Assembly (NCBI GenBank): GCA_039189765.1
Contig: JBCCYL010000012.1
Coordinates: forward strand, 32,001-96,000
Direction: 5' to 3'
Length of the DNA stretch: 64,000 nt
Source of the DNA: Cyanobacteria bacterium P01_F01_bin.150
GTDB lineage: Bacteria; Cyanobacteriota; Cyanobacteriia; CAKZMO01
The notes below the pieces were generated by a model. It was not told where the DNA came from, searched no databases, and was given only the letters and a program-made list of their open reading frames with translations. Made by a program: the position numbers and the translations under genes. Positions 1 through 64,000 of the stretch are shown here, piece by piece. How positions within the stretch are numbered: position 1 is the stretch's first letter; each line of letters starts with the position of its first letter.

Positions 1-6
1 CGAGGA

Positions 7-519
7 ATGACTAACACAACCTACCGCTACCTCCGATACTTTCGCCACACTGCAACACTGACGGCCCCTGCTGGATGGGTGACTGTGGCTGTGAAAGTGA
101 GGGATCGTGGGAACGGCTATCAGGACGTCTTTGATGATGACGGTGGATTCTGGTGTTTCAGGAATGAGTTCCACGATGAGTATTTGGATGAGAAATGTCA
201 GGCTGAATTAACAGCGGTGCCATCGGGTGAGCCGTATCAACATGAAATCCATAACTCTAAGCCAGCGGTAAAGATAACCTGGAGGCCAGCTATTCCTGGC
301 TTTGGCGGACTTAACCGCATTGCACTAGAAGAGGATGGCTGGTTTCCACTGCGCATCGTGCAGGGCGAACGGCTCCCTAATGGCAAGATGGCTGTGAACT
401 GGTGGCATGAAGGGGTACGGAAGACGCGGGTCTTGAAGGATGGGGAATATGAGGTTATTTGGGAGGGAAAAAGTCCTGATGGAAATCTACGCAGAAAAAC
501 AGCCTCACAAGAACGATAG
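7..519 (+). CDS. Hypothetical phage protein
   Basis: 170-aa ORF with GAGG before ATG; no recognisable motif. Confidence 0.6.
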   Translation: MTNTTYRYLRYFRHTATLTAPAGWVTVAVKVRDRGNGYQDVFDDDGGFWCFRNEFHDEYLDEKCQAELTAVPSGEPYQHEIHNSKPAVKITWRPAIPGFGGLNRIALEEDGWFPLRIVQGERLPNGKMAVNWWHEGVRKTRVLKDGEYEVIWEGKSPDGNLRRKTASQER

Positions 520-670
520 AGGAGAGGATTGGATAGCGTTTGCTTCCACAGACAAAGAAACTTGCTTGTGTTTGGCATGGGGCAAATCTAGATCTGGTGC
601 TATTGGGCGACTAGTCCTGAGAAGAGCCGACTTGTTTGGGGTAAAAGCCATCACGGGAGACGAACCATAA
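479..670 (+). CDS. Small hypothetical protein (MEIYAEKQ...)
   Basis: Stop overlaps next ATG (TAATG at 668-672). Confidence 0.5.
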   Translation: MEIYAEKQPHKNDRGEDWIAFASTDKETCLCLAWGKSRSGAIGRLVLRRADLFGVKAITGDEP

Positions 671-1281
671 TGCAACGCTACCAACTAGGCAAAATACACT
701 CAATCCCAACACTAGGTCAATTAAGATCTGAAAGGCTAAAAGCATTTTTGGTAACCTACGAAGATGGCGCAAGAATCGCATTTTCTTCAAAAGCTGAAGG
801 TTCTGACCTATGGGAAGACTTTGACTACGTTGAATCCGTGAAGAGGGAGCATAGGTACGACGTTTACGCCAACTTAGGTTACGTCCCTGCTGAAATACTG
901 CACAAAGATGGATGGACGCTGCCTTGTGATGAATGCTATTCCATGTTTGATGTCGAATGCTGGGATTATGAAGAAGATCGGTACGTCGGGCCTCCGGTTT
1001 ACGATGGTACAAGGTTCTGGTGTTGTCAGGAGTGTCACTTCGCATGGGAGAGTCGAGCAACGAAAAATAAAAAAGTTTCATCCCAAGTGAAAGCGTGTAT
1101 TCGGTCCATGTATCCAAGAGCTTACGAGATATCAATCTGGGGCGAAACTTGCAATTTTAAACTTCCTGGCATGGTAGGAAAGGTTGAGTGGCGATTTATC
1201 GAAGATCCTAGTCATGTCTACGTATTGCCTTGTGACATTGATCTGTTTAAGCGATTGTATCCACTTGACCGATCTGATTAG
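670..1281 (+). CDS. Hypothetical protein with CxxC/CCxxC metal-binding motifs
   Basis: PCDECY and WCCQEC motifs. Confidence 0.7.
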   Translation: MQRYQLGKIHSIPTLGQLRSERLKAFLVTYEDGARIAFSSKAEGSDLWEDFDYVESVKREHRYDVYANLGYVPAEILHKDGWTLPCDECYSMFDVECWDYEEDRYVGPPVYDGTRFWCCQECHFAWESRATKNKKVSSQVKACIRSMYPRAYEISIWGETCNFKLPGMVGKVEWRFIEDPSHVYVLPCDIDLFKRLYPLDRSD

Positions 1282-1289
1282 CTTTGCTA

Positions 1290-1322
1290 CCCGACCGCCT
1301 AATAGGGCTTGTGGCGGTCGGG
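1290..1322. terminator. GC-rich hairpin after plus-strand operon
   Basis: CCCGACCGCC-N13-GGCGGTCGGG inverted repeat. Confidence 0.5.
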
Positions 1323-1371
1323 GGTGTCGAAAAGAGGGGTGCTGGGACAGGGGATATAGATTTGCCTTGAA

Positions 1372-1455
1372 AGACTTTGGTCAGGGATTGAACCTGTTAC
1401 ACCTGCTGCCAACTACCGTAATTATTTATAATGCAGGTAGGTTTACTCAAAGTCC
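1372..1455 (-). ncRNA. tRNA-like structured RNA (T-arm and acceptor-like stem, no canonical D/anticodon arms)
   Basis: Minus strand: GGACTTTG...CAAAGTCT closing stem, ACCTGC/GCAGGT helix, CAGG-TTCAATC-CCTG T-loop. Confidence 0.4.
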
Positions 1456-1550
1456 TTCAACGCCACTGGTCGAGAGTGGTCAGCACCTCCCCACTAATCG
1501 CCAAATAAACGCCCAAGACAACTAATACAAAGTGCAGTATCCGTCGTAGA

Positions 1551-1823
1551 TCACTGCACTTTTGTGCTTTCGTGAGTGACATTTTCTTCATCTTTATCCC
1601 TCTTAAAGAACCAACAAAAATGATGTTTCCACAATATTAAGCGGAACATGTTTTCATAGACTTCGATGCCAAATCCCCAGTTAGGCGAGCTGATCACAAC
1701 TCTGAATAGTGAGTTATGCCCAACTATTTTGTGGAGGATGATCTCAGGCTTAAGCTGCATGGTCATCCTCCACAGGAATGCATCGTCTATAGTTGCCAAA
1801 AATAGTTGATTCGCTTCTATCAT
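1551..1823 (-). CDS. Hypothetical protein
   Basis: 90-aa ORF downstream of tnpB, followed by inverted repeat AAAGTGCAGT/ACTGCACTTT (1529-1562). Confidence 0.5.
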   Translation of the reverse strand: MIEANQLFLATIDDAFLWRMTMQLKPEIILHKIVGHNSLFRVVISSPNWGFGIEVYENMFRLILWKHHFCWFFKRDKDEENVTHESTKVQ

Positions 1824-1839
1824 TTTGTACTTTCAATCC

Positions 1840-3525
1840 CTAGAAGAAATTAGAGTTTACTTCAAGATCAGCAACCCAAAACTCTAGCTGCACATAGTTT
1901 CTAGTCTTCACTTGCGCGGATCGCCTTCCTTTTCTTTTGTTCTTCCCTCTTAGTTGCCCCGCAGGGCTGGATTCCCTTGTCAGTTCAAGGGGTTCCGCTT
2001 GCGCGGATTCCTGCTGCTCCGATCCCATTGCCAAAAGGCTAGAATCCTTCACAGGCTTAAGTTTCCCAGCGAAAGCCGGGTACCTTCTTTTAGAAGCTTT
2101 TTGCATATCCATCGTTCCGCGCATTCCCATTTTGTAACGCTGGGTTAGCTCAGAACGAATGACTACATTTTTAGCTGCATTGATATCTGCATTCTCGCTA
2201 TGCCCACATGCAGTACAAACAAATTCTGATTGCGACTTACGGCTGTTTGCATCGACAGTCCCGCACTTATTACAGGTTTGGCTATTGTAGTGCGATGGAG
2301 TTAACTTAAGCTCAGTGCCTAATGCTTTGGTTTTCGCCTGAAGCATTAACTTAAATTGACCCATCCCAACGTTCAGCAACGACTTATTAAGCCCTGTCTT
2401 TTGCTTAGCTTTATTCGACTCATACCCTTTCCCAACTTTACGCAGTTTAGGCTTAGGACGTTTAACCATGTTTTTGATAGCATTTTCTTCTAGCGCTATC
2501 GCCCCATATCTCTTGGTGATAATACTAGAAATCTCATGGTTGCGGAGCTTTCGTTGTTTGGCAATTCTCTCATGCAATAATTTGATCTTAGCCAATGTCT
2601 TACGGTAGTTTGAACTCCCTTTGATCTGCCAAGATAATTTACGCTGCAACCTTCTGAGACGCTTCTGAGAGTCTTGATAATAGCGAGGGAAATGATAAGT
2701 TCTCCTGTCACTACAAGCAACCCCAACGGCTACACCCGGATCAATGCCAACACACTGGTCGGGATGCTGTACTTTGGCCTCATCTTTTATCTTCCCGACT
2801 AGCATCAAGTAATAGCCAGAAGACTTTTTGAGAATACGATAACTTTTGATTTGCAGATCTTCAGGCCATCGCCCTTCTAAGCCTCTAACCTTTACTTTAC
2901 CTAGCTTTGGCAACTTGATGCATTGAGGGTCAATGAATTTAGCATTGCCCGACTGGGTATTATTAAGAGTTTTATTGCCGCCTCTGCGCTTGAATTTCGG
3001 TGATTTACGCTTCCCTTTTTTATATTCCTGCCAAGACGTTGCCAATAGCTTAATAGTGCCCTGGGTCAGCTTATATGGGCAAGCTTTGAACCATGGCTTA
3101 TCTGGATGCAACTTATGAGCAAACTTAGGAGTTAGTGAATACTCGCTATCCCTGTCAATCCTAGGCTTCACATAACCCTGAGGGCGAGGGCAATGCTGCC
3201 GGAACTTCCCAATTTTGCCGTGACCACTTTCACAGTATGGGATAGGCAAATAAGTAGTGCGAAGCTTATCGTTTACAGGCAAGCTCTCAATAATTGAGCG
3301 ATCACGCCATTCCGTCTCTTCATTTAACGGCACATAACGATATTCCCATGGCACAGGACAGCACGGCGCATAAGCTTTGTCATGCTTATTGTATGTTGCA
3401 AATTTCTCAAATTCTTTGAGCATAGCTAACCCAGAATTCCACACCCAGCGCTGCACATCCAGCCATTGATCAATACTTTGCTGTTGGACGGTATTCAGGT
3501 ATAACTTGCACTCGATTGTTTTCAC
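1840..3525 (-). CDS. tnpB: TnpB RNA-guided endonuclease (IS200/IS605 family), enlarged to 561 aa
   Basis: N-terminal HTH_OrfB-like segment (KLYLN...RWVWN), RuvC-I GIDPG, RuvC-II IALEE, CNKC/CTAC zinc ribbon, RuvC-III NADINAAKN. Confidence 0.92.
   Translation of the reverse strand: MKTIECKLYLNTVQQQSIDQWLDVQRWVWNSGLAMLKEFEKFATYNKHDKAYAPCCPVPWEYRYVPLNEETEWRDRSIIESLPVNDKLRTTYLPIPYCESGHGKIGKFRQHCPRPQGYVKPRIDRDSEYSLTPKFAHKLHPDKPWFKACPYKLTQGTIKLLATSWQEYKKGKRKSPKFKRRGGNKTLNNTQSGNAKFIDPQCIKLPKLGKVKVRGLEGRWPEDLQIKSYRILKKSSGYYLMLVGKIKDEAKVQHPDQCVGIDPGVAVGVACSDRRTYHFPRYYQDSQKRLRRLQRKLSWQIKGSSNYRKTLAKIKLLHERIAKQRKLRNHEISSIITKRYGAIALEENAIKNMVKRPKPKLRKVGKGYESNKAKQKTGLNKSLLNVGMGQFKLMLQAKTKALGTELKLTPSHYNSQTCNKCGTVDANSRKSQSEFVCTACGHSENADINAAKNVVIRSELTQRYKMGMRGTMDMQKASKRRYPAFAGKLKPVKDSSLLAMGSEQQESAQAEPLELTRESSPAGQLRGKNKRKGRRSAQVKTRNYVQLEFWVADLEVNSNFF
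1950..2085 (-). ncRNA. Putative TnpB omegaRNA scaffold (overlaps tnpB 3' part; ends approximate)
   Basis: TACCCGGC-TTTC-GCTGGG hairpin, AAGCCTGTG, GCAGGAATCC and TCCGC-GCAA-GCGGA GNRA hairpin, resembling IS605 right-end RNAs. Confidence 0.55.
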
Positions 3526-3564
3526 AACGTAAAATCATTTTGTACACCCAGATGGTAGCACAAA

Positions 3565-3855
3565 ATGAAGCGCAATAGACGGTTGAACATTAGGCTGTCG
3601 GAAGATGAGTACCAAAAAATAAAAGCCTATGCTGATGAAAATGATAGGGCTGTATCCGATGTCGCCCGATCGTTTATTGCAGCACTCGATACAGATGGCG
3701 AGCTTAATAGAATGCTCAAGATATCGGAGGAGCAGACGCGAATGGTAATTGAACTTATGCGTATGGCTCAAGCCATAGGAGTAGAACCATCAGAATGGCT
3801 TAAGGCAGAGGCAGAGGCTAGAGGAATTGATCTGGATTTTCGGCAATGCAGCTAG
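3565..3855 (+). CDS. Ribbon-helix-helix (CopG/MobC-like) DNA-binding protein
   Basis: RLNIRLSEDEYQKIKAYA...VSDVARSFI pattern; divergent from tnpB across 39 bp. Confidence 0.8.
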   Translation: MKRNRRLNIRLSEDEYQKIKAYADENDRAVSDVARSFIAALDTDGELNRMLKISEEQTRMVIELMRMAQAIGVEPSEWLKAEAEARGIDLDFRQCS

Positions 3856-3881
3856 GTACAGTAACTCCCAGGGGGGATGCA

Positions 3882-4150
3882 TCACCCCCTCTCCTCCATC
3901 TTTTGCACTACACGAATACCTACAACACAATACCCCTGCCGAATTGCTACCGGATAATCCAACGATCCCATCACACAAGACACCCTGCACCATATCCAAC
4001 GCCCCAATGGGAAACCCGCAACGGCATACTCCACTAGTATTAGCTCATCATTCACCGCAAATAAGCGATCGCAACATGGCAAAAATGAAAGTTGCTGGTC
4101 CCAGATCGACTGAAAGAATTGGGCGTTGTAGAGAGGATGGTGTGAGTCAC
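3882..4150 (-). pseudogene. DUF3850/ASCH-like gene with apparent 2-bp frameshift
   Basis: GTG coupled to upstream TGA gives MTHTIL; frame change in a CTCTCT run restores YNAQFFQSIW...DRLFAVNDELILVE...GYCVVGI. Confidence 0.5.
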
Positions 4151-4440
4151 TTCAAATAATCATGCTGCCACTCAAATGTATCATCATCAATCTGTGGGTA
4201 AGGTGTTATGGGTGCCCAGTATTCGAGATCCACCTCTAAGCAAGTATTTCCAGCAAAATCAGCATAGGGGTCTTCCTCAAAAGTATATGCGTCTGCAAGA
4301 TAATCCCATCGGGCAACCCCAATGTGCCTTTGAATTCGCTGATTTCCTCCTACCTCGTAATACGTAAATTTTCTGGAGATCGCCAAAAACACCTCATCTT
4401 TTGGCGGTGGATTGTCGGTTAGTCTTTGCCAGTTATCCAT
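4147..4440 (-). CDS. DUF551-like phage protein
   Basis: WQRLTDNPPP...EYWAPI pattern. Confidence 0.55.
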   Translation of the reverse strand: MDNWQRLTDNPPPKDEVFLAISRKFTYYEVGGNQRIQRHIGVARWDYLADAYTFEEDPYADFAGNTCLEVDLEYWAPITPYPQIDDDTFEWQHDYLK

Positions 4441-4879
4441 ACTTACACCAATACCCCTCTATATCACTAAATATATCTTGCACTACATCCCAGTTCCCAC
4501 CCCCTAGACCGCAGCCCATGCCATAGGGAAGATGCACGATCATTTGTCTCTCTGCTAACTTCCCGGCGATCGACTTCAACGCCTCGTAATTTGTATGCCG
4601 TTGCCCACGGCCATACCATAACTGCCCAAACAGATTGAGTACAGTTAGGGTCTCAGAAACCCTAACTGGCTGCACCATACCCAACAACTGGGATGTATCG
4701 CCTACATCTGCTGCTTGCTGCCAAAGCTTTCGATATTCGCCATACACTACTGGCCATTTCTGCCGCATCTTCAGCGCCAGCCCCGTGCCCATGACGCCCT
4801 GGCAGTTTACTTGATGGCCTATGATGCCGTGGGTGACGGTGAGGATGTCTTTGTCTATTATCTGCATCGGTCCTACCAC
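4433..4879 (-). CDS. Macrodomain (ADP-ribose glycohydrolase-like) protein
   Basis: KDIL...HQVNCQGVMGTGLA and PYGMGCGLGGGNW motifs. Confidence 0.9.
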   Translation of the reverse strand: MVGPMQIIDKDILTVTHGIIGHQVNCQGVMGTGLALKMRQKWPVVYGEYRKLWQQAADVGDTSQLLGMVQPVRVSETLTVLNLFGQLWYGRGQRHTNYEALKSIAGKLAERQMIVHLPYGMGCGLGGGNWDVVQDIFSDIEGYWCKYG

Positions 4880-5457
4880 TCAAAAGCGAATGTTAACTGA
4901 TAGTTCACCGGAATAGTCTCGGTCAAACGTTGCCTTAGTTCCTGCTCAAACTCTGGGTTTTCTGGTGCAGCCTCATCAATAAATACGAGAATAGATAGGC
5001 CATCTAAATTGCGGCCTACTATAACGTCTGCACATTTGAGATCGCCCCAGTTAATGGAACCGCTTAAATGTAGCTTTGCACACTTTACGTCTTCCCTGAT
5101 GGCATCAATCGCATCATTCACTGCCTGTTGTATCTTAGTGGGGGTTATGTCGGGTTGTTGAGCTGAGATGGTTTCCACTTGGGTCTTGGACCAAACTATA
5201 TCATCAGGATTATTCTCACACAGCCATCGGAACGACTCTCTAATAGCCGTGTTCGCTACTATCTCTTGCCATTCTCCGTAAGTACAACCATGATGTCCTC
5301 CGTTACTTGGATTGCTGAAAGTCCCAAGACTTTCAATTTTACAAGCCACATGAACGGCCATCTGGGGACAACTTACATTGGAGATTTTTCCACCTGTTAG
5401 CTGTTGGATGTATCGATTAACCATCAACGAATCTGAGTCTATTTGGCTATGCGTCAT
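4873..5457 (-). CDS. Hypothetical protein
   Basis: 194-aa ORF in tightly packed operon. Confidence 0.6.
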   Translation of the reverse strand: MTHSQIDSDSLMVNRYIQQLTGGKISNVSCPQMAVHVACKIESLGTFSNPSNGGHHGCTYGEWQEIVANTAIRESFRWLCENNPDDIVWSKTQVETISAQQPDITPTKIQQAVNDAIDAIREDVKCAKLHLSGSINWGDLKCADVIVGRNLDGLSILVFIDEAAPENPEFEQELRQRLTETIPVNYQLTFAFEW

Positions 5458-5469
5458 TAATCAAAATCC

Positions 5470-5667
5470 TTATCTACAACATCCTTTATAAATCCATTCT
5501 TTACAAACATCTCGGTAAAATCCACTTAACACAACGTCTACGCCAAAACTCTCTGACAGGTTGCAAGCGTGGGAGAAGGCTTTTCTTTTCGATGTAAAAT
5601 GACGGACACTAGAACAATGGTAATGAGGTTGGGCTTGCTCCATTGGCGAAGTTTTGGAATCCACCAT
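5470..5667 (-). CDS. Small hypothetical protein
   Basis: Operon position. Confidence 0.4.
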   Translation of the reverse strand: MVDSKTSPMEQAQPHYHCSSVRHFTSKRKAFSHACNLSESFGVDVVLSGFYRDVCKEWIYKGCCR

Positions 5668-5710
5668 AGATCGCCTTTAGGCTCAACCCAGAAAGTTGCT
5701 TTACGTCGCT

Positions 5711-5902
5711 TCACTGCTTAAACTCCTTGACTACAATGCCCTCTGGGTACGCAACCGCTGCACTCACTTCACCCACTGTATTTTCATGGCCACTGGGGCA
5801 GTAGATGATGTCGCCCTTATTGGGGATGCGGTCGGCAATAGTGAACCAGCGATCGCAGTGGTCACAGGAGAAGTGGCAGAGAAATTCGATACTAACTTTC
5901 AT
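5711..5902 (-). CDS. Small zinc-ribbon protein
   Basis: CDHC...CPSGH; overlaps upstream gene end. Confidence 0.6.
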   Translation of the reverse strand: MKVSIEFLCHFSCDHCDRWFTIADRIPNKGDIIYCPSGHENTVGEVSAAVAYPEGIVVKEFKQ

Positions 5903-6533
5903 CTACTAATCCCGATATATCTAACTTGCTTCCAGTATTCGGATCAACCAACTGCCCCTGTAACCCCAGATCAAACAATGCCCGTGTTATTTTTACGTCA
6001 TTTAAGCAATAATCGATCACCTCTTGGCGCTTACCATCCTGCCAAAGCTTAGGAGCTAATTCACCGCTGCCCGTTTTTGGGAACCCGTTGGCTTCGCCAA
6101 TACGGCCTAGTGCGTAGCTATAGCCTTTAGGACAGTCTTGCCATTTAGGTGACCCATAGGCGGCGATGCGGATTAACTCCAGTAAATCGTAATCTGTCGT
6201 GATAGCTTGTCTATCAAACCCTGGATGTATAGTCTGATAGATGCGATTAGCATAAATCAACTTGTCATCAAACGCTTTTGAGTTAAAGCCCACCAACGAA
6301 TGAGAGCCATGATATAGAGTATCGATTGCCATCTCAATCATTTCTTGCCTTGGATCGTCGCAGTCAATCACAATCACGCCCTGGCTGCCATTACTATGCG
6401 CCCAGCCAATACAGGCAATCCCCATATTTGCGTGGTCGTGCCAGCCGTCACAATAGTCATAGTTAGGGTCGTTATCGACTCCCTTCTGTGGAATGCATTT
6501 GATTATCTCGCAGTCATAGACTAAGTAGTTCAT
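5892..6533 (-). CDS. DEDD/RNase H-like 3'-5' exonuclease
   Basis: VYDCEI (ExoI), VGFNSKAFD (ExoII), YCLNDV (ExoIII). Confidence 0.85.
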   Translation of the reverse strand: MNYLVYDCEIIKCIPQKGVDNDPNYDYCDGWHDHANMGIACIGWAHSNGSQGVIVIDCDDPRQEMIEMAIDTLYHGSHSLVGFNSKAFDDKLIYANRIYQTIHPGFDRQAITTDYDLLELIRIAAYGSPKWQDCPKGYSYALGRIGEANGFPKTGSGELAPKLWQDGKRQEVIDYCLNDVKITRALFDLGLQGQLVDPNTGSKLDISGLVDES

Positions 6534-7117
6534 TGCAGCAACGCCTCCAAGTCAGCCTTAATCACATCAATATTCCGCTTTATAAGCTCATCTCGGCCAA
6601 ACAACTGCTGAGCTATTTTGAACGCTGATATTCGCTTATCTCCATCATCCATAGCCATATATCGCCGCAATGTGTCCACGGATATGGGAGCAAAACTCGT
6701 CCATGCGCGATCACGTTGAACACAAATCGAACAGTACAAGCCCATATCTTTATCCGGCCTAATCGGTTGGCGATCTAAAGTAACAGGCCGCCCTGCAAAT
6801 TCAGTCAAATACTTGCATAAGTGACGAGCTGCATCGCGAATCTGCTTACGTTCCTTCTTTGTAAGGTTGGTGAGCGAACCTCGCTTAGCGTTCTCGATCC
6901 CAGACTGCTTCATCATCTGAACGGCGATCAGATATGCTTCCCAAAGAGGAGGATCGCCAAATCTGCCACCTACGGCATGAGGGCAATGCTCAGCATAATA
7001 TTTCGCTCTGTTATATGGATGACGTTCATTTTTGCAGCGGTCCACTATTCGCTTTGCTATCTCATGATTGGTTAGATTTTTCACTACTGCAAACTGCACT
7101 CCACATCGATTGAACAA
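6530..7117 (-). CDS. Hypothetical protein
   Basis: 195-aa ORF, ATGA coupling to next gene; start uncertain. Confidence 0.55.
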   Translation of the reverse strand: MFNRCGVQFAVVKNLTNHEIAKRIVDRCKNERHPYNRAKYYAEHCPHAVGGRFGDPPLWEAYLIAVQMMKQSGIENAKRGSLTNLTKKERKQIRDAARHLCKYLTEFAGRPVTLDRQPIRPDKDMGLYCSICVQRDRAWTSFAPISVDTLRRYMAMDDGDKRISAFKIAQQLFGRDELIKRNIDVIKADLEALLQ

Positions 7118-7321
7118 AAGTGGTAATAGCTAACCATTGTTACAGTTGTCGCTGCTATCATCGCAATAATTAACACGCAAAGCGTAATGCTAGACCATTT
7201 GTCCATTTGTTTACTCCTTATTGCATATCCAATAAATAAGCGATCGCTTGTTATCTCTTCTTGGCTTAGACCCCCAATCAGCCTGGGGACTGAGGTATTT
7301 CCTTGCGCTTTAGCTTGTTGA

Positions 7322-8050
7322 TCATCTTCTTTTCTCCCTCTCACTCTTCCAAATCCTATCCATCTCCGCTGCTGCCTCACAAATGCGCCTGAGCAGCGCA
7401 AGGCGATCGCTAAGTGTTGTCATGGGGTCAGCTTTTATGTTGCGCACGTACCCCTTAAACGTCTCGGTTCGTGGCTTCACCTGCACTGGGTCACAGCCCA
7501 TCTGCTCTAGCTCATATGCCATATCAATGGCATTGCGTTTATGGAGCTTAAGCGCCCACTCGAAATGCGAGTCTATTTCATTTGTCGTGCATCGCGGATC
7601 ATCGGCCCACAGCTCTGCATTCAGCAGTATGGACTCGGGCGTAATGGTGCTGCCGTCCTGCACGTTACGTTTTGGGTGTGGAGTCATTGTGCTATTCCTT
7701 TCCATTGTTAGCTTTACAGACACTACGCCATCTTCTTCTTTTACAGACTGAGCTACAAACTCAGTCCTCCACTTCACTATCGATTCAGCGCAATCTTGGA
7801 TTAGCAGTTGCTTGCGAAAAGTGGGAATGTGTCCAGGTTCATTCTGTGATGCTGTGCTGATGTGATATATCTCCGCAACTATGCCCATTGGACTTAGACA
7901 GCAGCTCACGTCTATCCAGGAATAATCAGAAGCAGACAACCGTTGCTTCAAAAATGCGCGTATCTCGTTCGCTATCTGGATAGATAGCGATGGCTGCTGC
8001 GTTGTTCTGCCGTACGATATTTCCTGCTTCATTGTGCGATCGCCCTCCAT
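7322..8050 (-). CDS. Hypothetical protein
   Basis: 242-aa ORF in operon; likely start MKQEIS. Confidence 0.6.
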   Translation of the reverse strand: MEGDRTMKQEISYGRTTQQPSLSIQIANEIRAFLKQRLSASDYSWIDVSCCLSPMGIVAEIYHISTASQNEPGHIPTFRKQLLIQDCAESIVKWRTEFVAQSVKEEDGVVSVKLTMERNSTMTPHPKRNVQDGSTITPESILLNAELWADDPRCTTNEIDSHFEWALKLHKRNAIDMAYELEQMGCDPVQVKPRTETFKGYVRNIKADPMTTLSDRLALLRRICEAAAEMDRIWKSEREKRR

Positions 8051-8613
8051 AGCCTGTAATTCCAGCGTGCGTCTTCTAGTGCGTTGTGCTGCCCCTCTCT
8101 AGACATAGATCGTGCATCAAACCCAATGCGATCGCACTCTTGCATCAGATCGTTGCAGCGCCTAGGGAGTCCTTTAGGTAAGTCAATTAATCGTCCAAAT
8201 AGCTGATAAAACACTACCCAGTCAGTAGCCGCATAGTATGCCCAGAACTCTGGCTTGGCTTCTGAATCTGGAAGCTCAAAATGCCATTGGCCAGGGATTA
8301 ATGTGGGCGCAACTGACTCCGAGGGAGTATCGATTACTATTTGTAGATTGAAAAATTCAGCTACTTTGCGCACTATGTCACGCTTGGACATCCACACATG
8401 AGGATCGACAGGGCGCATGCAGCCTTCTTTGCCTTGCTTCCTTACGCCTATAGGCATTAAAACGTTTTCCCATACCCATTCGTTCGCTAGCCAAAATTTA
8501 CAATCGTTGTTGCATAGGTAAAGTTCTCGACCATCCTCACAGACAATCCCAATACTTATCAGATCAATGGTTTTCCCATCCTCAATAAACTCAGTGTCCA
8601 AAAAATATCTCAT
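8029..8613 (-). CDS. 3'-5' exoribonuclease (Rv2179c-like)
   Basis: YFLDTEFIEDG...LISIGIV and HNALEDARWN motifs. Confidence 0.88.
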   Translation of the reverse strand: MRYFLDTEFIEDGKTIDLISIGIVCEDGRELYLCNNDCKFWLANEWVWENVLMPIGVRKQGKEGCMRPVDPHVWMSKRDIVRKVAEFFNLQIVIDTPSESVAPTLIPGQWHFELPDSEAKPEFWAYYAATDWVVFYQLFGRLIDLPKGLPRRCNDLMQECDRIGFDARSMSREGQHNALEDARWNYRLWRAIAQ

Positions 8614-8761
8614 CGCCTCAAATCCTTTCTATATTTACGTTTCAGGCAAAGTGTCCATAATTAGGGGTTCGTTTACTTCATGCAGCCATGGCCGATGGGA
8701 CAAAACAATGGGTGGTCAGCACCAATTCATCCTCTAGCCCTAAGGGATGCGATCACTTTTT

Positions 8762-9598
8762 CTAAAATGGGTCATACGAAAAATCATCCCCTGGCATTAG
8801 CCTAACTTGCATCCATGGTCGCCATGCCTCAATGTTGCCACCCTTTCTATCCAAATTCTCAATCTGCCAGCGATCGCCATGAATACCCTTTTCAACATTC
8901 GCCCCAAGCTGCTTTACAAAAGGTGCAATTTCTTCTTCTGAGCAATCAACCAGAAAATCATTCAGCCAATCTATGTTAAATGGCCTAGCCTTCGATCCTG
9001 ATTCCCCGCCAATAATGGCCCAATGAATAGCACTGGTTCCGATGACAGGAGCTAGGTTAACGGCCTCCAACAATGGTTCCATGCTTAAAAACCGAGTTCT
9101 AGCAGGAATGCTGATCATTTTGGGAATAACATTGTTCGCTTCAGCCTGAGTGCAAATTGAATGACCAAACCATACATTACGAGGAAATCTTCTACGCCAT
9201 GAATCAGGAACCATATCAAGCAGCTCTGAAGATTTCATAGTATTCAATCTCTTGGTCAGCAATTGCCAATCTAAATTAGAGCATCGCTCAATCAATGACC
9301 ACAGATCATCACGCCACTCTTGAGGGACTTCAGTATCAAACACATCACATAAGCTTGCACAGAACACTTTACGCCTAACGCCTTCACGCTTTGCCTTATT
9401 GTTCCACGTGACAGGCTTCTTCCAGTTAGCCTCACTAGTTCTATGTCGTGGTTTGCCTTTTCCCCAGTCAATGCCCATAAACCTAGAAGGTGTCGCTCCT
9501 TCTGCATAGCAATGGGCACATCCAGGACTTATCTTGGTGCAACCAATCCATGGGTTGAATGTGTGGTCTGTCCACTGTATCTTCGTTGTTTCTGCCAT
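8762..9598 (-). CDS. Phage Gp37/Gp68 family (DUF5131) protein
   Basis: TKIQWTDHTFNPWIGCTKISPGCAHCYA, LLTKR, FLSMEPLL, IGGESG; start placed at MAETTK. Confidence 0.92.
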   Translation of the reverse strand: MAETTKIQWTDHTFNPWIGCTKISPGCAHCYAEGATPSRFMGIDWGKGKPRHRTSEANWKKPVTWNNKAKREGVRRKVFCASLCDVFDTEVPQEWRDDLWSLIERCSNLDWQLLTKRLNTMKSSELLDMVPDSWRRRFPRNVWFGHSICTQAEANNVIPKMISIPARTRFLSMEPLLEAVNLAPVIGTSAIHWAIIGGESGSKARPFNIDWLNDFLVDCSEEEIAPFVKQLGANVEKGIHGDRWQIENLDRKGGNIEAWRPWMQVRLMPGDDFSYDPF

Positions 9599-9620
9599 AA
9601 TTAATCCTAGATTTAGTACT

Positions 9621-9651
9621 AACCCCGTAAGCAAATAACGCTTATGGGGTT
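9621..9651. terminator. Intergenic hairpin
   Basis: AACCCCGTAAGC-N7-GCTTATGGGGTT followed by T-rich tract. Confidence 0.5.
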
Positions 9652-9676
9652 TTATTAATCAACTCAAATCTATGCC

Positions 9677-10666
9677 CTAAGCGGCTTTTACTAATTTGCT
9701 ACTTATATTAGTGGCCTTATACTGCTTTTTGCGCGGCTTTAGCTTTCGACGCTGGTGAACAAGTTCAATATCGAGATAGTAAAGATTGCATTCTGGACGA
9801 AATGTTTTGTTTGAACAAGAAAATCGTCTTTTGCAATAATCAACCATTTCAGAATCGAATTCGTTTTGATATTCACGAATACACTCTTTCCAGTCAACTG
9901 AGCCTTCACCAGTATCTTTGGCAATCTGCACCTTGATCGTGTTCGCTAACCGTCGGGCAATCGTTGAACGATGACGCCCCAGAGATTCTCCAATGCGTGA
10001 TTGGGAAGCGCCAAAAGAATGAAAGCTTGGCTTGACGAAAAGGTAACGCTTTGATCTGAAATAAGCCTGTTCAGCGAGTGCCCCCATGTAGGGGTAACCC
10101 ATCCCACCAGGAGTAGGGTTGCCACAAAACTCACTGCTACCTATTAGATCAGCATAATCTCTTGTCATGCAGGATTCCTGTTGAAAGATTTGCTCAACAG
10201 TTACCATGCTCGCCTTCTCTTGCTTCCTAAGGCTCTTCCTTCTTAGCCAAATTGTTGTATTCTGACATCGCTCTGCCGATGCTTGAGTTGCTTTGCTCAA
10301 TATGATGGGCAACTCATAAGCAAACAAGCGAAACATTGGGGGTAGGTCGTCAATCCCTAAATGATCACGCAACTTGCGGTCCGATCGATACCGCACAACA
10401 GCAACACCGCCGGACACGCTCACTTTATAGAAGCAACCCCGCTTTAGAGCCAGTGACAAGTTCTTGCGAACTGTACTAGCTGCACATCCCAAACTATCCG
10501 CTGCATGCTCCAACGAAAAAGTGGCCCAACCTGAGCCACTCCCATCAAGCATCCGAGCAAAATAATAAACCCCAGCAACACAGCCCAGCGTATCCACCAA
10601 TATCGAACTGGCGATCGCGCTGCTATTTGGGCTTAGTGTCGTCGGGGTCGGGGTCGGGTTCTTCAT
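9677..10666 (-). CDS. Putative replication initiator/HTH DNA-binding protein
   Basis: Two HTH-like segments (SLEHAADSLGCAASTVRKNL; SQSRIGESLGRHRSTIARRL) and a basic tail; downstream of a CopG-like gene. Confidence 0.5.
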   Translation of the reverse strand: MKNPTPTPTTLSPNSSAIASSILVDTLGCVAGVYYFARMLDGSGSGWATFSLEHAADSLGCAASTVRKNLSLALKRGCFYKVSVSGGVAVVRYRSDRKLRDHLGIDDLPPMFRLFAYELPIILSKATQASAERCQNTTIWLRRKSLRKQEKASMVTVEQIFQQESCMTRDYADLIGSSEFCGNPTPGGMGYPYMGALAEQAYFRSKRYLFVKPSFHSFGASQSRIGESLGRHRSTIARRLANTIKVQIAKDTGEGSVDWKECIREYQNEFDSEMVDYCKRRFSCSNKTFRPECNLYYLDIELVHQRRKLKPRKKQYKATNISSKLVKAA

Positions 10667-10886
10667 TTAGCAGTCGCTTTATAGCGTCTTCCGCCGAGAT
10701 TCCTTTTAGCCGTGCATAAGAGTCTATTTGCTCACTAATCTCTTGTCGATGAAGCTCCACCCAATCAGTCACAGCTCTGTTAATGGCGGCTGATTTTGAT
10801 TGTCCGTGCAGAGCTGCCCACAACATCAGAAAAGTGTCGTCATATTCACTAAACGGGCTTATCTGGAATCTAGGCTTTGCCATCAA
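10623..10886 (-). CDS. RHH/CopG-like regulator
   Basis: PRFQIS...WAALHGQSKSAAINRAV pattern. Confidence 0.6.
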   Translation of the reverse strand: MMAKPRFQISPFSEYDDTFLMLWAALHGQSKSAAINRAVTDWVELHRQEISEQIDSYARLKGISAEDAIKRLLNEEPDPDPDDTKPK

Positions 10887-11077
10887 CTTCTCTCCAACGA
10901 CTGATCAATTATCACATGCAGCAATAATTCCCAGCCACGAACGCACTATGAATGCAATTTGTATCGCTTTTAGATCGATATTGGATCGAAATCAATATGT
11001 TTATGTTAGCATATTGATATGGCACGTGCCACGGCACATAAACATAAGTTCCCGTAGTACATGCCAAGTGATGATGA

Positions 11078-11407
11078 TTGATATTCGATGTAAACCTAAT
11101 GACAGAGAGAGTGGAAGCTAAATTTGATGACACGCCACGGTATGGCCCCGATCAGGTGCGATGGGTGCTGTCACGTGTGAGGGGTAAAACACTGTCCGAC
11201 AGAACCTGGATGCGGTACCTGAAATATGGCCGAGTTTCTAGGGATGAGGATAAGATGTATGGCCCAAGTGAGCTAGTGCATTTGATGGATTTAGCAATAC
11301 ATCTCTTGCATGGCGGGACTTACGGCGAATTTGAAGAGATTAAATTTGGGGGCGGGCCAAAACCAGTTAACCCCGCTCAAGTAGATGTTCAATATGAGGT
11401 GATTTGA
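11078..11407 (+). CDS. HTH (MerR/excisionase-like) DNA-binding protein
   Basis: LSDRTWMRYLK...MYGPSEL; likely start at MTERVE (11099). Confidence 0.5.
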   Translation: MIFDVNLMTERVEAKFDDTPRYGPDQVRWVLSRVRGKTLSDRTWMRYLKYGRVSRDEDKMYGPSELVHLMDLAIHLLHGGTYGEFEEIKFGGGPKPVNPAQVDVQYEVI

Positions 11408-11874
11408 AGATGGCGATTAATAAAGGATTCGGTGAAGGCAACAGCGCAACAAAGCAATCTAAGACGGAGCCTAAAAGCACTTCAAAGGCTAGCTCTGAAA
11501 AGGTTTCAGCATCTGCTTTTGACATCGTTAACCAAGGTTCTCAGTCAGCCCAGATGATTGAGGGGTTGCTGCAAAATAACGGTGCAGCACTGAATGAAAG
11601 TGTTGATCGATTGGCGGATCAACGAGAGCAAGAAATAGGGATGAATATGGCCATGAGATTGCATCCTGACGTACAGGCGGCAAGGGCTTTGGGCTACGCG
11701 GTAAATTTTCTCAGCAATTGCGATCGCAGTCCCGTAGATCTTTCGCGTTTGGGGCAGTCGCAGGCGTTGCAACCTGTACAGCCCTTGCAGCTTGCATCTT
11801 TGCAGCACTTGTACGAGGCGAGAGCGTCTCACGGGAAAGCCCAGCAGATCCAGGGCAGCAGCGAACAGAAGTAG
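11404..11874 (+). CDS. Hypothetical protein
   Basis: 156-aa ORF coupled to upstream gene. Confidence 0.6.
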   Translation: MKMAINKGFGEGNSATKQSKTEPKSTSKASSEKVSASAFDIVNQGSQSAQMIEGLLQNNGAALNESVDRLADQREQEIGMNMAMRLHPDVQAARALGYAVNFLSNCDRSPVDLSRLGQSQALQPVQPLQLASLQHLYEARASHGKAQQIQGSSEQK

Positions 11875-12002
11875 AAGCAATCGCACCCGTAAAAAGGTGT
11901 GAGGCAAATAGGCATTCTGTAAATTACAGGTATCAGCTTTTGTCTTGTCGGCAGCTTGAAAAAAATAATTCCGATTTCTGGGATTCTGGGCAAAAATGAA
12001 CG

Positions 12003-12056
12003 ATGCATTGGGGGTTCCAGCCTTTTTCGATGCAGTGATGCAGTGGAAATGCAGTG
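12003..12056 (+). repeat. 8-bp direct repeats ATGCAGTG (x3, plus one 1-mismatch copy)
   Basis: Copies at 12030, 12038 and 12049; ATGCATTG at 12003. Confidence 0.7.
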
Positions 12057-12074
12057 AATTAAGGAGGTGATTTT

Positions 12075-12383
12075 GTGGTGAATCGACGCTCAATAAACGT
12101 ATTTTTAGGCGGTGTAGTTGGATGCGCGATCGCCAGTTTTGGGTACTTAGTTTGGTATATGGCAGATGATGGTGAGTTGTCTGCTCGGGGCACAAGAGAC
12201 ATGATTATTTGCATGGTCAGTGTTGGTGGGGGCGCAACGGTTGGATCTCTGATTGGCCATATAGGCACTGGGAAAAAGCTCAGCACAGAAGAAGTGGTTC
12301 GTTATTGGCTTCAACAAAATCAGACTATCTTGTCTCTCAGTCCTGAAGCGATGGCAGAGATTAAGGAGGTTGTCGATGCTTAA
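12075..12383 (+). CDS. Two-TM membrane protein
   Basis: AAGGAGG RBS; two hydrophobic segments. Confidence 0.7.
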   Translation: MVNRRSINVFLGGVVGCAIASFGYLVWYMADDGELSARGTRDMIICMVSVGGGATVGSLIGHIGTGKKLSTEEVVRYWLQQNQTILSLSPEAMAEIKEVVDA

Positions 12384-13101
12384 GGTATTAGGACTTTTTC
12401 GGCATTGGCCAATCCTTCTTTTGGCCTCGCTGCTTATTGGCTCAGCCATAAATGGGCGCAAGACTGAACAACCAACTGTTGTTAGCCCAGAGATTGATGA
12501 AAGGCTGTTGGACTACGTGGCTGAATCTGGTGAGCGTGGCAAGCAGATTGAGGAGCGCTTAAGTACAATCGAGCAAGCTGCATTGCCTACAGTCCAGCAA
12601 CAGCAAGCCGACCAAAAAGAAATTATGACAACTCTCAATGAGTTCCGTGATTTTGATAAGCACGCCTGGGGAGTTTTTGATGCCATGATCTTGGCTAAGT
12701 CCTGGGAGATGTTTGACGAAGCTGACCGCTTAGCTCGTGAGAATCATCATTCTATTGAATGGGAGATTGCAGCAAAAGCGACTAGTGTAAAGGACCAGTT
12801 ATTCGCTCTATCTAATCCTCAGCAGGGCTTGATATCAATGGCGGATGGTCCGCAAAGAGACCAGTTTAGCGATGTAGTTACAGATGCCTTGGCTCTATCT
12901 GCATTGATGGGGCAATTGATGGCTGACTCTAGCCCTAACCGAACTGAGGTTAATTCAAAAGCATTGGTTAGCGCATCTGAGTCCCTCAGTTCAGCTTTGT
13001 ATAGTACTGCTTATCGCAATATTCCACTAAGGACAGTAGGACTTCCCCAAGTTAAGCCGTTTGAAGAGCAACAGGACGAGGTGCAGAATGCCTCAAACTG
13101 A
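12370..13101 (+). CDS. Membrane-anchored coiled-coil protein
   Basis: N-terminal hydrophobic helix followed by helical Q/E-rich body. Confidence 0.7.
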   Translation: MSMLKVLGLFRHWPILLLASLLIGSAINGRKTEQPTVVSPEIDERLLDYVAESGERGKQIEERLSTIEQAALPTVQQQQADQKEIMTTLNEFRDFDKHAWGVFDAMILAKSWEMFDEADRLARENHHSIEWEIAAKATSVKDQLFALSNPQQGLISMADGPQRDQFSDVVTDALALSALMGQLMADSSPNRTEVNSKALVSASESLSSALYSTAYRNIPLRTVGLPQVKPFEEQQDEVQNASN

Positions 13102-14338
13102 AGCGAAAGTCCCTAACCCCCATTTAGCGTTGGCCTCTTTAGTTTGTAGTGCATCTGCTGCGTTGATAGGGTGGAATTCATTGGGCACCAGTTTAAACGG
13201 AATCCTTCAAGCGTCTACGTTTGCTGTCCCTCTTCATTATGTTGGAGTTGGCATTCGAAAAAAAAATCAGCTTACATGGTCTGACCATAAGGCGATCGCT
13301 CCTATGATTTGGTCTGCCCTAGTCGATGGAGCTAAAGCTGAACAGCAGTCAACAATTGCTCCGATGATTAAGGAAATGAGGGCTATTCCTGGCGTGGATC
13401 GCATAAACATCCCGTCTTTGGACTTATCTCCATTACTTAATCATTCGACAATTGTCACGGCTCCTACAGGGACAGGAAAGAGCTTTTTTATGAGTTTGTT
13501 GTTAACCGAATGGATTAAAGCAAATCCCGGATGTCCATTAAAGATTTGCACGATTGATACATTCAAACGTAATCAGACTTGGATGGGAATAGGGTTGCAG
13601 CTTTCATGGATTCAGCGAATGTACATTACTCTTGGCTATAAATACAGGGACCATGCTAAAGATTTTTCTACGGCTATTCACTTAGAGACAGTAGACGAGG
13701 TTTCTAGGCTTTATAACCTTATGCAATCTCGTTCGGAGGAAAGGGCACAAGTTGGCCCAAATGGAGAGATGGACTTAACCCCATCTCTTGTAGTCATTGA
13801 TGAACTTCCCGAATTTTTAGGGTTTCTCAATGACAAAGAAAAATTTCCGGAAGGCCCGGAAATTAGGCGTCAATTAAAAATGCTTCTAACCCGTGGTCAA
13901 GGCTGGAATTGCTTAGTTTATGGCATAGCTCAGGATGATGCAGTTGGAATGCTTGGCTTTTCTCAAGCGGAAAAGAAGCAGGTCATGTTATGCAATCTGT
14001 ATAACGAGACTGTTTCTGGCAACGGCGATCGCGCTGCACTTATTAACAGCATTAAAGGTCGTCGGTTCCTTTTGGAGCATGGGGGCAAGGGTGTAGTCAT
14101 GCCCATTCCGCATTTGGACAAAGAACCCGAAATTGACTTTTCACACTTGACAAAGGACGGCAGCTTTTACGCATGGATAGAAGAACTTAAGCCATTGATT
14201 GTCAAGTTCAAAGAGCAAGGGGCATCAATTACTGAGGTTTGGCGTGAGTTAACTAGTCGTGCTGATTTTCCTGGTAAAAAACGTAATGGAACGGACAACC
14301 CCCATTACGCGTATTTCACTGATCAAATCTGGAGATAA
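13061..14338 (+). CDS. FtsK/HerA-superfamily P-loop ATPase with N-terminal membrane anchor
   Basis: Walker A TAPTGTGKS, Walker B LVVIDE, RG arginine finger and IAQ motif; likely start MPQTEA (13088). Confidence 0.8.
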   Translation: MKSNRTRCRMPQTEAKVPNPHLALASLVCSASAALIGWNSLGTSLNGILQASTFAVPLHYVGVGIRKKNQLTWSDHKAIAPMIWSALVDGAKAEQQSTIAPMIKEMRAIPGVDRINIPSLDLSPLLNHSTIVTAPTGTGKSFFMSLLLTEWIKANPGCPLKICTIDTFKRNQTWMGIGLQLSWIQRMYITLGYKYRDHAKDFSTAIHLETVDEVSRLYNLMQSRSEERAQVGPNGEMDLTPSLVVIDELPEFLGFLNDKEKFPEGPEIRRQLKMLLTRGQGWNCLVYGIAQDDAVGMLGFSQAEKKQVMLCNLYNETVSGNGDRAALINSIKGRRFLLEHGGKGVVMPIPHLDKEPEIDFSHLTKDGSFYAWIEELKPLIVKFKEQGASITEVWRELTSRADFPGKKRNGTDNPHYAYFTDQIWR

Positions 14339-14341
14339 GTT

Positions 14342-14557
14342 ATGAAGTTGGATAAATTTTGCGTGATTTTTGTGGGCGGAGCTTTACTGCTCGGAATTAT
14401 CACCCCCGCTGATTTTACTGAAACACTGAAGGGTATGCTTTGGACTGGGTTCCAAGCAGCGGGGGTGATTGATAAGCAGGTCGAGAGCAGCAATGAAGAA
14501 GTTAAGGAGCGCGATCGCCCATGGAACCAGAAGGTCAAGGTCAACATCAACGAATAG
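14342..14557 (+). CDS. Small membrane protein
   Basis: Hydrophobic N-terminus then GIITPADF. Confidence 0.6.
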   Translation: MKLDKFCVIFVGGALLLGIITPADFTETLKGMLWTGFQAAGVIDKQVESSNEEVKERDRPWNQKVKVNINE

Positions 14558-14745
14558 AGCCTAAAACGCCTTGGTTTGTTGATCTGGAAAATACTTTGTT
14601 CTTCCTGATTGGGTTAGCGTGCTTTGTTGTCGGCTGCGACCTGATAGGCGTTAACCCAATCCATTTTATGGGGGATAAGTTAGGAGATTCGTTTGAGTTG
14701 GTGCATGGATGGGTAAAAGATTACGGAGAGGACTCAAGTGATTAG
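14521..14745 (+). CDS. Small membrane protein
   Basis: TM helix then GVNPIHF. Confidence 0.55.
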   Translation: MEPEGQGQHQRIEPKTPWFVDLENTLFFLIGLACFVVGCDLIGVNPIHFMGDKLGDSFELVHGWVKDYGEDSSD

Positions 14746-14917
14746 CTTTACCACATTGTTTTGGCGATTACTTTTACTGACCACGATCACGGGGTTTTGT
14801 GGCAAAGACCCGATTACATTTTTTGTCCACATGCCTGAAGATTTCATGGATGGGTTTAACGATCATCCCGCTGAGCTTCGGTATCGTCCCGGTTGGCAGA
14901 ATTGGGGACAGTTCTAA
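14738..14917 (+). CDS. Small membrane protein (59 aa, not in ORF track)
   Basis: GTG after GAGAGGA; VISFTTLFWRLLLLTTITGFCGKDPITFF...; stop overlaps next ATG (TAATG). Confidence 0.55.
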   Translation: MISFTTLFWRLLLLTTITGFCGKDPITFFVHMPEDFMDGFNDHPAELRYRPGWQNWGQF

Positions 14918-16263
14918 TGGAATGGGTAACGATTGATGTTCCGAATGATGTAGAAACAGGACTGACCACTAGAGAAAAGGGTGGTGGATGGGTCTGGGGT
15001 AAAGCAGGATCTCCGGAAGATCGGCAAACTGCACAGAGCAAAAAGCTTACTGAAGAGCAACGACTTCGTGATTTGGCTGAAGCCATGGGTGGGGTAGCAG
15101 CCGCAAAAGTGCAGGACGCAAAATCGGCTGCTGCTCAAAGAGCGATTAGTTTTGCGGCTGCTCCGGTGCGAAGTGTCTGGGAGGCGCATAAGCAAAATTT
15201 GCAACTCACTTGCATGGTTCTCGGGGTGATTGCTATTCATGGTTCGGTTAGCTGGATGCGCCCTGCATTGAATACTGCATTTTCAGTTGCTACGTTTGAC
15301 CCAATGGGTAGGCTTATAGATGAATTTAAGCCTGTTAGCTTTTCCAGCCAAGATACCACCCCACTGAAGAAAGGTGATCGCGTTGGTGAATTCATTGTGA
15401 CCAGTGGATTTGGCCATAGAAATGCACCTACCGCAGGAGCGTCAACATTTCATCGTGGAGTTGACCTGAATACTCCTACAGACACTCCTGTTTATGCCCC
15501 AAAAGCAGGGAATGTAGACTGTCAATACGAAGCTGAAGGTTATGGCCATTACATTAATGCGCAGTGGGGAATGATTGGCCATTTAAGCGAATGTTACGGA
15601 GGATTCAAGCAGCAGGGAGACTTGATAGGATTGACGGGCGCAACGGGGATAGGAACTGGCCCCCATGCTGACATTCGAGAGGGAGCACATCCTAATTTCA
15701 TAAACCCTACGAGGGGCTTTGTAGAGGCAGTGATGGGCATCCAATCTCAAAAAGGGGTAAATCTCACCAGTCATACAATCTCAGCCACCGCCAACACCAA
15801 AGCGTTTCTTGATGTGATCGCATGGGCCGAGGGTTCGGACTACGATACGTTAGTTGGCGGTGGGAAGATCCACGATCTGTCTCATCATCCAAATCAGCGA
15901 GTCTGGATCAACACGATTAACGATTACTCCACAGCCGCAGGCAGGTATCAGTTCATCGATACGACGTGGAATCAATATTCCAGGGATTTAGGTTTACGCG
16001 ATTTTTCTCCAGCGTCTCAAGACAAAGCAGCGATCGCCGTTCTTGCCAACAATGATGTCCCAGGGATGCTGGAGCGCGGAGCTATAGAGCAAGCTTTCTG
16101 TGCAGTGGGCAATGTATGGGCGTCGTTGCCGTGCAATAGCTATGGTCAACCTCAAGAAAACAGTGATGAGCTAGTCCAGAAATATTATGAGTTCGGTGGT
16201 GGGAGCCTGCACCCTCCTCGATCGCGCACGTTGGATTTATTGAATAGAGGAGAAAGGATTTAA
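14917..16263 (+). CDS. Membrane-anchored M23 peptidase + lambda-type lysozyme (GH104-like) fusion
   Basis: TSGFGHR...HRGVDL...GPHADI (M23); AFLDVIAWAEG...STAAGRYQF...WASLP (muramidase). Confidence 0.88.
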   Translation: MEWVTIDVPNDVETGLTTREKGGGWVWGKAGSPEDRQTAQSKKLTEEQRLRDLAEAMGGVAAAKVQDAKSAAAQRAISFAAAPVRSVWEAHKQNLQLTCMVLGVIAIHGSVSWMRPALNTAFSVATFDPMGRLIDEFKPVSFSSQDTTPLKKGDRVGEFIVTSGFGHRNAPTAGASTFHRGVDLNTPTDTPVYAPKAGNVDCQYEAEGYGHYINAQWGMIGHLSECYGGFKQQGDLIGLTGATGIGTGPHADIREGAHPNFINPTRGFVEAVMGIQSQKGVNLTSHTISATANTKAFLDVIAWAEGSDYDTLVGGGKIHDLSHHPNQRVWINTINDYSTAAGRYQFIDTTWNQYSRDLGLRDFSPASQDKAAIAVLANNDVPGMLERGAIEQAFCAVGNVWASLPCNSYGQPQENSDELVQKYYEFGGGSLHPPRSRTLDLLNRGERI

Positions 16264-16463
16264 TGGCATGGGCAAACGATTCGATTAAGCTGCCAGCAGC
16301 ACAACGTATATTTCCGAAGTTTCAGATAGAGCCACACAAGATAGACGGGAATGCCGCATTCTACACTGCTGAAGTGAATGGGCAGATGATGCAGTCTACG
16401 GCGTTAACGGTTTTGTGTGAGCGGATAGTAAAAGTATTGATGGGGGCAGAGGATGAGAATTAG
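16263..16463 (+). CDS. Small hypothetical protein
   Basis: TAATG coupling, RBS. Confidence 0.55.
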   Translation: MAWANDSIKLPAAQRIFPKFQIEPHKIDGNAAFYTAEVNGQMMQSTALTVLCERIVKVLMGAEDEN

Positions 16464-16624
16464 TTTTTGCATCAGTTGCATAGGAATTCCGTTGTTTCAA
16501 CCATTGACTCCATGGGGTAGATTACGGTTTGGCGTTAAGTGGAGGCCAGGGCATTTTTGCAAAGCTTCTCCGAAACCGTATATTTTCTTTTTTGATTCGT
16601 GGATTAAGTATAGAGGCAAAGTCC

Positions 16625-17125
16625 GTGAGCAGCGGTAAAGTGCATGACTTCGCAGGTAAGGCAACGGTAGGCGCAACACTTCCCATTGCAGTGGTTTATC
16701 TCCCCGTGGACCTAGCGATCTGCTACGGCCTGTTTAGCATATTAGGCTTTACTCACCTTGGTCCAGACCTGGACAGCAATAACTTTAGGGCCAACACCAT
16801 CCGCCGATGGGGAAGGGCAAAATGGCTGTGGTATCCGTTCAATCGGTTAGTCAGCCCTCATCGTGGCCCTACTCACGTTCCGCTGTTGGGAGCCGCTTTG
16901 GTTTTGTTTTGGCTACTGTTATTGACTGGGGCAGTTGGGCTGATTGCCGTGATGAATGGATGGGTGAGCTTGCCTAGTTTTGAGGTTCGGTGGCTGTGGT
17001 ATTTGTTTGTGGCGTTTGTAGCGGTGGCTATTCAGCATGTGGTGCACTTGGCCTTTGATGGCTACCGCTTGTGCCAAGTAGCAGTTGGAGTAGGGGGTGC
17101 GGTTGTATTAGGGATGATTTTGTAG
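16625..17125 (+). CDS. DUF2227-like putative metal-binding membrane protein
   Basis: MSSGKVHD...GPDLD...RRWG...HRGPTH...HVVHLAFD; start moved to GTG 16625. Confidence 0.8.
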   Translation: MSSGKVHDFAGKATVGATLPIAVVYLPVDLAICYGLFSILGFTHLGPDLDSNNFRANTIRRWGRAKWLWYPFNRLVSPHRGPTHVPLLGAALVLFWLLLLTGAVGLIAVMNGWVSLPSFEVRWLWYLFVAFVAVAIQHVVHLAFDGYRLCQVAVGVGGAVVLGMIL

Positions 17126-17272
17126 GGGGATGTGATAGATAAAAAGTAACTGGGCAGTATTTCATGGTGCGATCAAAATATCCGGCCACACCAGCAGAGA
17201 GGTGGCCAACATGCATGCTTCAAGGCACCCCAGGTCCGCATTTTGTAAAGTGAAGAGAGTAGGAGGGGAAAG

Positions 17273-17596
17273 GTGAGTTTTGAAACTATTTATGCATTAG
17301 CAAAGAGTCGCGGACTCAAGTTCTGTTCTTTTCGCGAGTTAGAAGATGACTTTATTTGGGTTTCGTTTGCATGGCCTGGTGGAATGAGACTTGTAAACGG
17401 AGATAATTGGCCAATTCCAGATTATCAGATAAAGAAAAGCGAATTGCTTGATTTAATGAAGCCAATGGCAGGGAGGTGGAGAGATACCGCTTTTGCAAAA
17501 AAGCTAACAGAAAAAGGGTATGCTGTTCAGCCATGGGAGATCAAGCCGATCAAAGATCCTCCTCAAACAAACTCCGCTCCGCCTTCCGCCTCCTAG
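17273..17596 (+). CDS. Hypothetical protein
   Basis: AGGAGG RBS; 107 aa. Confidence 0.55.
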   Translation: MSFETIYALAKSRGLKFCSFRELEDDFIWVSFAWPGGMRLVNGDNWPIPDYQIKKSELLDLMKPMAGRWRDTAFAKKLTEKGYAVQPWEIKPIKDPPQTNSAPPSAS

Positions 17597-18359
17597 CAAG
17601 CCCCGGCACTAACTCCAGTTTGCCATCGCCATCTTGATCGCCTTTATTCCATAACTCAAACGCCGCAGCCGCCTCACGGTAGTTGCGGTTATTTATTTCT
17701 CTGAGCACAGTTGAGTCACCGAAGCCACCCGCCCCAATGTTGTAGCAAAGCAACACACAGGCGCTAAACATATTGCTGCCAATGGGGTAATGTAAGCGGG
17801 ACCATACAGCAGACTCGAAAAACTCCAGGTCTTTAGCCAGCAATTTGTTCGCGTCAGCTTCGCTGATTGTCTTGCCGTTGCGAACATCCGCACGGGTGAC
17901 GCTCTTTGTGTGGCCCCATCCAATAGTGGGATGACCAGTGGGGCAGATGTAGGCTGCAAATGGCTTATTAGGGAGGCCGTTACCTTCGAATTCTTTCAAT
18001 ATGGCGATCGCTTTTTCGTTAGTGCGCTGCCTGGGCACATAATGGCCATCCATGATCAGCTTGCCCAGCGCTGCCCCCGTTTGCGGACCAAATACGCCAT
18101 CGGGTTTAACCGAGTAGTTAATACTCAACTTAGTTTGCAGTGCGATCATCTTTGCCCCTGTAGCTGGCAATCGTTGCACCCATTCGCTTGGGAGCTTGCC
18201 GTTAGCGAATACTTCCCCCATGGCTCGGCCTGTTTGGCCCCCAAAAAGCCCATCCTCGGCTAAAGGGTGGGCAGGGAGAACCTTATTTAATGAGGATTGG
18301 AGCTGATGAGCAAGCTTTGGTGTAGCTAGGGACGTTATCAGATGGTCTGCTGCAAGCAT
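17550..18359 (-). CDS. Endolysin: PG-binding repeats + GH24 lysozyme
   Basis: DGLFGGQT/DGVFGPQT repeats; EFEG...YICPTGHPTIGWGHT; GLARRRKAE. Confidence 0.92.
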   Translation of the reverse strand: MLAADHLITSLATPKLAHQLQSSLNKVLPAHPLAEDGLFGGQTGRAMGEVFANGKLPSEWVQRLPATGAKMIALQTKLSINYSVKPDGVFGPQTGAALGKLIMDGHYVPRQRTNEKAIAILKEFEGNGLPNKPFAAYICPTGHPTIGWGHTKSVTRADVRNGKTISEADANKLLAKDLEFFESAVWSRLHYPIGSNMFSACVLLCYNIGAGGFGDSTVLREINNRNYREAAAAFELWNKGDQDGDGKLELVPGLARRRKAERSLFEEDL

Positions 18360-18390
18360 AATTCATCTGCGCTAGAAGTTCAAGTGAATT

Positions 18391-18396
18391 ATTCCC
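18391..18396 (-). promoter_or_regulatory. Putative phage late promoter core GGGAAY (endolysin)
   Basis: GGGAATAAT about 31 nt upstream of ATG; shared with other late genes. Confidence 0.55.
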
Positions 18397-18441
18397 AGGA
18401 ACAGTATTGATGTAGTATTTGACACTTTACTCTACTCTGCA

Positions 18442-19719
18442 ATGATCGTCACTTTAGCCTGTCTAATTTTCGTGCTCTTTCAAAGTGTCATCACGCTAAT
18501 TACTCAGAAATCCAACGCTGAGAATTATGCAGCTAGGCAATATTCAATGGCTCGGTTAGACGAATTGACAGGGCTAGGAAATAGGCGAGCTTTTACGGAG
18601 GCATGCTCAGAGTGGGTGAATAGGGATGACTTTATTGTGGTCAGAATAGATTGCAATGGACTGAAACGCGCCAATGATGTTTATGGGCATGAATTTGGTG
18701 ATCGAATCATTAAAGAGACCGCTCAGAATATTAGTAGGATTTGTCGCACTGGCCAAGCATTCCGTACCGGGGGGGATGAGTTTACGATTTTCTGGGACGC
18801 GGATATCGAGATTAATTCCTTGGCCCAGAAGTTTTCTTACTCCCTGAATGTTTTTGTTGAGGATATGGATTACAAAATTTCTTGTGCAATCGGATTAGCT
18901 CACAAGCATTTATTCGTATCACTCCACGAAGCTGTTTGTGTTGCAGATGAAGAGATGTATCGATCCAAAATAAACAGTCTAGACTGGAGTGTGTGTGATG
19001 ACTTTGACATGAGTCTTTATCGCATTGCACAAGGGCTCAAAACTGAATTTGGCAGCACTCGTCACTTAGAGCTTCATTATCAACCGATAATACATTTAAC
19101 ATCTGGTCAGATTACATCCTATGAGGCGTTGATCCGTTGGAATCGAGACAGCGGATTTGTTGAACCGACTAACATATTGGCTGCGGTAAAAAAGTATCAT
19201 TTATCTGTTGATTTTGCACTGTGGACGCTTCGGCAAGCCCAACAACAATGGGACACTTGGGGACGCCCTCCTATCACAATTGCCGTCAATCTCTCTGGGT
19301 CTTGGTTGTTAAAGCCAGCAGTATTTAATGCAGTGGCCCGTAGTCAGGGATTGACTATTGAAATAACAGAGGATGAGGCTATCGAAGACCCTAAGATCCT
19401 CGATAAAATAGATGAATTGCGCACACTCGGGATAAAAATATCCATTGATGATTTTGGGGCGCGTTGGTCAGCGATTGCTCAGCTAAGCAGGCTCAGTGAG
19501 AGTTGCGATCGGGTGAAGATTGACAAGGCGCTGCTCAAGGATATTCGGTTATTTGAGGGGGCGCACGGCCTGATAGATTCGCTGAATCTGCCGACAGTGG
19601 CTGAGGGTATAGAAACTCAAGACATGTTGATCGCAATTAGGGACGCTGGTGGGCAATTTGGGCAGGGTTACCTGTTGGGCAGGCCGATGAAGGGTAGTGA
19701 TATTGGGATGGGGGAATAG
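18442..19719 (+). CDS. GGDEF-EAL c-di-GMP metabolising protein with N-terminal TM helix
   Basis: DELTGLGNRR, NDVYGH..GD, RTGGDEF; YQPI, EALIRW, EITE, IDDFG, KIDK, AEGIE, QGY. Confidence 0.93.
   Translation: MIVTLACLIFVLFQSVITLITQKSNAENYAARQYSMARLDELTGLGNRRAFTEACSEWVNRDDFIVVRIDCNGLKRANDVYGHEFGDRIIKETAQNISRICRTGQAFRTGGDEFTIFWDADIEINSLAQKFSYSLNVFVEDMDYKISCAIGLAHKHLFVSLHEAVCVADEEMYRSKINSLDWSVCDDFDMSLYRIAQGLKTEFGSTRHLELHYQPIIHLTSGQITSYEALIRWNRDSGFVEPTNILAAVKKYHLSVDFALWTLRQAQQQWDTWGRPPITIAVNLSGSWLLKPAVFNAVARSQGLTIEITEDEAIEDPKILDKIDELRTLGIKISIDDFGARWSAIAQLSRLSESCDRVKIDKALLKDIRLFEGAHGLIDSLNLPTVAEGIETQDMLIAIRDAGGQFGQGYLLGRPMKGSDIGMGE
19712..19717 (+). promoter_or_regulatory. Putative late promoter core (holin/M15 operon)
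   Basis: GGGAATAGT 38 nt upstream of start. Confidence 0.5.
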
Positions 19720-19755
19720 TCGGGTTAGGGTGCCATTGCGCATACAGGAGGCACA

Positions 19756-19998
19756 GTGGTAAGCAGCAGGGCTAATTTAGTCAGACTTTTACAGAGCACA
19801 AATGGGAACGTTCATTTACTAGCGATTGCCGCTGGTTTTTTGTTCTTTTTCCCAACCGTCACACAGGTGTTAGACCGACCGGATCTGTCTGTTTGGGAAA
19901 GAACCGAAATGCTGTCTATTGCTGTTGGAGAATTGCTTTTTACATTAGGGGCCGCGTCTGCATCCCCTGAAACATTCCTTGACGAGGATGATGATTAG
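19756..19998 (+). CDS. Putative holin-like two-TM protein
   Basis: AGGAGG RBS; two hydrophobic helices; near lysins. Confidence 0.45.
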   Translation: MVSSRANLVRLLQSTNGNVHLLAIAAGFLFFFPTVTQVLDRPDLSVWERTEMLSIAVGELLFTLGAASASPETFLDEDDD

Positions 19999-19999
19999 C

Positions 20000-20107
20000 A
20001 TGTTTGCAGTATGGGTGATTGCCTTGCTTGTTCCCTTGGTGTGCATCTCAATTTATCAGGCCGTGAAGACAATCGACGCAACCGACGACTTTGATAAGAG
20101 GCAATGA
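20000..20107 (+). CDS. 35-aa single-TM peptide (not in ORF track)
   Basis: MFAVWVIALLVPLVCISIYQAVK...; ATGA overlap with next gene. Confidence 0.45.
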   Translation: MFAVWVIALLVPLVCISIYQAVKTIDATDDFDKRQ

Positions 20108-20745
20108 GCACTTACCCAAACAGGAATGATGTTACATATTCATGGGTCAGGCGATCTCTGGATGGAGCGAATGATGTCCCAAAAGAGGAGCTGAAGCTTT
20201 ACCTGTGTGAACGCAATACAAAGCACATTGTCGGATATCGATACAGAGCTGACAATCGAGACAAATTTGTTTGCACAATGGCCTATGAAAAATTCAAACA
20301 GTCTAACCATCATCTTGAATTTCGCCCCGTAACAGAGCGCCGTGGTTCGCTTGCTGTGGATATGTGGCGAGGCAAAGAGGCCGGATGGCAGTACGTTGGG
20401 ACCGGAATGTACAGCGCCTATTATCGTTTCCCTGGGGTGGCCAAACCTTATTGGAGGAACGACCCAAAAGAGCTGGTGATGGATGAAAAATACTTAGTGA
20501 ATGCTCCCAGCCTATCTGCATTCACTTCAAGCGGGGTGAAAGGTGAATATAGCGCGGTATGGCCAGGGATTTATCTGGGTCAGCCATACCGCAATAATCG
20601 CAACGAACTGAATTGGGCAATTCTCAGGCACCCAGGCTTGTTCTATCGTTCCACTGGGGAATTGGCAGCAAAAGCTGAATGGGCCAATGTAATGAGTCTG
20701 TCTGTTGATTGGTGGATGCCGTTACCGAAGCTAGGGAGGGATTGA
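20104..20745 (+). CDS. Hypothetical protein
   Basis: 213-aa ORF in operon. Confidence 0.6.
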   Translation: MSTYPNRNDVTYSWVRRSLDGANDVPKEELKLYLCERNTKHIVGYRYRADNRDKFVCTMAYEKFKQSNHHLEFRPVTERRGSLAVDMWRGKEAGWQYVGTGMYSAYYRFPGVAKPYWRNDPKELVMDEKYLVNAPSLSAFTSSGVKGEYSAVWPGIYLGQPYRNNRNELNWAILRHPGLFYRSTGELAAKAEWANVMSLSVDWWMPLPKLGRD

Positions 20746-20746
20746 A

Positions 20747-21448
20747 GTGAGAGTTACTGCACTTGTTGATACGTATTTGAAAAAAGATCAGTCGAAACAG
20801 GCTTTTGAGCTGCCTGACAACGAAAAAGTTTTTGTTGAGGCTGGGCGAGTCTATACGGTGGACCCGCTGGAGTTTGAAAACGACGATCACACTAATCCAT
20901 TAGCATATGGCCACGCCAAAATTGACATAAGTTATGGAGCGGGGGAGTGGTGGATATTCCTAGATCATTGGCGATATGAGCATGAGCAATCAGTAGTAGA
21001 AGTCCCAACTGTGTTGCCAGAATGGGACACCGTTGACTGGAATAATTTTGCAGCTCCAGTGTCAAAATACTTCACGGTAGGCGAAGTGATGAACATGTCC
21101 AAAGCTCGCATGCCTAAGGCGATTGAAGTAAAGCGCAATATCATCAAAATCGCCCGTGCTGTTGATCAAGTGAGAGAAGAATGGGGAGGACCTCTAGGCG
21201 TTACATCATTTTATCGTCCGTGGCATATTAACCGGAGAATTGGGTCGAGGTCGAGCAACCATCCAAGGGGTACTGCCATGGATATTCGATGCTTGCGAGG
21301 GAACACAAAGGGGTTGGAGCGAATGGTAGAGAATGACTTTTACAACGCTGGCCGCTGGGATGGCGGGGTCGGTCGAGGCGCTAGCTATAGAGGGTTTGTC
21401 CACCTTGACTTAAACGACGAGTACGGAAAACGCATCTGGAATTACTAG
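20747..21448 (+). CDS. Peptidase M15A family endolysin
   Basis: TSFYRP..N..IG..SNHPRGTAMDI...FVHLD; N-terminal cyanobacterial DTYLKK domain. Confidence 0.88.
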   Translation: MRVTALVDTYLKKDQSKQAFELPDNEKVFVEAGRVYTVDPLEFENDDHTNPLAYGHAKIDISYGAGEWWIFLDHWRYEHEQSVVEVPTVLPEWDTVDWNNFAAPVSKYFTVGEVMNMSKARMPKAIEVKRNIIKIARAVDQVREEWGGPLGVTSFYRPWHINRRIGSRSSNHPRGTAMDIRCLRGNTKGLERMVENDFYNAGRWDGGVGRGASYRGFVHLDLNDEYGKRIWNY

Positions 21449-21459
21449 GAGCCATTGCC

Positions 21460-21864
21460 ATGACAACACCCGCACATTACAAGAGCGCATCCGAAAAAGG
21501 GCGTCCCTATTTGCAGCTTCTTCTAGGAGAGGCGATCACCAACAAGCGTGGATTCTTTGATGGCGACCTATTCACAGCCATTGATAGGCATGCTCCGTAC
21601 CTCGATAACGACGCCAATGATTTTAACGCAGCTCGCTACTTTTGGAGGCTTGGTCAGAAAATAGAGCAGCAGCCCAATGAACCGATCCATATAGCAGCAG
21701 AACGGGCAGAACGGCAAGACCTGAGCAAAGCCCAACAGTATTTGCAACGGTCACTCAAGTTTCGCAACAGCCCGTGGTACCCAATCGCGCGGTTGTTTGT
21801 GCGGAAGGTGGCGAAACGACGCATAGAGCGGGTGTTGGCTGCTATTGAGGAGAGATTGGGCTAG
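21460..21864 (+). CDS. DUF3310-like protein
   Basis: TPAHY...NAARYFWRLGQK...QDLSKAQQYL. Confidence 0.55.
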   Translation: MTTPAHYKSASEKGRPYLQLLLGEAITNKRGFFDGDLFTAIDRHAPYLDNDANDFNAARYFWRLGQKIEQQPNEPIHIAAERAERQDLSKAQQYLQRSLKFRNSPWYPIARLFVRKVAKRRIERVLAAIEERLG

Positions 21865-22135
21865 CTAGTTCCCAGTGATACTCCTCTCCTCTATCTGTCA
21901 ATATCGTTGTGTTGTCGTAAATCCAGCCCGAGATAAATCCGTTCCAGTGGCCTCTTGGGCCTGATACGTGACTGACAAAGCAGTAGTTATTGATCGGATC
22001 TCCATAACGGCCTTCTAAGTCGCCTGAGTAGTGATGGATAATGCGTACTATGCTGCCATACTGGATATAGTCTCCTGGTTTGAATCGGCGTTTAGCTTTC
22101 TTTTTTTTTGACATTGATTTTTCCGTTCGCATCAA
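21842..22135 (-). CDS. Hypothetical protein
   Basis: Likely start MSKKKKAKRRFKPGD. Confidence 0.5.
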   Translation of the reverse strand: MMRTEKSMSKKKKAKRRFKPGDYIQYGSIVRIIHHYSGDLEGRYGDPINNYCFVSHVSGPRGHWNGFISGWIYDNTTILTDRGEEYHWELASPISPQ

Positions 22136-22385
22136 CAGTCATGATCCCGCCATACTTCATCACGAACCCGATGTTTTGCAACAGCAGTCCGATTGCCCGA
22201 GATGCGTTAGGCTTGCCTCGCATCTCTAGCTCTAACCTTTTAGCTAAAGCGATCGCCGCATCCCACTCTCCAGGGGATAGTGAGAGATTCCGGGGCTTTC
22301 GCCTTTGTTCGACTGGAAGCGGTTGGCGGGGTTGAGGTTGAAGATTGGCAAGAGACTTAGGATGTTGTTCTGCCTTCTTACTCAT
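22092..22385 (-). CDS. RHH-type DNA-binding protein
   Basis: HPKSLANL...RNLSLSPGEW...NASRAIGLL. Confidence 0.65.
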   Translation of the reverse strand: MSKKAEQHPKSLANLQPQPRQPLPVEQRRKPRNLSLSPGEWDAAIALAKRLELEMRGKPNASRAIGLLLQNIGFVMKYGGIMTVDANGKINVKKKES

Positions 22386-22653
22386 AAAGGTTGCGTCCTT
22401 CCTCTTCCGTCAACATCCGATATGTTTCTGACGTAGGAAATGTACGCCCCATGACTAAATCAAACTCTTTATATCCATAAGTTATCTCAAACAACTGAGT
22501 AGCATAAAAAAATATGCCATTTAATAATTGCGTTTTTTGCTCCCAGGTTTCATCCCCACTGAGGAAATGGAGAAATACCTGATGAATGTCAGTCAACTTA
22601 TCTCCGCTATTACACTTACTTAATTGCTCCAAGACTTCGCATCCTTTAATCAT
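22378..22653 (-). CDS. Hypothetical protein (AT-rich)
   Basis: Coupled to both neighbours. Confidence 0.55.
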   Translation of the reverse strand: MIKGCEVLEQLSKCNSGDKLTDIHQVFLHFLSGDETWEQKTQLLNGIFFYATQLFEITYGYKEFDLVMGRTFPTSETYRMLTEEEGRNLYE

Positions 22654-23078
22654 TATTCAAACTCCCTGCGATTATCGATCCACCAAGACGCATCTTTGTT
22701 CGAAAGTATTTCAATTGCGTTGTTTTCTGACACAGAGCCATTGACAATTTGCCTCGACAAGGAACGGCAAGCCGAAGCGAAAATATATGATGCCCATCGC
22801 TTTTGCTTTTGACTGCCCTCTGAGATGCATTCATACATTGAAAGCTGAGCTTCTAGATCTTCTGCACGTTCAGCGTCACTATCATCACAACCCATCAAAT
22901 ATTCAGCCAATAATTCATCTTCTATGCTTTCTACGCTTACCGCCTTTTTGCTTACAAAACGAGGACGACGCCCAACTATAACAACGCACCACACCCAGTG
23001 AAGCTCGGTCACTTTAGCCACTTGATTGGGGCTGACTTCGAGATATTGAGCGATGGATGAGATTAGTGCGGTGTTCAT
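22653..23078 (-). CDS. Cyanophage protein with RFVSKK N-terminal domain
   Basis: IAQYLEV...VVIVGRRPRFVSKKAV; GSQKQKRWA...ASWWIDNR; GAGGAG RBS. Confidence 0.75.
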   Translation of the reverse strand: MNTALISSIAQYLEVSPNQVAKVTELHWVWCVVIVGRRPRFVSKKAVSVESIEDELLAEYLMGCDDSDAERAEDLEAQLSMYECISEGSQKQKRWASYIFASACRSLSRQIVNGSVSENNAIEILSNKDASWWIDNRREFE

Positions 23079-23095
23079 GGCGTTCTCCTCTGTCT

Positions 23096-23133
23096 ACATC
23101 TCTAATTGTATGCGCATACAATTAGAGATGTCA
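23096..23133 (-). promoter_or_regulatory. Sigma70 promoter embedded in a 36-bp perfect palindrome
   Basis: ACATCTCTAATTGTATGC|GCATACAATTAGAGATGT (23096-23131); TTGACA-N18-TACAAT. Confidence 0.8.
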
Positions 23134-23147
23134 AAGAGTTTCTGAAA

Positions 23148-23714
23148 TTAATTTTTCGCCACTTGCCGAGAGCCTCTAATCTCAAGATCCCAATCAATAT
23201 CGCGTTCCCGGCTATTCCAATAGGGCAGCAGTAGAGCAAGATCATCCAGTGCTGCGATCGCCCATCTGTGGAAATTGGCATTGTGCCGTGAACGGAAATT
23301 GAAGTATCCGCTAAACAGCTCTTCTGATTCGAAAGCGCCATTGCGATCACACCAGTGAGAGGTCTTTAATATGGTTACTCGGTGTGTGTTGGCCATTGAG
23401 CGTTGTATCGTGAAGCTGCTACCGTTTGGTTCATTGCGTTCGTTGGGCAGTTTTTCTAGCGTGTCTAGATAGAGGTGGATGTCGTACTGCTTTGCCCGTG
23501 GGGTGTCGCCTCTATGGGGCATGTAGATCCATGTTCGTATCGCGCGGCGGCTTTTTCTCTCTACTAAGGCCACCTGCCCATTAATCGGCTTGCCTTTGAT
23601 TCGAGTAATTCGTTTTAGAATTTTTGGCTGGAAGGAGAGGCTTCGTTGTCCCCTTCTATAAAAGTTTTGACGAATCCATTCGTGTATCGCTGTCAGGATT
23701 CTGTCTATTAGCAT
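23148..23714 (-). CDS. Hypothetical protein
   Basis: 188-aa ORF. Confidence 0.55.
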   Translation of the reverse strand: MLIDRILTAIHEWIRQNFYRRGQRSLSFQPKILKRITRIKGKPINGQVALVERKSRRAIRTWIYMPHRGDTPRAKQYDIHLYLDTLEKLPNERNEPNGSSFTIQRSMANTHRVTILKTSHWCDRNGAFESEELFSGYFNFRSRHNANFHRWAIAALDDLALLLPYWNSRERDIDWDLEIRGSRQVAKN

Positions 23715-23832
23715 CTGCTGCTATCCGCTGGCTTATTTTCTTCCATTTGCGCTTATTGTCAGGGTGCAACTCATGCCGTACCCAGTCCCACAGTTCCGCT
23801 ATTTTGAGTGCCACACGCAAGAGGGTGATCAT
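23656..23832 (-). CDS. Small hypothetical protein (MITLLRVALK...)
   Basis: ATG overlaps stop of the upstream 39-aa ORF. Confidence 0.45.
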   Translation of the reverse strand: MITLLRVALKIAELWDWVRHELHPDNKRKWKKISQRIAADANRQNPDSDTRMDSSKLL

Positions 23833-23948
23833 GGCTGCTCCAGAAAAGAAATGATCTGCCTGCGCCCAGTTCCTCTGATGTGACGAGGGTGAGCGCAGTA
23901 GCAGATCAGAGAGAGGCATGCGACGGCGGAGACAACACGAAAGAGCAT
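23829..23948 (-). CDS. PatX/PatS-like signal peptide with RGTGR motif (39 aa, not in ORF track)
   Basis: MLFRVVSAVACLSLICYCAHPRHIRGTGRRQIISFLEQP; GGGAATAGT motif 27 nt upstream; ATGA coupling downstream. Confidence 0.6.
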   Translation of the reverse strand: MLFRVVSAVACLSLICYCAHPRHIRGTGRRQIISFLEQP

Positions 23949-23973
23949 GGGAACGGGGAAAGCGATATGGTGA

Positions 23974-24225
23974 CTATTCCCTGACTTCTGTCGCTTCTAT
24001 TTCGATTAGAGTATCATCTATCCCCATAGGCAAGCATTTTTTGGCTATTTGTTCAGCGATAGAGTCATACTGATCTGCTGAACAAACTTTGTATTTCCCA
24101 TCTCGCGGGTCTGTATATCCGTAATGATTCAGGTCAAGGGCTTGTTCCCCGACTGTTCTAATAGGCGTAAATTTTATGCCCCCATACGTTATCTTGTCAG
24201 AAACAATGTTCAATTCCCATTCCAT
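23974..24225 (-). CDS. Hypothetical protein
   Basis: AAGGA RBS; 83 aa. Confidence 0.6.
   Translation of the reverse strand: MEWELNIVSDKITYGGIKFTPIRTVGEQALDLNHYGYTDPRDGKYKVCSADQYDSIAEQIAKKCLPMGIDDTLIEIEATEVRE
23976..23981 (-). promoter_or_regulatory. Putative late promoter core
   Basis: GGGAATAGT. Confidence 0.55.
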
Positions 24226-24235
24226 AATATTTTCC

Positions 24236-24700
24236 TTAATTTAGTGTTTTCGCCCATTCTTCAACAGCGCTTGCTCCCCCCGCTTTTTTGATAGCGGCGA
24301 TCGCCTTTTTGCTAAGTGTTAACTCATAACGACTCTTTTCTGAGCTTGGCTTGCGCCCTCCATTACGGCCTACTTCGTACTGGTAGGTAATTGCTAGGTC
24401 GAAATCCCAGAGAAAATCGCAGATGTCCGCATGCACCTGCTCAAGCTCACTAACTGCTCCATGAACCACTCCATTGGGCGACACTTGAGCTGTAGAGGTA
24501 ATCCGAAACCAGTTACAGGCGTCGGCAGATGTACCCCGATTAGACCGTCGTCCTACGAACCATTGCGCGGCTTCTTTTGGGGGAGTGACGATCGTTTTGA
24601 TGTTGCCAGTGTGACGGGGGCGATCGCTTCCGATGGGTGCCCAGCCCACTAGGGACTGGGCAGAGATTTTGGTGACTTTAGTTGGCATTATGCATACCAC
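24236..24700 (-). CDS. Hypothetical protein with C-terminal RHH-like motif
   Basis: GGRKPS..KSRYELTLSKKAIAAIKKAGGASAVEEWA. Confidence 0.6.
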   Translation of the reverse strand: MVCIMPTKVTKISAQSLVGWAPIGSDRPRHTGNIKTIVTPPKEAAQWFVGRRSNRGTSADACNWFRITSTAQVSPNGVVHGAVSELEQVHADICDFLWDFDLAITYQYEVGRNGGRKPSSEKSRYELTLSKKAIAAIKKAGGASAVEEWAKTLN

Positions 24701-25221
24701 TCCCGAGTTATGTGGACTCCTGGCTCATGCTGACCTTCAGGCGCGATAATCCCGTCTTCATCTTCTTGCATCAACACCTTACCTTTTAGCGAAGTAATTT
24801 TTAACGAGGCTCCCATCTCAGTCAGAATAGGAACAATTAACTCGTTAACCTTGTATTTTTTAGGCACTGAAGTAAACCCAAATTTCCCTTTAATGCCTTT
24901 CATGATTAGAGGGGTATCAATCCTAGTAAAATATATCCTTAGCTCACCTTCCTTTTTGTCCCACAATCGAGCCTTAACAAATCCACCCGCCATTGAGTTC
25001 CACTCAGTTCCTTGGCTGGAGTTCCATTTAGATATAAAACGAGACAAAAAATCTTTACCGCTAACTTCTTCTTTCACGACCTTTTTACTCACGAACCGAG
25101 TGCCAAGCCCCTTCACGATTACCAGCAAAACCCGACCACCAGTCCATGTCCAGAAATCACGAATTTCTTTGATTGCGCTCTCTACAACATTTAGGTGACG
25201 GGCGATTGCTGTGGTATTCAC
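24688..25221 (-). CDS. Cyanophage protein with RFVSKK N-terminal domain (paralogue of 22653..23078)
   Basis: VNTTAIARHLNV...VIVKGLGTRFVSKKVV; start moved to GTG 25221. Confidence 0.7.
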   Translation of the reverse strand: MNTTAIARHLNVVESAIKEIRDFWTWTGGRVLLVIVKGLGTRFVSKKVVKEEVSGKDFLSRFISKWNSSQGTEWNSMAGGFVKARLWDKKEGELRIYFTRIDTPLIMKGIKGKFGFTSVPKKYKVNELIVPILTEMGASLKITSLKGKVLMQEDEDGIIAPEGQHEPGVHITREWYA

Positions 25222-25235
25222 TGACCTGGCCTTGT

Positions 25236-25282
25236 TGACTTGCACTTAGATTATGGCACGACAAGAATCTAAGTGCAAGTCA
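25236..25282 (-). promoter_or_regulatory. Promoter within 17-bp inverted repeat
   Basis: TGACTTGCACTTAGATT-N13-AATCTAAGTGCAAGTCA; TTGCAC-N17-CATAAT. Confidence 0.7.
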
Positions 25283-25306
25283 GGGCGATGAAGCTGATGT
25301 GAAGAA

Positions 25307-25741
25307 TCAGGTCAGCTTTGTGAAGCGTGGTTTGCCGTTGCGATCGCTCATAAAGTTTTCGAGTGGCCTGCCATAAATGCCTTTCATTTGCCGGGGATGA
25401 ATGCCGTGTTGAGGATAAACAGACTGATAGACTACGAGTGGTGATGGATAAGGATCAGAACTGAGGTCTTTTATTGCCGTACAAACGTCTCCATTCTGAT
25501 AGATGGACAGATCTTCACCTGTCTCCGTGTGAATGGCCACGCCAATAAAATGCAGGTCGTCTAGTGTAGAGAGACTTGGGTCTGTGATGCCTAGAATCGA
25601 ATAAATGTGCAGTGCTTTCGGTGGATCGTGTTTCTGATGCTGCTAGATCTCGTATCGCTTTGGTGGCTGAATGAGTGGGGTTGAGTTTTTTGAATCGGTT
25701 TGGTGAATGATCCTGTTGTGACCAATGAACGGTTTACTCAT
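25307..25741 (-). pseudogene. DUF1653-like gene interrupted by in-frame TAG (25643-25645)
   Basis: MSKPF...YEI*QHQKHDP...AIHTETGE...VVYQ...YGRPLENFMS...KPRF is continuous in one frame. Confidence 0.6.
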
Positions 25742-25747
25742 GGGAAT
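25742..25747 (+). promoter_or_regulatory. Putative late promoter core
   Basis: GGGAAT 33 nt upstream of ATG 25781. Confidence 0.45.
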
Positions 25748-25780
25748 GGGTTTGAAATAACGACACTTCTATTATGCCTA

Positions 25781-27484
25781 ATGCCCAGCCTGCCAAGCGA
25801 TCCACAAAAATTAGCTCAGCAGATTAGGGATGCTATTCTCTCGCAGCCATTCGAGGCACGAGTAACCCAGGGGGCAGCAGTCGAAGGCTTCGCAACACTA
25901 ATGCCGACCGATCCGATAGTGGCAGGGCTATTTCCCAGTGGCGTAAGGGCACGGGTAAAGTTGGGCGATCTGCTGAGTGGCACGGCGACGGTGCAGCGTG
26001 TGGGAACCGAATATATTGCGTTTGGTCAACCTGCGCAGTTGGTGAGTCAGCGTGTTGAGGCTGGGTTTAAGTCGGCGGTTGAGGTGCCTGTTACTGTGCC
26101 TGAAGAGAAAGAGTTTTCGCCGATTAAGTTTTTATATATTGACAGCAATGAGCTGTTTGTGTTCGACGGCGAAGAGTACCGCAGCCTGGGCACCCCGTTT
26201 GGATTTGAGGGAGCGATCGCTAATACTGGTTCTGCCACTACTGCGTGGAACGGGTGGGTGGAAACTTCCGGCAGCGCAAGGCCATATATTGAGGGAGTAG
26301 CACAGACAGATCAAAGTATTGATGCACAAGCGGATTTGTTAGCAATTGGCCAAGGGTGGGGGCTGTCTTTTCCGTTCGGTTCATCCTCTGCTGATGGAGT
26401 CACTGGGGATGTCACTCAGGATGTTTCGCAGATATCGTTGTCAAATGCGATCGCCACGCAGATTGATGGAACTGTGGTCACTGAGGAGTTAGGGTCTGGT
26501 TATCCTAACTGGTCACAAAGTACTAGCCACTTTACTGATGAGTCGGCGCAAGAAGCGTTCTCAATGGCGGCTAATAATAATTCCGCTCGTGATGATTTTC
26601 AAAACAACGGACCGTTTGAAACGGACCGCCCTTATTGTCCGCGTGGGGCTGGCGGTGTGAAAATTCATATAATGATTCCTCTTACGAAAAATAATAACCT
26701 TACTCCTAGTCAGCCAAAAGAAGATGACTGGACAAAAGGCCTGAACAGTTTTAATCTGCCAGCACTAACGCCATTCTTGTCTCACACTGTTAGTTTTTTG
26801 GGAAGCAATGGCACCATATATAACTCTTGGGAAAACTGGCAGGTTGACGGATTGGTTAGGCTTAGCGCAACAAGTGGCAATCCGGCCAACCCAGACAACT
26901 CAGTTAACAGCAGCAACCTTTTACCCTGTGGGTTTGACAGGTCTGAATGGGGTCAGGCGGGTAGCTCGTTTTCTGAGGTCCGACTTTATACTCGAACTTA
27001 CGTGTTTGGGGTCGAGGATTTTGGAGGCCCTTTTGACGGGCAATTTGGCCAAACCTACCAATCATTTGAACCCTGTACCTCAGAGGGCTGCGTTAACAGT
27101 TTTCTCAATAACTTTTTGGCTGTAGAAGTTCGCAATGGACCGTTGGACGATGTTTACTCTGTCGTTGAGTTTGACGGAGAATTTATAGAGGGCACTGGCA
27201 TCAATTTTTGTGGCTCTAACTTTCAGTGTCCAGTTGACTGGAATGGACCGCCTCCGCCTCCACCACTCGACAATCTACCCAATTTTTATTGGGAGCAAAT
27301 ACTCCTCAGGTCATTTGAGGGCGCATTGATTCACGCTGAAGTGGCTACTCGTATTGAATTTTTGCCTGAGGAAGAGGACGAGGATTATATCTACATCTTT
27401 GACGTGAAATTTTATCTTGGTAGCACTCAGTTTAAGAACACAGCTCCTGTCGTCTATATTCCGCCATCAGGGGGGATATCGTGA
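25781..27484 (+). CDS. Putative virion/tail protein
   Basis: Acidic, G/S/T/N-rich; start moved to MPSLPS. Confidence 0.6.
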   Translation: MPSLPSDPQKLAQQIRDAILSQPFEARVTQGAAVEGFATLMPTDPIVAGLFPSGVRARVKLGDLLSGTATVQRVGTEYIAFGQPAQLVSQRVEAGFKSAVEVPVTVPEEKEFSPIKFLYIDSNELFVFDGEEYRSLGTPFGFEGAIANTGSATTAWNGWVETSGSARPYIEGVAQTDQSIDAQADLLAIGQGWGLSFPFGSSSADGVTGDVTQDVSQISLSNAIATQIDGTVVTEELGSGYPNWSQSTSHFTDESAQEAFSMAANNNSARDDFQNNGPFETDRPYCPRGAGGVKIHIMIPLTKNNNLTPSQPKEDDWTKGLNSFNLPALTPFLSHTVSFLGSNGTIYNSWENWQVDGLVRLSATSGNPANPDNSVNSSNLLPCGFDRSEWGQAGSSFSEVRLYTRTYVFGVEDFGGPFDGQFGQTYQSFEPCTSEGCVNSFLNNFLAVEVRNGPLDDVYSVVEFDGEFIEGTGINFCGSNFQCPVDWNGPPPPPPLDNLPNFYWEQILLRSFEGALIHAEVATRIEFLPEEEDEDYIYIFDVKFYLGSTQFKNTAPVVYIPPSGGIS

Positions 27485-28182
27485 CTCTAACAGTTGGGCA
27501 GCAATTTACTTTTAGTAAGCAGCTATTCGCTCCTACTGGCTTTACAAAGGAGGGATTCGAGGCGGATCATTCCCAAGGCGAGTATCCTGAGATTTCAACA
27601 GGAGATATTTTAGCAAGCGCTTCAACCCTGAAGAGGCGATCGCCCAATGCAAATGCTTTTTCCTTAAATGCTCGATACACAGGCACTACTCCTAGCCAGT
27701 TGTGGGGGCATGTGGTGATGGGTACTCCAGCGATTGCTTTTGACAACATCTCTAAGCAACGTGGAGATGGAGCGGTGACGAGTGCTACCCCTAACGCATT
27801 GATAACTGACCCGTTGACAGGCGCTACGACAGCACAGATCGCCATCACAATTACAATCAATTCTGTTATTGACGCTGCCTGGAATTCAGTCCATCACGTT
27901 TATGGCGGTAATCAGATTGTCTACTTAAATACTGGGTCGATCAGTCAGTTCAGTCATGTATTCCGAGGGGGGCTGGGCAAGAACATTACCTATCGGGGTA
28001 ACGATATTTTTATTGCTGCCAACCCAGAAGTGGGCGATACAGAGACTTATGTGGAACGATGGGAGATCTCTATGGATGGTGGACTAGCTTGCATCACGCA
28101 ACAGGAGGGGCGGTTAATTGCTATCCCTGAATTTACAGCTTTATCTCCTAACGTCCTCAGTACTAGTTATTTTCAGGTTTAG
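27481..28182 (+). CDS. Putative virion/tail protein
   Basis: T/S/G-rich; GTGA coupling. Confidence 0.55.
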   Translation: MTLTVGQQFTFSKQLFAPTGFTKEGFEADHSQGEYPEISTGDILASASTLKRRSPNANAFSLNARYTGTTPSQLWGHVVMGTPAIAFDNISKQRGDGAVTSATPNALITDPLTGATTAQIAITITINSVIDAAWNSVHHVYGGNQIVYLNTGSISQFSHVFRGGLGKNITYRGNDIFIAANPEVGDTETYVERWEISMDGGLACITQQEGRLIAIPEFTALSPNVLSTSYFQV

Positions 28183-29180
28183 AGCGCGTATCTAGCAATC
28201 AATGTGTTTTCTGCTGATTGGCGATCGCTTGTGCTTAATTCAGTTGGCCAGACTAAGAAGTCTGTCACGTCAGCACTTGGGCTGCCTGTGCCGTCCATAA
28301 AGGTAAAGACATTCTCCCAGGAGAATGCACTGCCTAAGAAGCTGGCAGTGTGCCATGATTGGCCGTTTTGGAAAAACGCAACCCCTGCACTGTTGATAAC
28401 AATGCTTATTACAGAGAGTGTAGCATTTTGATCATTAATGGCTGTCTCAGGAGGTGCTGGCGTATTTATCTGCCCCCCAGTGAACCCTGTCAAGTACACG
28501 CGATTGTTGGTCCCATCCATCACGATTTCTTTTGCAGCAGAGTCGCCATTCATCATAAACAATGCTCCCTCAAGGCATGCCCCAACAAATATAATAGTCC
28601 AGTCCGTGGAGGAAGTCGTTGTGATTGGTCTTCCCCCGCTGGTTAGATTCCCATCAAAATAGAAACCGTCCAATCCGTTGAATGCTGCATCAGACAACGT
28701 TGGAATTGAACCACTGTAAGTTAGATTATTGCTGCTAGAGCTTTGGTCTAAGATCTCTGTAATTACGCCTGCAACCCCAGTGGTCGTCACTCCAGCCTCT
28801 GCCGATATCCAAAATTCAGGAGTGCCAGGAATCGCGTACGGGCCTGAGCTTCCTGCGGATTCTGCTACCGATGGTGTCCAGACTAAATTTCCTTCCGTAG
28901 ACAATGCATAGTAAAGCTTTGGTGGGTCTTCCGCCGTGTCTACAATTTGCTGCATCTCGAAAAAGGGAGTGATATTTCCCCGTGGATCTCCCGTTGTATT
29001 CGTTGGTTGTGACGCCACTACGACCCAATCAGTAATAGCACCGGTGCCTGTAGCGATCAATACCGCTTTGCCGTTTGTGTTATTGAGCACATACGCTAAA
29101 TTGACAGCCGTAGGGGCTGCTGTAGGCATTGCTGATTGCACGTTCAGAGCTGTGCTAGTTAACGTATTATGCTCAACCAT
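28179..29180 (-). CDS. Tail fibre/receptor-binding protein with LamG-like C-terminus
   Basis: FWISAEAGV...DQS...FNGLDGFYFDG...TELSTSDRQSAENTLIARY. Confidence 0.7.
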   Translation of the reverse strand: MVEHNTLTSTALNVQSAMPTAAPTAVNLAYVLNNTNGKAVLIATGTGAITDWVVVASQPTNTTGDPRGNITPFFEMQQIVDTAEDPPKLYYALSTEGNLVWTPSVAESAGSSGPYAIPGTPEFWISAEAGVTTTGVAGVITEILDQSSSSNNLTYSGSIPTLSDAAFNGLDGFYFDGNLTSGGRPITTTSSTDWTIIFVGACLEGALFMMNGDSAAKEIVMDGTNNRVYLTGFTGGQINTPAPPETAINDQNATLSVISIVINSAGVAFFQNGQSWHTASFLGSAFSWENVFTFMDGTGSPSADVTDFLVWPTELSTSDRQSAENTLIARYAL

Positions 29181-31497
29181 CTGTTACGACATCTCCATTT
29201 TCAGTGATTACGCTGCCATTTTCAGTTACTGCATTTGCCGGAACGCTATTGGACCCAACACCCCATTCAAAGCCCCTAATTACAGAGCTAGTGAAAGACC
29301 TAAACTCATACACGCTCCAGTCACTTGGGGCCTCGGGGACGCTGTCGCCTACCCACGCTATCGAGTTATCCCAGCCTGCCACAGTAAAGCTACTGGGGTT
29401 GATGATTTCCAGGTTGAAGTTAAGCCCTGCTGATATACCCACCAGGTTGATAGCGGTGACATTCTCCGTAAGGGTTAGGGTGTAGAGATTACTCTCAGTT
29501 AAGTCTATGCTCACCACTCCCGCACTACTAGTTAATGCTACAGGCTCAAACTTCTGCCCCTCAGTGAAGATCTGTGACTGATTGAGATAGGCAATATTGG
29601 TGCCAGCGGATTCAGGGATGACCCTAAGATTACCGCTTGCTGTGCTGTGGTCTACGCTTGTGATCTGTGCGCCATCATAGACAGGGGCGATCGCTATCTC
29701 GTAGCTTTCAGCAACCAAACTGCTACTTCCGGCGATGGCGGTACTCGTGAATGAACCATGATCAAAAAGGCTAAACGAGGCATCAGAGCTAGAGTCAGGC
29801 AAAGTGCCAACAGTAGAGCCAATGCTGTTGATAGTGATTGTTTGCGGCGAGGTGCCGACAGCGGCGGTGAGCACTTCATAGACAATCCCTCCAAATCTGG
29901 CAAACACAACATAAGACGCTGCATTGAAGGGTGCAGCCTTGCTCCGTACCTGCTCATCAGGGTAATCAGCTCTGACTGTTGTGGGGTGGTCGATGGTGAC
30001 CTGTATTTGTTGCCCATTCCCAGAAATAGTAATCGGATTTGACCAATCAGAAGCGGTGTATCGCCCTGACGCTGGCCCTAACCCGGTGCCAATCACTGCC
30101 CGTTGCACTTCGCCAGATTCTACTGATCCGGTGCGAACGTTGACCTGGTTAAGTGCTGTGTTTACAGCCACCAATTGATTGTCGGTGGAACTAGAAATGT
30201 TGTTTATATCCTGGGCTACGCTGCTAAATGCTAGATGACCCTGAAATGTGGTCTCATCTAACGATTGAATCGCACCGGAGCTGATAGTGGCTTTTGCCGT
30301 GCCTACCGAGGGCAATACGATTCGCTTTTCGCCGACTGACGCAACACCCTCGCCCGATAATGCAGCAGTGGGCGATCGCTCTCCCAGTGGCGATTGAGCT
30401 TTAGCAAAGTATGTGAGTAAAGAGCCTTCAGTGAAGGTGCTGCTTAGCACAGATGCATCGACATTGAGCTGCACCCGATACAGAAATGCATTTCCGCTGT
30501 CAAGCTGTTCAGGAGTTGTGATGCCACCAAGGCCATCGAGCAATGGGCCAAGTGTTACGGGGTTCCCCACGCCTGCTCCGCTTGTATCGAGAGTGCCAGC
30601 GGACAGGTCAGTCTTGCCCAGGTAAGTAGCCGAAACTTTGCCTGATAACGCCGTGCTTACATCTGCTCCATTCTGACGAAATATAAAGGCGATCGATGAG
30701 TTAACGGGCAATGATGACTGACCCGAAGGGACGACTACCGCCAGTATTGGCGCTTGATTGACTGGCTGGATAACGCCATTAAACAGATAGGGCGCATTTT
30801 GTAGCACTACGTTAGACTCAATGCCCAGCGCTAACTGATTGATCGGCTTAGCGTAACCCTGCTGCCGAGTAGCTGTGGCACCTTGCGCAGTATCCGCCAC
30901 ATACGCAGAAAATCCAGTAAGGTGACTGACCCAAAAGCCTCCTCCGCTGGCAAAGTTTCCTGATGCGGCCAATGGATCGTATCTCCAGTACTCACCCACG
31001 TTTTGGACATAACGGATCATGCCGAATATTGGCGCAGTGGGGAGAGCCGCACTATCGGTTACCGACTGAGAGAGGGCAATATCATCATCAGTGGATAGCT
31101 CGATCACGAGGGGCAGTGATAGATTTGCTCCTGTGCCAGGGTATGAGACGGCCCCGACTGTCGCAGCATCCTTGAACCTCACGCTTGCAAGAATTACCGC
31201 AGTCGTCGGATCGTTGGTTAATGATGCTGCAATCTGTCCTTCCCAAGTGTCTTCACCAGCTAAGCGAGAACCCACGTCATAAGAAACTTGGATTTTATCG
31301 CCAGCGTTGTAATTAACTAAAATACCTGCTTCAGCAGGAGTACTGCCACCATCTCCTAATTTGTTGTAGCCAATTTTGTTACGGGATTGGCCAAATAGAT
31401 AAAGGCTCCCAGCACTAGTAAACGATCCTCCTGAAACGACGGTGACCGTTATATTAGGCGTTAGTTCTCTAATAGGTCCACTCTGAGCCTGGGCCAT
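29173..31497 (-). CDS. Tail/baseplate structural protein
   Basis: 774 aa, beta-rich; SIDLTESNLYTLTLTEN domain and TENG repeats typical of tail fibres. Confidence 0.7.
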   Translation of the reverse strand: MAQAQSGPIRELTPNITVTVVSGGSFTSAGSLYLFGQSRNKIGYNKLGDGGSTPAEAGILVNYNAGDKIQVSYDVGSRLAGEDTWEGQIAASLTNDPTTAVILASVRFKDAATVGAVSYPGTGANLSLPLVIELSTDDDIALSQSVTDSAALPTAPIFGMIRYVQNVGEYWRYDPLAASGNFASGGGFWVSHLTGFSAYVADTAQGATATRQQGYAKPINQLALGIESNVVLQNAPYLFNGVIQPVNQAPILAVVVPSGQSSLPVNSSIAFIFRQNGADVSTALSGKVSATYLGKTDLSAGTLDTSGAGVGNPVTLGPLLDGLGGITTPEQLDSGNAFLYRVQLNVDASVLSSTFTEGSLLTYFAKAQSPLGERSPTAALSGEGVASVGEKRIVLPSVGTAKATISSGAIQSLDETTFQGHLAFSSVAQDINNISSSTDNQLVAVNTALNQVNVRTGSVESGEVQRAVIGTGLGPASGRYTASDWSNPITISGNGQQIQVTIDHPTTVRADYPDEQVRSKAAPFNAASYVVFARFGGIVYEVLTAAVGTSPQTITINSIGSTVGTLPDSSSDASFSLFDHGSFTSTAIAGSSSLVAESYEIAIAPVYDGAQITSVDHSTASGNLRVIPESAGTNIAYLNQSQIFTEGQKFEPVALTSSAGVVSIDLTESNLYTLTLTENVTAINLVGISAGLNFNLEIINPSSFTVAGWDNSIAWVGDSVPEAPSDWSVYEFRSFTSSVIRGFEWGVGSNSVPANAVTENGSVITENGDVVTDG

Positions 31498-31527
31498 GTA
31501 GGGTTGCGGTGTGGGTCAGTGGTAACC

Positions 31528-31533
31528 GTTCCC
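31528..31533 (-). promoter_or_regulatory. Putative late promoter core
   Basis: GGGAACGGT 30 nt upstream of ATG. Confidence 0.5.
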
Positions 31534-31554
31534 TAACTTTTTTTGATCAAAGAG

Positions 31555-31584
31555 TTGACACCACCCGTCACTTTACCCTACACT
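31555..31584 (+). promoter_or_regulatory. Sigma70-type early promoter
   Basis: TTGACA-N18-TACACT upstream of AAGGAG RBS. Confidence 0.65.
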
Positions 31585-31660
31585 TAAATCAAGTCAGCGG
31601 GGTTTAATTTCCACATCTCACCCCGCTGAGTGCCATAAGACACTAAAGGAGCTTAGCATA

Positions 31661-33469
31661 ATGTCTCTTCAAGCTATCGCCAACCGTCCGCAATCTCGTC
31701 AAGTTTTACGCTATCAAGCTGATAATGCAGATGCGTTACAGGAGGTGCGGGATTTCTTGGAGGGAGGATTGGTCTACAATCCTCTTCATTTGAGTAGTGA
31801 TGAAGTATGCCAGATCCCTACATTGTCTGAAGAGGGACTAAAAAGCTTACTTGAAAGAAAAGCCACGTCATCCCGTTGGATTGGTTGGAAACTGTGGCGT
31901 CAGTCTAATGGGTGGGGCGAGTCAGAGTATCGATCCTTTGAGCAGTTGCTGGGGGACTGGAAAACTCGCTCTAACATCCTGCGTTGGATGCGGCAAAACG
32001 AAGATCTGTGCTTTGAATGCGGATTGGCCGAGCGTAACTATGATTGCGGTGATCTCACCACTCATTTCTATCCTGATTCTCTAACAGGGATCGGGGTTGA
32101 CGGGCCTCGCAGTGCTGAGGAGTTCTGTCAACTATACGTCACAGTCATGAATAAGCAACGGGTGTGGCATTCTTCGAAGCAAATCCCGTTCAGCCCCGTA
32201 GTTAATGTCGCTTGCTTCCCTAATTACAATCGGTTGCCATTGTGGGTTAAGCAGGGTCTTGTAAAGTATGCTCCCAACCATGCTCAAATTGGCGGCGATC
32301 GCATCGGCAACATCTGGGAACTCCCCACAATGGTAAAAGCCTGGAAGTGGGGCAACTTCCCTAAGCTCATTGCTAAGAAAATCGGCAAGCTATCCGTCAA
32401 GTCTCGCTTAATAGCGGGTTTAGCGTGGGGCGCGGTCGATAGCGACTGGGAGAAAAAAGAAAAGGCTCGTGCTGAGATTGTTAATGATTTCTGGTTATGG
32501 TTCCGAAAGTTATCTAATAGTTCAGTCATCGAATTGTTGGGTTATATCAATAGTCGTAACGACGACAACTATTGCGACTGCAATTTTCTTGCTACTTCTA
32601 AGCATGTCCGCATTTGTTTAGAAATTTTGCTGGATTTACCATATGAGGCATTGGCAGAAGAGTGGGAGCAGGGCGATCGCGACGAAAACGATTTCAATCG
32701 GCCCAGTGACGAGCGTATCCTGGAAATAATCGCCTCGTCTGGCGATCCTAAGCAGACGTGTGAAATGCTTCTAGGATGCTCCGGCAAGGCTACAGTTTCA
32801 GCGTTTTTGAACTGCGCTCACTGGGATAAAGTAAAGTGGGCTGCGGCTCTAGCATACGGGAGTCCTGACTCTTGCCAAAAGATTCTTGCGCAATCTCCGC
32901 AGATTGCGTACCAAAGAGATGCCGTTGAGTTTCTCTTAACGCTACCGATGAGTGCCCGAATCCGACTTCTGGGCTGCACCACGTTCAAGTACCGAGAGCG
33001 GGAGTGCGAAATCACAGACGACCATGTTCGTGACACTGGCTATCTTTGGAGCAACATCCAGGACAAGCCGGAATTAGGTCGTGTTCGCAATTGGTTCTCT
33101 ATTCACGAACAACTTAGCTCTGCGTTCGTTGAAGAACTACCTGATGAAGCTTTGCCCATCCCCCATGGATGGGAGCATTTAGATGGCCTATCTGCTGTGG
33201 ATGGTTCTTGGAGTCTTGAATTCCCACGCAGAGTAGCGACTTTGAAACACTGGGGCAAAGCGCAAAAGAATTGCGTTGGTGGTTATGGTCCCGCCATCAA
33301 GCAGGGGCGATCGGTTGTGTTTGCAGTTCGTGAGCAAGGGTTACTCACTCATACAGTTGAGTACTGTGGCAAGAGCTGTAATCAGTTCTATGGCTATGGA
33401 AATGGTTACGCAGACACCCAAATTGAGCTATCTGTTAAGCACGCCATTCACCAAGCGATCGGGGCATAA
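31661..33469 (+). CDS. PcfJ domain protein
   Basis: C-terminal IHEQLS...LKHWGKAQKNCVGGY...THTVEY...QFYG. Confidence 0.8.
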   Translation: MSLQAIANRPQSRQVLRYQADNADALQEVRDFLEGGLVYNPLHLSSDEVCQIPTLSEEGLKSLLERKATSSRWIGWKLWRQSNGWGESEYRSFEQLLGDWKTRSNILRWMRQNEDLCFECGLAERNYDCGDLTTHFYPDSLTGIGVDGPRSAEEFCQLYVTVMNKQRVWHSSKQIPFSPVVNVACFPNYNRLPLWVKQGLVKYAPNHAQIGGDRIGNIWELPTMVKAWKWGNFPKLIAKKIGKLSVKSRLIAGLAWGAVDSDWEKKEKARAEIVNDFWLWFRKLSNSSVIELLGYINSRNDDNYCDCNFLATSKHVRICLEILLDLPYEALAEEWEQGDRDENDFNRPSDERILEIIASSGDPKQTCEMLLGCSGKATVSAFLNCAHWDKVKWAAALAYGSPDSCQKILAQSPQIAYQRDAVEFLLTLPMSARIRLLGCTTFKYRERECEITDDHVRDTGYLWSNIQDKPELGRVRNWFSIHEQLSSAFVEELPDEALPIPHGWEHLDGLSAVDGSWSLEFPRRVATLKHWGKAQKNCVGGYGPAIKQGRSVVFAVREQGLLTHTVEYCGKSCNQFYGYGNGYADTQIELSVKHAIHQAIGA

Positions 33470-33535
33470 GTCGAAACGCCTCTACATGGGGCGTCTGTGG
33501 GATAGTCGTTCACCCACACTGATGAGATAGACGAT
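33470..33535 (+). ncRNA. Type II hammerhead ribozyme
   Basis: GTC-GAAA-CGCCTC/GGGGCG-TC (cleavage after C33495)-TGTGGG/CCCACA-CTGATGA-GAT. Confidence 0.85.
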
Positions 33536-33788
33536 GGATGTATTTTTAGAAATAGTAGCAGCTACCTTTTTTGCATGTTTGCTTACATCTTTAACAACTT
33601 TAGCGTTAAAGGAAGTAGAAATATCAGTTGAGACTTTTGCTGCCAATGGACTGATAATAACTCTTGTTTTTTTGGGCTTAGAATTTTTTGAGATGAATTC
33701 GCTAAGCTTCTGGCTGCAATCTTCGCTAGGGGGCTTTGCTGGCTTATTCGTTGCTTATTTAGTCAGGGGGAAAAAGAATGAATCATGA
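33534..33788 (+). CDS. Three-TM membrane protein
   Basis: Hydrophobic 84-aa ORF. Confidence 0.65.
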   Translation: MDVFLEIVAATFFACLLTSLTTLALKEVEISVETFAANGLIITLVFLGLEFFEMNSLSFWLQSSLGGFAGLFVAYLVRGKKNES

Positions 33789-34188
33789 AGCCTTAGCGAA
33801 GGCAAGGCAATGGGGGCAACAGCAATATCCGAGATCTCCTATCCAACATCACGCAGCCTTCGCCAACTCCGTGGCTTACATGGTCACGGGTGCAAGTGGT
33901 GGTTATGGTGGTGCCTCAGTTAGGGAGCATGCAGTTAGTCATGCTGTTGGCTTGCATGGAGGAGGTGAGCGCACCACAGTCCAAGGGTTGAATGCTTTTA
34001 TCCCTGGGAGTGGCCATATCCCCGCTGGGCAATGGGGCTTTGAAGAAGCGTGTCAATTCGCTAGGTCTATATGTTATGGCGAATTAACCGATCTACACTT
34101 CTTTTGTTATCGATCGGAAAATTGCTTCGATGATGCTGCGGAGGATATCGAAGCGCTAAAAAAGTACTCAGCGATCGACCGCCAATAA
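33778..34188 (+). CDS. Hypothetical protein; possible -1 frameshift extension to 34310 adding a zinc finger
   Basis: A_AAA_AAG at 34158-34164; -1 frame encodes CAVKGC...GYCSRC. Confidence 0.7.
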   Translation: MNHEALAKARQWGQQQYPRSPIQHHAAFANSVAYMVTGASGGYGGASVREHAVSHAVGLHGGGERTTVQGLNAFIPGSGHIPAGQWGFEEACQFARSICYGELTDLHFFCYRSENCFDDAAEDIEALKKYSAIDRQ

Positions 34189-34310
34189 GTAGAGGTTTTG
34201 GTCACATATGCGCTGTCAAAGGGTGCAACAAGAAGTTACGCAGTGATAACAGGACGGGTTACTGTTCTCGGTGCTATAAGAACCGACAGCCCAATTCAAA
34301 ATACAGATAA

Positions 34311-34577
34311 ATGACTCACCTCACGATCACCACCTATCTACGTCAATATGCATCGGCTTTTAACCTGCACTGGGCTGAACCACTGGTGAACAAGGCTAGC
34401 GATGATGCCGTTTGTCTTGAATGGTGGCGAGGCGATCGCAAGCTCACTATTTATATTGAGGATGGCAAAGCTGAAGTGCTGCGAGTGTGGGGGACGAACC
34501 CTGATACTGAGATGGCAAATGAGATAATCAGCACACTCAGCGAACTTGAGGCTCTGTGGGGCTGGTTAGTGGCATGA
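34311..34577 (+). CDS. Hypothetical protein
   Basis: VCLEWWRGDRKLTIYI motif. Confidence 0.65.
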   Translation: MTHLTITTYLRQYASAFNLHWAEPLVNKASDDAVCLEWWRGDRKLTIYIEDGKAEVLRVWGTNPDTEMANEIISTLSELEALWGWLVA

Positions 34578-34583
34578 ATACTG

Positions 34584-34626
34584 GAAACCCCGTTAGGCTT
34601 GTAGCTCCAACGGGGTTTCTTTTCTT
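34584..34626 (+). terminator. Rho-independent terminator
   Basis: GAAACCCCGTT...AACGGGGTTTC + TTTTCTT. Confidence 0.75.
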
Positions 34627-34994
34627 ATAAACCTGGATTCTATCTACTCCATCAAATAAATCGACTAGTTTGGCGACGAGCGATTTATTTGTTCCCAGTA
34701 GCAGGGGATGCCAGATCAAATGCACTACAAGAGTGCCTACAATTTAATGTTAAGTCTTCGAACCAGAATTGACAATAGTGTCATCTCTCCCAAAGCAAAA
34801 ACTCAACCAACAAGGAAGGAATTGCAAGAGCTGTCAGGCCATCACGCCAACCTATCCATCATCAAATGAGGCTGAGGTATATTCACCGGACGCTAAGAAG
34901 CCAACGCCGATTCTTCTTGTTGACATTATAGCTTAGGTGGCGATCGCCAGTGCTATCATGACGCCAATCAAGCAACTACAAACTCGGTAACACT

Positions 34995-35252
34995 ATGACC
35001 ACATACCAGGAAATCAGCAATCTCGTAGGGCAGATGGTGACGTTGGCAGGCAGAGAAGCAATCGTAAAGCAATGGGCAGCAGAGCACCCAATGGCAAGGG
35101 AGTCCAAAGACGACAACCAAATTGCTGGCCCAATAGAGATGGAGGGCGACCCAAACGGTTGGTTCCGAGTATCCCTGACTCCTGACGGATATGGCCAATG
35201 GTGGAGGCACGGAATGTTGATAAATCACATAGCCCAAAGCAAAGCCCCTTAA
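34995..35252 (+). CDS. Small hypothetical protein
   Basis: 85-aa ORF. Confidence 0.5.
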   Translation: MTTYQEISNLVGQMVTLAGREAIVKQWAAEHPMARESKDDNQIAGPIEMEGDPNGWFRVSLTPDGYGQWWRHGMLINHIAQSKAP

Positions 35253-35435
35253 CCGAAGCCAAGGGGACGCACTGAACAAGCCATAGGCTGGGCATAACTC
35301 CAGCTTTTCACAAATATTGTAGCGCATGAAAAAACTGCTCCGGGTACAAGCAGTTGAAAGGGTGTGTTCATTAAAAGAGGTATACTGCATCGTTAACAGC
35401 AACAATTAAATGTTAGATCAAGCGCTCTTTCTGTG

Positions 35436-38033
35436 TCAATCCACATCCACCGCATCCAGGCTGACCTCACCACGCAGATCGATTTCCTTACCCCACGTAA
35501 GCTCGATCGGGCCTAGCCTAACTTGACCGTCTCCTACTATCTCAGGGCGAATATCCACACTTAACACACGATGACGCTCACCCTCATAAATAATCACGTC
35601 TCCAACCTGGTAATAACGGTTAGGGGCAACCAACACGCCAGATCTCACTTTCACTGCCCGTGTATTAGCTATTGACGCGTCTATTTCGGCTGCTGCCAAT
35701 GCTTCTGCCCTGCTAAACGTTGATGGGAAGCTCAGAGTGCCGTCAATTGGGTCTGAGCTAGGGTCTCTGCCGGAATTGGGGGTGTTTAGCAGGATAGTTT
35801 GGCTGTCGTCCTCGTCATCAGTGTCGAGTGTTGGGGTGCCAGTCTCCTGGTATATCTCCAGCCTCTCTGCTAGCGAGGGTTTGCCAGATAGCGTTTCTGT
35901 TACGGTGCCAGTATCGAGCACGTTTTTGAGGTTTTCTCCTTGAGCGGTACGGCGGTTAGTGATTACTTTGTATTGATCGTCTTCGGAACGGTAACGCGCT
36001 TCAGGGATGCCAATGAATGGATACACGATGACGGTCTCTATTTCCTCGGTGTAGTCGATGCCCGTGCTAACGTTTAGCCCTTCTACGTCCACGCTAAAAT
36101 CAGTATTTGGCTGATTAAAACTCTGAGCCGCGATGGTTGCATTCCCATCGTCATCCACCACGATCGAATCTAAAGCTGATTTGCTGTATATGCTTTTGTG
36201 CGATCGCGTTTGTTTGCGAACATATTTGGGTATTGGATCTCCATCTGCTCTTGTTGGTAGGTTTGGATAATAGGGTTCCATCGATTCGATCTCGAAATCA
36301 GTAACATCTACCTCTGTTACTTGAAAAGAGTCGTAAAGCGTTAGAGAATCCGCGTACGATTGCCTCAGCAGGGCCTGTCTAGTTGGGTCATTAGATGTAG
36401 CAAAATTGGCAAGTGAATGGAGCCTTAGTGATTCTCTCTCCGCTGTCTCTTGTTTGAATCTCCGCTGTGTTGTGATGCGTTTTACGATTCGAATCAAGTA
36501 CCCGTCGGGGTTATACTCGTAATCTTCAAAGGAGTGATATACTTCGCCCCAGCCTTGAAGCCTATCTTGTAGTTCTGGGGCAGGGAATACAGTCCGTACA
36601 TTTGTTGTGCTGCCTGCGGTAAAAGTGCGGAACTCCACAAAGTCACTACACTTATAGCTATATCCAAAATGAGTCTCTTCTACTGATAGTGTTCGGCCAT
36701 TCTGGATAACCTCACGGCGAAACGTTTCAACCGGACCACCCTGGTCGAAGTTGGCCGTAGGCATCGATCGATCTACGTTCGCAGGAGGCGTGTAAACTAC
36801 CGTTCCACCTGATTCAGATAAGGCAGAACCGGACAGTAAGACTACAACATTGTTGACTCGCCCATTTTCGTTGTCTTGCCCTTCCTCTTCAAAGGTAAGC
36901 TCACGGTTCTTGTATTCTTCAGCTAGCTTGCAGCCGTTCCACTCAGCTCCTGACAAGTTGTAGGCAATTGTGTATGGTGTGCTGGTGCCGTTGTCATCGC
37001 CGTTCAGTATTTCGCTAGAGCTGAGATGATGAACGGCGGTATTGTTCCACTCACGGAACTCCAGTCCATCGGGGTTGCTCAGGAAGGCAAAAGCTTTTGC
37101 TGCCCGTGCTCGATTTAGCTCAGAAGACAACACAGTGGCATCGCGATCGCTTCGCCCTGCATCGATCCTGATGACCACATCTGGGCCAATAAAGTTAAAT
37201 CCAGCGCGGGCGCACAGGTTGGAAAACGCAATCCGAGTAGCGCCTTCGTTGCTGTTACTGCTAGACAGTCGGATACCAGACGACGCTGAGCCGGGCACGT
37301 TGGCGATCGCCCCACGATACAATACCTGTTCATCTAGCAGATGGTCGTGTGGACCCTGTAGCCCTACCGTAAACGTAGCTAGTCCATCAGTGTTGTGAGG
37401 GTTGCGGGAGCTAGATACCGTGGCCACGCCGTAAGCTTCACCTCGAAATTCAAAGGTCGTGCCCTCTTCTAAATCGCATGGGTCAAAATCTGCCTCAACC
37501 ATATCAAAATTCATCGAGCCAGTGGGAGACTGGCCAAGGCTATGGCTAAGCGTCACTACTCCATTGAGATTTAGCGTTTTCCACAACTGTGGAATTTCGC
37601 CTCGGTAGACATTAGAGTAGGTTACAGATTTGCCCTTCAGCAGAGCCGTGTAGCGAATTGACTCTCCTGGCTGCGGTGGTGAGCTTGTGCCGGGATAGAT
37701 TGTGAGAACTTGAGTTGCAGCATCAAACGTAAAATGCCCTGGATGCCCCGCCCCCAGGGCATCCAGGGCATAGATAGCGCCGCCAATCGATAAGCGACTG
37801 ATGCCTTCTATAGTAAATCCTTCAGCAGTAACTGGCAACGTTACGGAAATTTCCTCAGAATATGTCGGTACGCTGACAATGCCCTGTTCCTCTGTATCAG
37901 GATTCTCTAACTCCTGATATGCCGTACCCACCCCGCCGCCTTCCGCAGGGCCAACGACAATATTCAGTGGAGATCCGTACCCTGTAGACAACGATGCAGC
38001 GAACCCGATGCCAGTAGGGATAGTGAATGACAT
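35436..38033 (-). CDS. Tail/baseplate hub-like structural protein
   Basis: 865 aa, acidic; C-terminal YQVGDVIIYEG..RVLSV beta-barrel pattern. Confidence 0.7.
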   Translation of the reverse strand: MSFTIPTGIGFAASLSTGYGSPLNIVVGPAEGGGVGTAYQELENPDTEEQGIVSVPTYSEEISVTLPVTAEGFTIEGISRLSIGGAIYALDALGAGHPGHFTFDAATQVLTIYPGTSSPPQPGESIRYTALLKGKSVTYSNVYRGEIPQLWKTLNLNGVVTLSHSLGQSPTGSMNFDMVEADFDPCDLEEGTTFEFRGEAYGVATVSSSRNPHNTDGLATFTVGLQGPHDHLLDEQVLYRGAIANVPGSASSGIRLSSSNSNEGATRIAFSNLCARAGFNFIGPDVVIRIDAGRSDRDATVLSSELNRARAAKAFAFLSNPDGLEFREWNNTAVHHLSSSEILNGDDNGTSTPYTIAYNLSGAEWNGCKLAEEYKNRELTFEEEGQDNENGRVNNVVVLLSGSALSESGGTVVYTPPANVDRSMPTANFDQGGPVETFRREVIQNGRTLSVEETHFGYSYKCSDFVEFRTFTAGSTTNVRTVFPAPELQDRLQGWGEVYHSFEDYEYNPDGYLIRIVKRITTQRRFKQETAERESLRLHSLANFATSNDPTRQALLRQSYADSLTLYDSFQVTEVDVTDFEIESMEPYYPNLPTRADGDPIPKYVRKQTRSHKSIYSKSALDSIVVDDDGNATIAAQSFNQPNTDFSVDVEGLNVSTGIDYTEEIETVIVYPFIGIPEARYRSEDDQYKVITNRRTAQGENLKNVLDTGTVTETLSGKPSLAERLEIYQETGTPTLDTDDEDDSQTILLNTPNSGRDPSSDPIDGTLSFPSTFSRAEALAAAEIDASIANTRAVKVRSGVLVAPNRYYQVGDVIIYEGERHRVLSVDIRPEIVGDGQVRLGPIELTWGKEIDLRGEVSLDAVDVD

Positions 38034-38116
38034 ATCAGTAGTGGGATTAGGGAAAGTCGCAAATACACAGTTGAGGAGGTGGCATGACGACCACTAAGAG
38101 TGCGACTGCCTGGACT

Positions 38117-38122
38117 ATTCCC
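38117..38122 (-). promoter_or_regulatory. Putative late promoter core
   Basis: GGGAATAGT 83 nt upstream of ATG. Confidence 0.45.
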
Positions 38123-38200
38123 AAATATGTACAAATGAATAGATGTACAGCCTTTCATGCATTATGCTAGAGGCATACAGCCACGTATCCTCAGTAACGC

Positions 38201-38977
38201 ATGAAAGACTTGACTAAAGCCGATCGCAATCGACGGATTGTGGTGGCTACTCTTAATTATTTCCATCAATGGATAAAAAGAGGTCGTAAAGATGATGATC
38301 CACTTAGGCGGAGGATAATCGAAGAAAACATTGGCTTAGCAGGAAAAGCCGCAACCAAGTTATGCAGAGTCTCTCCTGTCCCCAAAGAGGACTTGTATCA
38401 GGTTGCTGTCATCGGTCTTGACAAGGCGGTTCGACGGTTTGACCCAACAAAGGGAACCTCTTTTAGCCACTTTTCTAAGACATATACTGAAGGCGCAATT
38501 AAGCAATATTTGAGGGACAAAGAAGGGGTGTTGGTCCGTACGCCGCGCAAAAATACAGACGAGATCACCACTCTTCCAAGTAAAGTAAAACGATTTAACA
38601 AGGCTCATAAAACTAGCGTTCATGTTGATGAGGAAGGCATGGCTAACCTGAGGGGCTATTCATCTGAAGAGTACCGAGAGATGAGTCAGTCTACCCACAG
38701 ATCATCTATTGGATCGCTCGATGCATTTGAAAATTTTGAGGTGAGCTACGATGCCCCTAACTATTTAGAGGAAGCAGAGTATAGACAGCAGATGAGCAAT
38801 GCGGTTCAATGGCATTTGTCTCAATTGGGCCACACTGGCAGGCTCATTCAAGAGCATTACCATCCTGATTTCGACCTATCCATCAGTGCCATTGCCAGCC
38901 GCCACAAACTTAAGCCGACTGAAGTTGAACAGAGGATAAAGGCTGGTTTGCAACAAATTAGGGAGGCGATCGCATAA
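38201..38977 (+). CDS. Phage sigma-70 family (SigF/SigB-like) sigma factor
   Basis: IEENIGLA...EDLYQVAVIGLDKAVRRFDPTKGTSFS...GAIKQYLRDK; C-terminal HTH. Confidence 0.9.
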   Translation: MKDLTKADRNRRIVVATLNYFHQWIKRGRKDDDPLRRRIIEENIGLAGKAATKLCRVSPVPKEDLYQVAVIGLDKAVRRFDPTKGTSFSHFSKTYTEGAIKQYLRDKEGVLVRTPRKNTDEITTLPSKVKRFNKAHKTSVHVDEEGMANLRGYSSEEYREMSQSTHRSSIGSLDAFENFEVSYDAPNYLEEAEYRQQMSNAVQWHLSQLGHTGRLIQEHYHPDFDLSISAIASRHKLKPTEVEQRIKAGLQQIREAIA

Positions 38978-39735
38978 TGACAAATTATGTTGTTGAAACA
39001 CCTTCTTTTACTCTTTCAGACCAAGAGCGATCACGACTTGATTTGTTGGAGGCGATGGTGGTTGAGTCTAGTCATAAGTTAGGCGCAGCTCTGTTCACCA
39101 TCCACAATGAAAAACTGTATCGAGAATACGGAACATGGGAGAGTTACTGTCTGCAACGGTTTAAATTTAGTCGATTCACCGTTGATAGACATCTTAGCGC
39201 ATACAAGGAAGCTCAACTGCTTAGCAACTTTACAAAGCACACCGATGTGCAAGATAAAGTTGACCAGTTAGACCAAAAAAGTTTGTTAGCCAGCAAGAAT
39301 TCAGGTCTAACTAGGGAGCAAAAAGAAAACGCTTTACTTGGCTCTGTTGGCCCCGATGGCAATGTTAACAACCAGGGTTTTCGAGATGGGCTAGATCAGC
39401 AGCGAAATCCTCAGGACTTGCAGAAGCTTGACAGAGTAAGGGTGCGAAGCGCCCACAATGTGATTGAAAGATATCGAGGGCGGCAGGGCTATATTAAAAG
39501 CATCTCTGGCAATGCATACACTGTAGTGCTTGACCCTACTGAATCAGAAGGTTCAGACACTGTAGTATTTATCGAGAGTGAGCTAGAGCTAATTAGCCGT
39601 GCTGACCCTGCATCTACCCCTAAGCGACCATCACAATCAGAAATGCTGGCCACGGCGATCGCACTACTCCAACGGGTGCGGGATGAAGGGGTGAGTGGTG
39701 TGTGTGAGGATATAGGTGAGTTTTTAAGGGGGTGA
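38977..39735 (+). CDS. Hypothetical DNA-binding protein with SH3/KOW-like domain
   Basis: GAALFTIHNEKLYRE.GTWESYC..RF motif; DRVRV...GYIKSI. Confidence 0.65.
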   Translation: MTNYVVETPSFTLSDQERSRLDLLEAMVVESSHKLGAALFTIHNEKLYREYGTWESYCLQRFKFSRFTVDRHLSAYKEAQLLSNFTKHTDVQDKVDQLDQKSLLASKNSGLTREQKENALLGSVGPDGNVNNQGFRDGLDQQRNPQDLQKLDRVRVRSAHNVIERYRGRQGYIKSISGNAYTVVLDPTESEGSDTVVFIESELELISRADPASTPKRPSQSEMLATAIALLQRVRDEGVSGVCEDIGEFLRG

Positions 39736-39736
39736 G

Positions 39737-40177
39737 GTGATGAGCTTAGATGTATATCTGTCCAGAGAGGTTTCTGTTCCGCTGAGTGACGTGAAGATAA
39801 CAGTAGAGGGTGGATTAACTCTGAGTGTAGACGAATTCAATAAGCGCTACAAGGACCATTCGATCCAGGGTGTCAGCATATTAAATGAAGAAGAAGTATT
39901 CTGGCGCAACATCACACATAACTTGAATGCGATGGCTAAGGCAGCGGGATTGTATCAGTGCATGTGGTGCCCTGAGGACGTAGGGATAAAATATGCCCGT
40001 GACTTGATTGAGCCATTGACTAATGGTCTGAAAAATTTAACATGTGAGCCGTCTCGATTCACCATCTACAATCCCTCAAATGGGTGGGGTGAATACGGCG
40101 ATCTAGTCAACTTTGCCCATGCATATTTGGAGGCTTGCAAAAAATATCCAGATAGCGTTATCAGTGTGTCCAGATAA
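39737..40177 (+). CDS. Conserved phage hypothetical protein
   Basis: MSLDVYL...NITHNLNAMA...NPSNGWGEY. Confidence 0.75.
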   Translation: MMSLDVYLSREVSVPLSDVKITVEGGLTLSVDEFNKRYKDHSIQGVSILNEEEVFWRNITHNLNAMAKAAGLYQCMWCPEDVGIKYARDLIEPLTNGLKNLTCEPSRFTIYNPSNGWGEYGDLVNFAHAYLEACKKYPDSVISVSR

Positions 40178-40203
40178 AGCAATTGTTTATAGAGGAATGA
40201 CTC

Positions 40204-40497
40204 ATGACTGAACAGAATCAAGATATTCGCGTTGAAGCCCGTACTGCATCAGATCTGTGCAAAGAGATTCTGGAGTTAGACGGAAAAAGGAAGTCTTTAA
40301 GCCAGATGCTGAGTGAAGCTGACAAGCAATTAGAGCGGTTGTTTAAGCAATTGAGAAATGAGTATATCAATGATGACCATGAGATGGCACCTACTCTCGT
40401 AGAAGTTGATGGAGAAGAATACATCCTACTCAGAGAATCGGCAGGCCAAACACCTAACATTATCAACACTAAAGCACTTCGAAGGTTAGACTCATGA
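40204..40497 (+). CDS. Small coiled-coil protein
   Basis: GAGG RBS; operon position. Confidence 0.6.
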   Translation: MTEQNQDIRVEARTASDLCKEILELDGKRKSLSQMLSEADKQLERLFKQLRNEYINDDHEMAPTLVEVDGEEYILLRESAGQTPNIINTKALRRLDS

Positions 40498-40730
40498 CCA
40501 TTCCAACACCCGCACTAGAAATAACCATATCAGCTCCCGCTGACACAACCGACGAGCAACTGAAGGCGATCGCCCGGCAAGCTGCATTCTGCTCCGATTT
40601 GCTACACCGCTCATACGGCGGCAATGGGTTGCAAGTTGAAAAGGTAGAAGCGCTAGACCCAGATGACGATGTGGCGCAGTGGTTAGATATGTTGTTGGAG
40701 GAGGATCCGTATTTCAATGCCACACCTTAA
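40494..40730 (+). CDS. Hypothetical protein
   Basis: ATGA coupling. Confidence 0.55.
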   Translation: MTIPTPALEITISAPADTTDEQLKAIARQAAFCSDLLHRSYGGNGLQVEKVEALDPDDDVAQWLDMLLEEDPYFNATP

Positions 40731-41022
40731 ATTGAATTTGTTTCATCTCCAATACAACGGCCCCATTGAGTACGGCACACCGCTGCACTTTTCGGGGACG
40801 TGGGAGGAATTACAATGTCTTGATGTGCTGCCAGGATACGAGACTGAAAAGCGACTACTGATTGACGGGAGTAGCGATCGTGCATTCTGGTGCAATACCC
40901 CACACGATGATGTCGAATTTCGATATGAAGATATGATTGCTCGTGCTCGATACGTGAGAAAGTGCGTTCCACAGCCTCACCCAGTTGTGATGATATTGCC
41001 GGATGTCTTTAGGTCTATCTAG
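40717..41022 (+). CDS. Hypothetical protein
   Basis: GGAGG RBS; operon end. Confidence 0.5.
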   Translation: MPHLKLNLFHLQYNGPIEYGTPLHFSGTWEELQCLDVLPGYETEKRLLIDGSSDRAFWCNTPHDDVEFRYEDMIARARYVRKCVPQPHPVVMILPDVFRSI

Positions 41023-41063
41023 ATTAGGATATTCTTGGTCACTCAGCGGTATCGGCAATTTCA

Positions 41064-41357
41064 TCAATCTAAATCCTCCAAATAACGCCCAAATTTTTCT
41101 CTCATCTCCCGAAACGCAGCCACTAGCCCCACTGGCTCATAGTTCACAACCGCATCCACAACGAACGACACTATCGCCCCTTCCTCATCCCATTCTGCCA
41201 CGCCAGAGAGTGCTACTTCTTGGCGCAGCTTTGCCGTGAGTTGTTGGGCGATTCCACCATTTGCGGTGATGGCGATCACGTCCCCTGAGTGCAGCTTTAG
41301 CTCAGTGGGAGTTGTCAGGGTGCCGTATAGAGTAGTGGTGCCGATGAGGTGGGTCAT
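41064..41357 (-). CDS. Hypothetical protein
   Basis: 97-aa ORF. Confidence 0.55.
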   Translation of the reverse strand: MTHLIGTTTLYGTLTTPTELKLHSGDVIAITANGGIAQQLTAKLRQEVALSGVAEWDEEGAIVSFVVDAVVNYEPVGLVAAFREMREKFGRYLEDLD

Positions 41358-41438
41358 TACTTGGGTCTTGTTGGGTGTAAATAATTCTCCGACTTGAAAT
41401 CGGAGAATTCCAAATGCTTGCCAATCAATGAATAGAGG

Positions 41439-42206
41439 CTATGCTGCTCCTTCTGCGTGTCCATGATGTGTGCTGTGACATTGACGACACAATACTGTTA
41501 AGTCTGATAGCGCTTCATCTCCTCTTCGCTCATAAGTGCGATGATGAACGTCTAAAATGCCTTTGGAGTTACAAACCTGGCAAGCATATCCAGCGCGTTT
41601 TAATGCTACTTGCCTAATGGATTGCCAATGATCAGTTTTGAGATATTCGCAATAAGGCATTGTCCGAAGACGATCGCGCTTTGCCTGTTCTTCCGCATCT
41701 TTGCGCCTCCATTCTTTATGCATAGCCTCTTTTTCGGATATTTCTTTGGCCTTTTGTTTCTCCTGGCAGCGAGGACACATGAACTCTGTCTTGCTGTCAC
41801 GCCAACAAGTTTGAGATTGAAGCTTTGACTGCAACGCTGAACGATTAGCGCGGCTAGTAACTTCTATCAAAAATTCGTTGGCGTGACAGCAAATGCACTT
41901 CCCTCTTAGATTCGCAGGCCCAACAACCTTATAAAGCATGCAAGTTGGTATGCCAAGAATACCAGCAATTGCCGGAGTATTAATGGATGGATGGTGCCAA
42001 TAAAGATTTCTTGCTATTTCTAAGCGTTCATCTTCGTCTGTAATATCAAGGTTGTCGATCCAATAGTTCTTTATCTGTCCTTTTATCTGCTTGAGGTTTT
42101 CCTCTAATTGCTCTTGCTGTTCAATTAGTTCCAGAAATGATTTAGCCAATTCATCTGTAGCGGTTGCATCTTGAGAAATGCCTTGATGTTTTTGATTGTG
42201 TGTCAT
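41439..42206 (-). CDS. HNH endonuclease with zinc fingers
   Basis: YCEYLKTDHW...CQVC...DVHHRTY...LTVLCRQCHSTHH. Confidence 0.88.
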   Translation of the reverse strand: MTHNQKHQGISQDATATDELAKSFLELIEQQEQLEENLKQIKGQIKNYWIDNLDITDEDERLEIARNLYWHHPSINTPAIAGILGIPTCMLYKVVGPANLRGKCICCHANEFLIEVTSRANRSALQSKLQSQTCWRDSKTEFMCPRCQEKQKAKEISEKEAMHKEWRRKDAEEQAKRDRLRTMPYCEYLKTDHWQSIRQVALKRAGYACQVCNSKGILDVHHRTYERRGDEALSDLTVLCRQCHSTHHGHAEGAA

Positions 42207-42346
42207 AATTTAATTAAGTTGAATTTAGTTTTTACCTTTAACTAAGTTGATGAACCGCCTACGAATGAAATTCATGGCGGTTTTTCCATATCTATTTTAT
42301 CTCATCCCACTGGCCATAACCCGCTTCAGCCAACAACTTAAGCCCT

Positions 42347-42604
42347 ATGCAACTATCCGTAAACTTAGAGCCAGATCTGTACAATGACACCGCTTATCAA
42401 GCATTCCTCGAAGACCTGGCCACCAATCCCCCACCCATCAAGACAGCATCGGTGAAGCGGTGGAAGGGACACGCGGAGAAGCCATGTGAAAACCCCGCCC
42501 TCTATTTTGTCGAGGTACGGGGCATGAGGGGGCGATCGGGTTATATGCGGTGCCGTCAATGTGGGATGTTTGACGGCTGGGTGGATTGCAATTCGCCTCA
42601 GTGA
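42347..42604 (+). CDS. Small zinc-ribbon protein
   Basis: H...C...CRQC. Confidence 0.5.
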   Translation: MQLSVNLEPDLYNDTAYQAFLEDLATNPPPIKTASVKRWKGHAEKPCENPALYFVEVRGMRGRSGYMRCRQCGMFDGWVDCNSPQ

Positions 42605-42631
42605 GTTTCAATTTTGGGGCTGATTTTGAGA

Positions 42632-42949
42632 TTAGAGGAGATTAGGTGGGTCCGAGTGCAACATAGCCGCGCCCCACACTGCTTTTGAATACCCTAAATT
42701 GTATTGCCCTTCAGCCCAGTGAGCTAAGGAGCTATTGCAATCTGGGCAATATTCTTCGTATTCGACTACTACTCCGGAAATCTGTACCTGGTTGCGAGTA
42801 CTAATTGCGTCTTTAGAGAAGCATTTGCAGCAACGCTTAGCCATACCGTTGCTGTAATAGAAATCGGTAAAATTCACAGTTCCGCCAAACTCCTCCACAG
42901 CTCTTCTTTTTCTTCCATCAAATCGTCTAGTATCTCCAGTTCCACACAA
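42632..42949 (-). CDS. Small Cys-rich protein
   Basis: CCKC...CPDC; start uncertain. Confidence 0.5.
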   Translation of the reverse strand: MCGTGDTRRFDGRKRRAVEEFGGTVNFTDFYYSNGMAKRCCKCFSKDAISTRNQVQISGVVVEYEEYCPDCNSSLAHWAEGQYNLGYSKAVWGAAMLHSDPPNLL

Positions 42950-43503
42950 GGAAACTGAATGAAATCTTTAGCCCAATGGAAACGACATCCAAACCGTTCT
43001 GCCATTTCTTCATCAGAATCGCGATCGCCAACGTACAGCACTTGTTCAGGGTTAAGCACATCATACTCATCTAGCGAATCAATGTCTTGACCCCAGCATG
43101 CATGATTGTTGTAGGCGTATAGGGCAACATCAGCCATGCCGAAATTAGGCTTACGATAACCTTGGCTGCTCCAATATTTAGGGTTGCAACCTCCATCAGT
43201 GCGGTTTTCTTGCGCAACTCTAGACCAAAGCATCCACCATGGACGCCTAACGTGAACTATATCGTTGCCCGTCTCATCAATATTTGGGCAAAAGTACACA
43301 TCATCAATGGGTGGACATATCCTCAGCAAATACCTCATCTCTGCAATTTTCTGACGGACAGTACTGTGCGGCTTGCCTGTCTCAGGGTTGATCGCCTCAC
43401 AGCCCCCTTGATTAGATATGGCGCTAATTCGGCAGCCACGGTGTTTGTATTCCGTCAGCCTCTCAAGAGCACCATCAATAAGGCGCTGGTCTTGGGGCGA
43501 ATT
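42874..43503 (-). pseudogene. HAD-IIIA phosphatase, 5'-truncated
   Basis: Frame open to 43512: NSPQDQRLIDG...ISNQGG...YFCP...YRKPNFGM...YVGDR; no start codon and no DxDGT motif I. Confidence 0.7.
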
Positions 43504-44479
43504 GGGGCATGGTCATTTCTTGAAGTGGGTTGAGCTTGAATTTAAGTGGTCGGGACGTCAAGCACAAAGATTGATGGTGATTGGCACTGAGTTTTCAAAT
43601 GTGACTGATCAGTCACATTTGCCGACGGGGACTAATCCCGCCTATGCTCTTGCATCAGCTTTGTCTAAACAGGATGAAGAAGATAAAGCTGAGTTGCTCG
43701 GCCATTATCAGCAAGCTTTGTCTGCAAAACAAGTAAGTGCAGTCGCTGATAATAGAGTACGGGCTTCCAATGGCCAAAAACCAAAGTCTATTCCTCAATC
43801 TTTAACCGAGTCTGAGATAAAAGCTTTAGTTGCTGAACGAGATCGGCTAAAACAGGAGGTTGAAGAAGCAAAGCGACAAGCCGACACCCAAGCCCTAGAT
43901 GAGGCGGAAATGGCTGAATTCTTGAGGCAAGAGATTGAAGCTGATTCCCGCAAGGAAATCGACGCGCTGGAAGACCAGATTAGAGGTGAAGCGGAGAAGG
44001 TTATTTTAGCCAAAGATCGGGAGCTGAAGAAAAAAGAAGCGGAGGTAAAAGCCGCAAATCTTGAACTTCTCCAGTTCAAGCGGAATCCCGACCCAAAAAC
44101 GAAGCAAAAAATCGATGATCTCTTAACCAAAATGGTTTCCTTGCGAGAGGATGAGTCGGCATTGGCCATTGAACTAAAGCAGCTAAAGGAGAAGCTAGAT
44201 AAGGGGCGTGATGCCGCATATTCGGTTTCATTGCTGGCTGAGTCTGTAAAACAGGCTATTGCAGAGCATCATGGGGCGATCGCCAAATTAAATAACCCAA
44301 GCATCCCCCAGATGTCCCTTGACCAAGCTGAAGAACTAGCGAATCTACTCGATGACACTTCTGCCAGGATCAAGGAGAAATTACGCATGGCTCCTATTGT
44401 TGCTGCGGGAGTTGATATCTCCAAGCTGTTAAACGATAGAGAAGGATCTCAAACTGTTATTGACATTCAGGCTTCATGA
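43499..44479 (+). pseudogene. DUF3102 coiled-coil protein, apparently 5'-truncated
   Basis: ELGHGHFLKWVELEFKWSGRQAQRLM; the upstream ORF-track portion is antisense HAD sequence. Confidence 0.6.
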
Positions 44480-44512
44480 TCGCTCGCCAAAAGTTGATAG
44501 GCGATTGATTTC

Positions 44513-44547
44513 GGGTGAAGTTGTCCAAAAAGCATACAACTTCACCC
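44513..44547. repeat. 12-bp inverted repeat
   Basis: GGGTGAAGTTGT-N11-ACAACTTCACCC. Confidence 0.6.
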
Positions 44548-44578
44548 TTGTTCATCTATTTAATGTGGGCAAAGCATT

Positions 44579-45283
44579 ATGAGAAAAGAAATTACTGCAG
44601 AACGAATATTAGAGGCCAGAGAACGGATTGGCGATGTTAACGATCGTCGATTTGAGGGCATCTACGCATTAATGTTGCAATGTGGGTTGGTTGGCTTCAG
44701 AATGGCCGTAAACCAAGCTGTTGGAGGTCAGGGCGAGCTCATACAAAATGACTCTGCAAAGATCTGGCTAGAGGCTCGATACCACGACATTCCATTAAGT
44801 CAAATATCATTTAAGGAGGTACAAGCCGAATGGCATCGCGGCCTTAACAATCGTCACAAATGGTACCGATGGCTAGACAAAATACAATTGCATCATGACA
44901 TTTCTGGACTGGTGCCTTTCACCGTGGAGTTCCAAGGACGGACGCTAGAAACGCTGGAACAGCATGAATGGCTTGAGCGGACCAGCGACGACAGTCAAAA
45001 GCTAAGAGACGAGAAGCGTAAGGTCGTGCATTTTTTTACAGACTCAGCGCATTTGAATCCAGGGTGGCACTTGATGACTGACGAAGGATCAAACGCACAG
45101 CCTGCAACTCTTGACCAAATCGCGATCGCTGCCAATTTTTACGAATTCGCTGATTGTTCGAATTGGATGAATAGCGACCAGTTGCATCTACGGCTATACA
45201 CCCCAGAATCTGATCGGCAGGGCTGTCAAATGCGATGCCCTCACGATGGGTTTGTGCTGTACAAAGATGTTTATTACATGTAG
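44579..45283 (+). CDS. Hypothetical protein
   Basis: 234 aa; HDISGL motif shared with next gene. Confidence 0.65.
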   Translation: MRKEITAERILEARERIGDVNDRRFEGIYALMLQCGLVGFRMAVNQAVGGQGELIQNDSAKIWLEARYHDIPLSQISFKEVQAEWHRGLNNRHKWYRWLDKIQLHHDISGLVPFTVEFQGRTLETLEQHEWLERTSDDSQKLRDEKRKVVHFFTDSAHLNPGWHLMTDEGSNAQPATLDQIAIAANFYEFADCSNWMNSDQLHLRLYTPESDRQGCQMRCPHDGFVLYKDVYYM

Positions 45284-45368
45284 CCTCATGTAACTAAAAA
45301 CAACTCAAGAATTAATCGCCATTCTCAGGGGTGAAAGAAACGCCTTTGTTCGTGGTGACAAAAACATC

Positions 45369-45926
45369 ATGGCCCCGTGGTCGAAAGATGTGGAGTCCGC
45401 TGTAGAGAGAATGGCAGCGGGGACTCTTGCCGGATTTATTGGAGTACAGGGTGCGTGGAATGTTTGCGGATACCACGACATACGAGATCAAATTCAAGCG
45501 TATCAACGAGAACACAATATATCGGGTCTTATCCAAAAGGAGATATCACTGGCTGGCAAAACTATCATTGTTCACGGTCCGGATGACCAACTGATACTGA
45601 CAGAAGACGATGTTGCCATTCTCAAGCGAGAGTGCAAGCGTAATCTTCAATTTTTCTGCCGTTATGCAGTCAAGACGGATCAAGGTATTGCTTACGAAAT
45701 CTACGATGAGAAAAACGGCGGCGAATACCCTGTTAAGCTCACAATGCGCTCATTCCGTGAAATGGCTATGTGGATGGATTGGGCAATTCTCAGCATCGGC
45801 AGGACTATAACTATCAAAGATGAGAGTCCACATTTAAACATTCAGATAGGGTATGGGGATTATCATAAAGCGCCCTACAAGGATAAAAGTTCTAATATCT
45901 GGCTTTTCGAGATCCCGATACTCTGA
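45369..45926 (+). CDS. Hypothetical protein, paralogue of 44579..45283
   Basis: HNISGL motif. Confidence 0.6.
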   Translation: MAPWSKDVESAVERMAAGTLAGFIGVQGAWNVCGYHDIRDQIQAYQREHNISGLIQKEISLAGKTIIVHGPDDQLILTEDDVAILKRECKRNLQFFCRYAVKTDQGIAYEIYDEKNGGEYPVKLTMRSFREMAMWMDWAILSIGRTITIKDESPHLNIQIGYGDYHKAPYKDKSSNIWLFEIPIL

Positions 45927-46182
45927 CAACACAAGGGGAGAACTGGAAGCTATGCCAGTCATGGCTAGTGACAAAGTGTCACTAGCCCCTAACCCACCTT
46001 ACTCCCACGCCTCACGGTAACGTTAACGGACGATCCACATTGCGCGTACCGTCCGGACACTTCCCTCAATCCTTACGCCTCCCTCTCGCTGCCATGAAAA
46101 TCCCGTGATATTCGGGTGTGCTGATCTGCCCCTGGCGTTCTGAGTGAATGCTGGGGGCAGATTTTTATTGAGAGAGGCTCCC

Positions 46183-46401
46183 ATGCAGAAAAAGCCGCGA
46201 AAACATCCAGTGCCGAATCCTCACTTGGAAGAGCTGAAGCGTCTGAATAAAACGTTAGGCAACATTGAGCAAGACTTAGAACAGATAAATAAGCGCCTTA
46301 ACAAGCCCATCGATCTTGTAGACCAAATAGCAAAAGGCGTAGTTTTAGCAGGCGTCGCTTGGGCGATTCTTATTGTGTTGTTGCAAATAATATTTGGATG
46401 A
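46183..46401 (+). CDS. Coiled-coil + C-terminal TM protein
   Basis: GAGAGG RBS before MQKK. Confidence 0.6.
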   Translation: MQKKPRKHPVPNPHLEELKRLNKTLGNIEQDLEQINKRLNKPIDLVDQIAKGVVLAGVAWAILIVLLQIIFG

Positions 46402-46408
46402 ATAAACT

Positions 46409-46699
46409 ATGGAAATATCCAAATACCTACCCAGGGAAATGTCGGGTTGGATTGCTTATATGAGCATTGCTATTGTAGCGGTGGGAGCGGTTAGAATTAC
46501 GTGGAAGTTTTTCAACCCACCTATACCAGAAGCTGAGCGACTTGCTGAGTGCGCAAAACTACAAGAAATATTGCAAAAGGTGTATGTCGAAAGATTTGAT
46601 CGACTGCAAGCTGATGAAGGCTTTCAGCACCCTGATCTAAATCAACAAGAATTAATGCTGAAAAACGAGATGACCAAATTGGGCTGCGAAGTAGAATAA
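46409..46699 (+). CDS. Single-TM protein
   Basis: Hydrophobic N-terminal helix. Confidence 0.6.
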   Translation: MEISKYLPREMSGWIAYMSIAIVAVGAVRITWKFFNPPIPEAERLAECAKLQEILQKVYVERFDRLQADEGFQHPDLNQQELMLKNEMTKLGCEVE

Positions 46700-46702
46700 C
46701 CC

Positions 46703-46870
46703 TTAGCCACTCCTTTTCCCCCGACTAACAGTCACACTGGGGATTTTGAGTGTGCCTTGCTGGCTAACAATCTCCTGCACTAGCTGGCCATTCTCGAATG
46801 ATGAGCTGGTCCTTGCTTCGCGGAGTTGTAGTAGGTAGCGTAAACCGTCGCGTACTGTGGGTTGGGTCAT
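46703..46870 (-). CDS. 55-aa small tail-operon protein (not in ORF track)
   Basis: MTQPTVRDGLRYLLQLREAR...VTVSRGKRSG; TAATG coupling. Confidence 0.5.
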   Translation of the reverse strand: MTQPTVRDGLRYLLQLREARTSSSFENGQLVQEIVSQQGTLKIPSVTVSRGKRSG

Positions 46871-47286
46871 TAGGTTCTGTCCCAGTCAACTATATTTTTT
46901 ACAATGCCCTTTTGGTAAAGCCACGCTCTTAATCTGTGAGTCCATCCGCTTCTATACATTGTTGGCTTAGTGTTCGTCTTTATTTCTATTGCTGGGGAGT
47001 CGCTTCTCATCGTGAATTCATCTATAGATATGCTCTCGGCCTGGATCTGCACGATGAATTCATCGTGCAGAGATTCAAAGACGATTTGATAACTTGGTTG
47101 AGCATTGCCTAGCGAATAAATAACTGGTGACAAAAAACTTATCAATTCATTGCTCTGAAGCGTCACTGAATAATTGGTACCCAATGTAATGCCCTGAAAG
47201 TGAGGATAATTTGTGTATGGTCCATGCACACGAACTGCTTCAAAATAGCGATCTCTATCGTTGCCGTTTTTTATCCAAACTTTCAT
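46870..47286 (-). CDS. Hypothetical protein
   Basis: ATGA coupling in tail operon. Confidence 0.55.
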   Translation of the reverse strand: MKVWIKNGNDRDRYFEAVRVHGPYTNYPHFQGITLGTNYSVTLQSNELISFLSPVIYSLGNAQPSYQIVFESLHDEFIVQIQAESISIDEFTMRSDSPAIEIKTNTKPTMYRSGWTHRLRAWLYQKGIVKNIVDWDRT

Positions 47287-47783
47287 CTTCTTAATGGCTT
47301 TTCTATAAACTCAAATGCATATCCATCATAAATATTTTCTCCCCCAGTTCCCAGATTTGCTTGGGATGCTCTTGGCTTTGGCGGCAACTCCAACCACCAT
47401 TGGCGGATTGTAAACCCTTGGATGCGATCAGCAGGGTCTATTTCGCAACCGTCATGAACGGTAAGATAGTAAGCTCCAGATGATTCAGCATCGTCAAGAA
47501 GCTCTTCTATGACGTCTCTGACGATAATAAATCCAGACGTTACTTCCACTTGGATTCTGTTTTCTAAATTAGGCTTCCGGAACAGCTCCCCGCTTAGTCC
47601 TGTCACCTTACCTCTTTGCCCGATACTCCGATATTGCGCGGTATATCCCCCCACAGGAACCTTGAGCACCATTTTGTTGTTGGTCGTGTCGAAGATAGAA
47701 GCGTAGACAGCATTGACCCCCGTCGAATAATGGCTCACCCTGTCAGAGGCCATGGGAAACGAAATAGTGTTTAGAAATGCCAT
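47283..47783 (-). CDS. Distal tail (Dit-like) protein
   Basis: Position immediately after tape measure gene. Confidence 0.5.
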   Translation of the reverse strand: MAFLNTISFPMASDRVSHYSTGVNAVYASIFDTTNNKMVLKVPVGGYTAQYRSIGQRGKVTGLSGELFRKPNLENRIQVEVTSGFIIVRDVIEELLDDAESSGAYYLTVHDGCEIDPADRIQGFTIRQWWLELPPKPRASQANLGTGGENIYDGYAFEFIEKPLRR

Positions 47784-47786
47784 AAG

Positions 47787-50700
47787 TTAAAGCCTCTGAC
47801 TGAGCATGTTGTTTACAAGGTCAGTAGTAGTTTTAGCAATCTGTTCACGGTCGGGTTCAATGTTCACTTCTTGCCGCTCAATATTCAGCGTGGGTCCACC
47901 GCTACTCCCATCCTGAATGGCAGCAGTCAACTTATCGAGTGCTCCTATAAGGCGATCGCTAGACTGCATGAATCCGTCGAAGTTGAGGCTAGGCTGGGCA
48001 AGCTCAGGTCGGGTCAGTTCGTTGGCGAGTGCTTCGGGGTCAGTGTTTATATTCTGCGATAGTGCCCGCCGTGCCCGTTCCGCTTCACGGTTCTGAATGC
48101 CAAGATCAGCAAGTCCTACTAAATCGCCCCGTCCGGCTTGTGAGAGAAATTGTGATGTAAATGCGTTGTCCGTATCAAGCAGTCCCCTAATCGTGCCAGC
48201 GTCAGAACGTCGTGAGAAACGTTCTGCTTCAGATAACCCTGATCTAGCTTCCTCTGCTTGGCGATCGGATAAAATACCAGCTTGCCGAGCTGTGCGAATG
48301 TTGGACCTGATCTGTTCAAAGGCTTCGTCATTCACTTCTCCAGTAGCCGAACCCAATGCAGAGGCGATCGCATCAACAGTAGGCAGTAGTTCCTCGAACT
48401 GGCTTCTGATGCCATCTAGTCGTAATTCATTGATTTCTACTAAATTATCTTTTAGCGCAGAGAATTCCAGTTTGGTTAATTCTCCGGTTTCAAGCAATCC
48501 TTCAATCTCGTCCAGTTCTGCACTGAACTCAAACGCTATGCTGGTAGATTCTTGTTCAGCTTGGGCCAGTAATCGTGCTCGACCTTGAGCCCGCTGTAAT
48601 CCAAGATTAAACTGAGAGGACTGCTGACTGGCTCTCTCTACATTGATCGCTGCATCCCCTTCGCCAATCCTCCTTTGTGCAGCAATCCGGCGATCGCGCT
48701 CTGCATCCTGGAATTCTTGAATCAGCCGTAATCGTTGCGCCTCAAATAGTTCAGCGTTTTGGCCTATCTGATCGTCCGCACGGTCTAGAGCTGATTCAAA
48801 CTGAGAGATGCGCTGATTCAGATCGGGCAGAATGGCCAGCGCCTCTTCCCCAATCAGCCCCGATGCCACGCCCTGCAATAACTGTTGTCGTACTGCCCGT
48901 GTTTCTGCAACGGTGTCTTCTAAGCCACGCTTGAATTGCTCCAGATCCCGGTTAGTGTCCTGGAACTGATCAGAGATGGATAGCAACCCAGATTCAAGCT
49001 CACGCAATGGGTTGCTATCTCCTATGCTTTGGCCAATATCGCGCAACTGACGTGCAAACCCATCAGACTGCTCTGCAACAGTGCGCTGACCTTCCTCAAG
49101 CTGTCGGGCAATAGATGCGATTGCTGTGTCTACTTCGAGTGATGCGTTGTCAGCTTGTGTAGCCAGATTACGATCAATAGCAGCTAACTGTTCATCACGG
49201 GAACGTTGGGCCAAATCATTCGCTGCAATAATGTCGTCGTTTTGAAATGCAGTTCCATCCAGTTGGCCGAACTGTGGTGCAGCTACCTGAAGGTTGCTGA
49301 AGTCAGGTGAAGTATTTTCTCTGGATGGCTCGCCAAGGAATGAACCTCCTCCAAACGCTTGCTCGGGGGTGAGTTCGATCACTCTGGTGACGGGCTGCTG
49401 GTTTAGTGATTGAGGGGTGGGTAACCCTGTTGCTGGGTCAGGGCCAAGACCAGCGTTAAAGCTAAACTCATCAGCCTGCCGTTGTAGATCACGGGCACCG
49501 CGCAATGAGTCTTCCAGTTGGCGTTCTATGCCGTTGCGTTGGTTGATGGCTTCTAGCTCATCCAGCAATGGCTGGCGTAGCGATTCGATTAGCCCAGTGA
49601 AAGTGTCGCCAATGCCAGAAACGAAGCTATCTTCAAGCCCCAGCAATTCACGGCGAATATCATTGGAAATCTCCTGAGTGGCGTTCTGAAAATCCTGCGA
49701 TATGATTTCACCTGCCACGTCCTCAGCGCTGCGAAGTGCATCACGGTAGAAGTCGGATATTTGTTCGGAGAGGTCACGGTATTGGAGGGCAAGGTCACGG
49801 GCTTGATCATTGAGGTCTGTGCGTGCTTGGACTAGCTGGGCATCAAGCTCGATAGTCTGTGCTGACAGCTCTTTCAATTGTGCCGATTCCTCGGCAAACT
49901 GTTGTGTAATCAGCACTTCGTCTGTTTCTTTCGCTTGTTCCAGCCTTGTCAGAATTTCATTGGCCCCTTGGCTGGCGTCTACGGCTTCAACTAACTGGAA
50001 AGCGTTGTTAATTCGCTCATCATTGAGTACCTTGACCACTTGTTCCATCTGCATCTTGTTGATGCGCAGTTGGGCTTCAATATCAGATATTTCTGCCTCC
50101 GACTGAAGCTGTTGTCTAGCTTGAGATCCTACACCTTGCCCAGCGATCGCCGCCCTTAGCCTAGAATTGGCTGCGTCAATCTGCTGATCTAATCGTAGAT
50201 CTTCTGATTGCGCCCTGATCAATGAAAACTCACGATTCAGCTTGGCGGACTCAGCTACATTGGTCTTGGTTGCGTTAGCTATGCGATCCTGCTCTTTGGC
50301 GATATCTTCCAAGAGCTTCTGGGTTTGATCGATCTCTCTTCTGTAGTCAGCCGCATTCTCTGGGTCTAATGCTATCTGTCCCTGCAAGTTGGACAGGTCG
50401 GTTTGCAGTAATTGCTGTTGAGTAGCCAATGTTGACTGTGCACTGCCTACGACACGGGCTTGTCCTTCTCTCCGCGACAGCAGATCTTCTCTCTGCCTGC
50501 GAAGTGCGGCTTTTTCTTGTGCGTTAGTAGCATTACGGATTTGTGCAGAGAGCGCTGCATCTTGCTGATCAATATCATTCAGTTCAGCGATCGCTTGAGT
50601 TACATCCGGGCCAAAAGCACTCGCTGCTAATGTTTGATCTACTGTAGATTGCAACTGATTCCTAGCGATCGTTTGTGCATCATTCTGGCGTTCTCTAAAA

Positions 50701-53700
50701 CTACGTACACCATCACGACCAAAAGTCTCAGCTACAAAATTAACTGCTTGAATGGGTCTGCTGTCGATGATGCCTTCTTCCAGCAGTTCACCACCAGCAT
50801 TGCCAAGGAGTGACTCTACTAAGGTTCCAGTAAATAAGTTATCCCCTTGGCCTAGCTTTCGAGTCGTTTCGACCAATTTGCTGGTTGCTCCATTGGCACG
50901 ATCTACCGCTTCAGTGAATGCGTTAAAACCCATAGCTGCTTGTTCTGAGAATTCGCCAACTTCTCCAGATAAGTCACTAAATGAATTCTTGGCGATCTTG
51001 ATAGTTTCAATAGCGCCAAATACAGCAAGGTATGGACCGACGGCAGATAACATCGCCTTGCCAAAACCAATTGCTGATACTGTTGCAGCTTTTAATGAGG
51101 CTGCAATTCCAGTAACACTACTTGTTTTCGCAAGCCCTATAAATTGCTTAGACAATCCTTTGATCCCACCAGCCGCATCTAAAGCTCCTTGAGCGACATC
51201 AAGCGCAAGCTTTCCGGCGATCGCCCCTAACGCTTGAATGACGAAAGGAGCAACACCCACTAATTGCTCCATCAAGTCGGCTGCCAGTTCCAACCCTAAC
51301 TGCCTTGCTGGCAGTAGTTGCTCTCCGACAGAAACCTGTAACTCATTCACAGAGTTGTTAAATCGATTGATGGATGCCTGCGCAGTTTTAGCGGCTCCAG
51401 CTACTCCCGTTGCAGTTTCTGCTGCTAGTTGCTGAGCAAATTTAGGAAGGAAATCTTCGCTCAACACTTCACCACGCTGTAGCATCTGATCTAATTCAGC
51501 AGTGGTCACCCCAACCGCTCTGGCTGCAATCTGGAATGAGCCGGAGAACACTCCGCCGACTTCTGCCAATTGTTGGCGGAGTTCTTCAGCGCTAAGCTTA
51601 CCTTTACCTGCAATCTGCGAGATCGCTGTATTCGCGCGGTTCAGGGACTCTGCGTCCAACTGTGAGACCGCTGCCGCTTGTTGGACCGCTGAGGATAATT
51701 GTTCAGTCGCAGCACCTTCTAAAGAGCTGCCTCTAGTCGATGCTGCTAATTGAGAAAATCCCTCTAATCCCTGAGAGAAGTCAGTACCAAGAGATTTGGA
51801 CTCCTCTCTTATTCGCGCTATCTGTTCAGCCGCTTCACGAGATGAGCCAGTGACAAATTTGAATGTATTTTCGATCCGCTGGAATGCTGTTGCAGCGTCT
51901 AAAGCATCCCGGCCAAACTGTATAAGCTGCTCTCCTGCTACTTCTAACAGTTTGAATCCAGCGAATAAGCCAGCGATCTTAATTCCTAACCCTTTCACTT
52001 GGTCGAGGATATTGTCTTGTAAGCTGTTTAACCCATTCTCGAACCCTTCGCCAAAGAATTTCCCTAGCCGTTCTGCTACACGAGACGGCGATCGGATTTC
52101 TAAAGTATCTTTCAGTTCGTCTACAGTTAGTTGTCCTAGCTCATTGGCTGTTTTCTGGGTTCTATCAAGGGTGGACTGTAATCCTTGATTGAAGCCTTCA
52201 CCAGCGTTTATCCCAGCTTCTTCTGTTTGCTTGATAATGCGATTAGCTTCTTTCTTCGCATTAGTGATTGATCGCCTGCTGTTGCCAATAGCTTTACGGG
52301 ATGACTTGGGACGGATGCCGTCAATAGTAAGAAGCCGTTCAAACTGAATTAGCAGATCTACATATTGTTCTTGGAAGGTAAGCAATTCACGTGCGATCGC
52401 CTGTGCCTTTTCTGGGTCCTCTTGGGTTAGTGCTTTAGCTGATTGAGCCTGCGACTTAAACTCATCACCGATGCTTTTAATGAGTTTGTTGATGTCGCCT
52501 AGTCCATCAATTGTTTCATTCTGCTGTGGCGCTAGTTGTTGATTTAGCTGCTCGAAAGTTGCGGCAAGTTTGGTTAACTGACTCTTCGCATTAGCAGCTA
52601 ATGCACCTTCTCCAGTCATCCGTTGATCGGCTGGGATAGCCGCTATCATCTGATCTACTTCTTCAAGCAGATTGGGCAGTAGCCTATTTGCAGTATCTAG
52701 CCTGGGGATAGCCTCATTTGGCCTAGCCCCTGCGAGGGTGGAAATATCTTTAGCCGCTTCTCTAAAGTTATTTATTTTATCGAGGATAGAATCATCAAAT
52801 ACTTGGACGCCCTGGAATAAATCAGGAATGTTCTCACGCATTGCCTCAACAGCAGCACGCCCAATGGTCTCCCCAATCTTTTCGTATTCAGTTAATTGAG
52901 CATTGTCCACCTCGACCATTACTGGGTCAGGATCTGGCATCTGTTCAGCTAGGTTGGACATATCCATGGCCGACATTTCGGCAGGCAATAAGCTCTCTAA
53001 CCGCTGCCCTAGCTGGGTAAATTGGAGGTCTAACTGTTCAAATTGCGCCCTCTCGGTGCCGAATGCTGGCTGGAATGCTTCACGCCCGAGAACTTGCAAT
53101 CGACGTACTTTGTCTAGCTGTTTTTGTGCAGCTTCACTATCAATGCTGGGAGCTGTTTCCAGATCTTCTACTGACTGAGTGATGGCTTCTACATTTTGCC
53201 GAACTAACTTTATATCATCCGTTTCAGTCGCAAACTTGAGGTACATTGCCTGCAAATCTTTCGCAAGCATTTCAAGTTCATTCAGATCGTCGCCAACCTG
53301 TAAAATGATGCGTCGCCTTACGTCATTAGCGCTAGCCATTGCGTCGAAAGCAACCTTCTGAGACTCTTCTGCTGATAGGTCGCTTGTTTTAAGTTCTTTG
53401 CCTGCATCGATATTGGCTTTAAGCTCTTGAATTTCCTCACTTGAAAAGGCTTCGGGTGCTCCAAAGATAGAGTTCATCAGTTCAGGTATTCGAGCTTGCC
53501 TATAGAACTCGAATTGATGATCCTGGAGTCCCAATACGTTCTGCTGAGGGTTATTTGAGTGAAAGAGTCCTCTGGGCGCGATCATCTCAAACACATCTTG
53601 CCCAAGAGGTTCATCTGGGGAAAATATTTTGCGATCGCCTTGTTGGTTTAGCCTGCCAACAAAGTCAGGGGTGCCTACGCTAATATCACTAACGCCATCA

Positions 53701-55370
53701 ATCCCCATCATCTTAAGGATTTCGGCCACTTCTTCTACTACAAACCCGCCGCCGCTCTCGCCTATCAACTCAATCTTTACATTCGGATTTATCTGCCTCG
53801 CCGCTGCGGCCTGCGCTGCCATCTCTACAGAGTCAGGAGAAAACCCGCGAAGGTTAGGCTTCAGCAATGACATAGCAAAGGCTTGCTGCCTGTTTTGTGC
53901 GGCCCTCGCTGAGCTTAAATCTGTATCTGGATTTTTAACAAAGATAGCCTTAGTTCCATCGCCAGTTTCTGCATTAATTTGCTTGGCAATACGAGCTCCA
54001 GACAATCCTCTCGCATTTGCATAACCACCGATGGCAATAATGAGCCGTTCTATCTCTTCATCTCTAACTACCGTGGCATTTCGCCCACTCGTGCGTTGAG
54101 AACTAGCGATTTCCTGTGCTCGCTCTTCGACCATCGGGACTGCACGCATCCGTAACCCCTGCATGCGACGAGATCTAATCAGCGGGTCTAAAACCTCACC
54201 CATTACAGACAAGTCTCTATTGCCAGGTTGCCTCTCAGGAAAGACATTAAAGTCTAGGCTACGGACCTGGTTAATGATGTCATTTAGTTCAGATCGGAAG
54301 GCACTTAAGTCAAACACCTCCTGAACAAACATCTCGCCCATGTTCAAGTAGGAGCTAGCCCCAAACGTAGCCGCAATTCCATCGCCTAACTTAAACGAAG
54401 CTTTTAGGAAGCTCTTTCCTAAAATGTCGGCAATCTCATCTCCTACACGCTTTATCTGCCCTGTCTCTGGAAGTATCTGATTGAAGGATTCTTGGACACG
54501 CGACCTAAATGCTTCTACTGCTTGCTTCTGGCTGGCTTCATCAACTCCTAATGCATTAAACGAAACATCAGTTATTGATTTGAGAGCACTGCTTAATTCG
54601 TTGATTTTAGAGGTGCCAGTTTTTTCTAGATCGATGCCTGTGATCTTTTCAAATTGAGCAGTTGCACCACGCCCAACCGGGTCTGCAAAAGATGCGCCTA
54701 CCCGCTCATTAAACCCTGTAGTAATCTGCTTGATGGTAGAGGTTAGTGGCGATATGAGCGAACCTATTACGCCTTTGTCGTCTTTAGTGATGATCGCATT
54801 TGCAGAAGTTTTGATAGATGAGTCGATGCGTTTTAATGCTTGTTCGCTGGTTCGTTGACTGCGTTCTGTTGCTTTAGCTAAGTTGTCAATCTGCTTGCTT
54901 AAGCGATCACTTTCAGATTGCGCTGATCGAACAGAAGATCCAATTGATGTAGTTAGCTGTAATTCAACATCTGCAACGATTTTCTTGATTGACTCAGCGT
55001 TGAAGCTTATCTCTACTTCAATTGCTTTTGCGGCTAATTTCTGCAACTCCGAATCATCTACCCTAGGCTTAATCGGATTTGCAGCCATGAAGCGGTTCAG
55101 CTCACGAACATGATCTCCTTTTTTGTCAAGGTGCTTGTTCAGCCCATGCAACGGCTCATGGTCAACTGTTGGTTCGAGATGCAGCTTTGGCATCTGTATG
55201 TTGCTGCCACCGAATGCTGAATTGATTACTTGGGCGAACTCTGAAGTTTCACCCCTCAGCATATTGAGCTGTTGGCGGTACTCATCAGTGCCCTCTAGTC
55301 GCAGCTCTACACCCAATTCAGCGATGGTGAATGTCATGCTGTTTTCTCCCTGACATACTGAATTGAGCAA
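47787..55370 (-). CDS. Tape measure protein with internal alpha/beta-hydrolase domain
   Basis: 2527 aa; SPSRV and ISQIAGKGKLSAEELRQQL motifs; GESGG nucleophile elbow; likely start MTFTIAEL (55337). Confidence 0.93.
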   Translation of the reverse strand: MLNSVCQGENSMTFTIAELGVELRLEGTDEYRQQLNMLRGETSEFAQVINSAFGGSNIQMPKLHLEPTVDHEPLHGLNKHLDKKGDHVRELNRFMAANPIKPRVDDSELQKLAAKAIEVEISFNAESIKKIVADVELQLTTSIGSSVRSAQSESDRLSKQIDNLAKATERSQRTSEQALKRIDSSIKTSANAIITKDDKGVIGSLISPLTSTIKQITTGFNERVGASFADPVGRGATAQFEKITGIDLEKTGTSKINELSSALKSITDVSFNALGVDEASQKQAVEAFRSRVQESFNQILPETGQIKRVGDEIADILGKSFLKASFKLGDGIAATFGASSYLNMGEMFVQEVFDLSAFRSELNDIINQVRSLDFNVFPERQPGNRDLSVMGEVLDPLIRSRRMQGLRMRAVPMVEERAQEIASSQRTSGRNATVVRDEEIERLIIAIGGYANARGLSGARIAKQINAETGDGTKAIFVKNPDTDLSSARAAQNRQQAFAMSLLKPNLRGFSPDSVEMAAQAAAARQINPNVKIELIGESGGGFVVEEVAEILKMMGIDGVSDISVGTPDFVGRLNQQGDRKIFSPDEPLGQDVFEMIAPRGLFHSNNPQQNVLGLQDHQFEFYRQARIPELMNSIFGAPEAFSSEEIQELKANIDAGKELKTSDLSAEESQKVAFDAMASANDVRRRIILQVGDDLNELEMLAKDLQAMYLKFATETDDIKLVRQNVEAITQSVEDLETAPSIDSEAAQKQLDKVRRLQVLGREAFQPAFGTERAQFEQLDLQFTQLGQRLESLLPAEMSAMDMSNLAEQMPDPDPVMVEVDNAQLTEYEKIGETIGRAAVEAMRENIPDLFQGVQVFDDSILDKINNFREAAKDISTLAGARPNEAIPRLDTANRLLPNLLEEVDQMIAAIPADQRMTGEGALAANAKSQLTKLAATFEQLNQQLAPQQNETIDGLGDINKLIKSIGDEFKSQAQSAKALTQEDPEKAQAIARELLTFQEQYVDLLIQFERLLTIDGIRPKSSRKAIGNSRRSITNAKKEANRIIKQTEEAGINAGEGFNQGLQSTLDRTQKTANELGQLTVDELKDTLEIRSPSRVAERLGKFFGEGFENGLNSLQDNILDQVKGLGIKIAGLFAGFKLLEVAGEQLIQFGRDALDAATAFQRIENTFKFVTGSSREAAEQIARIREESKSLGTDFSQGLEGFSQLAASTRGSSLEGAATEQLSSAVQQAAAVSQLDAESLNRANTAISQIAGKGKLSAEELRQQLAEVGGVFSGSFQIAARAVGVTTAELDQMLQRGEVLSEDFLPKFAQQLAAETATGVAGAAKTAQASINRFNNSVNELQVSVGEQLLPARQLGLELAADLMEQLVGVAPFVIQALGAIAGKLALDVAQGALDAAGGIKGLSKQFIGLAKTSSVTGIAASLKAATVSAIGFGKAMLSAVGPYLAVFGAIETIKIAKNSFSDLSGEVGEFSEQAAMGFNAFTEAVDRANGATSKLVETTRKLGQGDNLFTGTLVESLLGNAGGELLEEGIIDSRPIQAVNFVAETFGRDGVRSFRERQNDAQTIARNQLQSTVDQTLAASAFGPDVTQAIAELNDIDQQDAALSAQIRNATNAQEKAALRRQREDLLSRREGQARVVGSAQSTLATQQQLLQTDLSNLQGQIALDPENAADYRREIDQTQKLLEDIAKEQDRIANATKTNVAESAKLNREFSLIRAQSEDLRLDQQIDAANSRLRAAIAGQGVGSQARQQLQSEAEISDIEAQLRINKMQMEQVVKVLNDERINNAFQLVEAVDASQGANEILTRLEQAKETDEVLITQQFAEESAQLKELSAQTIELDAQLVQARTDLNDQARDLALQYRDLSEQISDFYRDALRSAEDVAGEIISQDFQNATQEISNDIRRELLGLEDSFVSGIGDTFTGLIESLRQPLLDELEAINQRNGIERQLEDSLRGARDLQRQADEFSFNAGLGPDPATGLPTPQSLNQQPVTRVIELTPEQAFGGGSFLGEPSRENTSPDFSNLQVAAPQFGQLDGTAFQNDDIIAANDLAQRSRDEQLAAIDRNLATQADNASLEVDTAIASIARQLEEGQRTVAEQSDGFARQLRDIGQSIGDSNPLRELESGLLSISDQFQDTNRDLEQFKRGLEDTVAETRAVRQQLLQGVASGLIGEEALAILPDLNQRISQFESALDRADDQIGQNAELFEAQRLRLIQEFQDAERDRRIAAQRRIGEGDAAINVERASQQSSQFNLGLQRAQGRARLLAQAEQESTSIAFEFSAELDEIEGLLETGELTKLEFSALKDNLVEINELRLDGIRSQFEELLPTVDAIASALGSATGEVNDEAFEQIRSNIRTARQAGILSDRQAEEARSGLSEAERFSRRSDAGTIRGLLDTDNAFTSQFLSQAGRGDLVGLADLGIQNREAERARRALSQNINTDPEALANELTRPELAQPSLNFDGFMQSSDRLIGALDKLTAAIQDGSSGGPTLNIERQEVNIEPDREQIAKTTTDLVNNMLSQRL

Positions 55371-55759
55371 GCAAGTTCTTTAGCCCAGTCGGGCAAATCG
55401 CCCTGATTGATGAGGTGGACTAAAGTCTCATTAGTTGATTTCCTAAGATCTGATGCAGTGGTTTCGTGCTTGAATGGCAGTAAACTCGTGTGCTGAATTT
55501 TTGGACCTCCACTGGTTAATCCGTTCATTAGGTTTGACCAACCGAGTGATGCCGTCCAGTTCATCTGATTTACGTGTTGTTGATGCTGCTTTTCATAAAA
55601 TTCGATACACTGCTTTACTAGCCAGATTGGCTGACGACCAAAGTTTTCGGCGTTGAACCGTTCATCTCCTGTCCTGTAGGATTGGATTCGCCAAAAGTAT
55701 TCGCCCCAGTCAATTGCGGGTCTGTCCCAGATTTTTCTGGCAAGCTCTGTTGCTTTCCC
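55334..55759 (-). CDS. Tail chaperone -1 frame (gpT-like part of G-T fusion)
   Basis: G_GGA_AAG at 55759-55753; -1 frame open through IDWGEYFWRI...LLPF to 55334. Confidence 0.75.
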   Translation of the reverse strand, partial: GKATELARKIWDRPAIDWGEYFWRIQSYRTGDERFNAENFGRQPIWLVKQCIEFYEKQHQQHVNQMNWTASLGWSNLMNGLTSGGPKIQHTSLLPFKHETTASDLRKSTNETLVHLINQGDLPDWAKELACSIQYVREKTA

Positions 55760-56739
55760 ACTGGTTCATTTTTGGCTGAAGAAGAACTAGAAGACTCTCC
55801 TATTTGCCCTGTTCGGACTTCGTTAAAAAATTTAAGAAGCTCTTCTTGCAAAGGTTCATTAATTTCCTGATTCGTATCGGCTTCAGACCATTCAATTCCA
55901 GTCCGATAAGTGCTTCCCTCTAAGACAAAGCCAACTGAATTAGGCTCAATAACATCTGAAGTTTTTTCTACCTCTAATCTCTGGGAAACTTCATTTACTT
56001 CACCGATGCTTAATGCAGCAGCTACAGTTACTTTTACAGGACCGAACTTAACGCGATCGCCTACACTAAGAGGTTCATCAATAGGCTTAATAGTCAATAT
56101 GGTCGAACCCAGAGGTGCTCTTTCTAGCACGGTGACAGCATGAAGCAATCGATTCTGCACCATAGTTGTAGCCGCCTCAAATTTAAGCTCAGGGATCTCT
56201 TTGTTCGACTCACGAATGATTGCCATCTGCTCATCAGTAGCGAGCTGAGCAATATTGATAGTGTCTGAGACCAGTTGAGCTTTTGCTGATATATCGAATT
56301 CAGCAGGAATTACGTGAAAAGTATTGCCTGAATCATCAGCGCTATCGGGGCCATCTAGCATTAATATCTTTTCGCCATCTCGTAGCCATTCTGTGCCTTC
56401 GACCCCATGGTCAGGCTTAAGCGATACTTTGGTGTCGCCTGCATGATATTTCTTAACGAGTCCAATCGTTGAGACAGTGCGTAGATCTAGAACTGGGGCA
56501 AGATACAGTTTTCTTAAGCAATGATAAAAACTCTGTCCAGACTGCTCTTTCAAGACTAGCGCCAAATCTTGCAAAACAAGCTTGCTAGCATCCGAACGAT
56601 CAACACGCTTCTGCATCGATGGAGGCATTTCGCAGGTTAAAGCTCCAGCCTCTTTCAATAGATAGATCTCACCAATCAAAGGGTTGCCAACTTTAACGAT
56701 CTGATGTTGTGGACGTGTTGCATACGGGAGTCTTGGCAT
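55618..56739 (-). CDS. Tail assembly chaperone (gpG-like)
   Basis: Between tail tube and tape measure genes; slippery site at VGK. Confidence 0.7.
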   Translation of the reverse strand: MPRLPYATRPQHQIVKVGNPLIGEIYLLKEAGALTCEMPPSMQKRVDRSDASKLVLQDLALVLKEQSGQSFYHCLRKLYLAPVLDLRTVSTIGLVKKYHAGDTKVSLKPDHGVEGTEWLRDGEKILMLDGPDSADDSGNTFHVIPAEFDISAKAQLVSDTINIAQLATDEQMAIIRESNKEIPELKFEAATTMVQNRLLHAVTVLERAPLGSTILTIKPIDEPLSVGDRVKFGPVKVTVAAALSIGEVNEVSQRLEVEKTSDVIEPNSVGFVLEGSTYRTGIEWSEADTNQEINEPLQEELLKFFNEVRTGQIGESSSSSSAKNEPVGKQQSLPEKSGTDPQLTGANTFGESNPTGQEMNGSTPKTLVVSQSG

Positions 56740-57001
56740 TACGAGCGATCCTTAAATCAATAGTGTCTTCTGGGTCGGAAAAAGTGGTGGGTAGTGCTAG
56801 CTGGCGAATAAGTGCCGGAATCATCACATCGACCTTGAATCCGTTGCCATCGCTAACGGTGATAACGGGCTTGAACATGCCTGCTCTCATGAATATGCAC
56901 CCTGAGTACACCATTCTTGCCAGCTCCGAAACTTCGACATCGACAAGAATGATGGACTCAATCGGATCAGCTAACTTATCAAAACGCTTTCGGGCATACA
57001 T
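56693..57001 (-). CDS. Hypothetical tail-operon protein
   Basis: TAATG coupling. Confidence 0.55.
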   Translation of the reverse strand: MYARKRFDKLADPIESIILVDVEVSELARMVYSGCIFMRAGMFKPVITVSDGNGFKVDVMIPALIRQLALPTTFSDPEDTIDLRIARNAKTPVCNTSTTSDR

Positions 57002-57726
57002 TATGCAAATGCAGCAGTGTAGCCGGAAGTGAATGAATAAAGCTCATTGCCCTGAATAGGAAAGCTGAAATCATAAGTGGCGGCCTCTCGATTATTGTTC
57101 GATCCACCATTGTCTACAAACAGCGCTGGGCCTTGATGAATATGGCCATTAGATAAAGTCGCCCTCACCCATAGCTGACGTTGAAGCAACGTTCCAGCCA
57201 AATCATTAGAGCGCGGGTCTAGCAGCTCAAACATTGAGCGATCGTTGATAACTGGATTACCCTGAACCTGGACGGTGATGTCGTTTCCTACGTTTACGGT
57301 TGTCCGCCCAAAGCCAGAGTCCATATCTGGCAATTCAACCGACTGTACTGCTTTAGGAACTGATATAGATGTTGCGCCCAAGATCTTACGGTAGGCGAAT
57401 GTCGTTGCTGTTTCTGCTGCTGGGATGGTTGCTGCTAGCGCCAAGACAGGCACACTTACGGCTGTGGTTGTAATAGTGAAAACGTCAGTCAGGGTAGTGC
57501 TGGCAGGCACGTTTACGGTAGCTGTGCCACCGCCAGTAAATGTCAAAGTTTGCCCATGACGAATTTCAAACTCAACATCAGAGCTAAGGGAAATAGTTTC
57601 AGCCCCTGCTGTACCCTCTGCCTCAACAGTAATGGTGTACAAGACTGGCTGACTGGCATTTTCTGGAATCTCGGCCACCTCAACTTGGGAGCCTGTTCCA
57701 ATTTGTTTACCTGTAGGAAAAACCAT
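57001..57726 (-). CDS. Major tail tube protein
   Basis: Synteny; T/G-rich; ATYDFSFPIQG C-terminal pattern. Confidence 0.75.
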   Translation of the reverse strand: MVFPTGKQIGTGSQVEVAEIPENASQPVLYTITVEAEGTAGAETISLSSDVEFEIRHGQTLTFTGGGTATVNVPASTTLTDVFTITTTAVSVPVLALAATIPAAETATTFAYRKILGATSISVPKAVQSVELPDMDSGFGRTTVNVGNDITVQVQGNPVINDRSMFELLDPRSNDLAGTLLQRQLWVRATLSNGHIHQGPALFVDNGGSNNNREAATYDFSFPIQGNELYSFTSGYTAAFA

Positions 57727-57759
57727 GGTTTCACAATTTGATTAAACGTTTGTGAAACT

Positions 57760-57765
57760 GTTCCC
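57760..57765 (-). promoter_or_regulatory. Putative late promoter core
   Basis: GGGAACAGT 33 nt upstream of ATG. Confidence 0.55.
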
Positions 57766-57770
57766 TGTAG

Positions 57771-58139
57771 CTATATTTGCTTTGTTGCCTTTGTAGCGTG
57801 CATATTAAGCTTAACCCATTGAAACCCTTTGCGAGATAGAGGCATGGGCTGCACCCCACGACGGTCCACGTTAATTTCCTCGTCTGTTGAGTTGATCAAC
57901 AGCTCGCCTATCTCATCCAAGTACATCTCTGGTTCATGGCTGATTAACGAAACCTCGAAGTACCGTACTCGATCAGGATTACCACGCAAGTAAGGCGAAA
58001 TAACAACTTCAATGCCCCCAGTAACTGAATTCTCAGAGATGCGATCGCCATTCTGGATAGCCACATCCCCATTACTGTAAGTGCCGATGTGGTCACCGAT
58101 TACCCGTTGTATGGCATGTCTTAGTTTTAGTGGGGTCAT
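57771..58139 (-). CDS. Putative tail terminator
   Basis: Size and synteny. Confidence 0.5.
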   Translation of the reverse strand: MTPLKLRHAIQRVIGDHIGTYSNGDVAIQNGDRISENSVTGGIEVVISPYLRGNPDRVRYFEVSLISHEPEMYLDEIGELLINSTDEEINVDRRGVQPMPLSRKGFQWVKLNMHATKATKQI

Positions 58140-58141
58140 CG

Positions 58142-58450
58142 TTACACCTGAATAATAGCTTCCATATAATTCACTACTTCACGCATCCGCTCATCCCACT
58201 GCAACCGCTCTTTAACGATCTGGCTCAGGTACCCACCCTGTTCATGTATCCGCTCCAGTTCATCAGGATGCGTTAGACACTCCAGCACTCGAACATGCCC
58301 TTGAATCAAACCCCACCGATATGCTGACCAGTTCTCTTTTACGTGCTGCTGTGCGATGGTAAGTCGTAGTGCGGTATCTTCGTATGCCGCTTCTAGTATC
58401 TCCACTATTTCAGTGATGCAGTGTTCTTTGATGTCGGCGATCGCATTCAT
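58142..58450 (-). CDS. Hypothetical protein
   Basis: Operon position. Confidence 0.5.
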   Translation of the reverse strand: MNAIADIKEHCITEIVEILEAAYEDTALRLTIAQQHVKENWSAYRWGLIQGHVRVLECLTHPDELERIHEQGGYLSQIVKERLQWDERMREVVNYMEAIIQV

Positions 58451-58453
58451 ATA

Positions 58454-58867
58454 CTAGACCCCCGTAATATCAATAGTCTGGCTATCCCTAAGTGTCCCCT
58501 TATCCACAATATCCCGTGGGCTGCTCACTACTGAGCCGTCTGACCTCACCGTACGCCCTGGCCAATCCCAAATGGGCGCTTCTATGGCTTCCTGGAATGC
58601 AAAGCCAAGGCTGAATGCGAAGTTGATGAACGTTTGCCTAATGTCACCGTATACCAAGGAGTCTAACAGAAGATCATCAAGGATGCCGTCTTCATATTCG
58701 ACCACGTAATCTACCCATGGACGCCCAGGTGAGTAGCCATCACCGAAATACACGTCAGCCGCATAAGGAGCAGACTCGCCACCCCAGGTGTAGGTTGCTG
58801 TTGCATCGTCGGGGATATCGAAGGGCAGGTTGCCCCAGGTTAGTGTTGATTTAGCTGATAGTTTCAT
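58454..58867 (-). CDS. Putative tail completion/neck protein
   Basis: APYAADV...PGRPW and PRDIVDKGTLRDSQ motifs. Confidence 0.6.
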   Translation of the reverse strand: MKLSAKSTLTWGNLPFDIPDDATATYTWGGESAPYAADVYFGDGYSPGRPWVDYVVEYEDGILDDLLLDSLVYGDIRQTFINFAFSLGFAFQEAIEAPIWDWPGRTVRSDGSVVSSPRDIVDKGTLRDSQTIDITGV

Positions 58868-59070
58868 TAGCTTGATTCGTAACGTACTTTGGGGATGTGG
58901 AGGTCTGGAACTTCATAGATAATATCGTTGATGATTAACTCAGTCGCTTGCACAACTACACGGCTGTAGCTCTTTCCATCAATAGTATGGTCATCATTAT
59001 TGAATGCTCCTGAACGTATTATCTCAAGCGCGATCGCCATTTTTTGCTCATTAACTCGTCCCATCACCAC
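58867..59070 (-). CDS. Small hypothetical protein
   Basis: Operon position. Confidence 0.45.
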   Translation of the reverse strand: MVMGRVNEQKMAIALEIIRSGAFNNDDHTIDGKSYSRVVVQATELIINDIIYEVPDLHIPKVRYESS

Positions 59071-59515
59071 TTACCTCTAACATCCCATAAATTATATCGC
59101 CCACCTTTGCGTGAATTTCGTTGACCGACTTACTAAGCGACGGCTGCACCTGAAACTGCCCCACCATGTCGCGTCCATTACTTTGCCGATAAGTCGCTGT
59201 CACCGCCATCTTGGGTGCGATCGTTACGGGCAATGCTGTGGTAGCAGAGCCGTTCACTGTGGTGACGTTGACCTTGAGTGGCAGATATCTGTTGCCAGTC
59301 CCTGGCAACTCCTGATTCTGACGGGTCACGCTGGCGATCGTTGCCTTGCCCTTTATTGTCACTACCGTTTCTTCTCTCTCATTGTTGCCTAATCTATCCG
59401 TGCCCGTTACTGCGCCCTCCACTTTGAATACAATAGTTATGTTCTCCTGCCCCAAATGCATGTTATTGGGGAATACGGAGAGTCCTTGTTTTACTGTGCT
59501 GTAGGGATTGATCAT
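59051..59515 (-). CDS. Putative head closure/head-tail adaptor
   Basis: TDRLGN motif; synteny. Confidence 0.55.
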   Translation of the reverse strand: MINPYSTVKQGLSVFPNNMHLGQENITIVFKVEGAVTGTDRLGNNEREETVVTIKGKATIASVTRQNQELPGTGNRYLPLKVNVTTVNGSATTALPVTIAPKMAVTATYRQSNGRDMVGQFQVQPSLSKSVNEIHAKVGDIIYGMLEVSGDGTS

Positions 59516-60177
59516 ACCGCAACCTCCACTATCTCAATACGACACTGACACCGCGTAAAGCACTGTGGGCAACACCCCAGCGCTGGCACCTCATCAATAG
59601 GTCTTACATCTTTAGCGGCCTCCGCCACACAAAACTTGCAATGGTTGTCTGTAGCGCCTAACACTCGGATAGCGAAGGCTCCCACGTTGAACGCCTTAAA
59701 GCCCTGAGATTCAGAAACTTTGCCCGACAAGGCATACATATCCAGCCTATTGAGTAGTTGTGCCGCTGATACTTCGCCACTGGCCACTTCCTCTGCCAAG
59801 TGCTTTATCCCGAATCGGCGATCGCCATCACGGCCTTGATAGTATTGTCGCTTCAACTCAGCCCCAACACGCCCCCAATCAGCGCTGCCCATATTCTCCA
59901 TGCCATCGTGGCCAATGATCGCAGATGACACATGGATGTTGCGGAGACGTTCGCCTATCTGTTGTTGAAATTCCTGAAGGGTGATGTTGCCATCGATTAG
60001 GTTTTGACCAGTGGATTGAACGCCAGTGCGTTGCTCACCAATGTATGTCCGCAGCCGAGCCATTACCGCAGACTTAGACGCGAATTGTCCGCCCCCAGTG
60101 CCACGCCATCGGTAACGACGGGTCCGAGGGTCGTAGGTAAATTCCTGAATGCGATCGCGACGGGCAATGAGGGTCAT
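59512..60177 (-). CDS. Minor head (MuF-like) protein
   Basis: C-terminal HCKFC...CFTRCQC; follows portal. Confidence 0.65.
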   Translation of the reverse strand: MTLIARRDRIQEFTYDPRTRRYRWRGTGGGQFASKSAVMARLRTYIGEQRTGVQSTGQNLIDGNITLQEFQQQIGERLRNIHVSSAIIGHDGMENMGSADWGRVGAELKRQYYQGRDGDRRFGIKHLAEEVASGEVSAAQLLNRLDMYALSGKVSESQGFKAFNVGAFAIRVLGATDNHCKFCVAEAAKDVRPIDEVPALGCCPQCFTRCQCRIEIVEVAV

Positions 60178-60416
60178 TCAGTTTCCTTGACTATAGTTAT
60201 AGCCCCATTATCTGCCTCTATTATTTGTTGCTTGAATAACCTCACAAAGTCATCAAATTCATTTGTGGGCAGGTTATTCGGAGCCGATGAGACGAAATGC
60301 TTTTCAGGATGAGATTCCATCATGACCTTGAGGGATGTTTTCTCCTCATCAGATAGATAGACGCTAATAGCCTGATCAGACGATGAAAATATTTGATTGC
60401 CTATTTTGACTATCAT
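60174..60416 (-). CDS. Small hypothetical protein
   Basis: ATGA coupling on both sides. Confidence 0.55.
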   Translation of the reverse strand: MIVKIGNQIFSSSDQAISVYLSDEEKTSLKVMMESHPEKHFVSSAPNNLPTNEFDDFVRLFKQQIIEADNGAITIVKETE

Positions 60417-62899
60417 TTTTCTAAAGCCTCACTCAATACAGCTAATACATTCTGTTCCCCTATGTTAGCCATCGCTTCCCATTCATCATCGGACAAGCCA
60501 CCCCCATCAATCTCTAACGGCTCAGCATCTTTGCGGGTGGAACGTTTATGACTTTTGGGCAGAAGATCATTATCCTGGATATATTTCTTGTTCTTGGGCT
60601 TGCCAGTGGCTAACAGCCGGAGAAATGCTTTTACTCTGCCAATCGCCCATGAGTGCTTAGTAAAATCACCGCCCCTATAAGCATCTTCGCCACGCCCGTA
60701 CACTTGACGTAATACTGTGACTGACGCCCGTTGCCCTGGCTTGGGGTTTTCCTCATTGTGCTTGGTGGCCATATTCTGCAATTGATCGCCCAAAGCATCA
60801 TCACACCTGCACTCCGCAATATCAGCCATAGCCACTATCTCAACACGTCCGAACGCCCATTGAGGCATGTGGTGTAAATAGAGGTTCTTGGCTTCTATTG
60901 ACGAGCTAACGCCAAAAATATATTTGTACTCATCAAAGTCACCGTCATCCCGTGATAACTGGGCAATGCGATAGATCGGATAATTGGGAGATTCACCACC
61001 TTGGATGTCTTGCAGAAAATCAGCAGACACATAACAGTCAAGTGCTTCACCGTCTGCACCAATGTGCTTTCTGATGTGGCCATATGCTGCTTTCATCTTG
61101 CGGTTAAAGCGCTTGTCACCTGGCAGGTATTCAAGCCCTAACTCTAGTCCGCGCCATTTAATAATCCTGCGCACATAAGAGTAGTCTTCGCGCTTGTGCG
61201 CCTTCCAAATACGATTGACCCACGCTTTGCCAGGGTCGCCTCCCCATAGCAGCCAGGCTATCTTGCCGTTAGATGGCTTATTCCAATCCTTTCCCTTTTT
61301 GTTGCCTTCATGCCGTGCAAAGAACGACACCATCCGAGCAATAGTTTGGATGGGGATAGATTTACCATTGGAGAGATCACGCGCCCGAGCAATTCCCACC
61401 TCTGTCCCGCCCCTGCCATGCTCGGACCGTAGATCTAAGCCCCGTTGCGCTGCCCGTTGTACTGCCTGAGGTGGAGTGAACCCATCAGTATCTGATCGTT
61501 CATCATCTTCGATGTCTTCGGGTGAGTCATTCTCATCTAAGTCTATGACTGCTTCCAGTGGCTGCTCAGTGGCGATCGCTCTGCGAAACTCTTCAGCAGT
61601 TATCACCCCTGGGATAGTGGAATAAATTTGATAAGTCTCTGCTGTCGTTTTCTTTCCTTCTCTGCGCTCCTGCTCAGTCTCCTCATATATCGATGGATAG
61701 CGAACCTCAAACGACACTGGGATGCGCCCCAATTCGAGGGAAGAGAGGATTTTGATTATCCGTTCATCATTGGATAAATGCTTCGTCTTCTGTGCGGTGG
61801 TGTTCATCTCCGCATAGGCTCGGGCTTCCGGTGCGCCACTATCAGCCAGCCCAGCCTTGCCGATAGTGCCCCATAATTTGTAGTAGGGCAGACTAGAAGC
61901 GGCAGTAAGCTCTTCCCTAAATATCTCAAAATTCTCACGCACCCCTGAAAGGTTGCGCCCTTCAAATCCCGTGCCAGACGCCTCTGGATCAGTAATGAGA
62001 ATGTTGAAAAGAGATTTTTGCAAGCCAATCTCTTTAACAAGTGCTTTAACCTCAGGTAGCTTCCCCGCTGATATTAATTGAGCCAGATTGTTGATCGATA
62101 CCGTAAGCAATGAGAAGGACTTAAGCGCCTCTTGCACAGACCCTTTAACTTCACCATGAGAAGCAAATACAGTCCACATCGATTGAATGATAGAGTCTGC
62201 TAAAGCGTCACCCACCTGCTGATCATAAGGGTGAATCTTATTGCCAAAGTATGGCAGGACTCGGGATTCATGAATAAGTTGCCCTGAGTTGGCCTCTAGT
62301 TGATTCTGACGATCATAGATTAACTGATAAAATTCAGGGTCAGAGCGGTTAAAATCTTGGTGGGATGGCCTGATAGAGTAGCAATCCAACACTGCTATCC
62401 CGTCCAAAGAATTAATTTCAGTCAACGGCTCTTGTGGATCTTCATCTCCATTAACCCGCAACACAATATAAGCTGCACCAAATTGGCGCGCCCATCGCTC
62501 TGCATCCTCTTTGGCCTGGTCAAAGCCATATGACGATTTACGACTGAATGGCGACACATCCTGCAAAGGCGATCGCCACCGAGCCATCACTTTGTCAGCG
62601 TCATCCTCGTCGCCATCCTTAATTACCAGCTCAATCGACTTCTTTGTCATATCGAGTGCTGGGAGGTCACATACCCTGCGCAACAACCAGCTAGAGCGAT
62701 ACAACCATCTTAATTCTTGCTCATGCAAAAGAAACGGAGCACCAGCACGAACATTTGTAGAGCTATCCCTGGATGTGCCAAAACCTGTATGGGAGTTATA
62801 CAAAAGGCTTGTCTCTATTGTGTTGGAAAGGAATCCGTCATTCCGCACAACCAACAATCCACTATCTAGAGTCTCTATGCGCTGATTATTGCTGGTCAT
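60413..62899 (-). CDS. DUF1073-type portal protein with fused C-terminal accessory domains
   Basis: LYRSSWLLRRVCDLPALDMTK, IHESRV, LPYYKLWG; directly after terL. Confidence 0.85.
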   Translation of the reverse strand: MTSNNQRIETLDSGLLVVRNDGFLSNTIETSLLYNSHTGFGTSRDSSTNVRAGAPFLLHEQELRWLYRSSWLLRRVCDLPALDMTKKSIELVIKDGDEDDADKVMARWRSPLQDVSPFSRKSSYGFDQAKEDAERWARQFGAAYIVLRVNGDEDPQEPLTEINSLDGIAVLDCYSIRPSHQDFNRSDPEFYQLIYDRQNQLEANSGQLIHESRVLPYFGNKIHPYDQQVGDALADSIIQSMWTVFASHGEVKGSVQEALKSFSLLTVSINNLAQLISAGKLPEVKALVKEIGLQKSLFNILITDPEASGTGFEGRNLSGVRENFEIFREELTAASSLPYYKLWGTIGKAGLADSGAPEARAYAEMNTTAQKTKHLSNDERIIKILSSLELGRIPVSFEVRYPSIYEETEQERREGKKTTAETYQIYSTIPGVITAEEFRRAIATEQPLEAVIDLDENDSPEDIEDDERSDTDGFTPPQAVQRAAQRGLDLRSEHGRGGTEVGIARARDLSNGKSIPIQTIARMVSFFARHEGNKKGKDWNKPSNGKIAWLLWGGDPGKAWVNRIWKAHKREDYSYVRRIIKWRGLELGLEYLPGDKRFNRKMKAAYGHIRKHIGADGEALDCYVSADFLQDIQGGESPNYPIYRIAQLSRDDGDFDEYKYIFGVSSSIEAKNLYLHHMPQWAFGRVEIVAMADIAECRCDDALGDQLQNMATKHNEENPKPGQRASVTVLRQVYGRGEDAYRGGDFTKHSWAIGRVKAFLRLLATGKPKNKKYIQDNDLLPKSHKRSTRKDAEPLEIDGGGLSDDEWEAMANIGEQNVLAVLSEALEK

Positions 62900-62924
62900 G
62901 GCAATTCCGTGAGCTTGTTAAAAT

Positions 62925-62930
62925 ATTCCC
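62925..62930 (-). promoter_or_regulatory. Putative late promoter core
   Basis: GGGAATATT 25 nt upstream of ATG. Confidence 0.55.
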
Positions 62931-62941
62931 TTGAAGATGGA

Positions 62942-64000
62942 TTAGCCAGTAAGAGCCAATATGCGATCAACTGCACCGCTAAGCTCATCATCCTTAGAGC
63001 GAAACCATCGCAAAAACTGCGATGTTGAGTCAATGGGGTCCATAATAGCGACCGCTGGAAAGTCGAATAGCAACTTTTCATAATCTGCCAACCAATCAGC
63101 CTTCTCTGGCAACATAGCTCGTCCACCCTCAAAAGCAGCAGATTCCACCACCATTCGCGTGATCTTGTCACCCTCAGGCTGTATCTCTACATCGTTGTAT
63201 CGATAGTCATAGTCTCTACGATGCTCTTGCAATAAAGATTGCCCAGTACTTTTATCCTCAATCAGCACATACAACGGTTGCCATTTATCCGCTAATGCTT
63301 GTACCTGATGTTTCCCGTCTGGGTATTCGTATCGGTGAGTATGAACATCCAGTAGGTAAGCGATCGCACCCTTAACCCCCCAAGTAGTGCAACACCATGG
63401 GCAGTTCAAGTCCTTGGCCTTTGATGCTGTATCCCACGATTGGACAAGATAATCAAATAATGGCGGCTCAGAATATCGCTGTATCCACTTTCGCTTGATT
63501 TTACCGCCCTCTAGTGGTGAAGGTCTTTGCTGGTAAAGTGCTTCCCAAAAATAGGAGCCGATTTTTCCGCATATCTTTTTAAGCCTAGACAATGACAACC
63601 TGACTGGGTTAAGCGGCTCACCTACTTTTCTCCAGTCCGGTTCTAGCGTGCATGTATCAGGGATAACAGGTTCAGACTCGGTTTTAATAGCCTCCAATGA
63701 GACAATATGCCAGTTCTCCGGCTCCTCTTTTTCATTCTCCAGTAGCCAGCCTGACAAATCATCTTGATGCCATCGCGTCTGTACAATAACGATAGCTGCA
63801 TCTTCTTCTGCCCGAGTGTAGAACGTTGAGAGATACCAGTCCTTTTGCTTATCTCGAATCGTTGAACTATTAGCTTCTTCAGCATTTTTTAGGGGGTCAT
63901 CAATGATACCCAACGAGAACCCTTTGCCAGTGATCGGCCCTCCTACTCCTGCTGCCCAGTAACCACCTTTCTTAGTAGTTTCCCAATTGTCTACAGCCCT
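62942..64000 (-). CDS. terL: Terminase large subunit (5' end outside window)
   Basis: AAGVGGPITGKG..LGIIDDP, VQTRWH, ALYQQRP, QSWDTA, LIEDK, DPIDSTSQ. Confidence 0.95.
   Translation of the reverse strand, partial: RAVDNWETTKKGGYWAAGVGGPITGKGFSLGIIDDPLKNAEEANSSTIRDKQKDWYLSTFYTRAEEDAAIVIVQTRWHQDDLSGWLLENEKEEPENWHIVSLEAIKTESEPVIPDTCTLEPDWRKVGEPLNPVRLSLSRLKKICGKIGSYFWEALYQQRPSPLEGGKIKRKWIQRYSEPPLFDYLVQSWDTASKAKDLNCPWCCTTWGVKGAIAYLLDVHTHRYEYPDGKHQVQALADKWQPLYVLIEDKSTGQSLLQEHRRDYDYRYNDVEIQPEGDKITRMVVESAAFEGGRAMLPEKADWLADYEKLLFDFPAVAIMDPIDSTSQFLRWFRSKDDELSGAVDRILALTG

Follow-up and report, generated by a model that had tools for sequence, protein, structure and literature searches.

The window, by which we mean the whole 64-kb stretch of a 106,797-nt contig analyzed here, belongs to a tailed cyanophage and contains a plus-strand gene module at 12075–16263 that recurs in another cyanophage and on two Oscillatoria plasmids. 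Because it is common to these elements, the module may move DNA across the envelope, beyond serving lysis alone. Our tentative interpretation, held at somewhat less than even confidence, is that mobile elements of cyanobacteria use it as a conjugation-like DNA translocation module spanning the envelope. The observations of a preceding sequence-only reading, which proposed a TraB-like transfer operon inside a phage, largely hold, and its interpretation is partly supported.

Gene layout and the conserved core

The plus-strand run extends from 11078 to 17125; its ORFs are given below with two hydrolase genes encoded separately from the module. Hydrophobic segments were called with a Kyte-Doolittle script (19 aa).

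11078..11407, +, ORF A, 109 aa, first of the run
11404..11874, +, ORF B, 156 aa, soluble, low complexity
12075..12383, +, ORF C, 102 aa, two hydrophobic segments (9-27, 43-61)
12370..13101, +, ORF D, 243 aa (241 aa from ATG 12376), N-terminal single membrane segment and helical domain
13088..14338, +, ORF E, 416 aa, membrane-anchored ATPase, FtsK/TraB/TcpA branch
14342..14557, +, ORF F, 71 aa, one hydrophobic segment (6-24)
14521..14745, +, ORF G, 74 aa, one hydrophobic segment (26-44)
14738..14917, +, ORF H, 59 aa, one weakly hydrophobic N-terminal segment (2-20, score 1.38)
14893..16263, +, ORF I, 456 aa, membrane-anchored M23 + glycosidase enzyme
16263..16463, +, ORF J, 66 aa, soluble
16529..17125, +, ORF K, 198 aa, polytopic membrane protein, DUF2227 (putative metal-binding), E 4.5e-15
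17550-18359, −, GH24 + PG-binding hydrolase
20747-21448, +, M15_3 hydrolase

Most junctions are overlaps or short gaps: A and B overlap by 4 nt, C and D as well as D and E (start ATG 13088) by 14 nt, F follows E after 3 nt, the F/G, G/H, and H/I junctions all overlap, and J starts on the stop of I (1-nt overlap). Most starts have an SD-like motif 5′, with a strong AAGGAGG 5′ of ORF C. The tight coupling described earlier is nevertheless broken by gaps of 200 nt between B and C (11874–12075) and 65 nt between J and K.

Judged from sequence, the conserved core is 12075–16263 (+), ORFs C to I, in the order small 2-TM protein, single-pass protein, anchored P-loop ATPase, three tiny single-helix proteins, and anchored M23 + glycosidase enzyme. 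We consider the genes real, as the ATPase and ORF D each have a relative ~51–52% identical (P0002 and P0018, the latter 52%), in both cases on a contig with a listed length of 27,981 nt. The earlier description of several membrane proteins is borne out for C and D but not for B, in which no hydrophobic segment was called, while the three tiny membrane proteins were recovered as F, G, and H. ORF D has no family matches and no usable match in the Atlas. An HTH regulator had been proposed at 11078–11407; however, searches of Pfam, PHROGs, NCBIfam, and PADLOC gave no family for ORF A, which also has no homologue in the PaV-LD and Oscillatoria modules. The related loci lack counterparts of A, B, J, K, and L; ORF K contains 4–5 hydrophobic segments.

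ORF I consists of a ~100-aa N-terminal region, a membrane segment (103-121), an M23 domain (~166-273; E 2.9e-9) in which HxxxD is kept and HxH reads H-A-D, and a lysozyme/transglycosylase domain (301-436). The latter matches lambda lysozyme 1am7 (E 6.9e-29) and is thus a lambda-R-type (GH104-like) enzyme, in agreement with the M23 + muramidase combination noticed earlier.

TerL, portal, and a 2527-aa tape measure are encoded separately from the module, as are the two listed hydrolases, so the separate packaging motor and endolysins reported previously are indeed present; a small ORF with 2 hydrophobic segments lies directly 5′ of the M15 gene. VirB4 and relaxase families were matched in no scanned ORF of the window, again as had been stated. 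The GC content and HIP1 density of the module resemble those of the remainder of the window, indicating that it is compositionally no recent import.

Classification of the ATPase

ORF E contains N-terminal helices at 11-32 and 36-60, Walker A (APTGTGKS; G130-K131-S132) and Walker B (VVIDE; D238-E239) motifs, and, at the C-terminus, a small helical domain (352-415). Its family is separate and rare: 1.84 billion representatives yielded 15 proteins at E<=1e-3. The sole Pfam match of ORF E is a weak one to DUF87/HerA (E 1.9e-4, under the cut-off); within the family FtsK_SpoIIIE is matched by 0/15 members and DUF87 by 3/15, under the cut-off, and none of the 15 reaches a Pfam gathering score. The C-terminus of ORF E has no family matches and no recognisable sequence-reading wHTH of the FtsK-gamma/TraB kind; that of the PaV-LD ATPase gives an HTH_73 match under the cut-off (E 0.0074). 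The absence of a gathering score in the family, and of a recognisable C-terminal wHTH and clt-like repeats (no such array was found in 10500–18500), counts against translocation.

The 15-member profile matches EssC/FtsK-SpoIIIE 4nh0 (E 1e-6, positions 112-277), EccC5 (5.5e-4), FtsK 2iuu, and TcpA 6o1w over a stretch that starts at Walker A and runs past Walker B, whereas its matches to HerA entries are confined to the surroundings of the P-loop. Using an AF2 model (pLDDT 79.4 overall, >82 from residue 110), the best Foldseek PDB match among those listed is pCW3 TcpA (E 1.8e-6, 274 columns, rmsd 6.5), with the FtsK motor (2ius/6t8b) and EccC also among the top matches listed; VirB4, VirD4/TrwB, and HerA are absent from the 31 matches listed (ranks 1–50). 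Structure neighbours in the Atlas fall into clusters named FtsK/SpoIIIE and cyanobacterial hypothetical ATPases. In hhalign comparisons, the family scored highest of the references tried against pIJ101 Tra (91%, 114 columns), with further long matches to E. coli FtsK (87.7%, 141 columns) and TcpA (81.8%, 136 columns); the matches to VirB11 (83.3% but only 24 columns), TrwB (53.6%, 37 columns), TrwK/VirB4 (37.2%, 56 columns), and TcpF (1.6%) are short or weak.

Based on profile, modelled fold, and HH comparison, the ATPase is placed with FtsK, pIJ101 Tra, and pCW3 TcpA, that is, among translocases of the FtsK/TraB/TcpA branch and not in a non-translocase family. The FtsK part of the earlier "FtsK/HerA-type" label therefore stands and the HerA part does not. 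The same comparisons do not place it with VirD4, VirB4, or HerA. In the tree the ORF E family forms a lineage apart from FtsK, Tra, and TcpA, and orthology to Streptomyces TraB is rejected; the proposed TraB-like system is thus upheld at the level of the ATPase branch, but not as to orthology, Spd proteins, or clt-like repeats.

The matches to EssC and EccC count against translocation and, together with the small proteins and single-pass membrane partners in the module, would fit protein export, with the ATPase a single-domain relative of these type VII ATPases and small proteins encoded nearby exported via a hydrolase-opened wall. Type VII ATPases have several FtsK-like domains, and type VII systems carry WXG100-type substrates. 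The ATPase of the window has a single such domain, the window scans matched neither WXG100 nor any other secretion family, all of the small proteins contain hydrophobic segments, and the best fold matches listed are to the DNA-handling TcpA and FtsK. We regard export as very improbable.

Mobile elements often carry defence genes, and a membrane ATPase module could bar the entry of rival phages or plasmids. The PADLOC model mad8 of the MADS system matches the ATPase domain in the window (E 3.3e-4), PaV-LD (5e-8), and Oscillatoria (2e-9), and MAD7/MAD8 is described in the available text of PMC13662399 as an ATPase-nuclease module. However, PADLOC models are matched by only 1/12 scanned window proteins, through the ATPase domain only, and the other MADS functions (methyltransferase, kinase, nuclease) are absent from the module. 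To our knowledge, a membrane-anchored M23 + glycosidase enzyme is part of no known defence system. Exclusion of rivals seems barely plausible.

Related loci in PaV-LD and on Oscillatoria plasmids

The module order ([small 2-TM]-[single-pass, 245–365 aa]-[ATPase]-[2–3 small proteins]-[membrane-anchored M23 + glycosidase]) is found again in Planktothrix phage PaV-LD (NC_016564, ORF129-122) and on both Oscillatoria acuminata PCC 6304 plasmids, pOSCIL6304.02 and pOSCIL6304.01. The ORF E family HMM matches PaV-LD ORF127 (E 1.4e-53) and the Oscillatoria ATPase (E 5.6e-56), which pair with each other in the tree and not with that of the window (90/91 support). Every carrier identified has a filamentous cyanobacterium as its host, consistent with the filamentous host suggested previously.

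In PaV-LD, the genes have the same order and sizes, with hydrophobic segments at the same places, and the M23 domain is homologous. However, the ATPases are very distant (21–23% identical over ~200 residues), just 4 window ORFs match at E<=1e-4, and two separate genes encode the hydrolase, whose glycosidase is GH108 and not lambda-R type. NC_016564 annotates ORF127 as "FtsK/SpoIIIE protein," ORF123 as "peptidase," and ORF122 as "endolysin." The Oscillatoria modules share with the window the same-family ATPase and a fused anchored M23 + glycosidase enzyme, with canonical M23 motifs in pOSCIL6304.02, but lie in a plasmid backbone, encode two and not three small proteins after the ATPase, and carry a GH108 glycosidase ("glycosyl hydrolase 108 family protein"); their remaining genes are annotated as hypothetical proteins. 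The fusion thus occurs in 3/4 loci. The glycosidase domain has been exchanged within an unchanged architecture: lambda-R in the window, GH108 in PaV-LD and Oscillatoria.

Positional counterparts of ORF C are PaV-LD ORF129 and a 96-aa protein of pOSCIL6304.01, each with 2 segments, and those of ORF D are PaV-LD ORF128 (269 aa) and Oscillatoria proteins of 354/364 aa. Across the three lineages, homology is detectable for the ATPase and the M23 domain only; the remaining parts are matched up only through their position, size, and hydrophobic segments, which counts against translocation.

Both plasmids encode a primase-like DUF5906 protein in the backbone flanking the module, and pOSCIL6304.02 is annotated with ParA, an integrase, and a MOBP relaxase but no phage structural genes. 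The occurrence of the module on two plasmids favours the earlier suggestion of a captured plasmid module, although composition gives no sign of recent import.

A signal-arrest-release (SAR) endolysin is expected to have a weakly hydrophobic TM segment, as in ORF I (1.5), which counts against translocation and fits another explanation: F, G, and H would be holin-like, ORF I a membrane-tethered (signal-anchor/SAR-type) endolysin degrading the wall as infection ends, and the ATPase, C, and D unrelated neighbours or regulators of lysis timing. The best PHROGs matches of ORF I are labelled "endolysin," the module genes are the sole endolysin and peptidase in the PaV-LD annotation, and no homologues of the window GH24 and M15 genes were found in PaV-LD at E<=1e-4. 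According to the available text of PMC9096620, expression of PaV-LD ORF123 (M23, TM-anchored) and ORF124 (1 TM) in E. coli and Synechocystis is bacteriostatic, inhibiting growth, and causes membrane damage; the two act synergistically and require their TM segments. They are named a lysis module there, only these two having been studied, which also counts against translocation; in the PaV-LD literature as available to us, neither a treatment of the ATPase and hydrolase as one unit nor a plasmid link was found.

Nonetheless, plasmid copies of the full module with an intact-looking hydrolase, pOSCIL6304.02 lacking annotated virion genes, together with the separate GH24 and M15 hydrolases of the window, argue against a purely lytic role. 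The ATPase, upstream membrane proteins, and hydrolase are kept at the same positions in 4/4 loci, and relatives of D and the ATPase at similar divergence co-occur in a fifth contig. Moreover, toxicity upon over-expression of a membrane-targeted muralytic enzyme is no proof of its natural role, and F, G, and H have no detectable sequence similarity to ORF124. We therefore consider a lysis cassette rather unlikely.

In both plasmids parM lies 5′ of the module, with two small ORFs between. This arrangement and the FtsK/SpoIIIE branch of the ATPase are compatible with a pump that, with partition functions, saves phage or plasmid genomes from trapping or loss at closing trichome septa, the hydrolase remodelling the septal wall; Bacillus phage FtsK/SpoIIIE genes have been linked to how phage genomes segregate into spores (PMC8597652, available text). 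However, cellular FtsK normally performs such clearing for any DNA, no known segregation system requires a dedicated bifunctional murein hydrolase along with four to five small membrane proteins, and no parM was seen adjoining the module in the window's phage. Septum clearance is thus distinctly unlikely.

A possible translocation mechanism and its precedents

The translocation interpretation draws on the class of the ATPase (FtsK/TraB/TcpA branch), conservation of the module in non-lytic elements (plasmids), the swapped glycosidase within a kept architecture, and the GH24 + PG-binding and M15_3 enzymes, which could serve lysis instead. The ATPase, presumably ring-forming, would be seated in the cytoplasmic membrane through its N-terminal helices and build a channel complex together with C (2-TM), D (single-pass), and the tiny single-helix proteins F, G, and H. 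The membrane-tethered M23 + glycosidase enzyme I would open the peptidoglycan locally, and the motor would then push the element's DNA outward, into an adjacent trichome cell or another filament. Such transfer would be conjugation-like, with a single FtsK-type motor and without VirB4. That the module proteins form one complex, that DNA is the substrate, and the direction and destination of transport are what we infer; independence from virions is purely conjectural. Cyanobacteria possess an outer membrane, yet the module has no obvious outer-membrane component, and this counts against translocation.

By analogy, precedents exist in TraB + Spd, TcpA + TcpD/E + TcpG, TdtA, and PrgK. In the available text of PMC4447253, Streptomyces TraB/Spd (pSVH1, pIJ101) mediates dsDNA conjugation and spread along the multicellular filament with, as proposed here, a single FtsK-like motor and few small membrane or wall-binding proteins, without VirB4; unlike in the window, a dedicated murein hydrolase is not mentioned there. 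No Spd homologues were seen in family scans of the window ORFs. TraB homologues are reported from Actinobacteria only and TcpA homologues from Firmicutes only (PMC3548315, available text). TdtA of the Thermus thermophilus element ICETh1 is described in the accessible part of PMC5365140 as a membrane-associated hexameric ATPase pushing DNA from the donor without a T4SS (transjugation). It resembles the proposed motor, by description, as an ATPase of a mobile element, but its partners are a NurA-like nuclease and a restriction enzyme, neither of which is encoded in the window module. PrgK is a membrane-bound multidomain hydrolase (LytM + SLT + CHAP; bioRxiv 2024.02.15.580431, available text).

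The Tcp system of pCW3 (Clostridium perfringens) likewise combines, in one operon, an ATPase with an FtsK-like domain (Pfam), small membrane proteins (TcpD/TcpE), and a bifunctional murein hydrolase (TcpG). TcpA carries N-terminal membrane helices. Unlike the cyanobacterial host, the pCW3 host has a monoderm envelope, and pCW3 additionally encodes TcpF, TcpH, TcpC, and TcpM, which we take to be VirB4-like, VirB6-like, VirB8-like, and a relaxase, respectively, and none of which occurs in the window module. ORF K (DUF2227) remotely resembles pCW3 TcpI of the YdjM family (BLASTP E 0.027), and TcpI itself matches both YdjM (3.5e-27) and DUF2227 (7e-4).

Gene content of the operon and its phage setting

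By PHROGs assignment the window belongs to the genome of a tailed phage that includes:

62942-63913, large terminase (TerL), PHROGs E 1.4e-53
60413-62899, portal, PHROGs E 1.2e-63
47787-55370, minus strand, tape measure protein of 2527 aa, PHROGs

A tape measure protein of this length implies a very long tail. The closest named relatives of the portal are from Aphanizomenon phage CL131 and Planktothrix phage PaV-LD, at 25-27% identity. The contig is listed at 106,797 nt, leaving approximately 43 kb of the element beyond the window. The palindrome GCGATCGC (HIP1), a cyanobacterial hallmark, occurs at 56 evenly spread sites in the window, against 0.85 expected from shuffles.

The phage genome also contains a 561-aa TnpB/IS605 OrfB-like protein (1840-3525, minus strand) with OrfB_IS605, Cas12f1-like TNB, and HTH_OrfB domains, as well as a phage-encoded sigma-70-type factor (38201-38977, plus strand; Sigma70_r2 E 8.8e-11; phrog_351). 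A 602-aa protein (31661-33469, plus strand) ends in a PcfJ-like domain (E 2.8e-6), a family that takes its name from a gene on the conjugative plasmid pCF10.

All real genes across 11078-17125 lie on the plus strand:

A, 11078-11407, plus strand, 109 aa, no hydrophobic segment
B, 11404-11874, plus strand, 156 aa, no hydrophobic segment
C, 12075-12383, plus strand, 102 aa, two hydrophobic segments
D, 12370-13101, plus strand, 243 aa, one hydrophobic segment
E, 13088-14338, plus strand, 416 aa, ATPase
F, 14342-14557, plus strand, 71 aa, one hydrophobic segment
G, 14521-14745, plus strand, 74 aa, one hydrophobic segment
H, 14738-14917, plus strand, 59 aa, one hydrophobic segment
I, 14893-16263, plus strand, 456 aa, hydrolase, one hydrophobic segment
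J, 16263-16463, plus strand, 66 aa, no hydrophobic segment
K, 16529-17125, plus strand, 198 aa, four to five hydrophobic segments

The sequence-only reading had described a tightly coupled operon that includes an HTH regulator, three tiny membrane proteins, and a membrane-anchored M23 peptidase with a muramidase, and this description is largely right. Junctions are mostly overlaps or 3 nt, the exceptions being B/C (200 nt) and J/K (65 nt), and starts are mostly preceded by Shine-Dalgarno-like motifs. The Kyte-Doolittle profiles, on which the segment counts are based, bear out F, G, and H as the three tiny membrane proteins. The regulator is the part that did not hold: A matches no family in four libraries, so its designation as an HTH protein is unverified. 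The module runs divergently from an RHH-like gene (10623-10886) and an HTH-containing gene (9677-10666). Promoter-like sites (7, with 10.9 expected) and terminator-like sites (10, with 8.8 expected) in the region are no better than those in shuffles. An Atlas search gave no usable match for D, and because D is predicted to be helical, a VirB8-like (NTF2) fold is unlikely for it.

Protein I contains one membrane segment, an M23 domain (Pfam E 2.9e-9), and a C-terminal domain of the lambda R type (E 6.9e-29 to lambda lysozyme 1am7). Its M23 domain keeps the HxxxD motif while HxH reads H-A-D; conversely, the M23 protein of the Oscillatoria acuminata PCC 6304 plasmid pOSCIL6304.01 (L005 9182-10321) has lost HxxxD and kept HxH. 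The peptidase half may be degenerate in some module copies, as has been reported of PrgK, a hydrolase with LytM and SLT domains, for its LytM part (bioRxiv 2024.02.15.580431).

Endolysins separate from the operon, like the separate TerL, were also correctly recognized from the sequence. The relevant genes are:

17550-18359, minus strand, GH24 phage lysozyme with PG-binding repeats (Pfam)
19756-19998, plus strand, small ORF of 80 aa with hydrophobic segments
20104-20745, plus strand, 213-aa protein, no assigned family
20747-21448, plus strand, M15_3 peptidase (E 3.6e-13)

The GH24 gene is a lone minus-strand gene that converges on the plus-strand run and, at its 3' end, overlaps ORF L (17273-17596). 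The 80-aa ORF lies just upstream of the 213-aa and M15_3 genes, and 19756-21448 is a candidate for a conventional holin-endolysin cassette apart from the module. The module and GH24 are directly followed by a GGDEF-EAL gene for c-di-GMP signalling (18442-19719, plus strand; EAL E 1.7e-44, GGDEF E 1.6e-18).

The ATPase family

The ATPase contains both Walker motifs, A and B, as ASCE ATPases do; G130, K131, R215, E239, A285, V286, and Y407 are invariant among 15 aligned family sequences, and D238 is nearly so. Its Pfam match is to DUF87/HerA (E 1.9e-4) and covers 35 residues around the P-loop. None of the 15 family members matches PF01580 (FtsK_SpoIIIE) at E<=0.01 or reaches its gathering score, and the Oscillatoria plasmid ATPase gives E 0.0019 and 18.2 bits, short of the cut-off of 24.

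The family is rare. A word-indexed search returned only the ATPase itself and one 51% relative, and when the profile was run exhaustively against 1.84 billion representatives, 15 proteins came up at E<=1e-3, nine of them at E<=1e-10 and six at E<=1e-30. GTDB species genomes yielded one weak P-loop-only match, in a proteobacterial MAG, which was left aside. Of the 16 proteins collected in these searches (P0001-P0016), 14 have N-terminal hydrophobic segments, and one of the two exceptions is a fragment; P0010 is a hypothetical protein from a cyanobacterial MAG. The nearest Atlas clusters comprise cyanobacterial hypothetical ATPases and a 55-member "FtsK/SpoIIIE protein" cluster (67% viral, 475 aa), which indicates that the family is somewhat larger than HMMER suggested.

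Against the PDB, single-sequence phmmer found nothing meaningful. The family profile aligned across Walker A, Walker B, and beyond with EssC/FtsK-SpoIIIE (4nh0, E 1e-6), EccC5 (5.5e-4), FtsK (2iuu, 0.027), and TcpA (6o1w, 0.21), while HerA entries aligned over 30-60 residues at the P-loop alone (best 8j4u, 9e-7). The AF2 model, built from the 15-sequence alignment after a 2-sequence version with pLDDT 44 was discarded, has a mean pLDDT of 79.4 (>82 from residue 110 on). Its best PDB match in Foldseek is TcpA of plasmid pCW3 (E 1.8e-6, rmsd 6.5, 274 columns), and the FtsK motor (2ius, 6t8b) and EccC are also among the best neighbours; DnaB and RadA entries reach similar scores, though at rmsd >16. 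Alignment spans in hmmsearch follow the same pattern as those in hhalign.

hhalign probability and aligned columns of the ATPase family against reference motors and transfer proteins
pIJ101 Tra: 91%, 114 columns
E. coli FtsK: 87.7%, 141 columns
TcpA (pCW3): 81.8%, 136 columns
VirB11 (R388): 83.3%, 24 columns
TrwB (R388): 53.6%, 37 columns
TrwK/VirB4 (R388): 37.2%, 56 columns
TcpF (pCW3): 1.6%, 61 columns

Homology beyond the P-loop is thus to FtsK, TraB, and TcpA and not to VirD4, VirB4, or HerA, as indicated by hhalign, Foldseek, and the PDB profile, and the ATPase does not group with non-translocase families. Of the initial label "FtsK/HerA-type", the extended matches uphold the FtsK side, while the HerA side is confined to the P-loop. 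In a maximum-likelihood tree, midpoint-rooted only and with TcpA and P0007 on long branches, FtsK, Tra, and TcpA cluster together (support 100/99) and the 18 family sequences stand apart, so the ATPase is not TraB itself. The family divides into three subgroups; the window sequence falls with P0002-P0007 (100/99), and PaV-LD with the Oscillatoria plasmids, P0013, P0014, and P0016 (90/91). The ATPase is best classified as a translocase-branch enzyme in a separate lineage of its own.

A three-copy complex prediction of residues 108-416 scored 0.13 (mark 0.42) and is neutral on the presumed ring. The C-terminus is modelled as a small helical domain of four short helices (352-415). Pfam matches no family in this part of the window protein and gives HTH_73 below the cut-off (E 0.0074) for PaV-LD; these are no more than hints of a domain there that reads DNA.

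The same module on plasmids and in PaV-LD

Neither a distant blastn search with 11078-17125 nor a tblastn search with the ATPase found a match in 50,697 phage records. Among 72,556 plasmids, tblastn with the ATPase matched one record, pOSCIL6304.02 of O. acuminata PCC 6304, whose 481-aa ATPase clearly belongs to the family (HMM E 5.6e-56). There is no BLAST-level similarity to plasmid TraB genes, this plasmid being the sole match. The gene order in pOSCIL6304.02 is:

parM
71-aa ORF
77-aa ORF, one segment
364-aa ORF, one segment
ATPase, two N-terminal segments
144-aa ORF, one segment
83-aa ORF, one segment
375-aa protein, one membrane segment, M23 and GH108

Its sister plasmid, pOSCIL6304.01, repeats this gene order, and the two ATPases are 80% identical. 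On both plasmids the module is downstream of ParM/StbA with two small ORFs between (L001, pOSCIL6304.02, 4576-5586; L005, pOSCIL6304.01, 4315-5325) and divergent from the genes of an HTH regulator and a primase-like DUF5906 protein. A MOBP relaxase is encoded on pOSCIL6304.02 far from the module, and pOSCIL6304.01 is typed as non-mobilizable.

The plasmid ATPase in turn matched a single protein in the 50,697 phage records, ORF127 of PaV-LD, annotated as "FtsK/SpoIIIE protein"; the PaV-LD ATPase matched itself alone. Around ORF127, PaV-LD encodes:

ORF129, 143 aa, two segments, upstream
ORF128, 269 aa, one segment, upstream
ORF126, ORF125, and ORF124, of 102, 79, and 120 aa, downstream
ORF123, TM segment and M23, downstream
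ORF122, GH108, downstream

The survey of plasmids and phages therefore recovers the module order in pOSCIL6304.02, pOSCIL6304.01, and PaV-LD, and the block ORF129-ORF122 is the closest true relative of the module. A 52% relative of D and the 51% relative of the ATPase are each on a contig listed at 27,981 nt, and this equal length suggests a fifth locus. Across lineages, detectable homology is limited to the ATPase and the M23 domain; the other proteins correspond by position, size, and hydrophobic segments. At E<=1e-4 the window and PaV-LD otherwise have in common only the portal and one 774-aa protein, so the module is among the few things these phages share. The glycosidase domain is of the lambda R type in the window and GH108 in PaV-LD and Oscillatoria, with the architecture kept, which shows selection for a tethered peptidase and glycan cutter beside the motor.

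The module had been seen as possibly captured from an ICE or plasmid. The Oscillatoria plasmids bear out the plasmid kinship. A recent import from outside the cyanobacteria was rejected: GC content (0.45-0.49) is that of the rest of the window, and GCGATCGC occurs at 6 sites within 11078-17125 (~6 kb), in keeping with 56 in 64 kb.

Possible functions of the module

The combination of a motor, small membrane proteins, and a hydrolase, the presence of the module on plasmids, and the glycosidase swap favour DNA translocation, and we tentatively propose an envelope-spanning DNA translocation function. A membrane-anchored FtsK-branch motor would act together with four to five small membrane proteins and a tethered bifunctional murein hydrolase. 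Counting against this proposal, no outer-membrane component is apparent in the module. No DNA-recognition element for the module was found by Pfam at the ATPase C-terminus or among repeats in 10500-18500, where the search for clt-like repeats returned only two-copy, chance-like families. A more specific version, in which the module pumps phage or plasmid dsDNA to neighbouring trichome cells through septal peptidoglycan opened by the hydrolase, independently of virions, is improbable as it stands; if true, it would be the cyanobacterial counterpart, for a Caudoviricetes phage, of TraB/Spd intramycelial spreading in Streptomyces.

Alternatively, the module could be a holin-endolysin lysis cassette, since the muralytic enzyme I adjoins the small membrane proteins F, G, and H. 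When expressed heterologously, ORF123 and ORF124 of PaV-LD inhibit growth and damage membranes, and the pair has been termed a lysis module (PMC9096620, in its accessible part, where ORF127 and ORF122 are unmentioned), and that phage has no further annotated endolysin. However, the window encodes two other hydrolases (GH24 and M15_3), and the complete module is found on two plasmids without annotated virion genes, which is decisive against a purely lytic role. We consider lysis unlikely.

The plasmid copies, together with the phage's own TerL and portal, also led us to reject a tectivirus-like packaging module (FtsK/HerA-type ATPase, small membrane proteins, and transglycosylase). Weaker fold matches of the ATPase in BFVD include A32-like packaging ATPases. 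That the motor and its neighbours serve segregation or septum clearance appears quite doubtful, and that they export protein, very unlikely.

Defence or exclusion is less probable still. The PADLOC model mad8 of the MADS system matches the ATPase domain in the window (13088-14338, E 3.3e-4), PaV-LD (L004 6611-8038, E 5e-8), and Oscillatoria (L001 7275-8720, E 2e-9). However, MADS is an eight-gene operon, mad1-mad8, with a methyltransferase, a kinase, and nucleases, of which mad8 alone was matched, via the ATPase domain of the window protein, and no PADLOC model matched the 11 other window proteins scanned. The match hints that MAD8 may be a relative of the FtsK-branch ATPase family.

Returning to DNA translocation, the Streptomyces minimal transfer machine consists of TraB with Spd proteins (PMC4447253, as far as its accessible text goes); in contrast, the window module has no Spd family match and no clt locus of 8-bp repeats. 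TdtA is a further minimal DNA-transfer machine (PMC5365140, accessible part), and the PrgK hydrolase belongs to the same design. In pCW3, TcpA acts with TcpD/E and TcpG, a minimal-transfer logic like that of the module's motor, small membrane proteins, and hydrolase. K is a DUF2227 protein resembling TcpI of pCW3 (L008 36482-36976; BLASTP E 0.027, with a common PDLD...HRG motif); TcpI is of the YdjM family and also matches DUF2227 (E 7e-4). This likeness may add one more parallel to a conjugation locus, but K is missing from the related modules. In common with conjugative T4SSs the module has a dedicated murein hydrolase (VirB1/PrgK/TcpG-like), here M23 with a lambda-R-type domain. The absence of VirB4 and relaxase noted at the outset was confirmed: no VirB4 family is found in the scanned window ORFs of at least 100 aa (NCBIfam VirB4_CagE gives E 0.068 and 11.4 bits against a cut-off of 643), nor is any relaxase or VirD4 family found in the scanned ORFs. 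The initial comparison to TraB is thus partly supported, in a translocase-class motor and plasmid kinship, though not in TraB itself.

The genes themselves are not new, as the PaV-LD block is partly annotated and two of its genes have been studied. Neither a multi-gene unit organized around the ATPase and conserved as such, nor its occurrence on plasmids, was found in the literature searched on PaV-LD, on cyanophages and FtsK, and on cyanobacterial plasmid conjugation, FtsK, and TcpA; the main text of the CL131 paper mentions neither FtsK, SpoIIIE, nor M23. We regard the locus as an FtsK-branch single-motor module of cyanobacterial phages and plasmids with a predicted function.

In the accessible part of the survey by Guglielmini et al., TcpA homologues are given only from Firmicutes and TraB homologues only from Actinobacteria, FtsK-type single-motor transfer is documented only for Actinobacteria (TraB) with TcpA as a coupling protein in Firmicutes, and cyanobacterial conjugation is given only as VirB4-based MPF_C (PMC3548315). 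If the module does transfer DNA, it would add a third FtsK-type lineage, in cyanobacterial mobile elements, and widen this picture of conjugation. It could also open a route of transfer to some cyanobacterial plasmids that are scored as immobile for want of a VirB4 T4SS, a class that makes up 88% of 424 (PMC8600333). The presence of a transfer-type motor module in two otherwise barely related phages of filamentous cyanobacteria raises the question of whether their genomes move between filament cells free of particles. ORF123 and ORF124 of PaV-LD have been promoted as lysis tools against bloom-forming cyanobacteria, and their natural role would have been misread if they are parts of a translocation machine.
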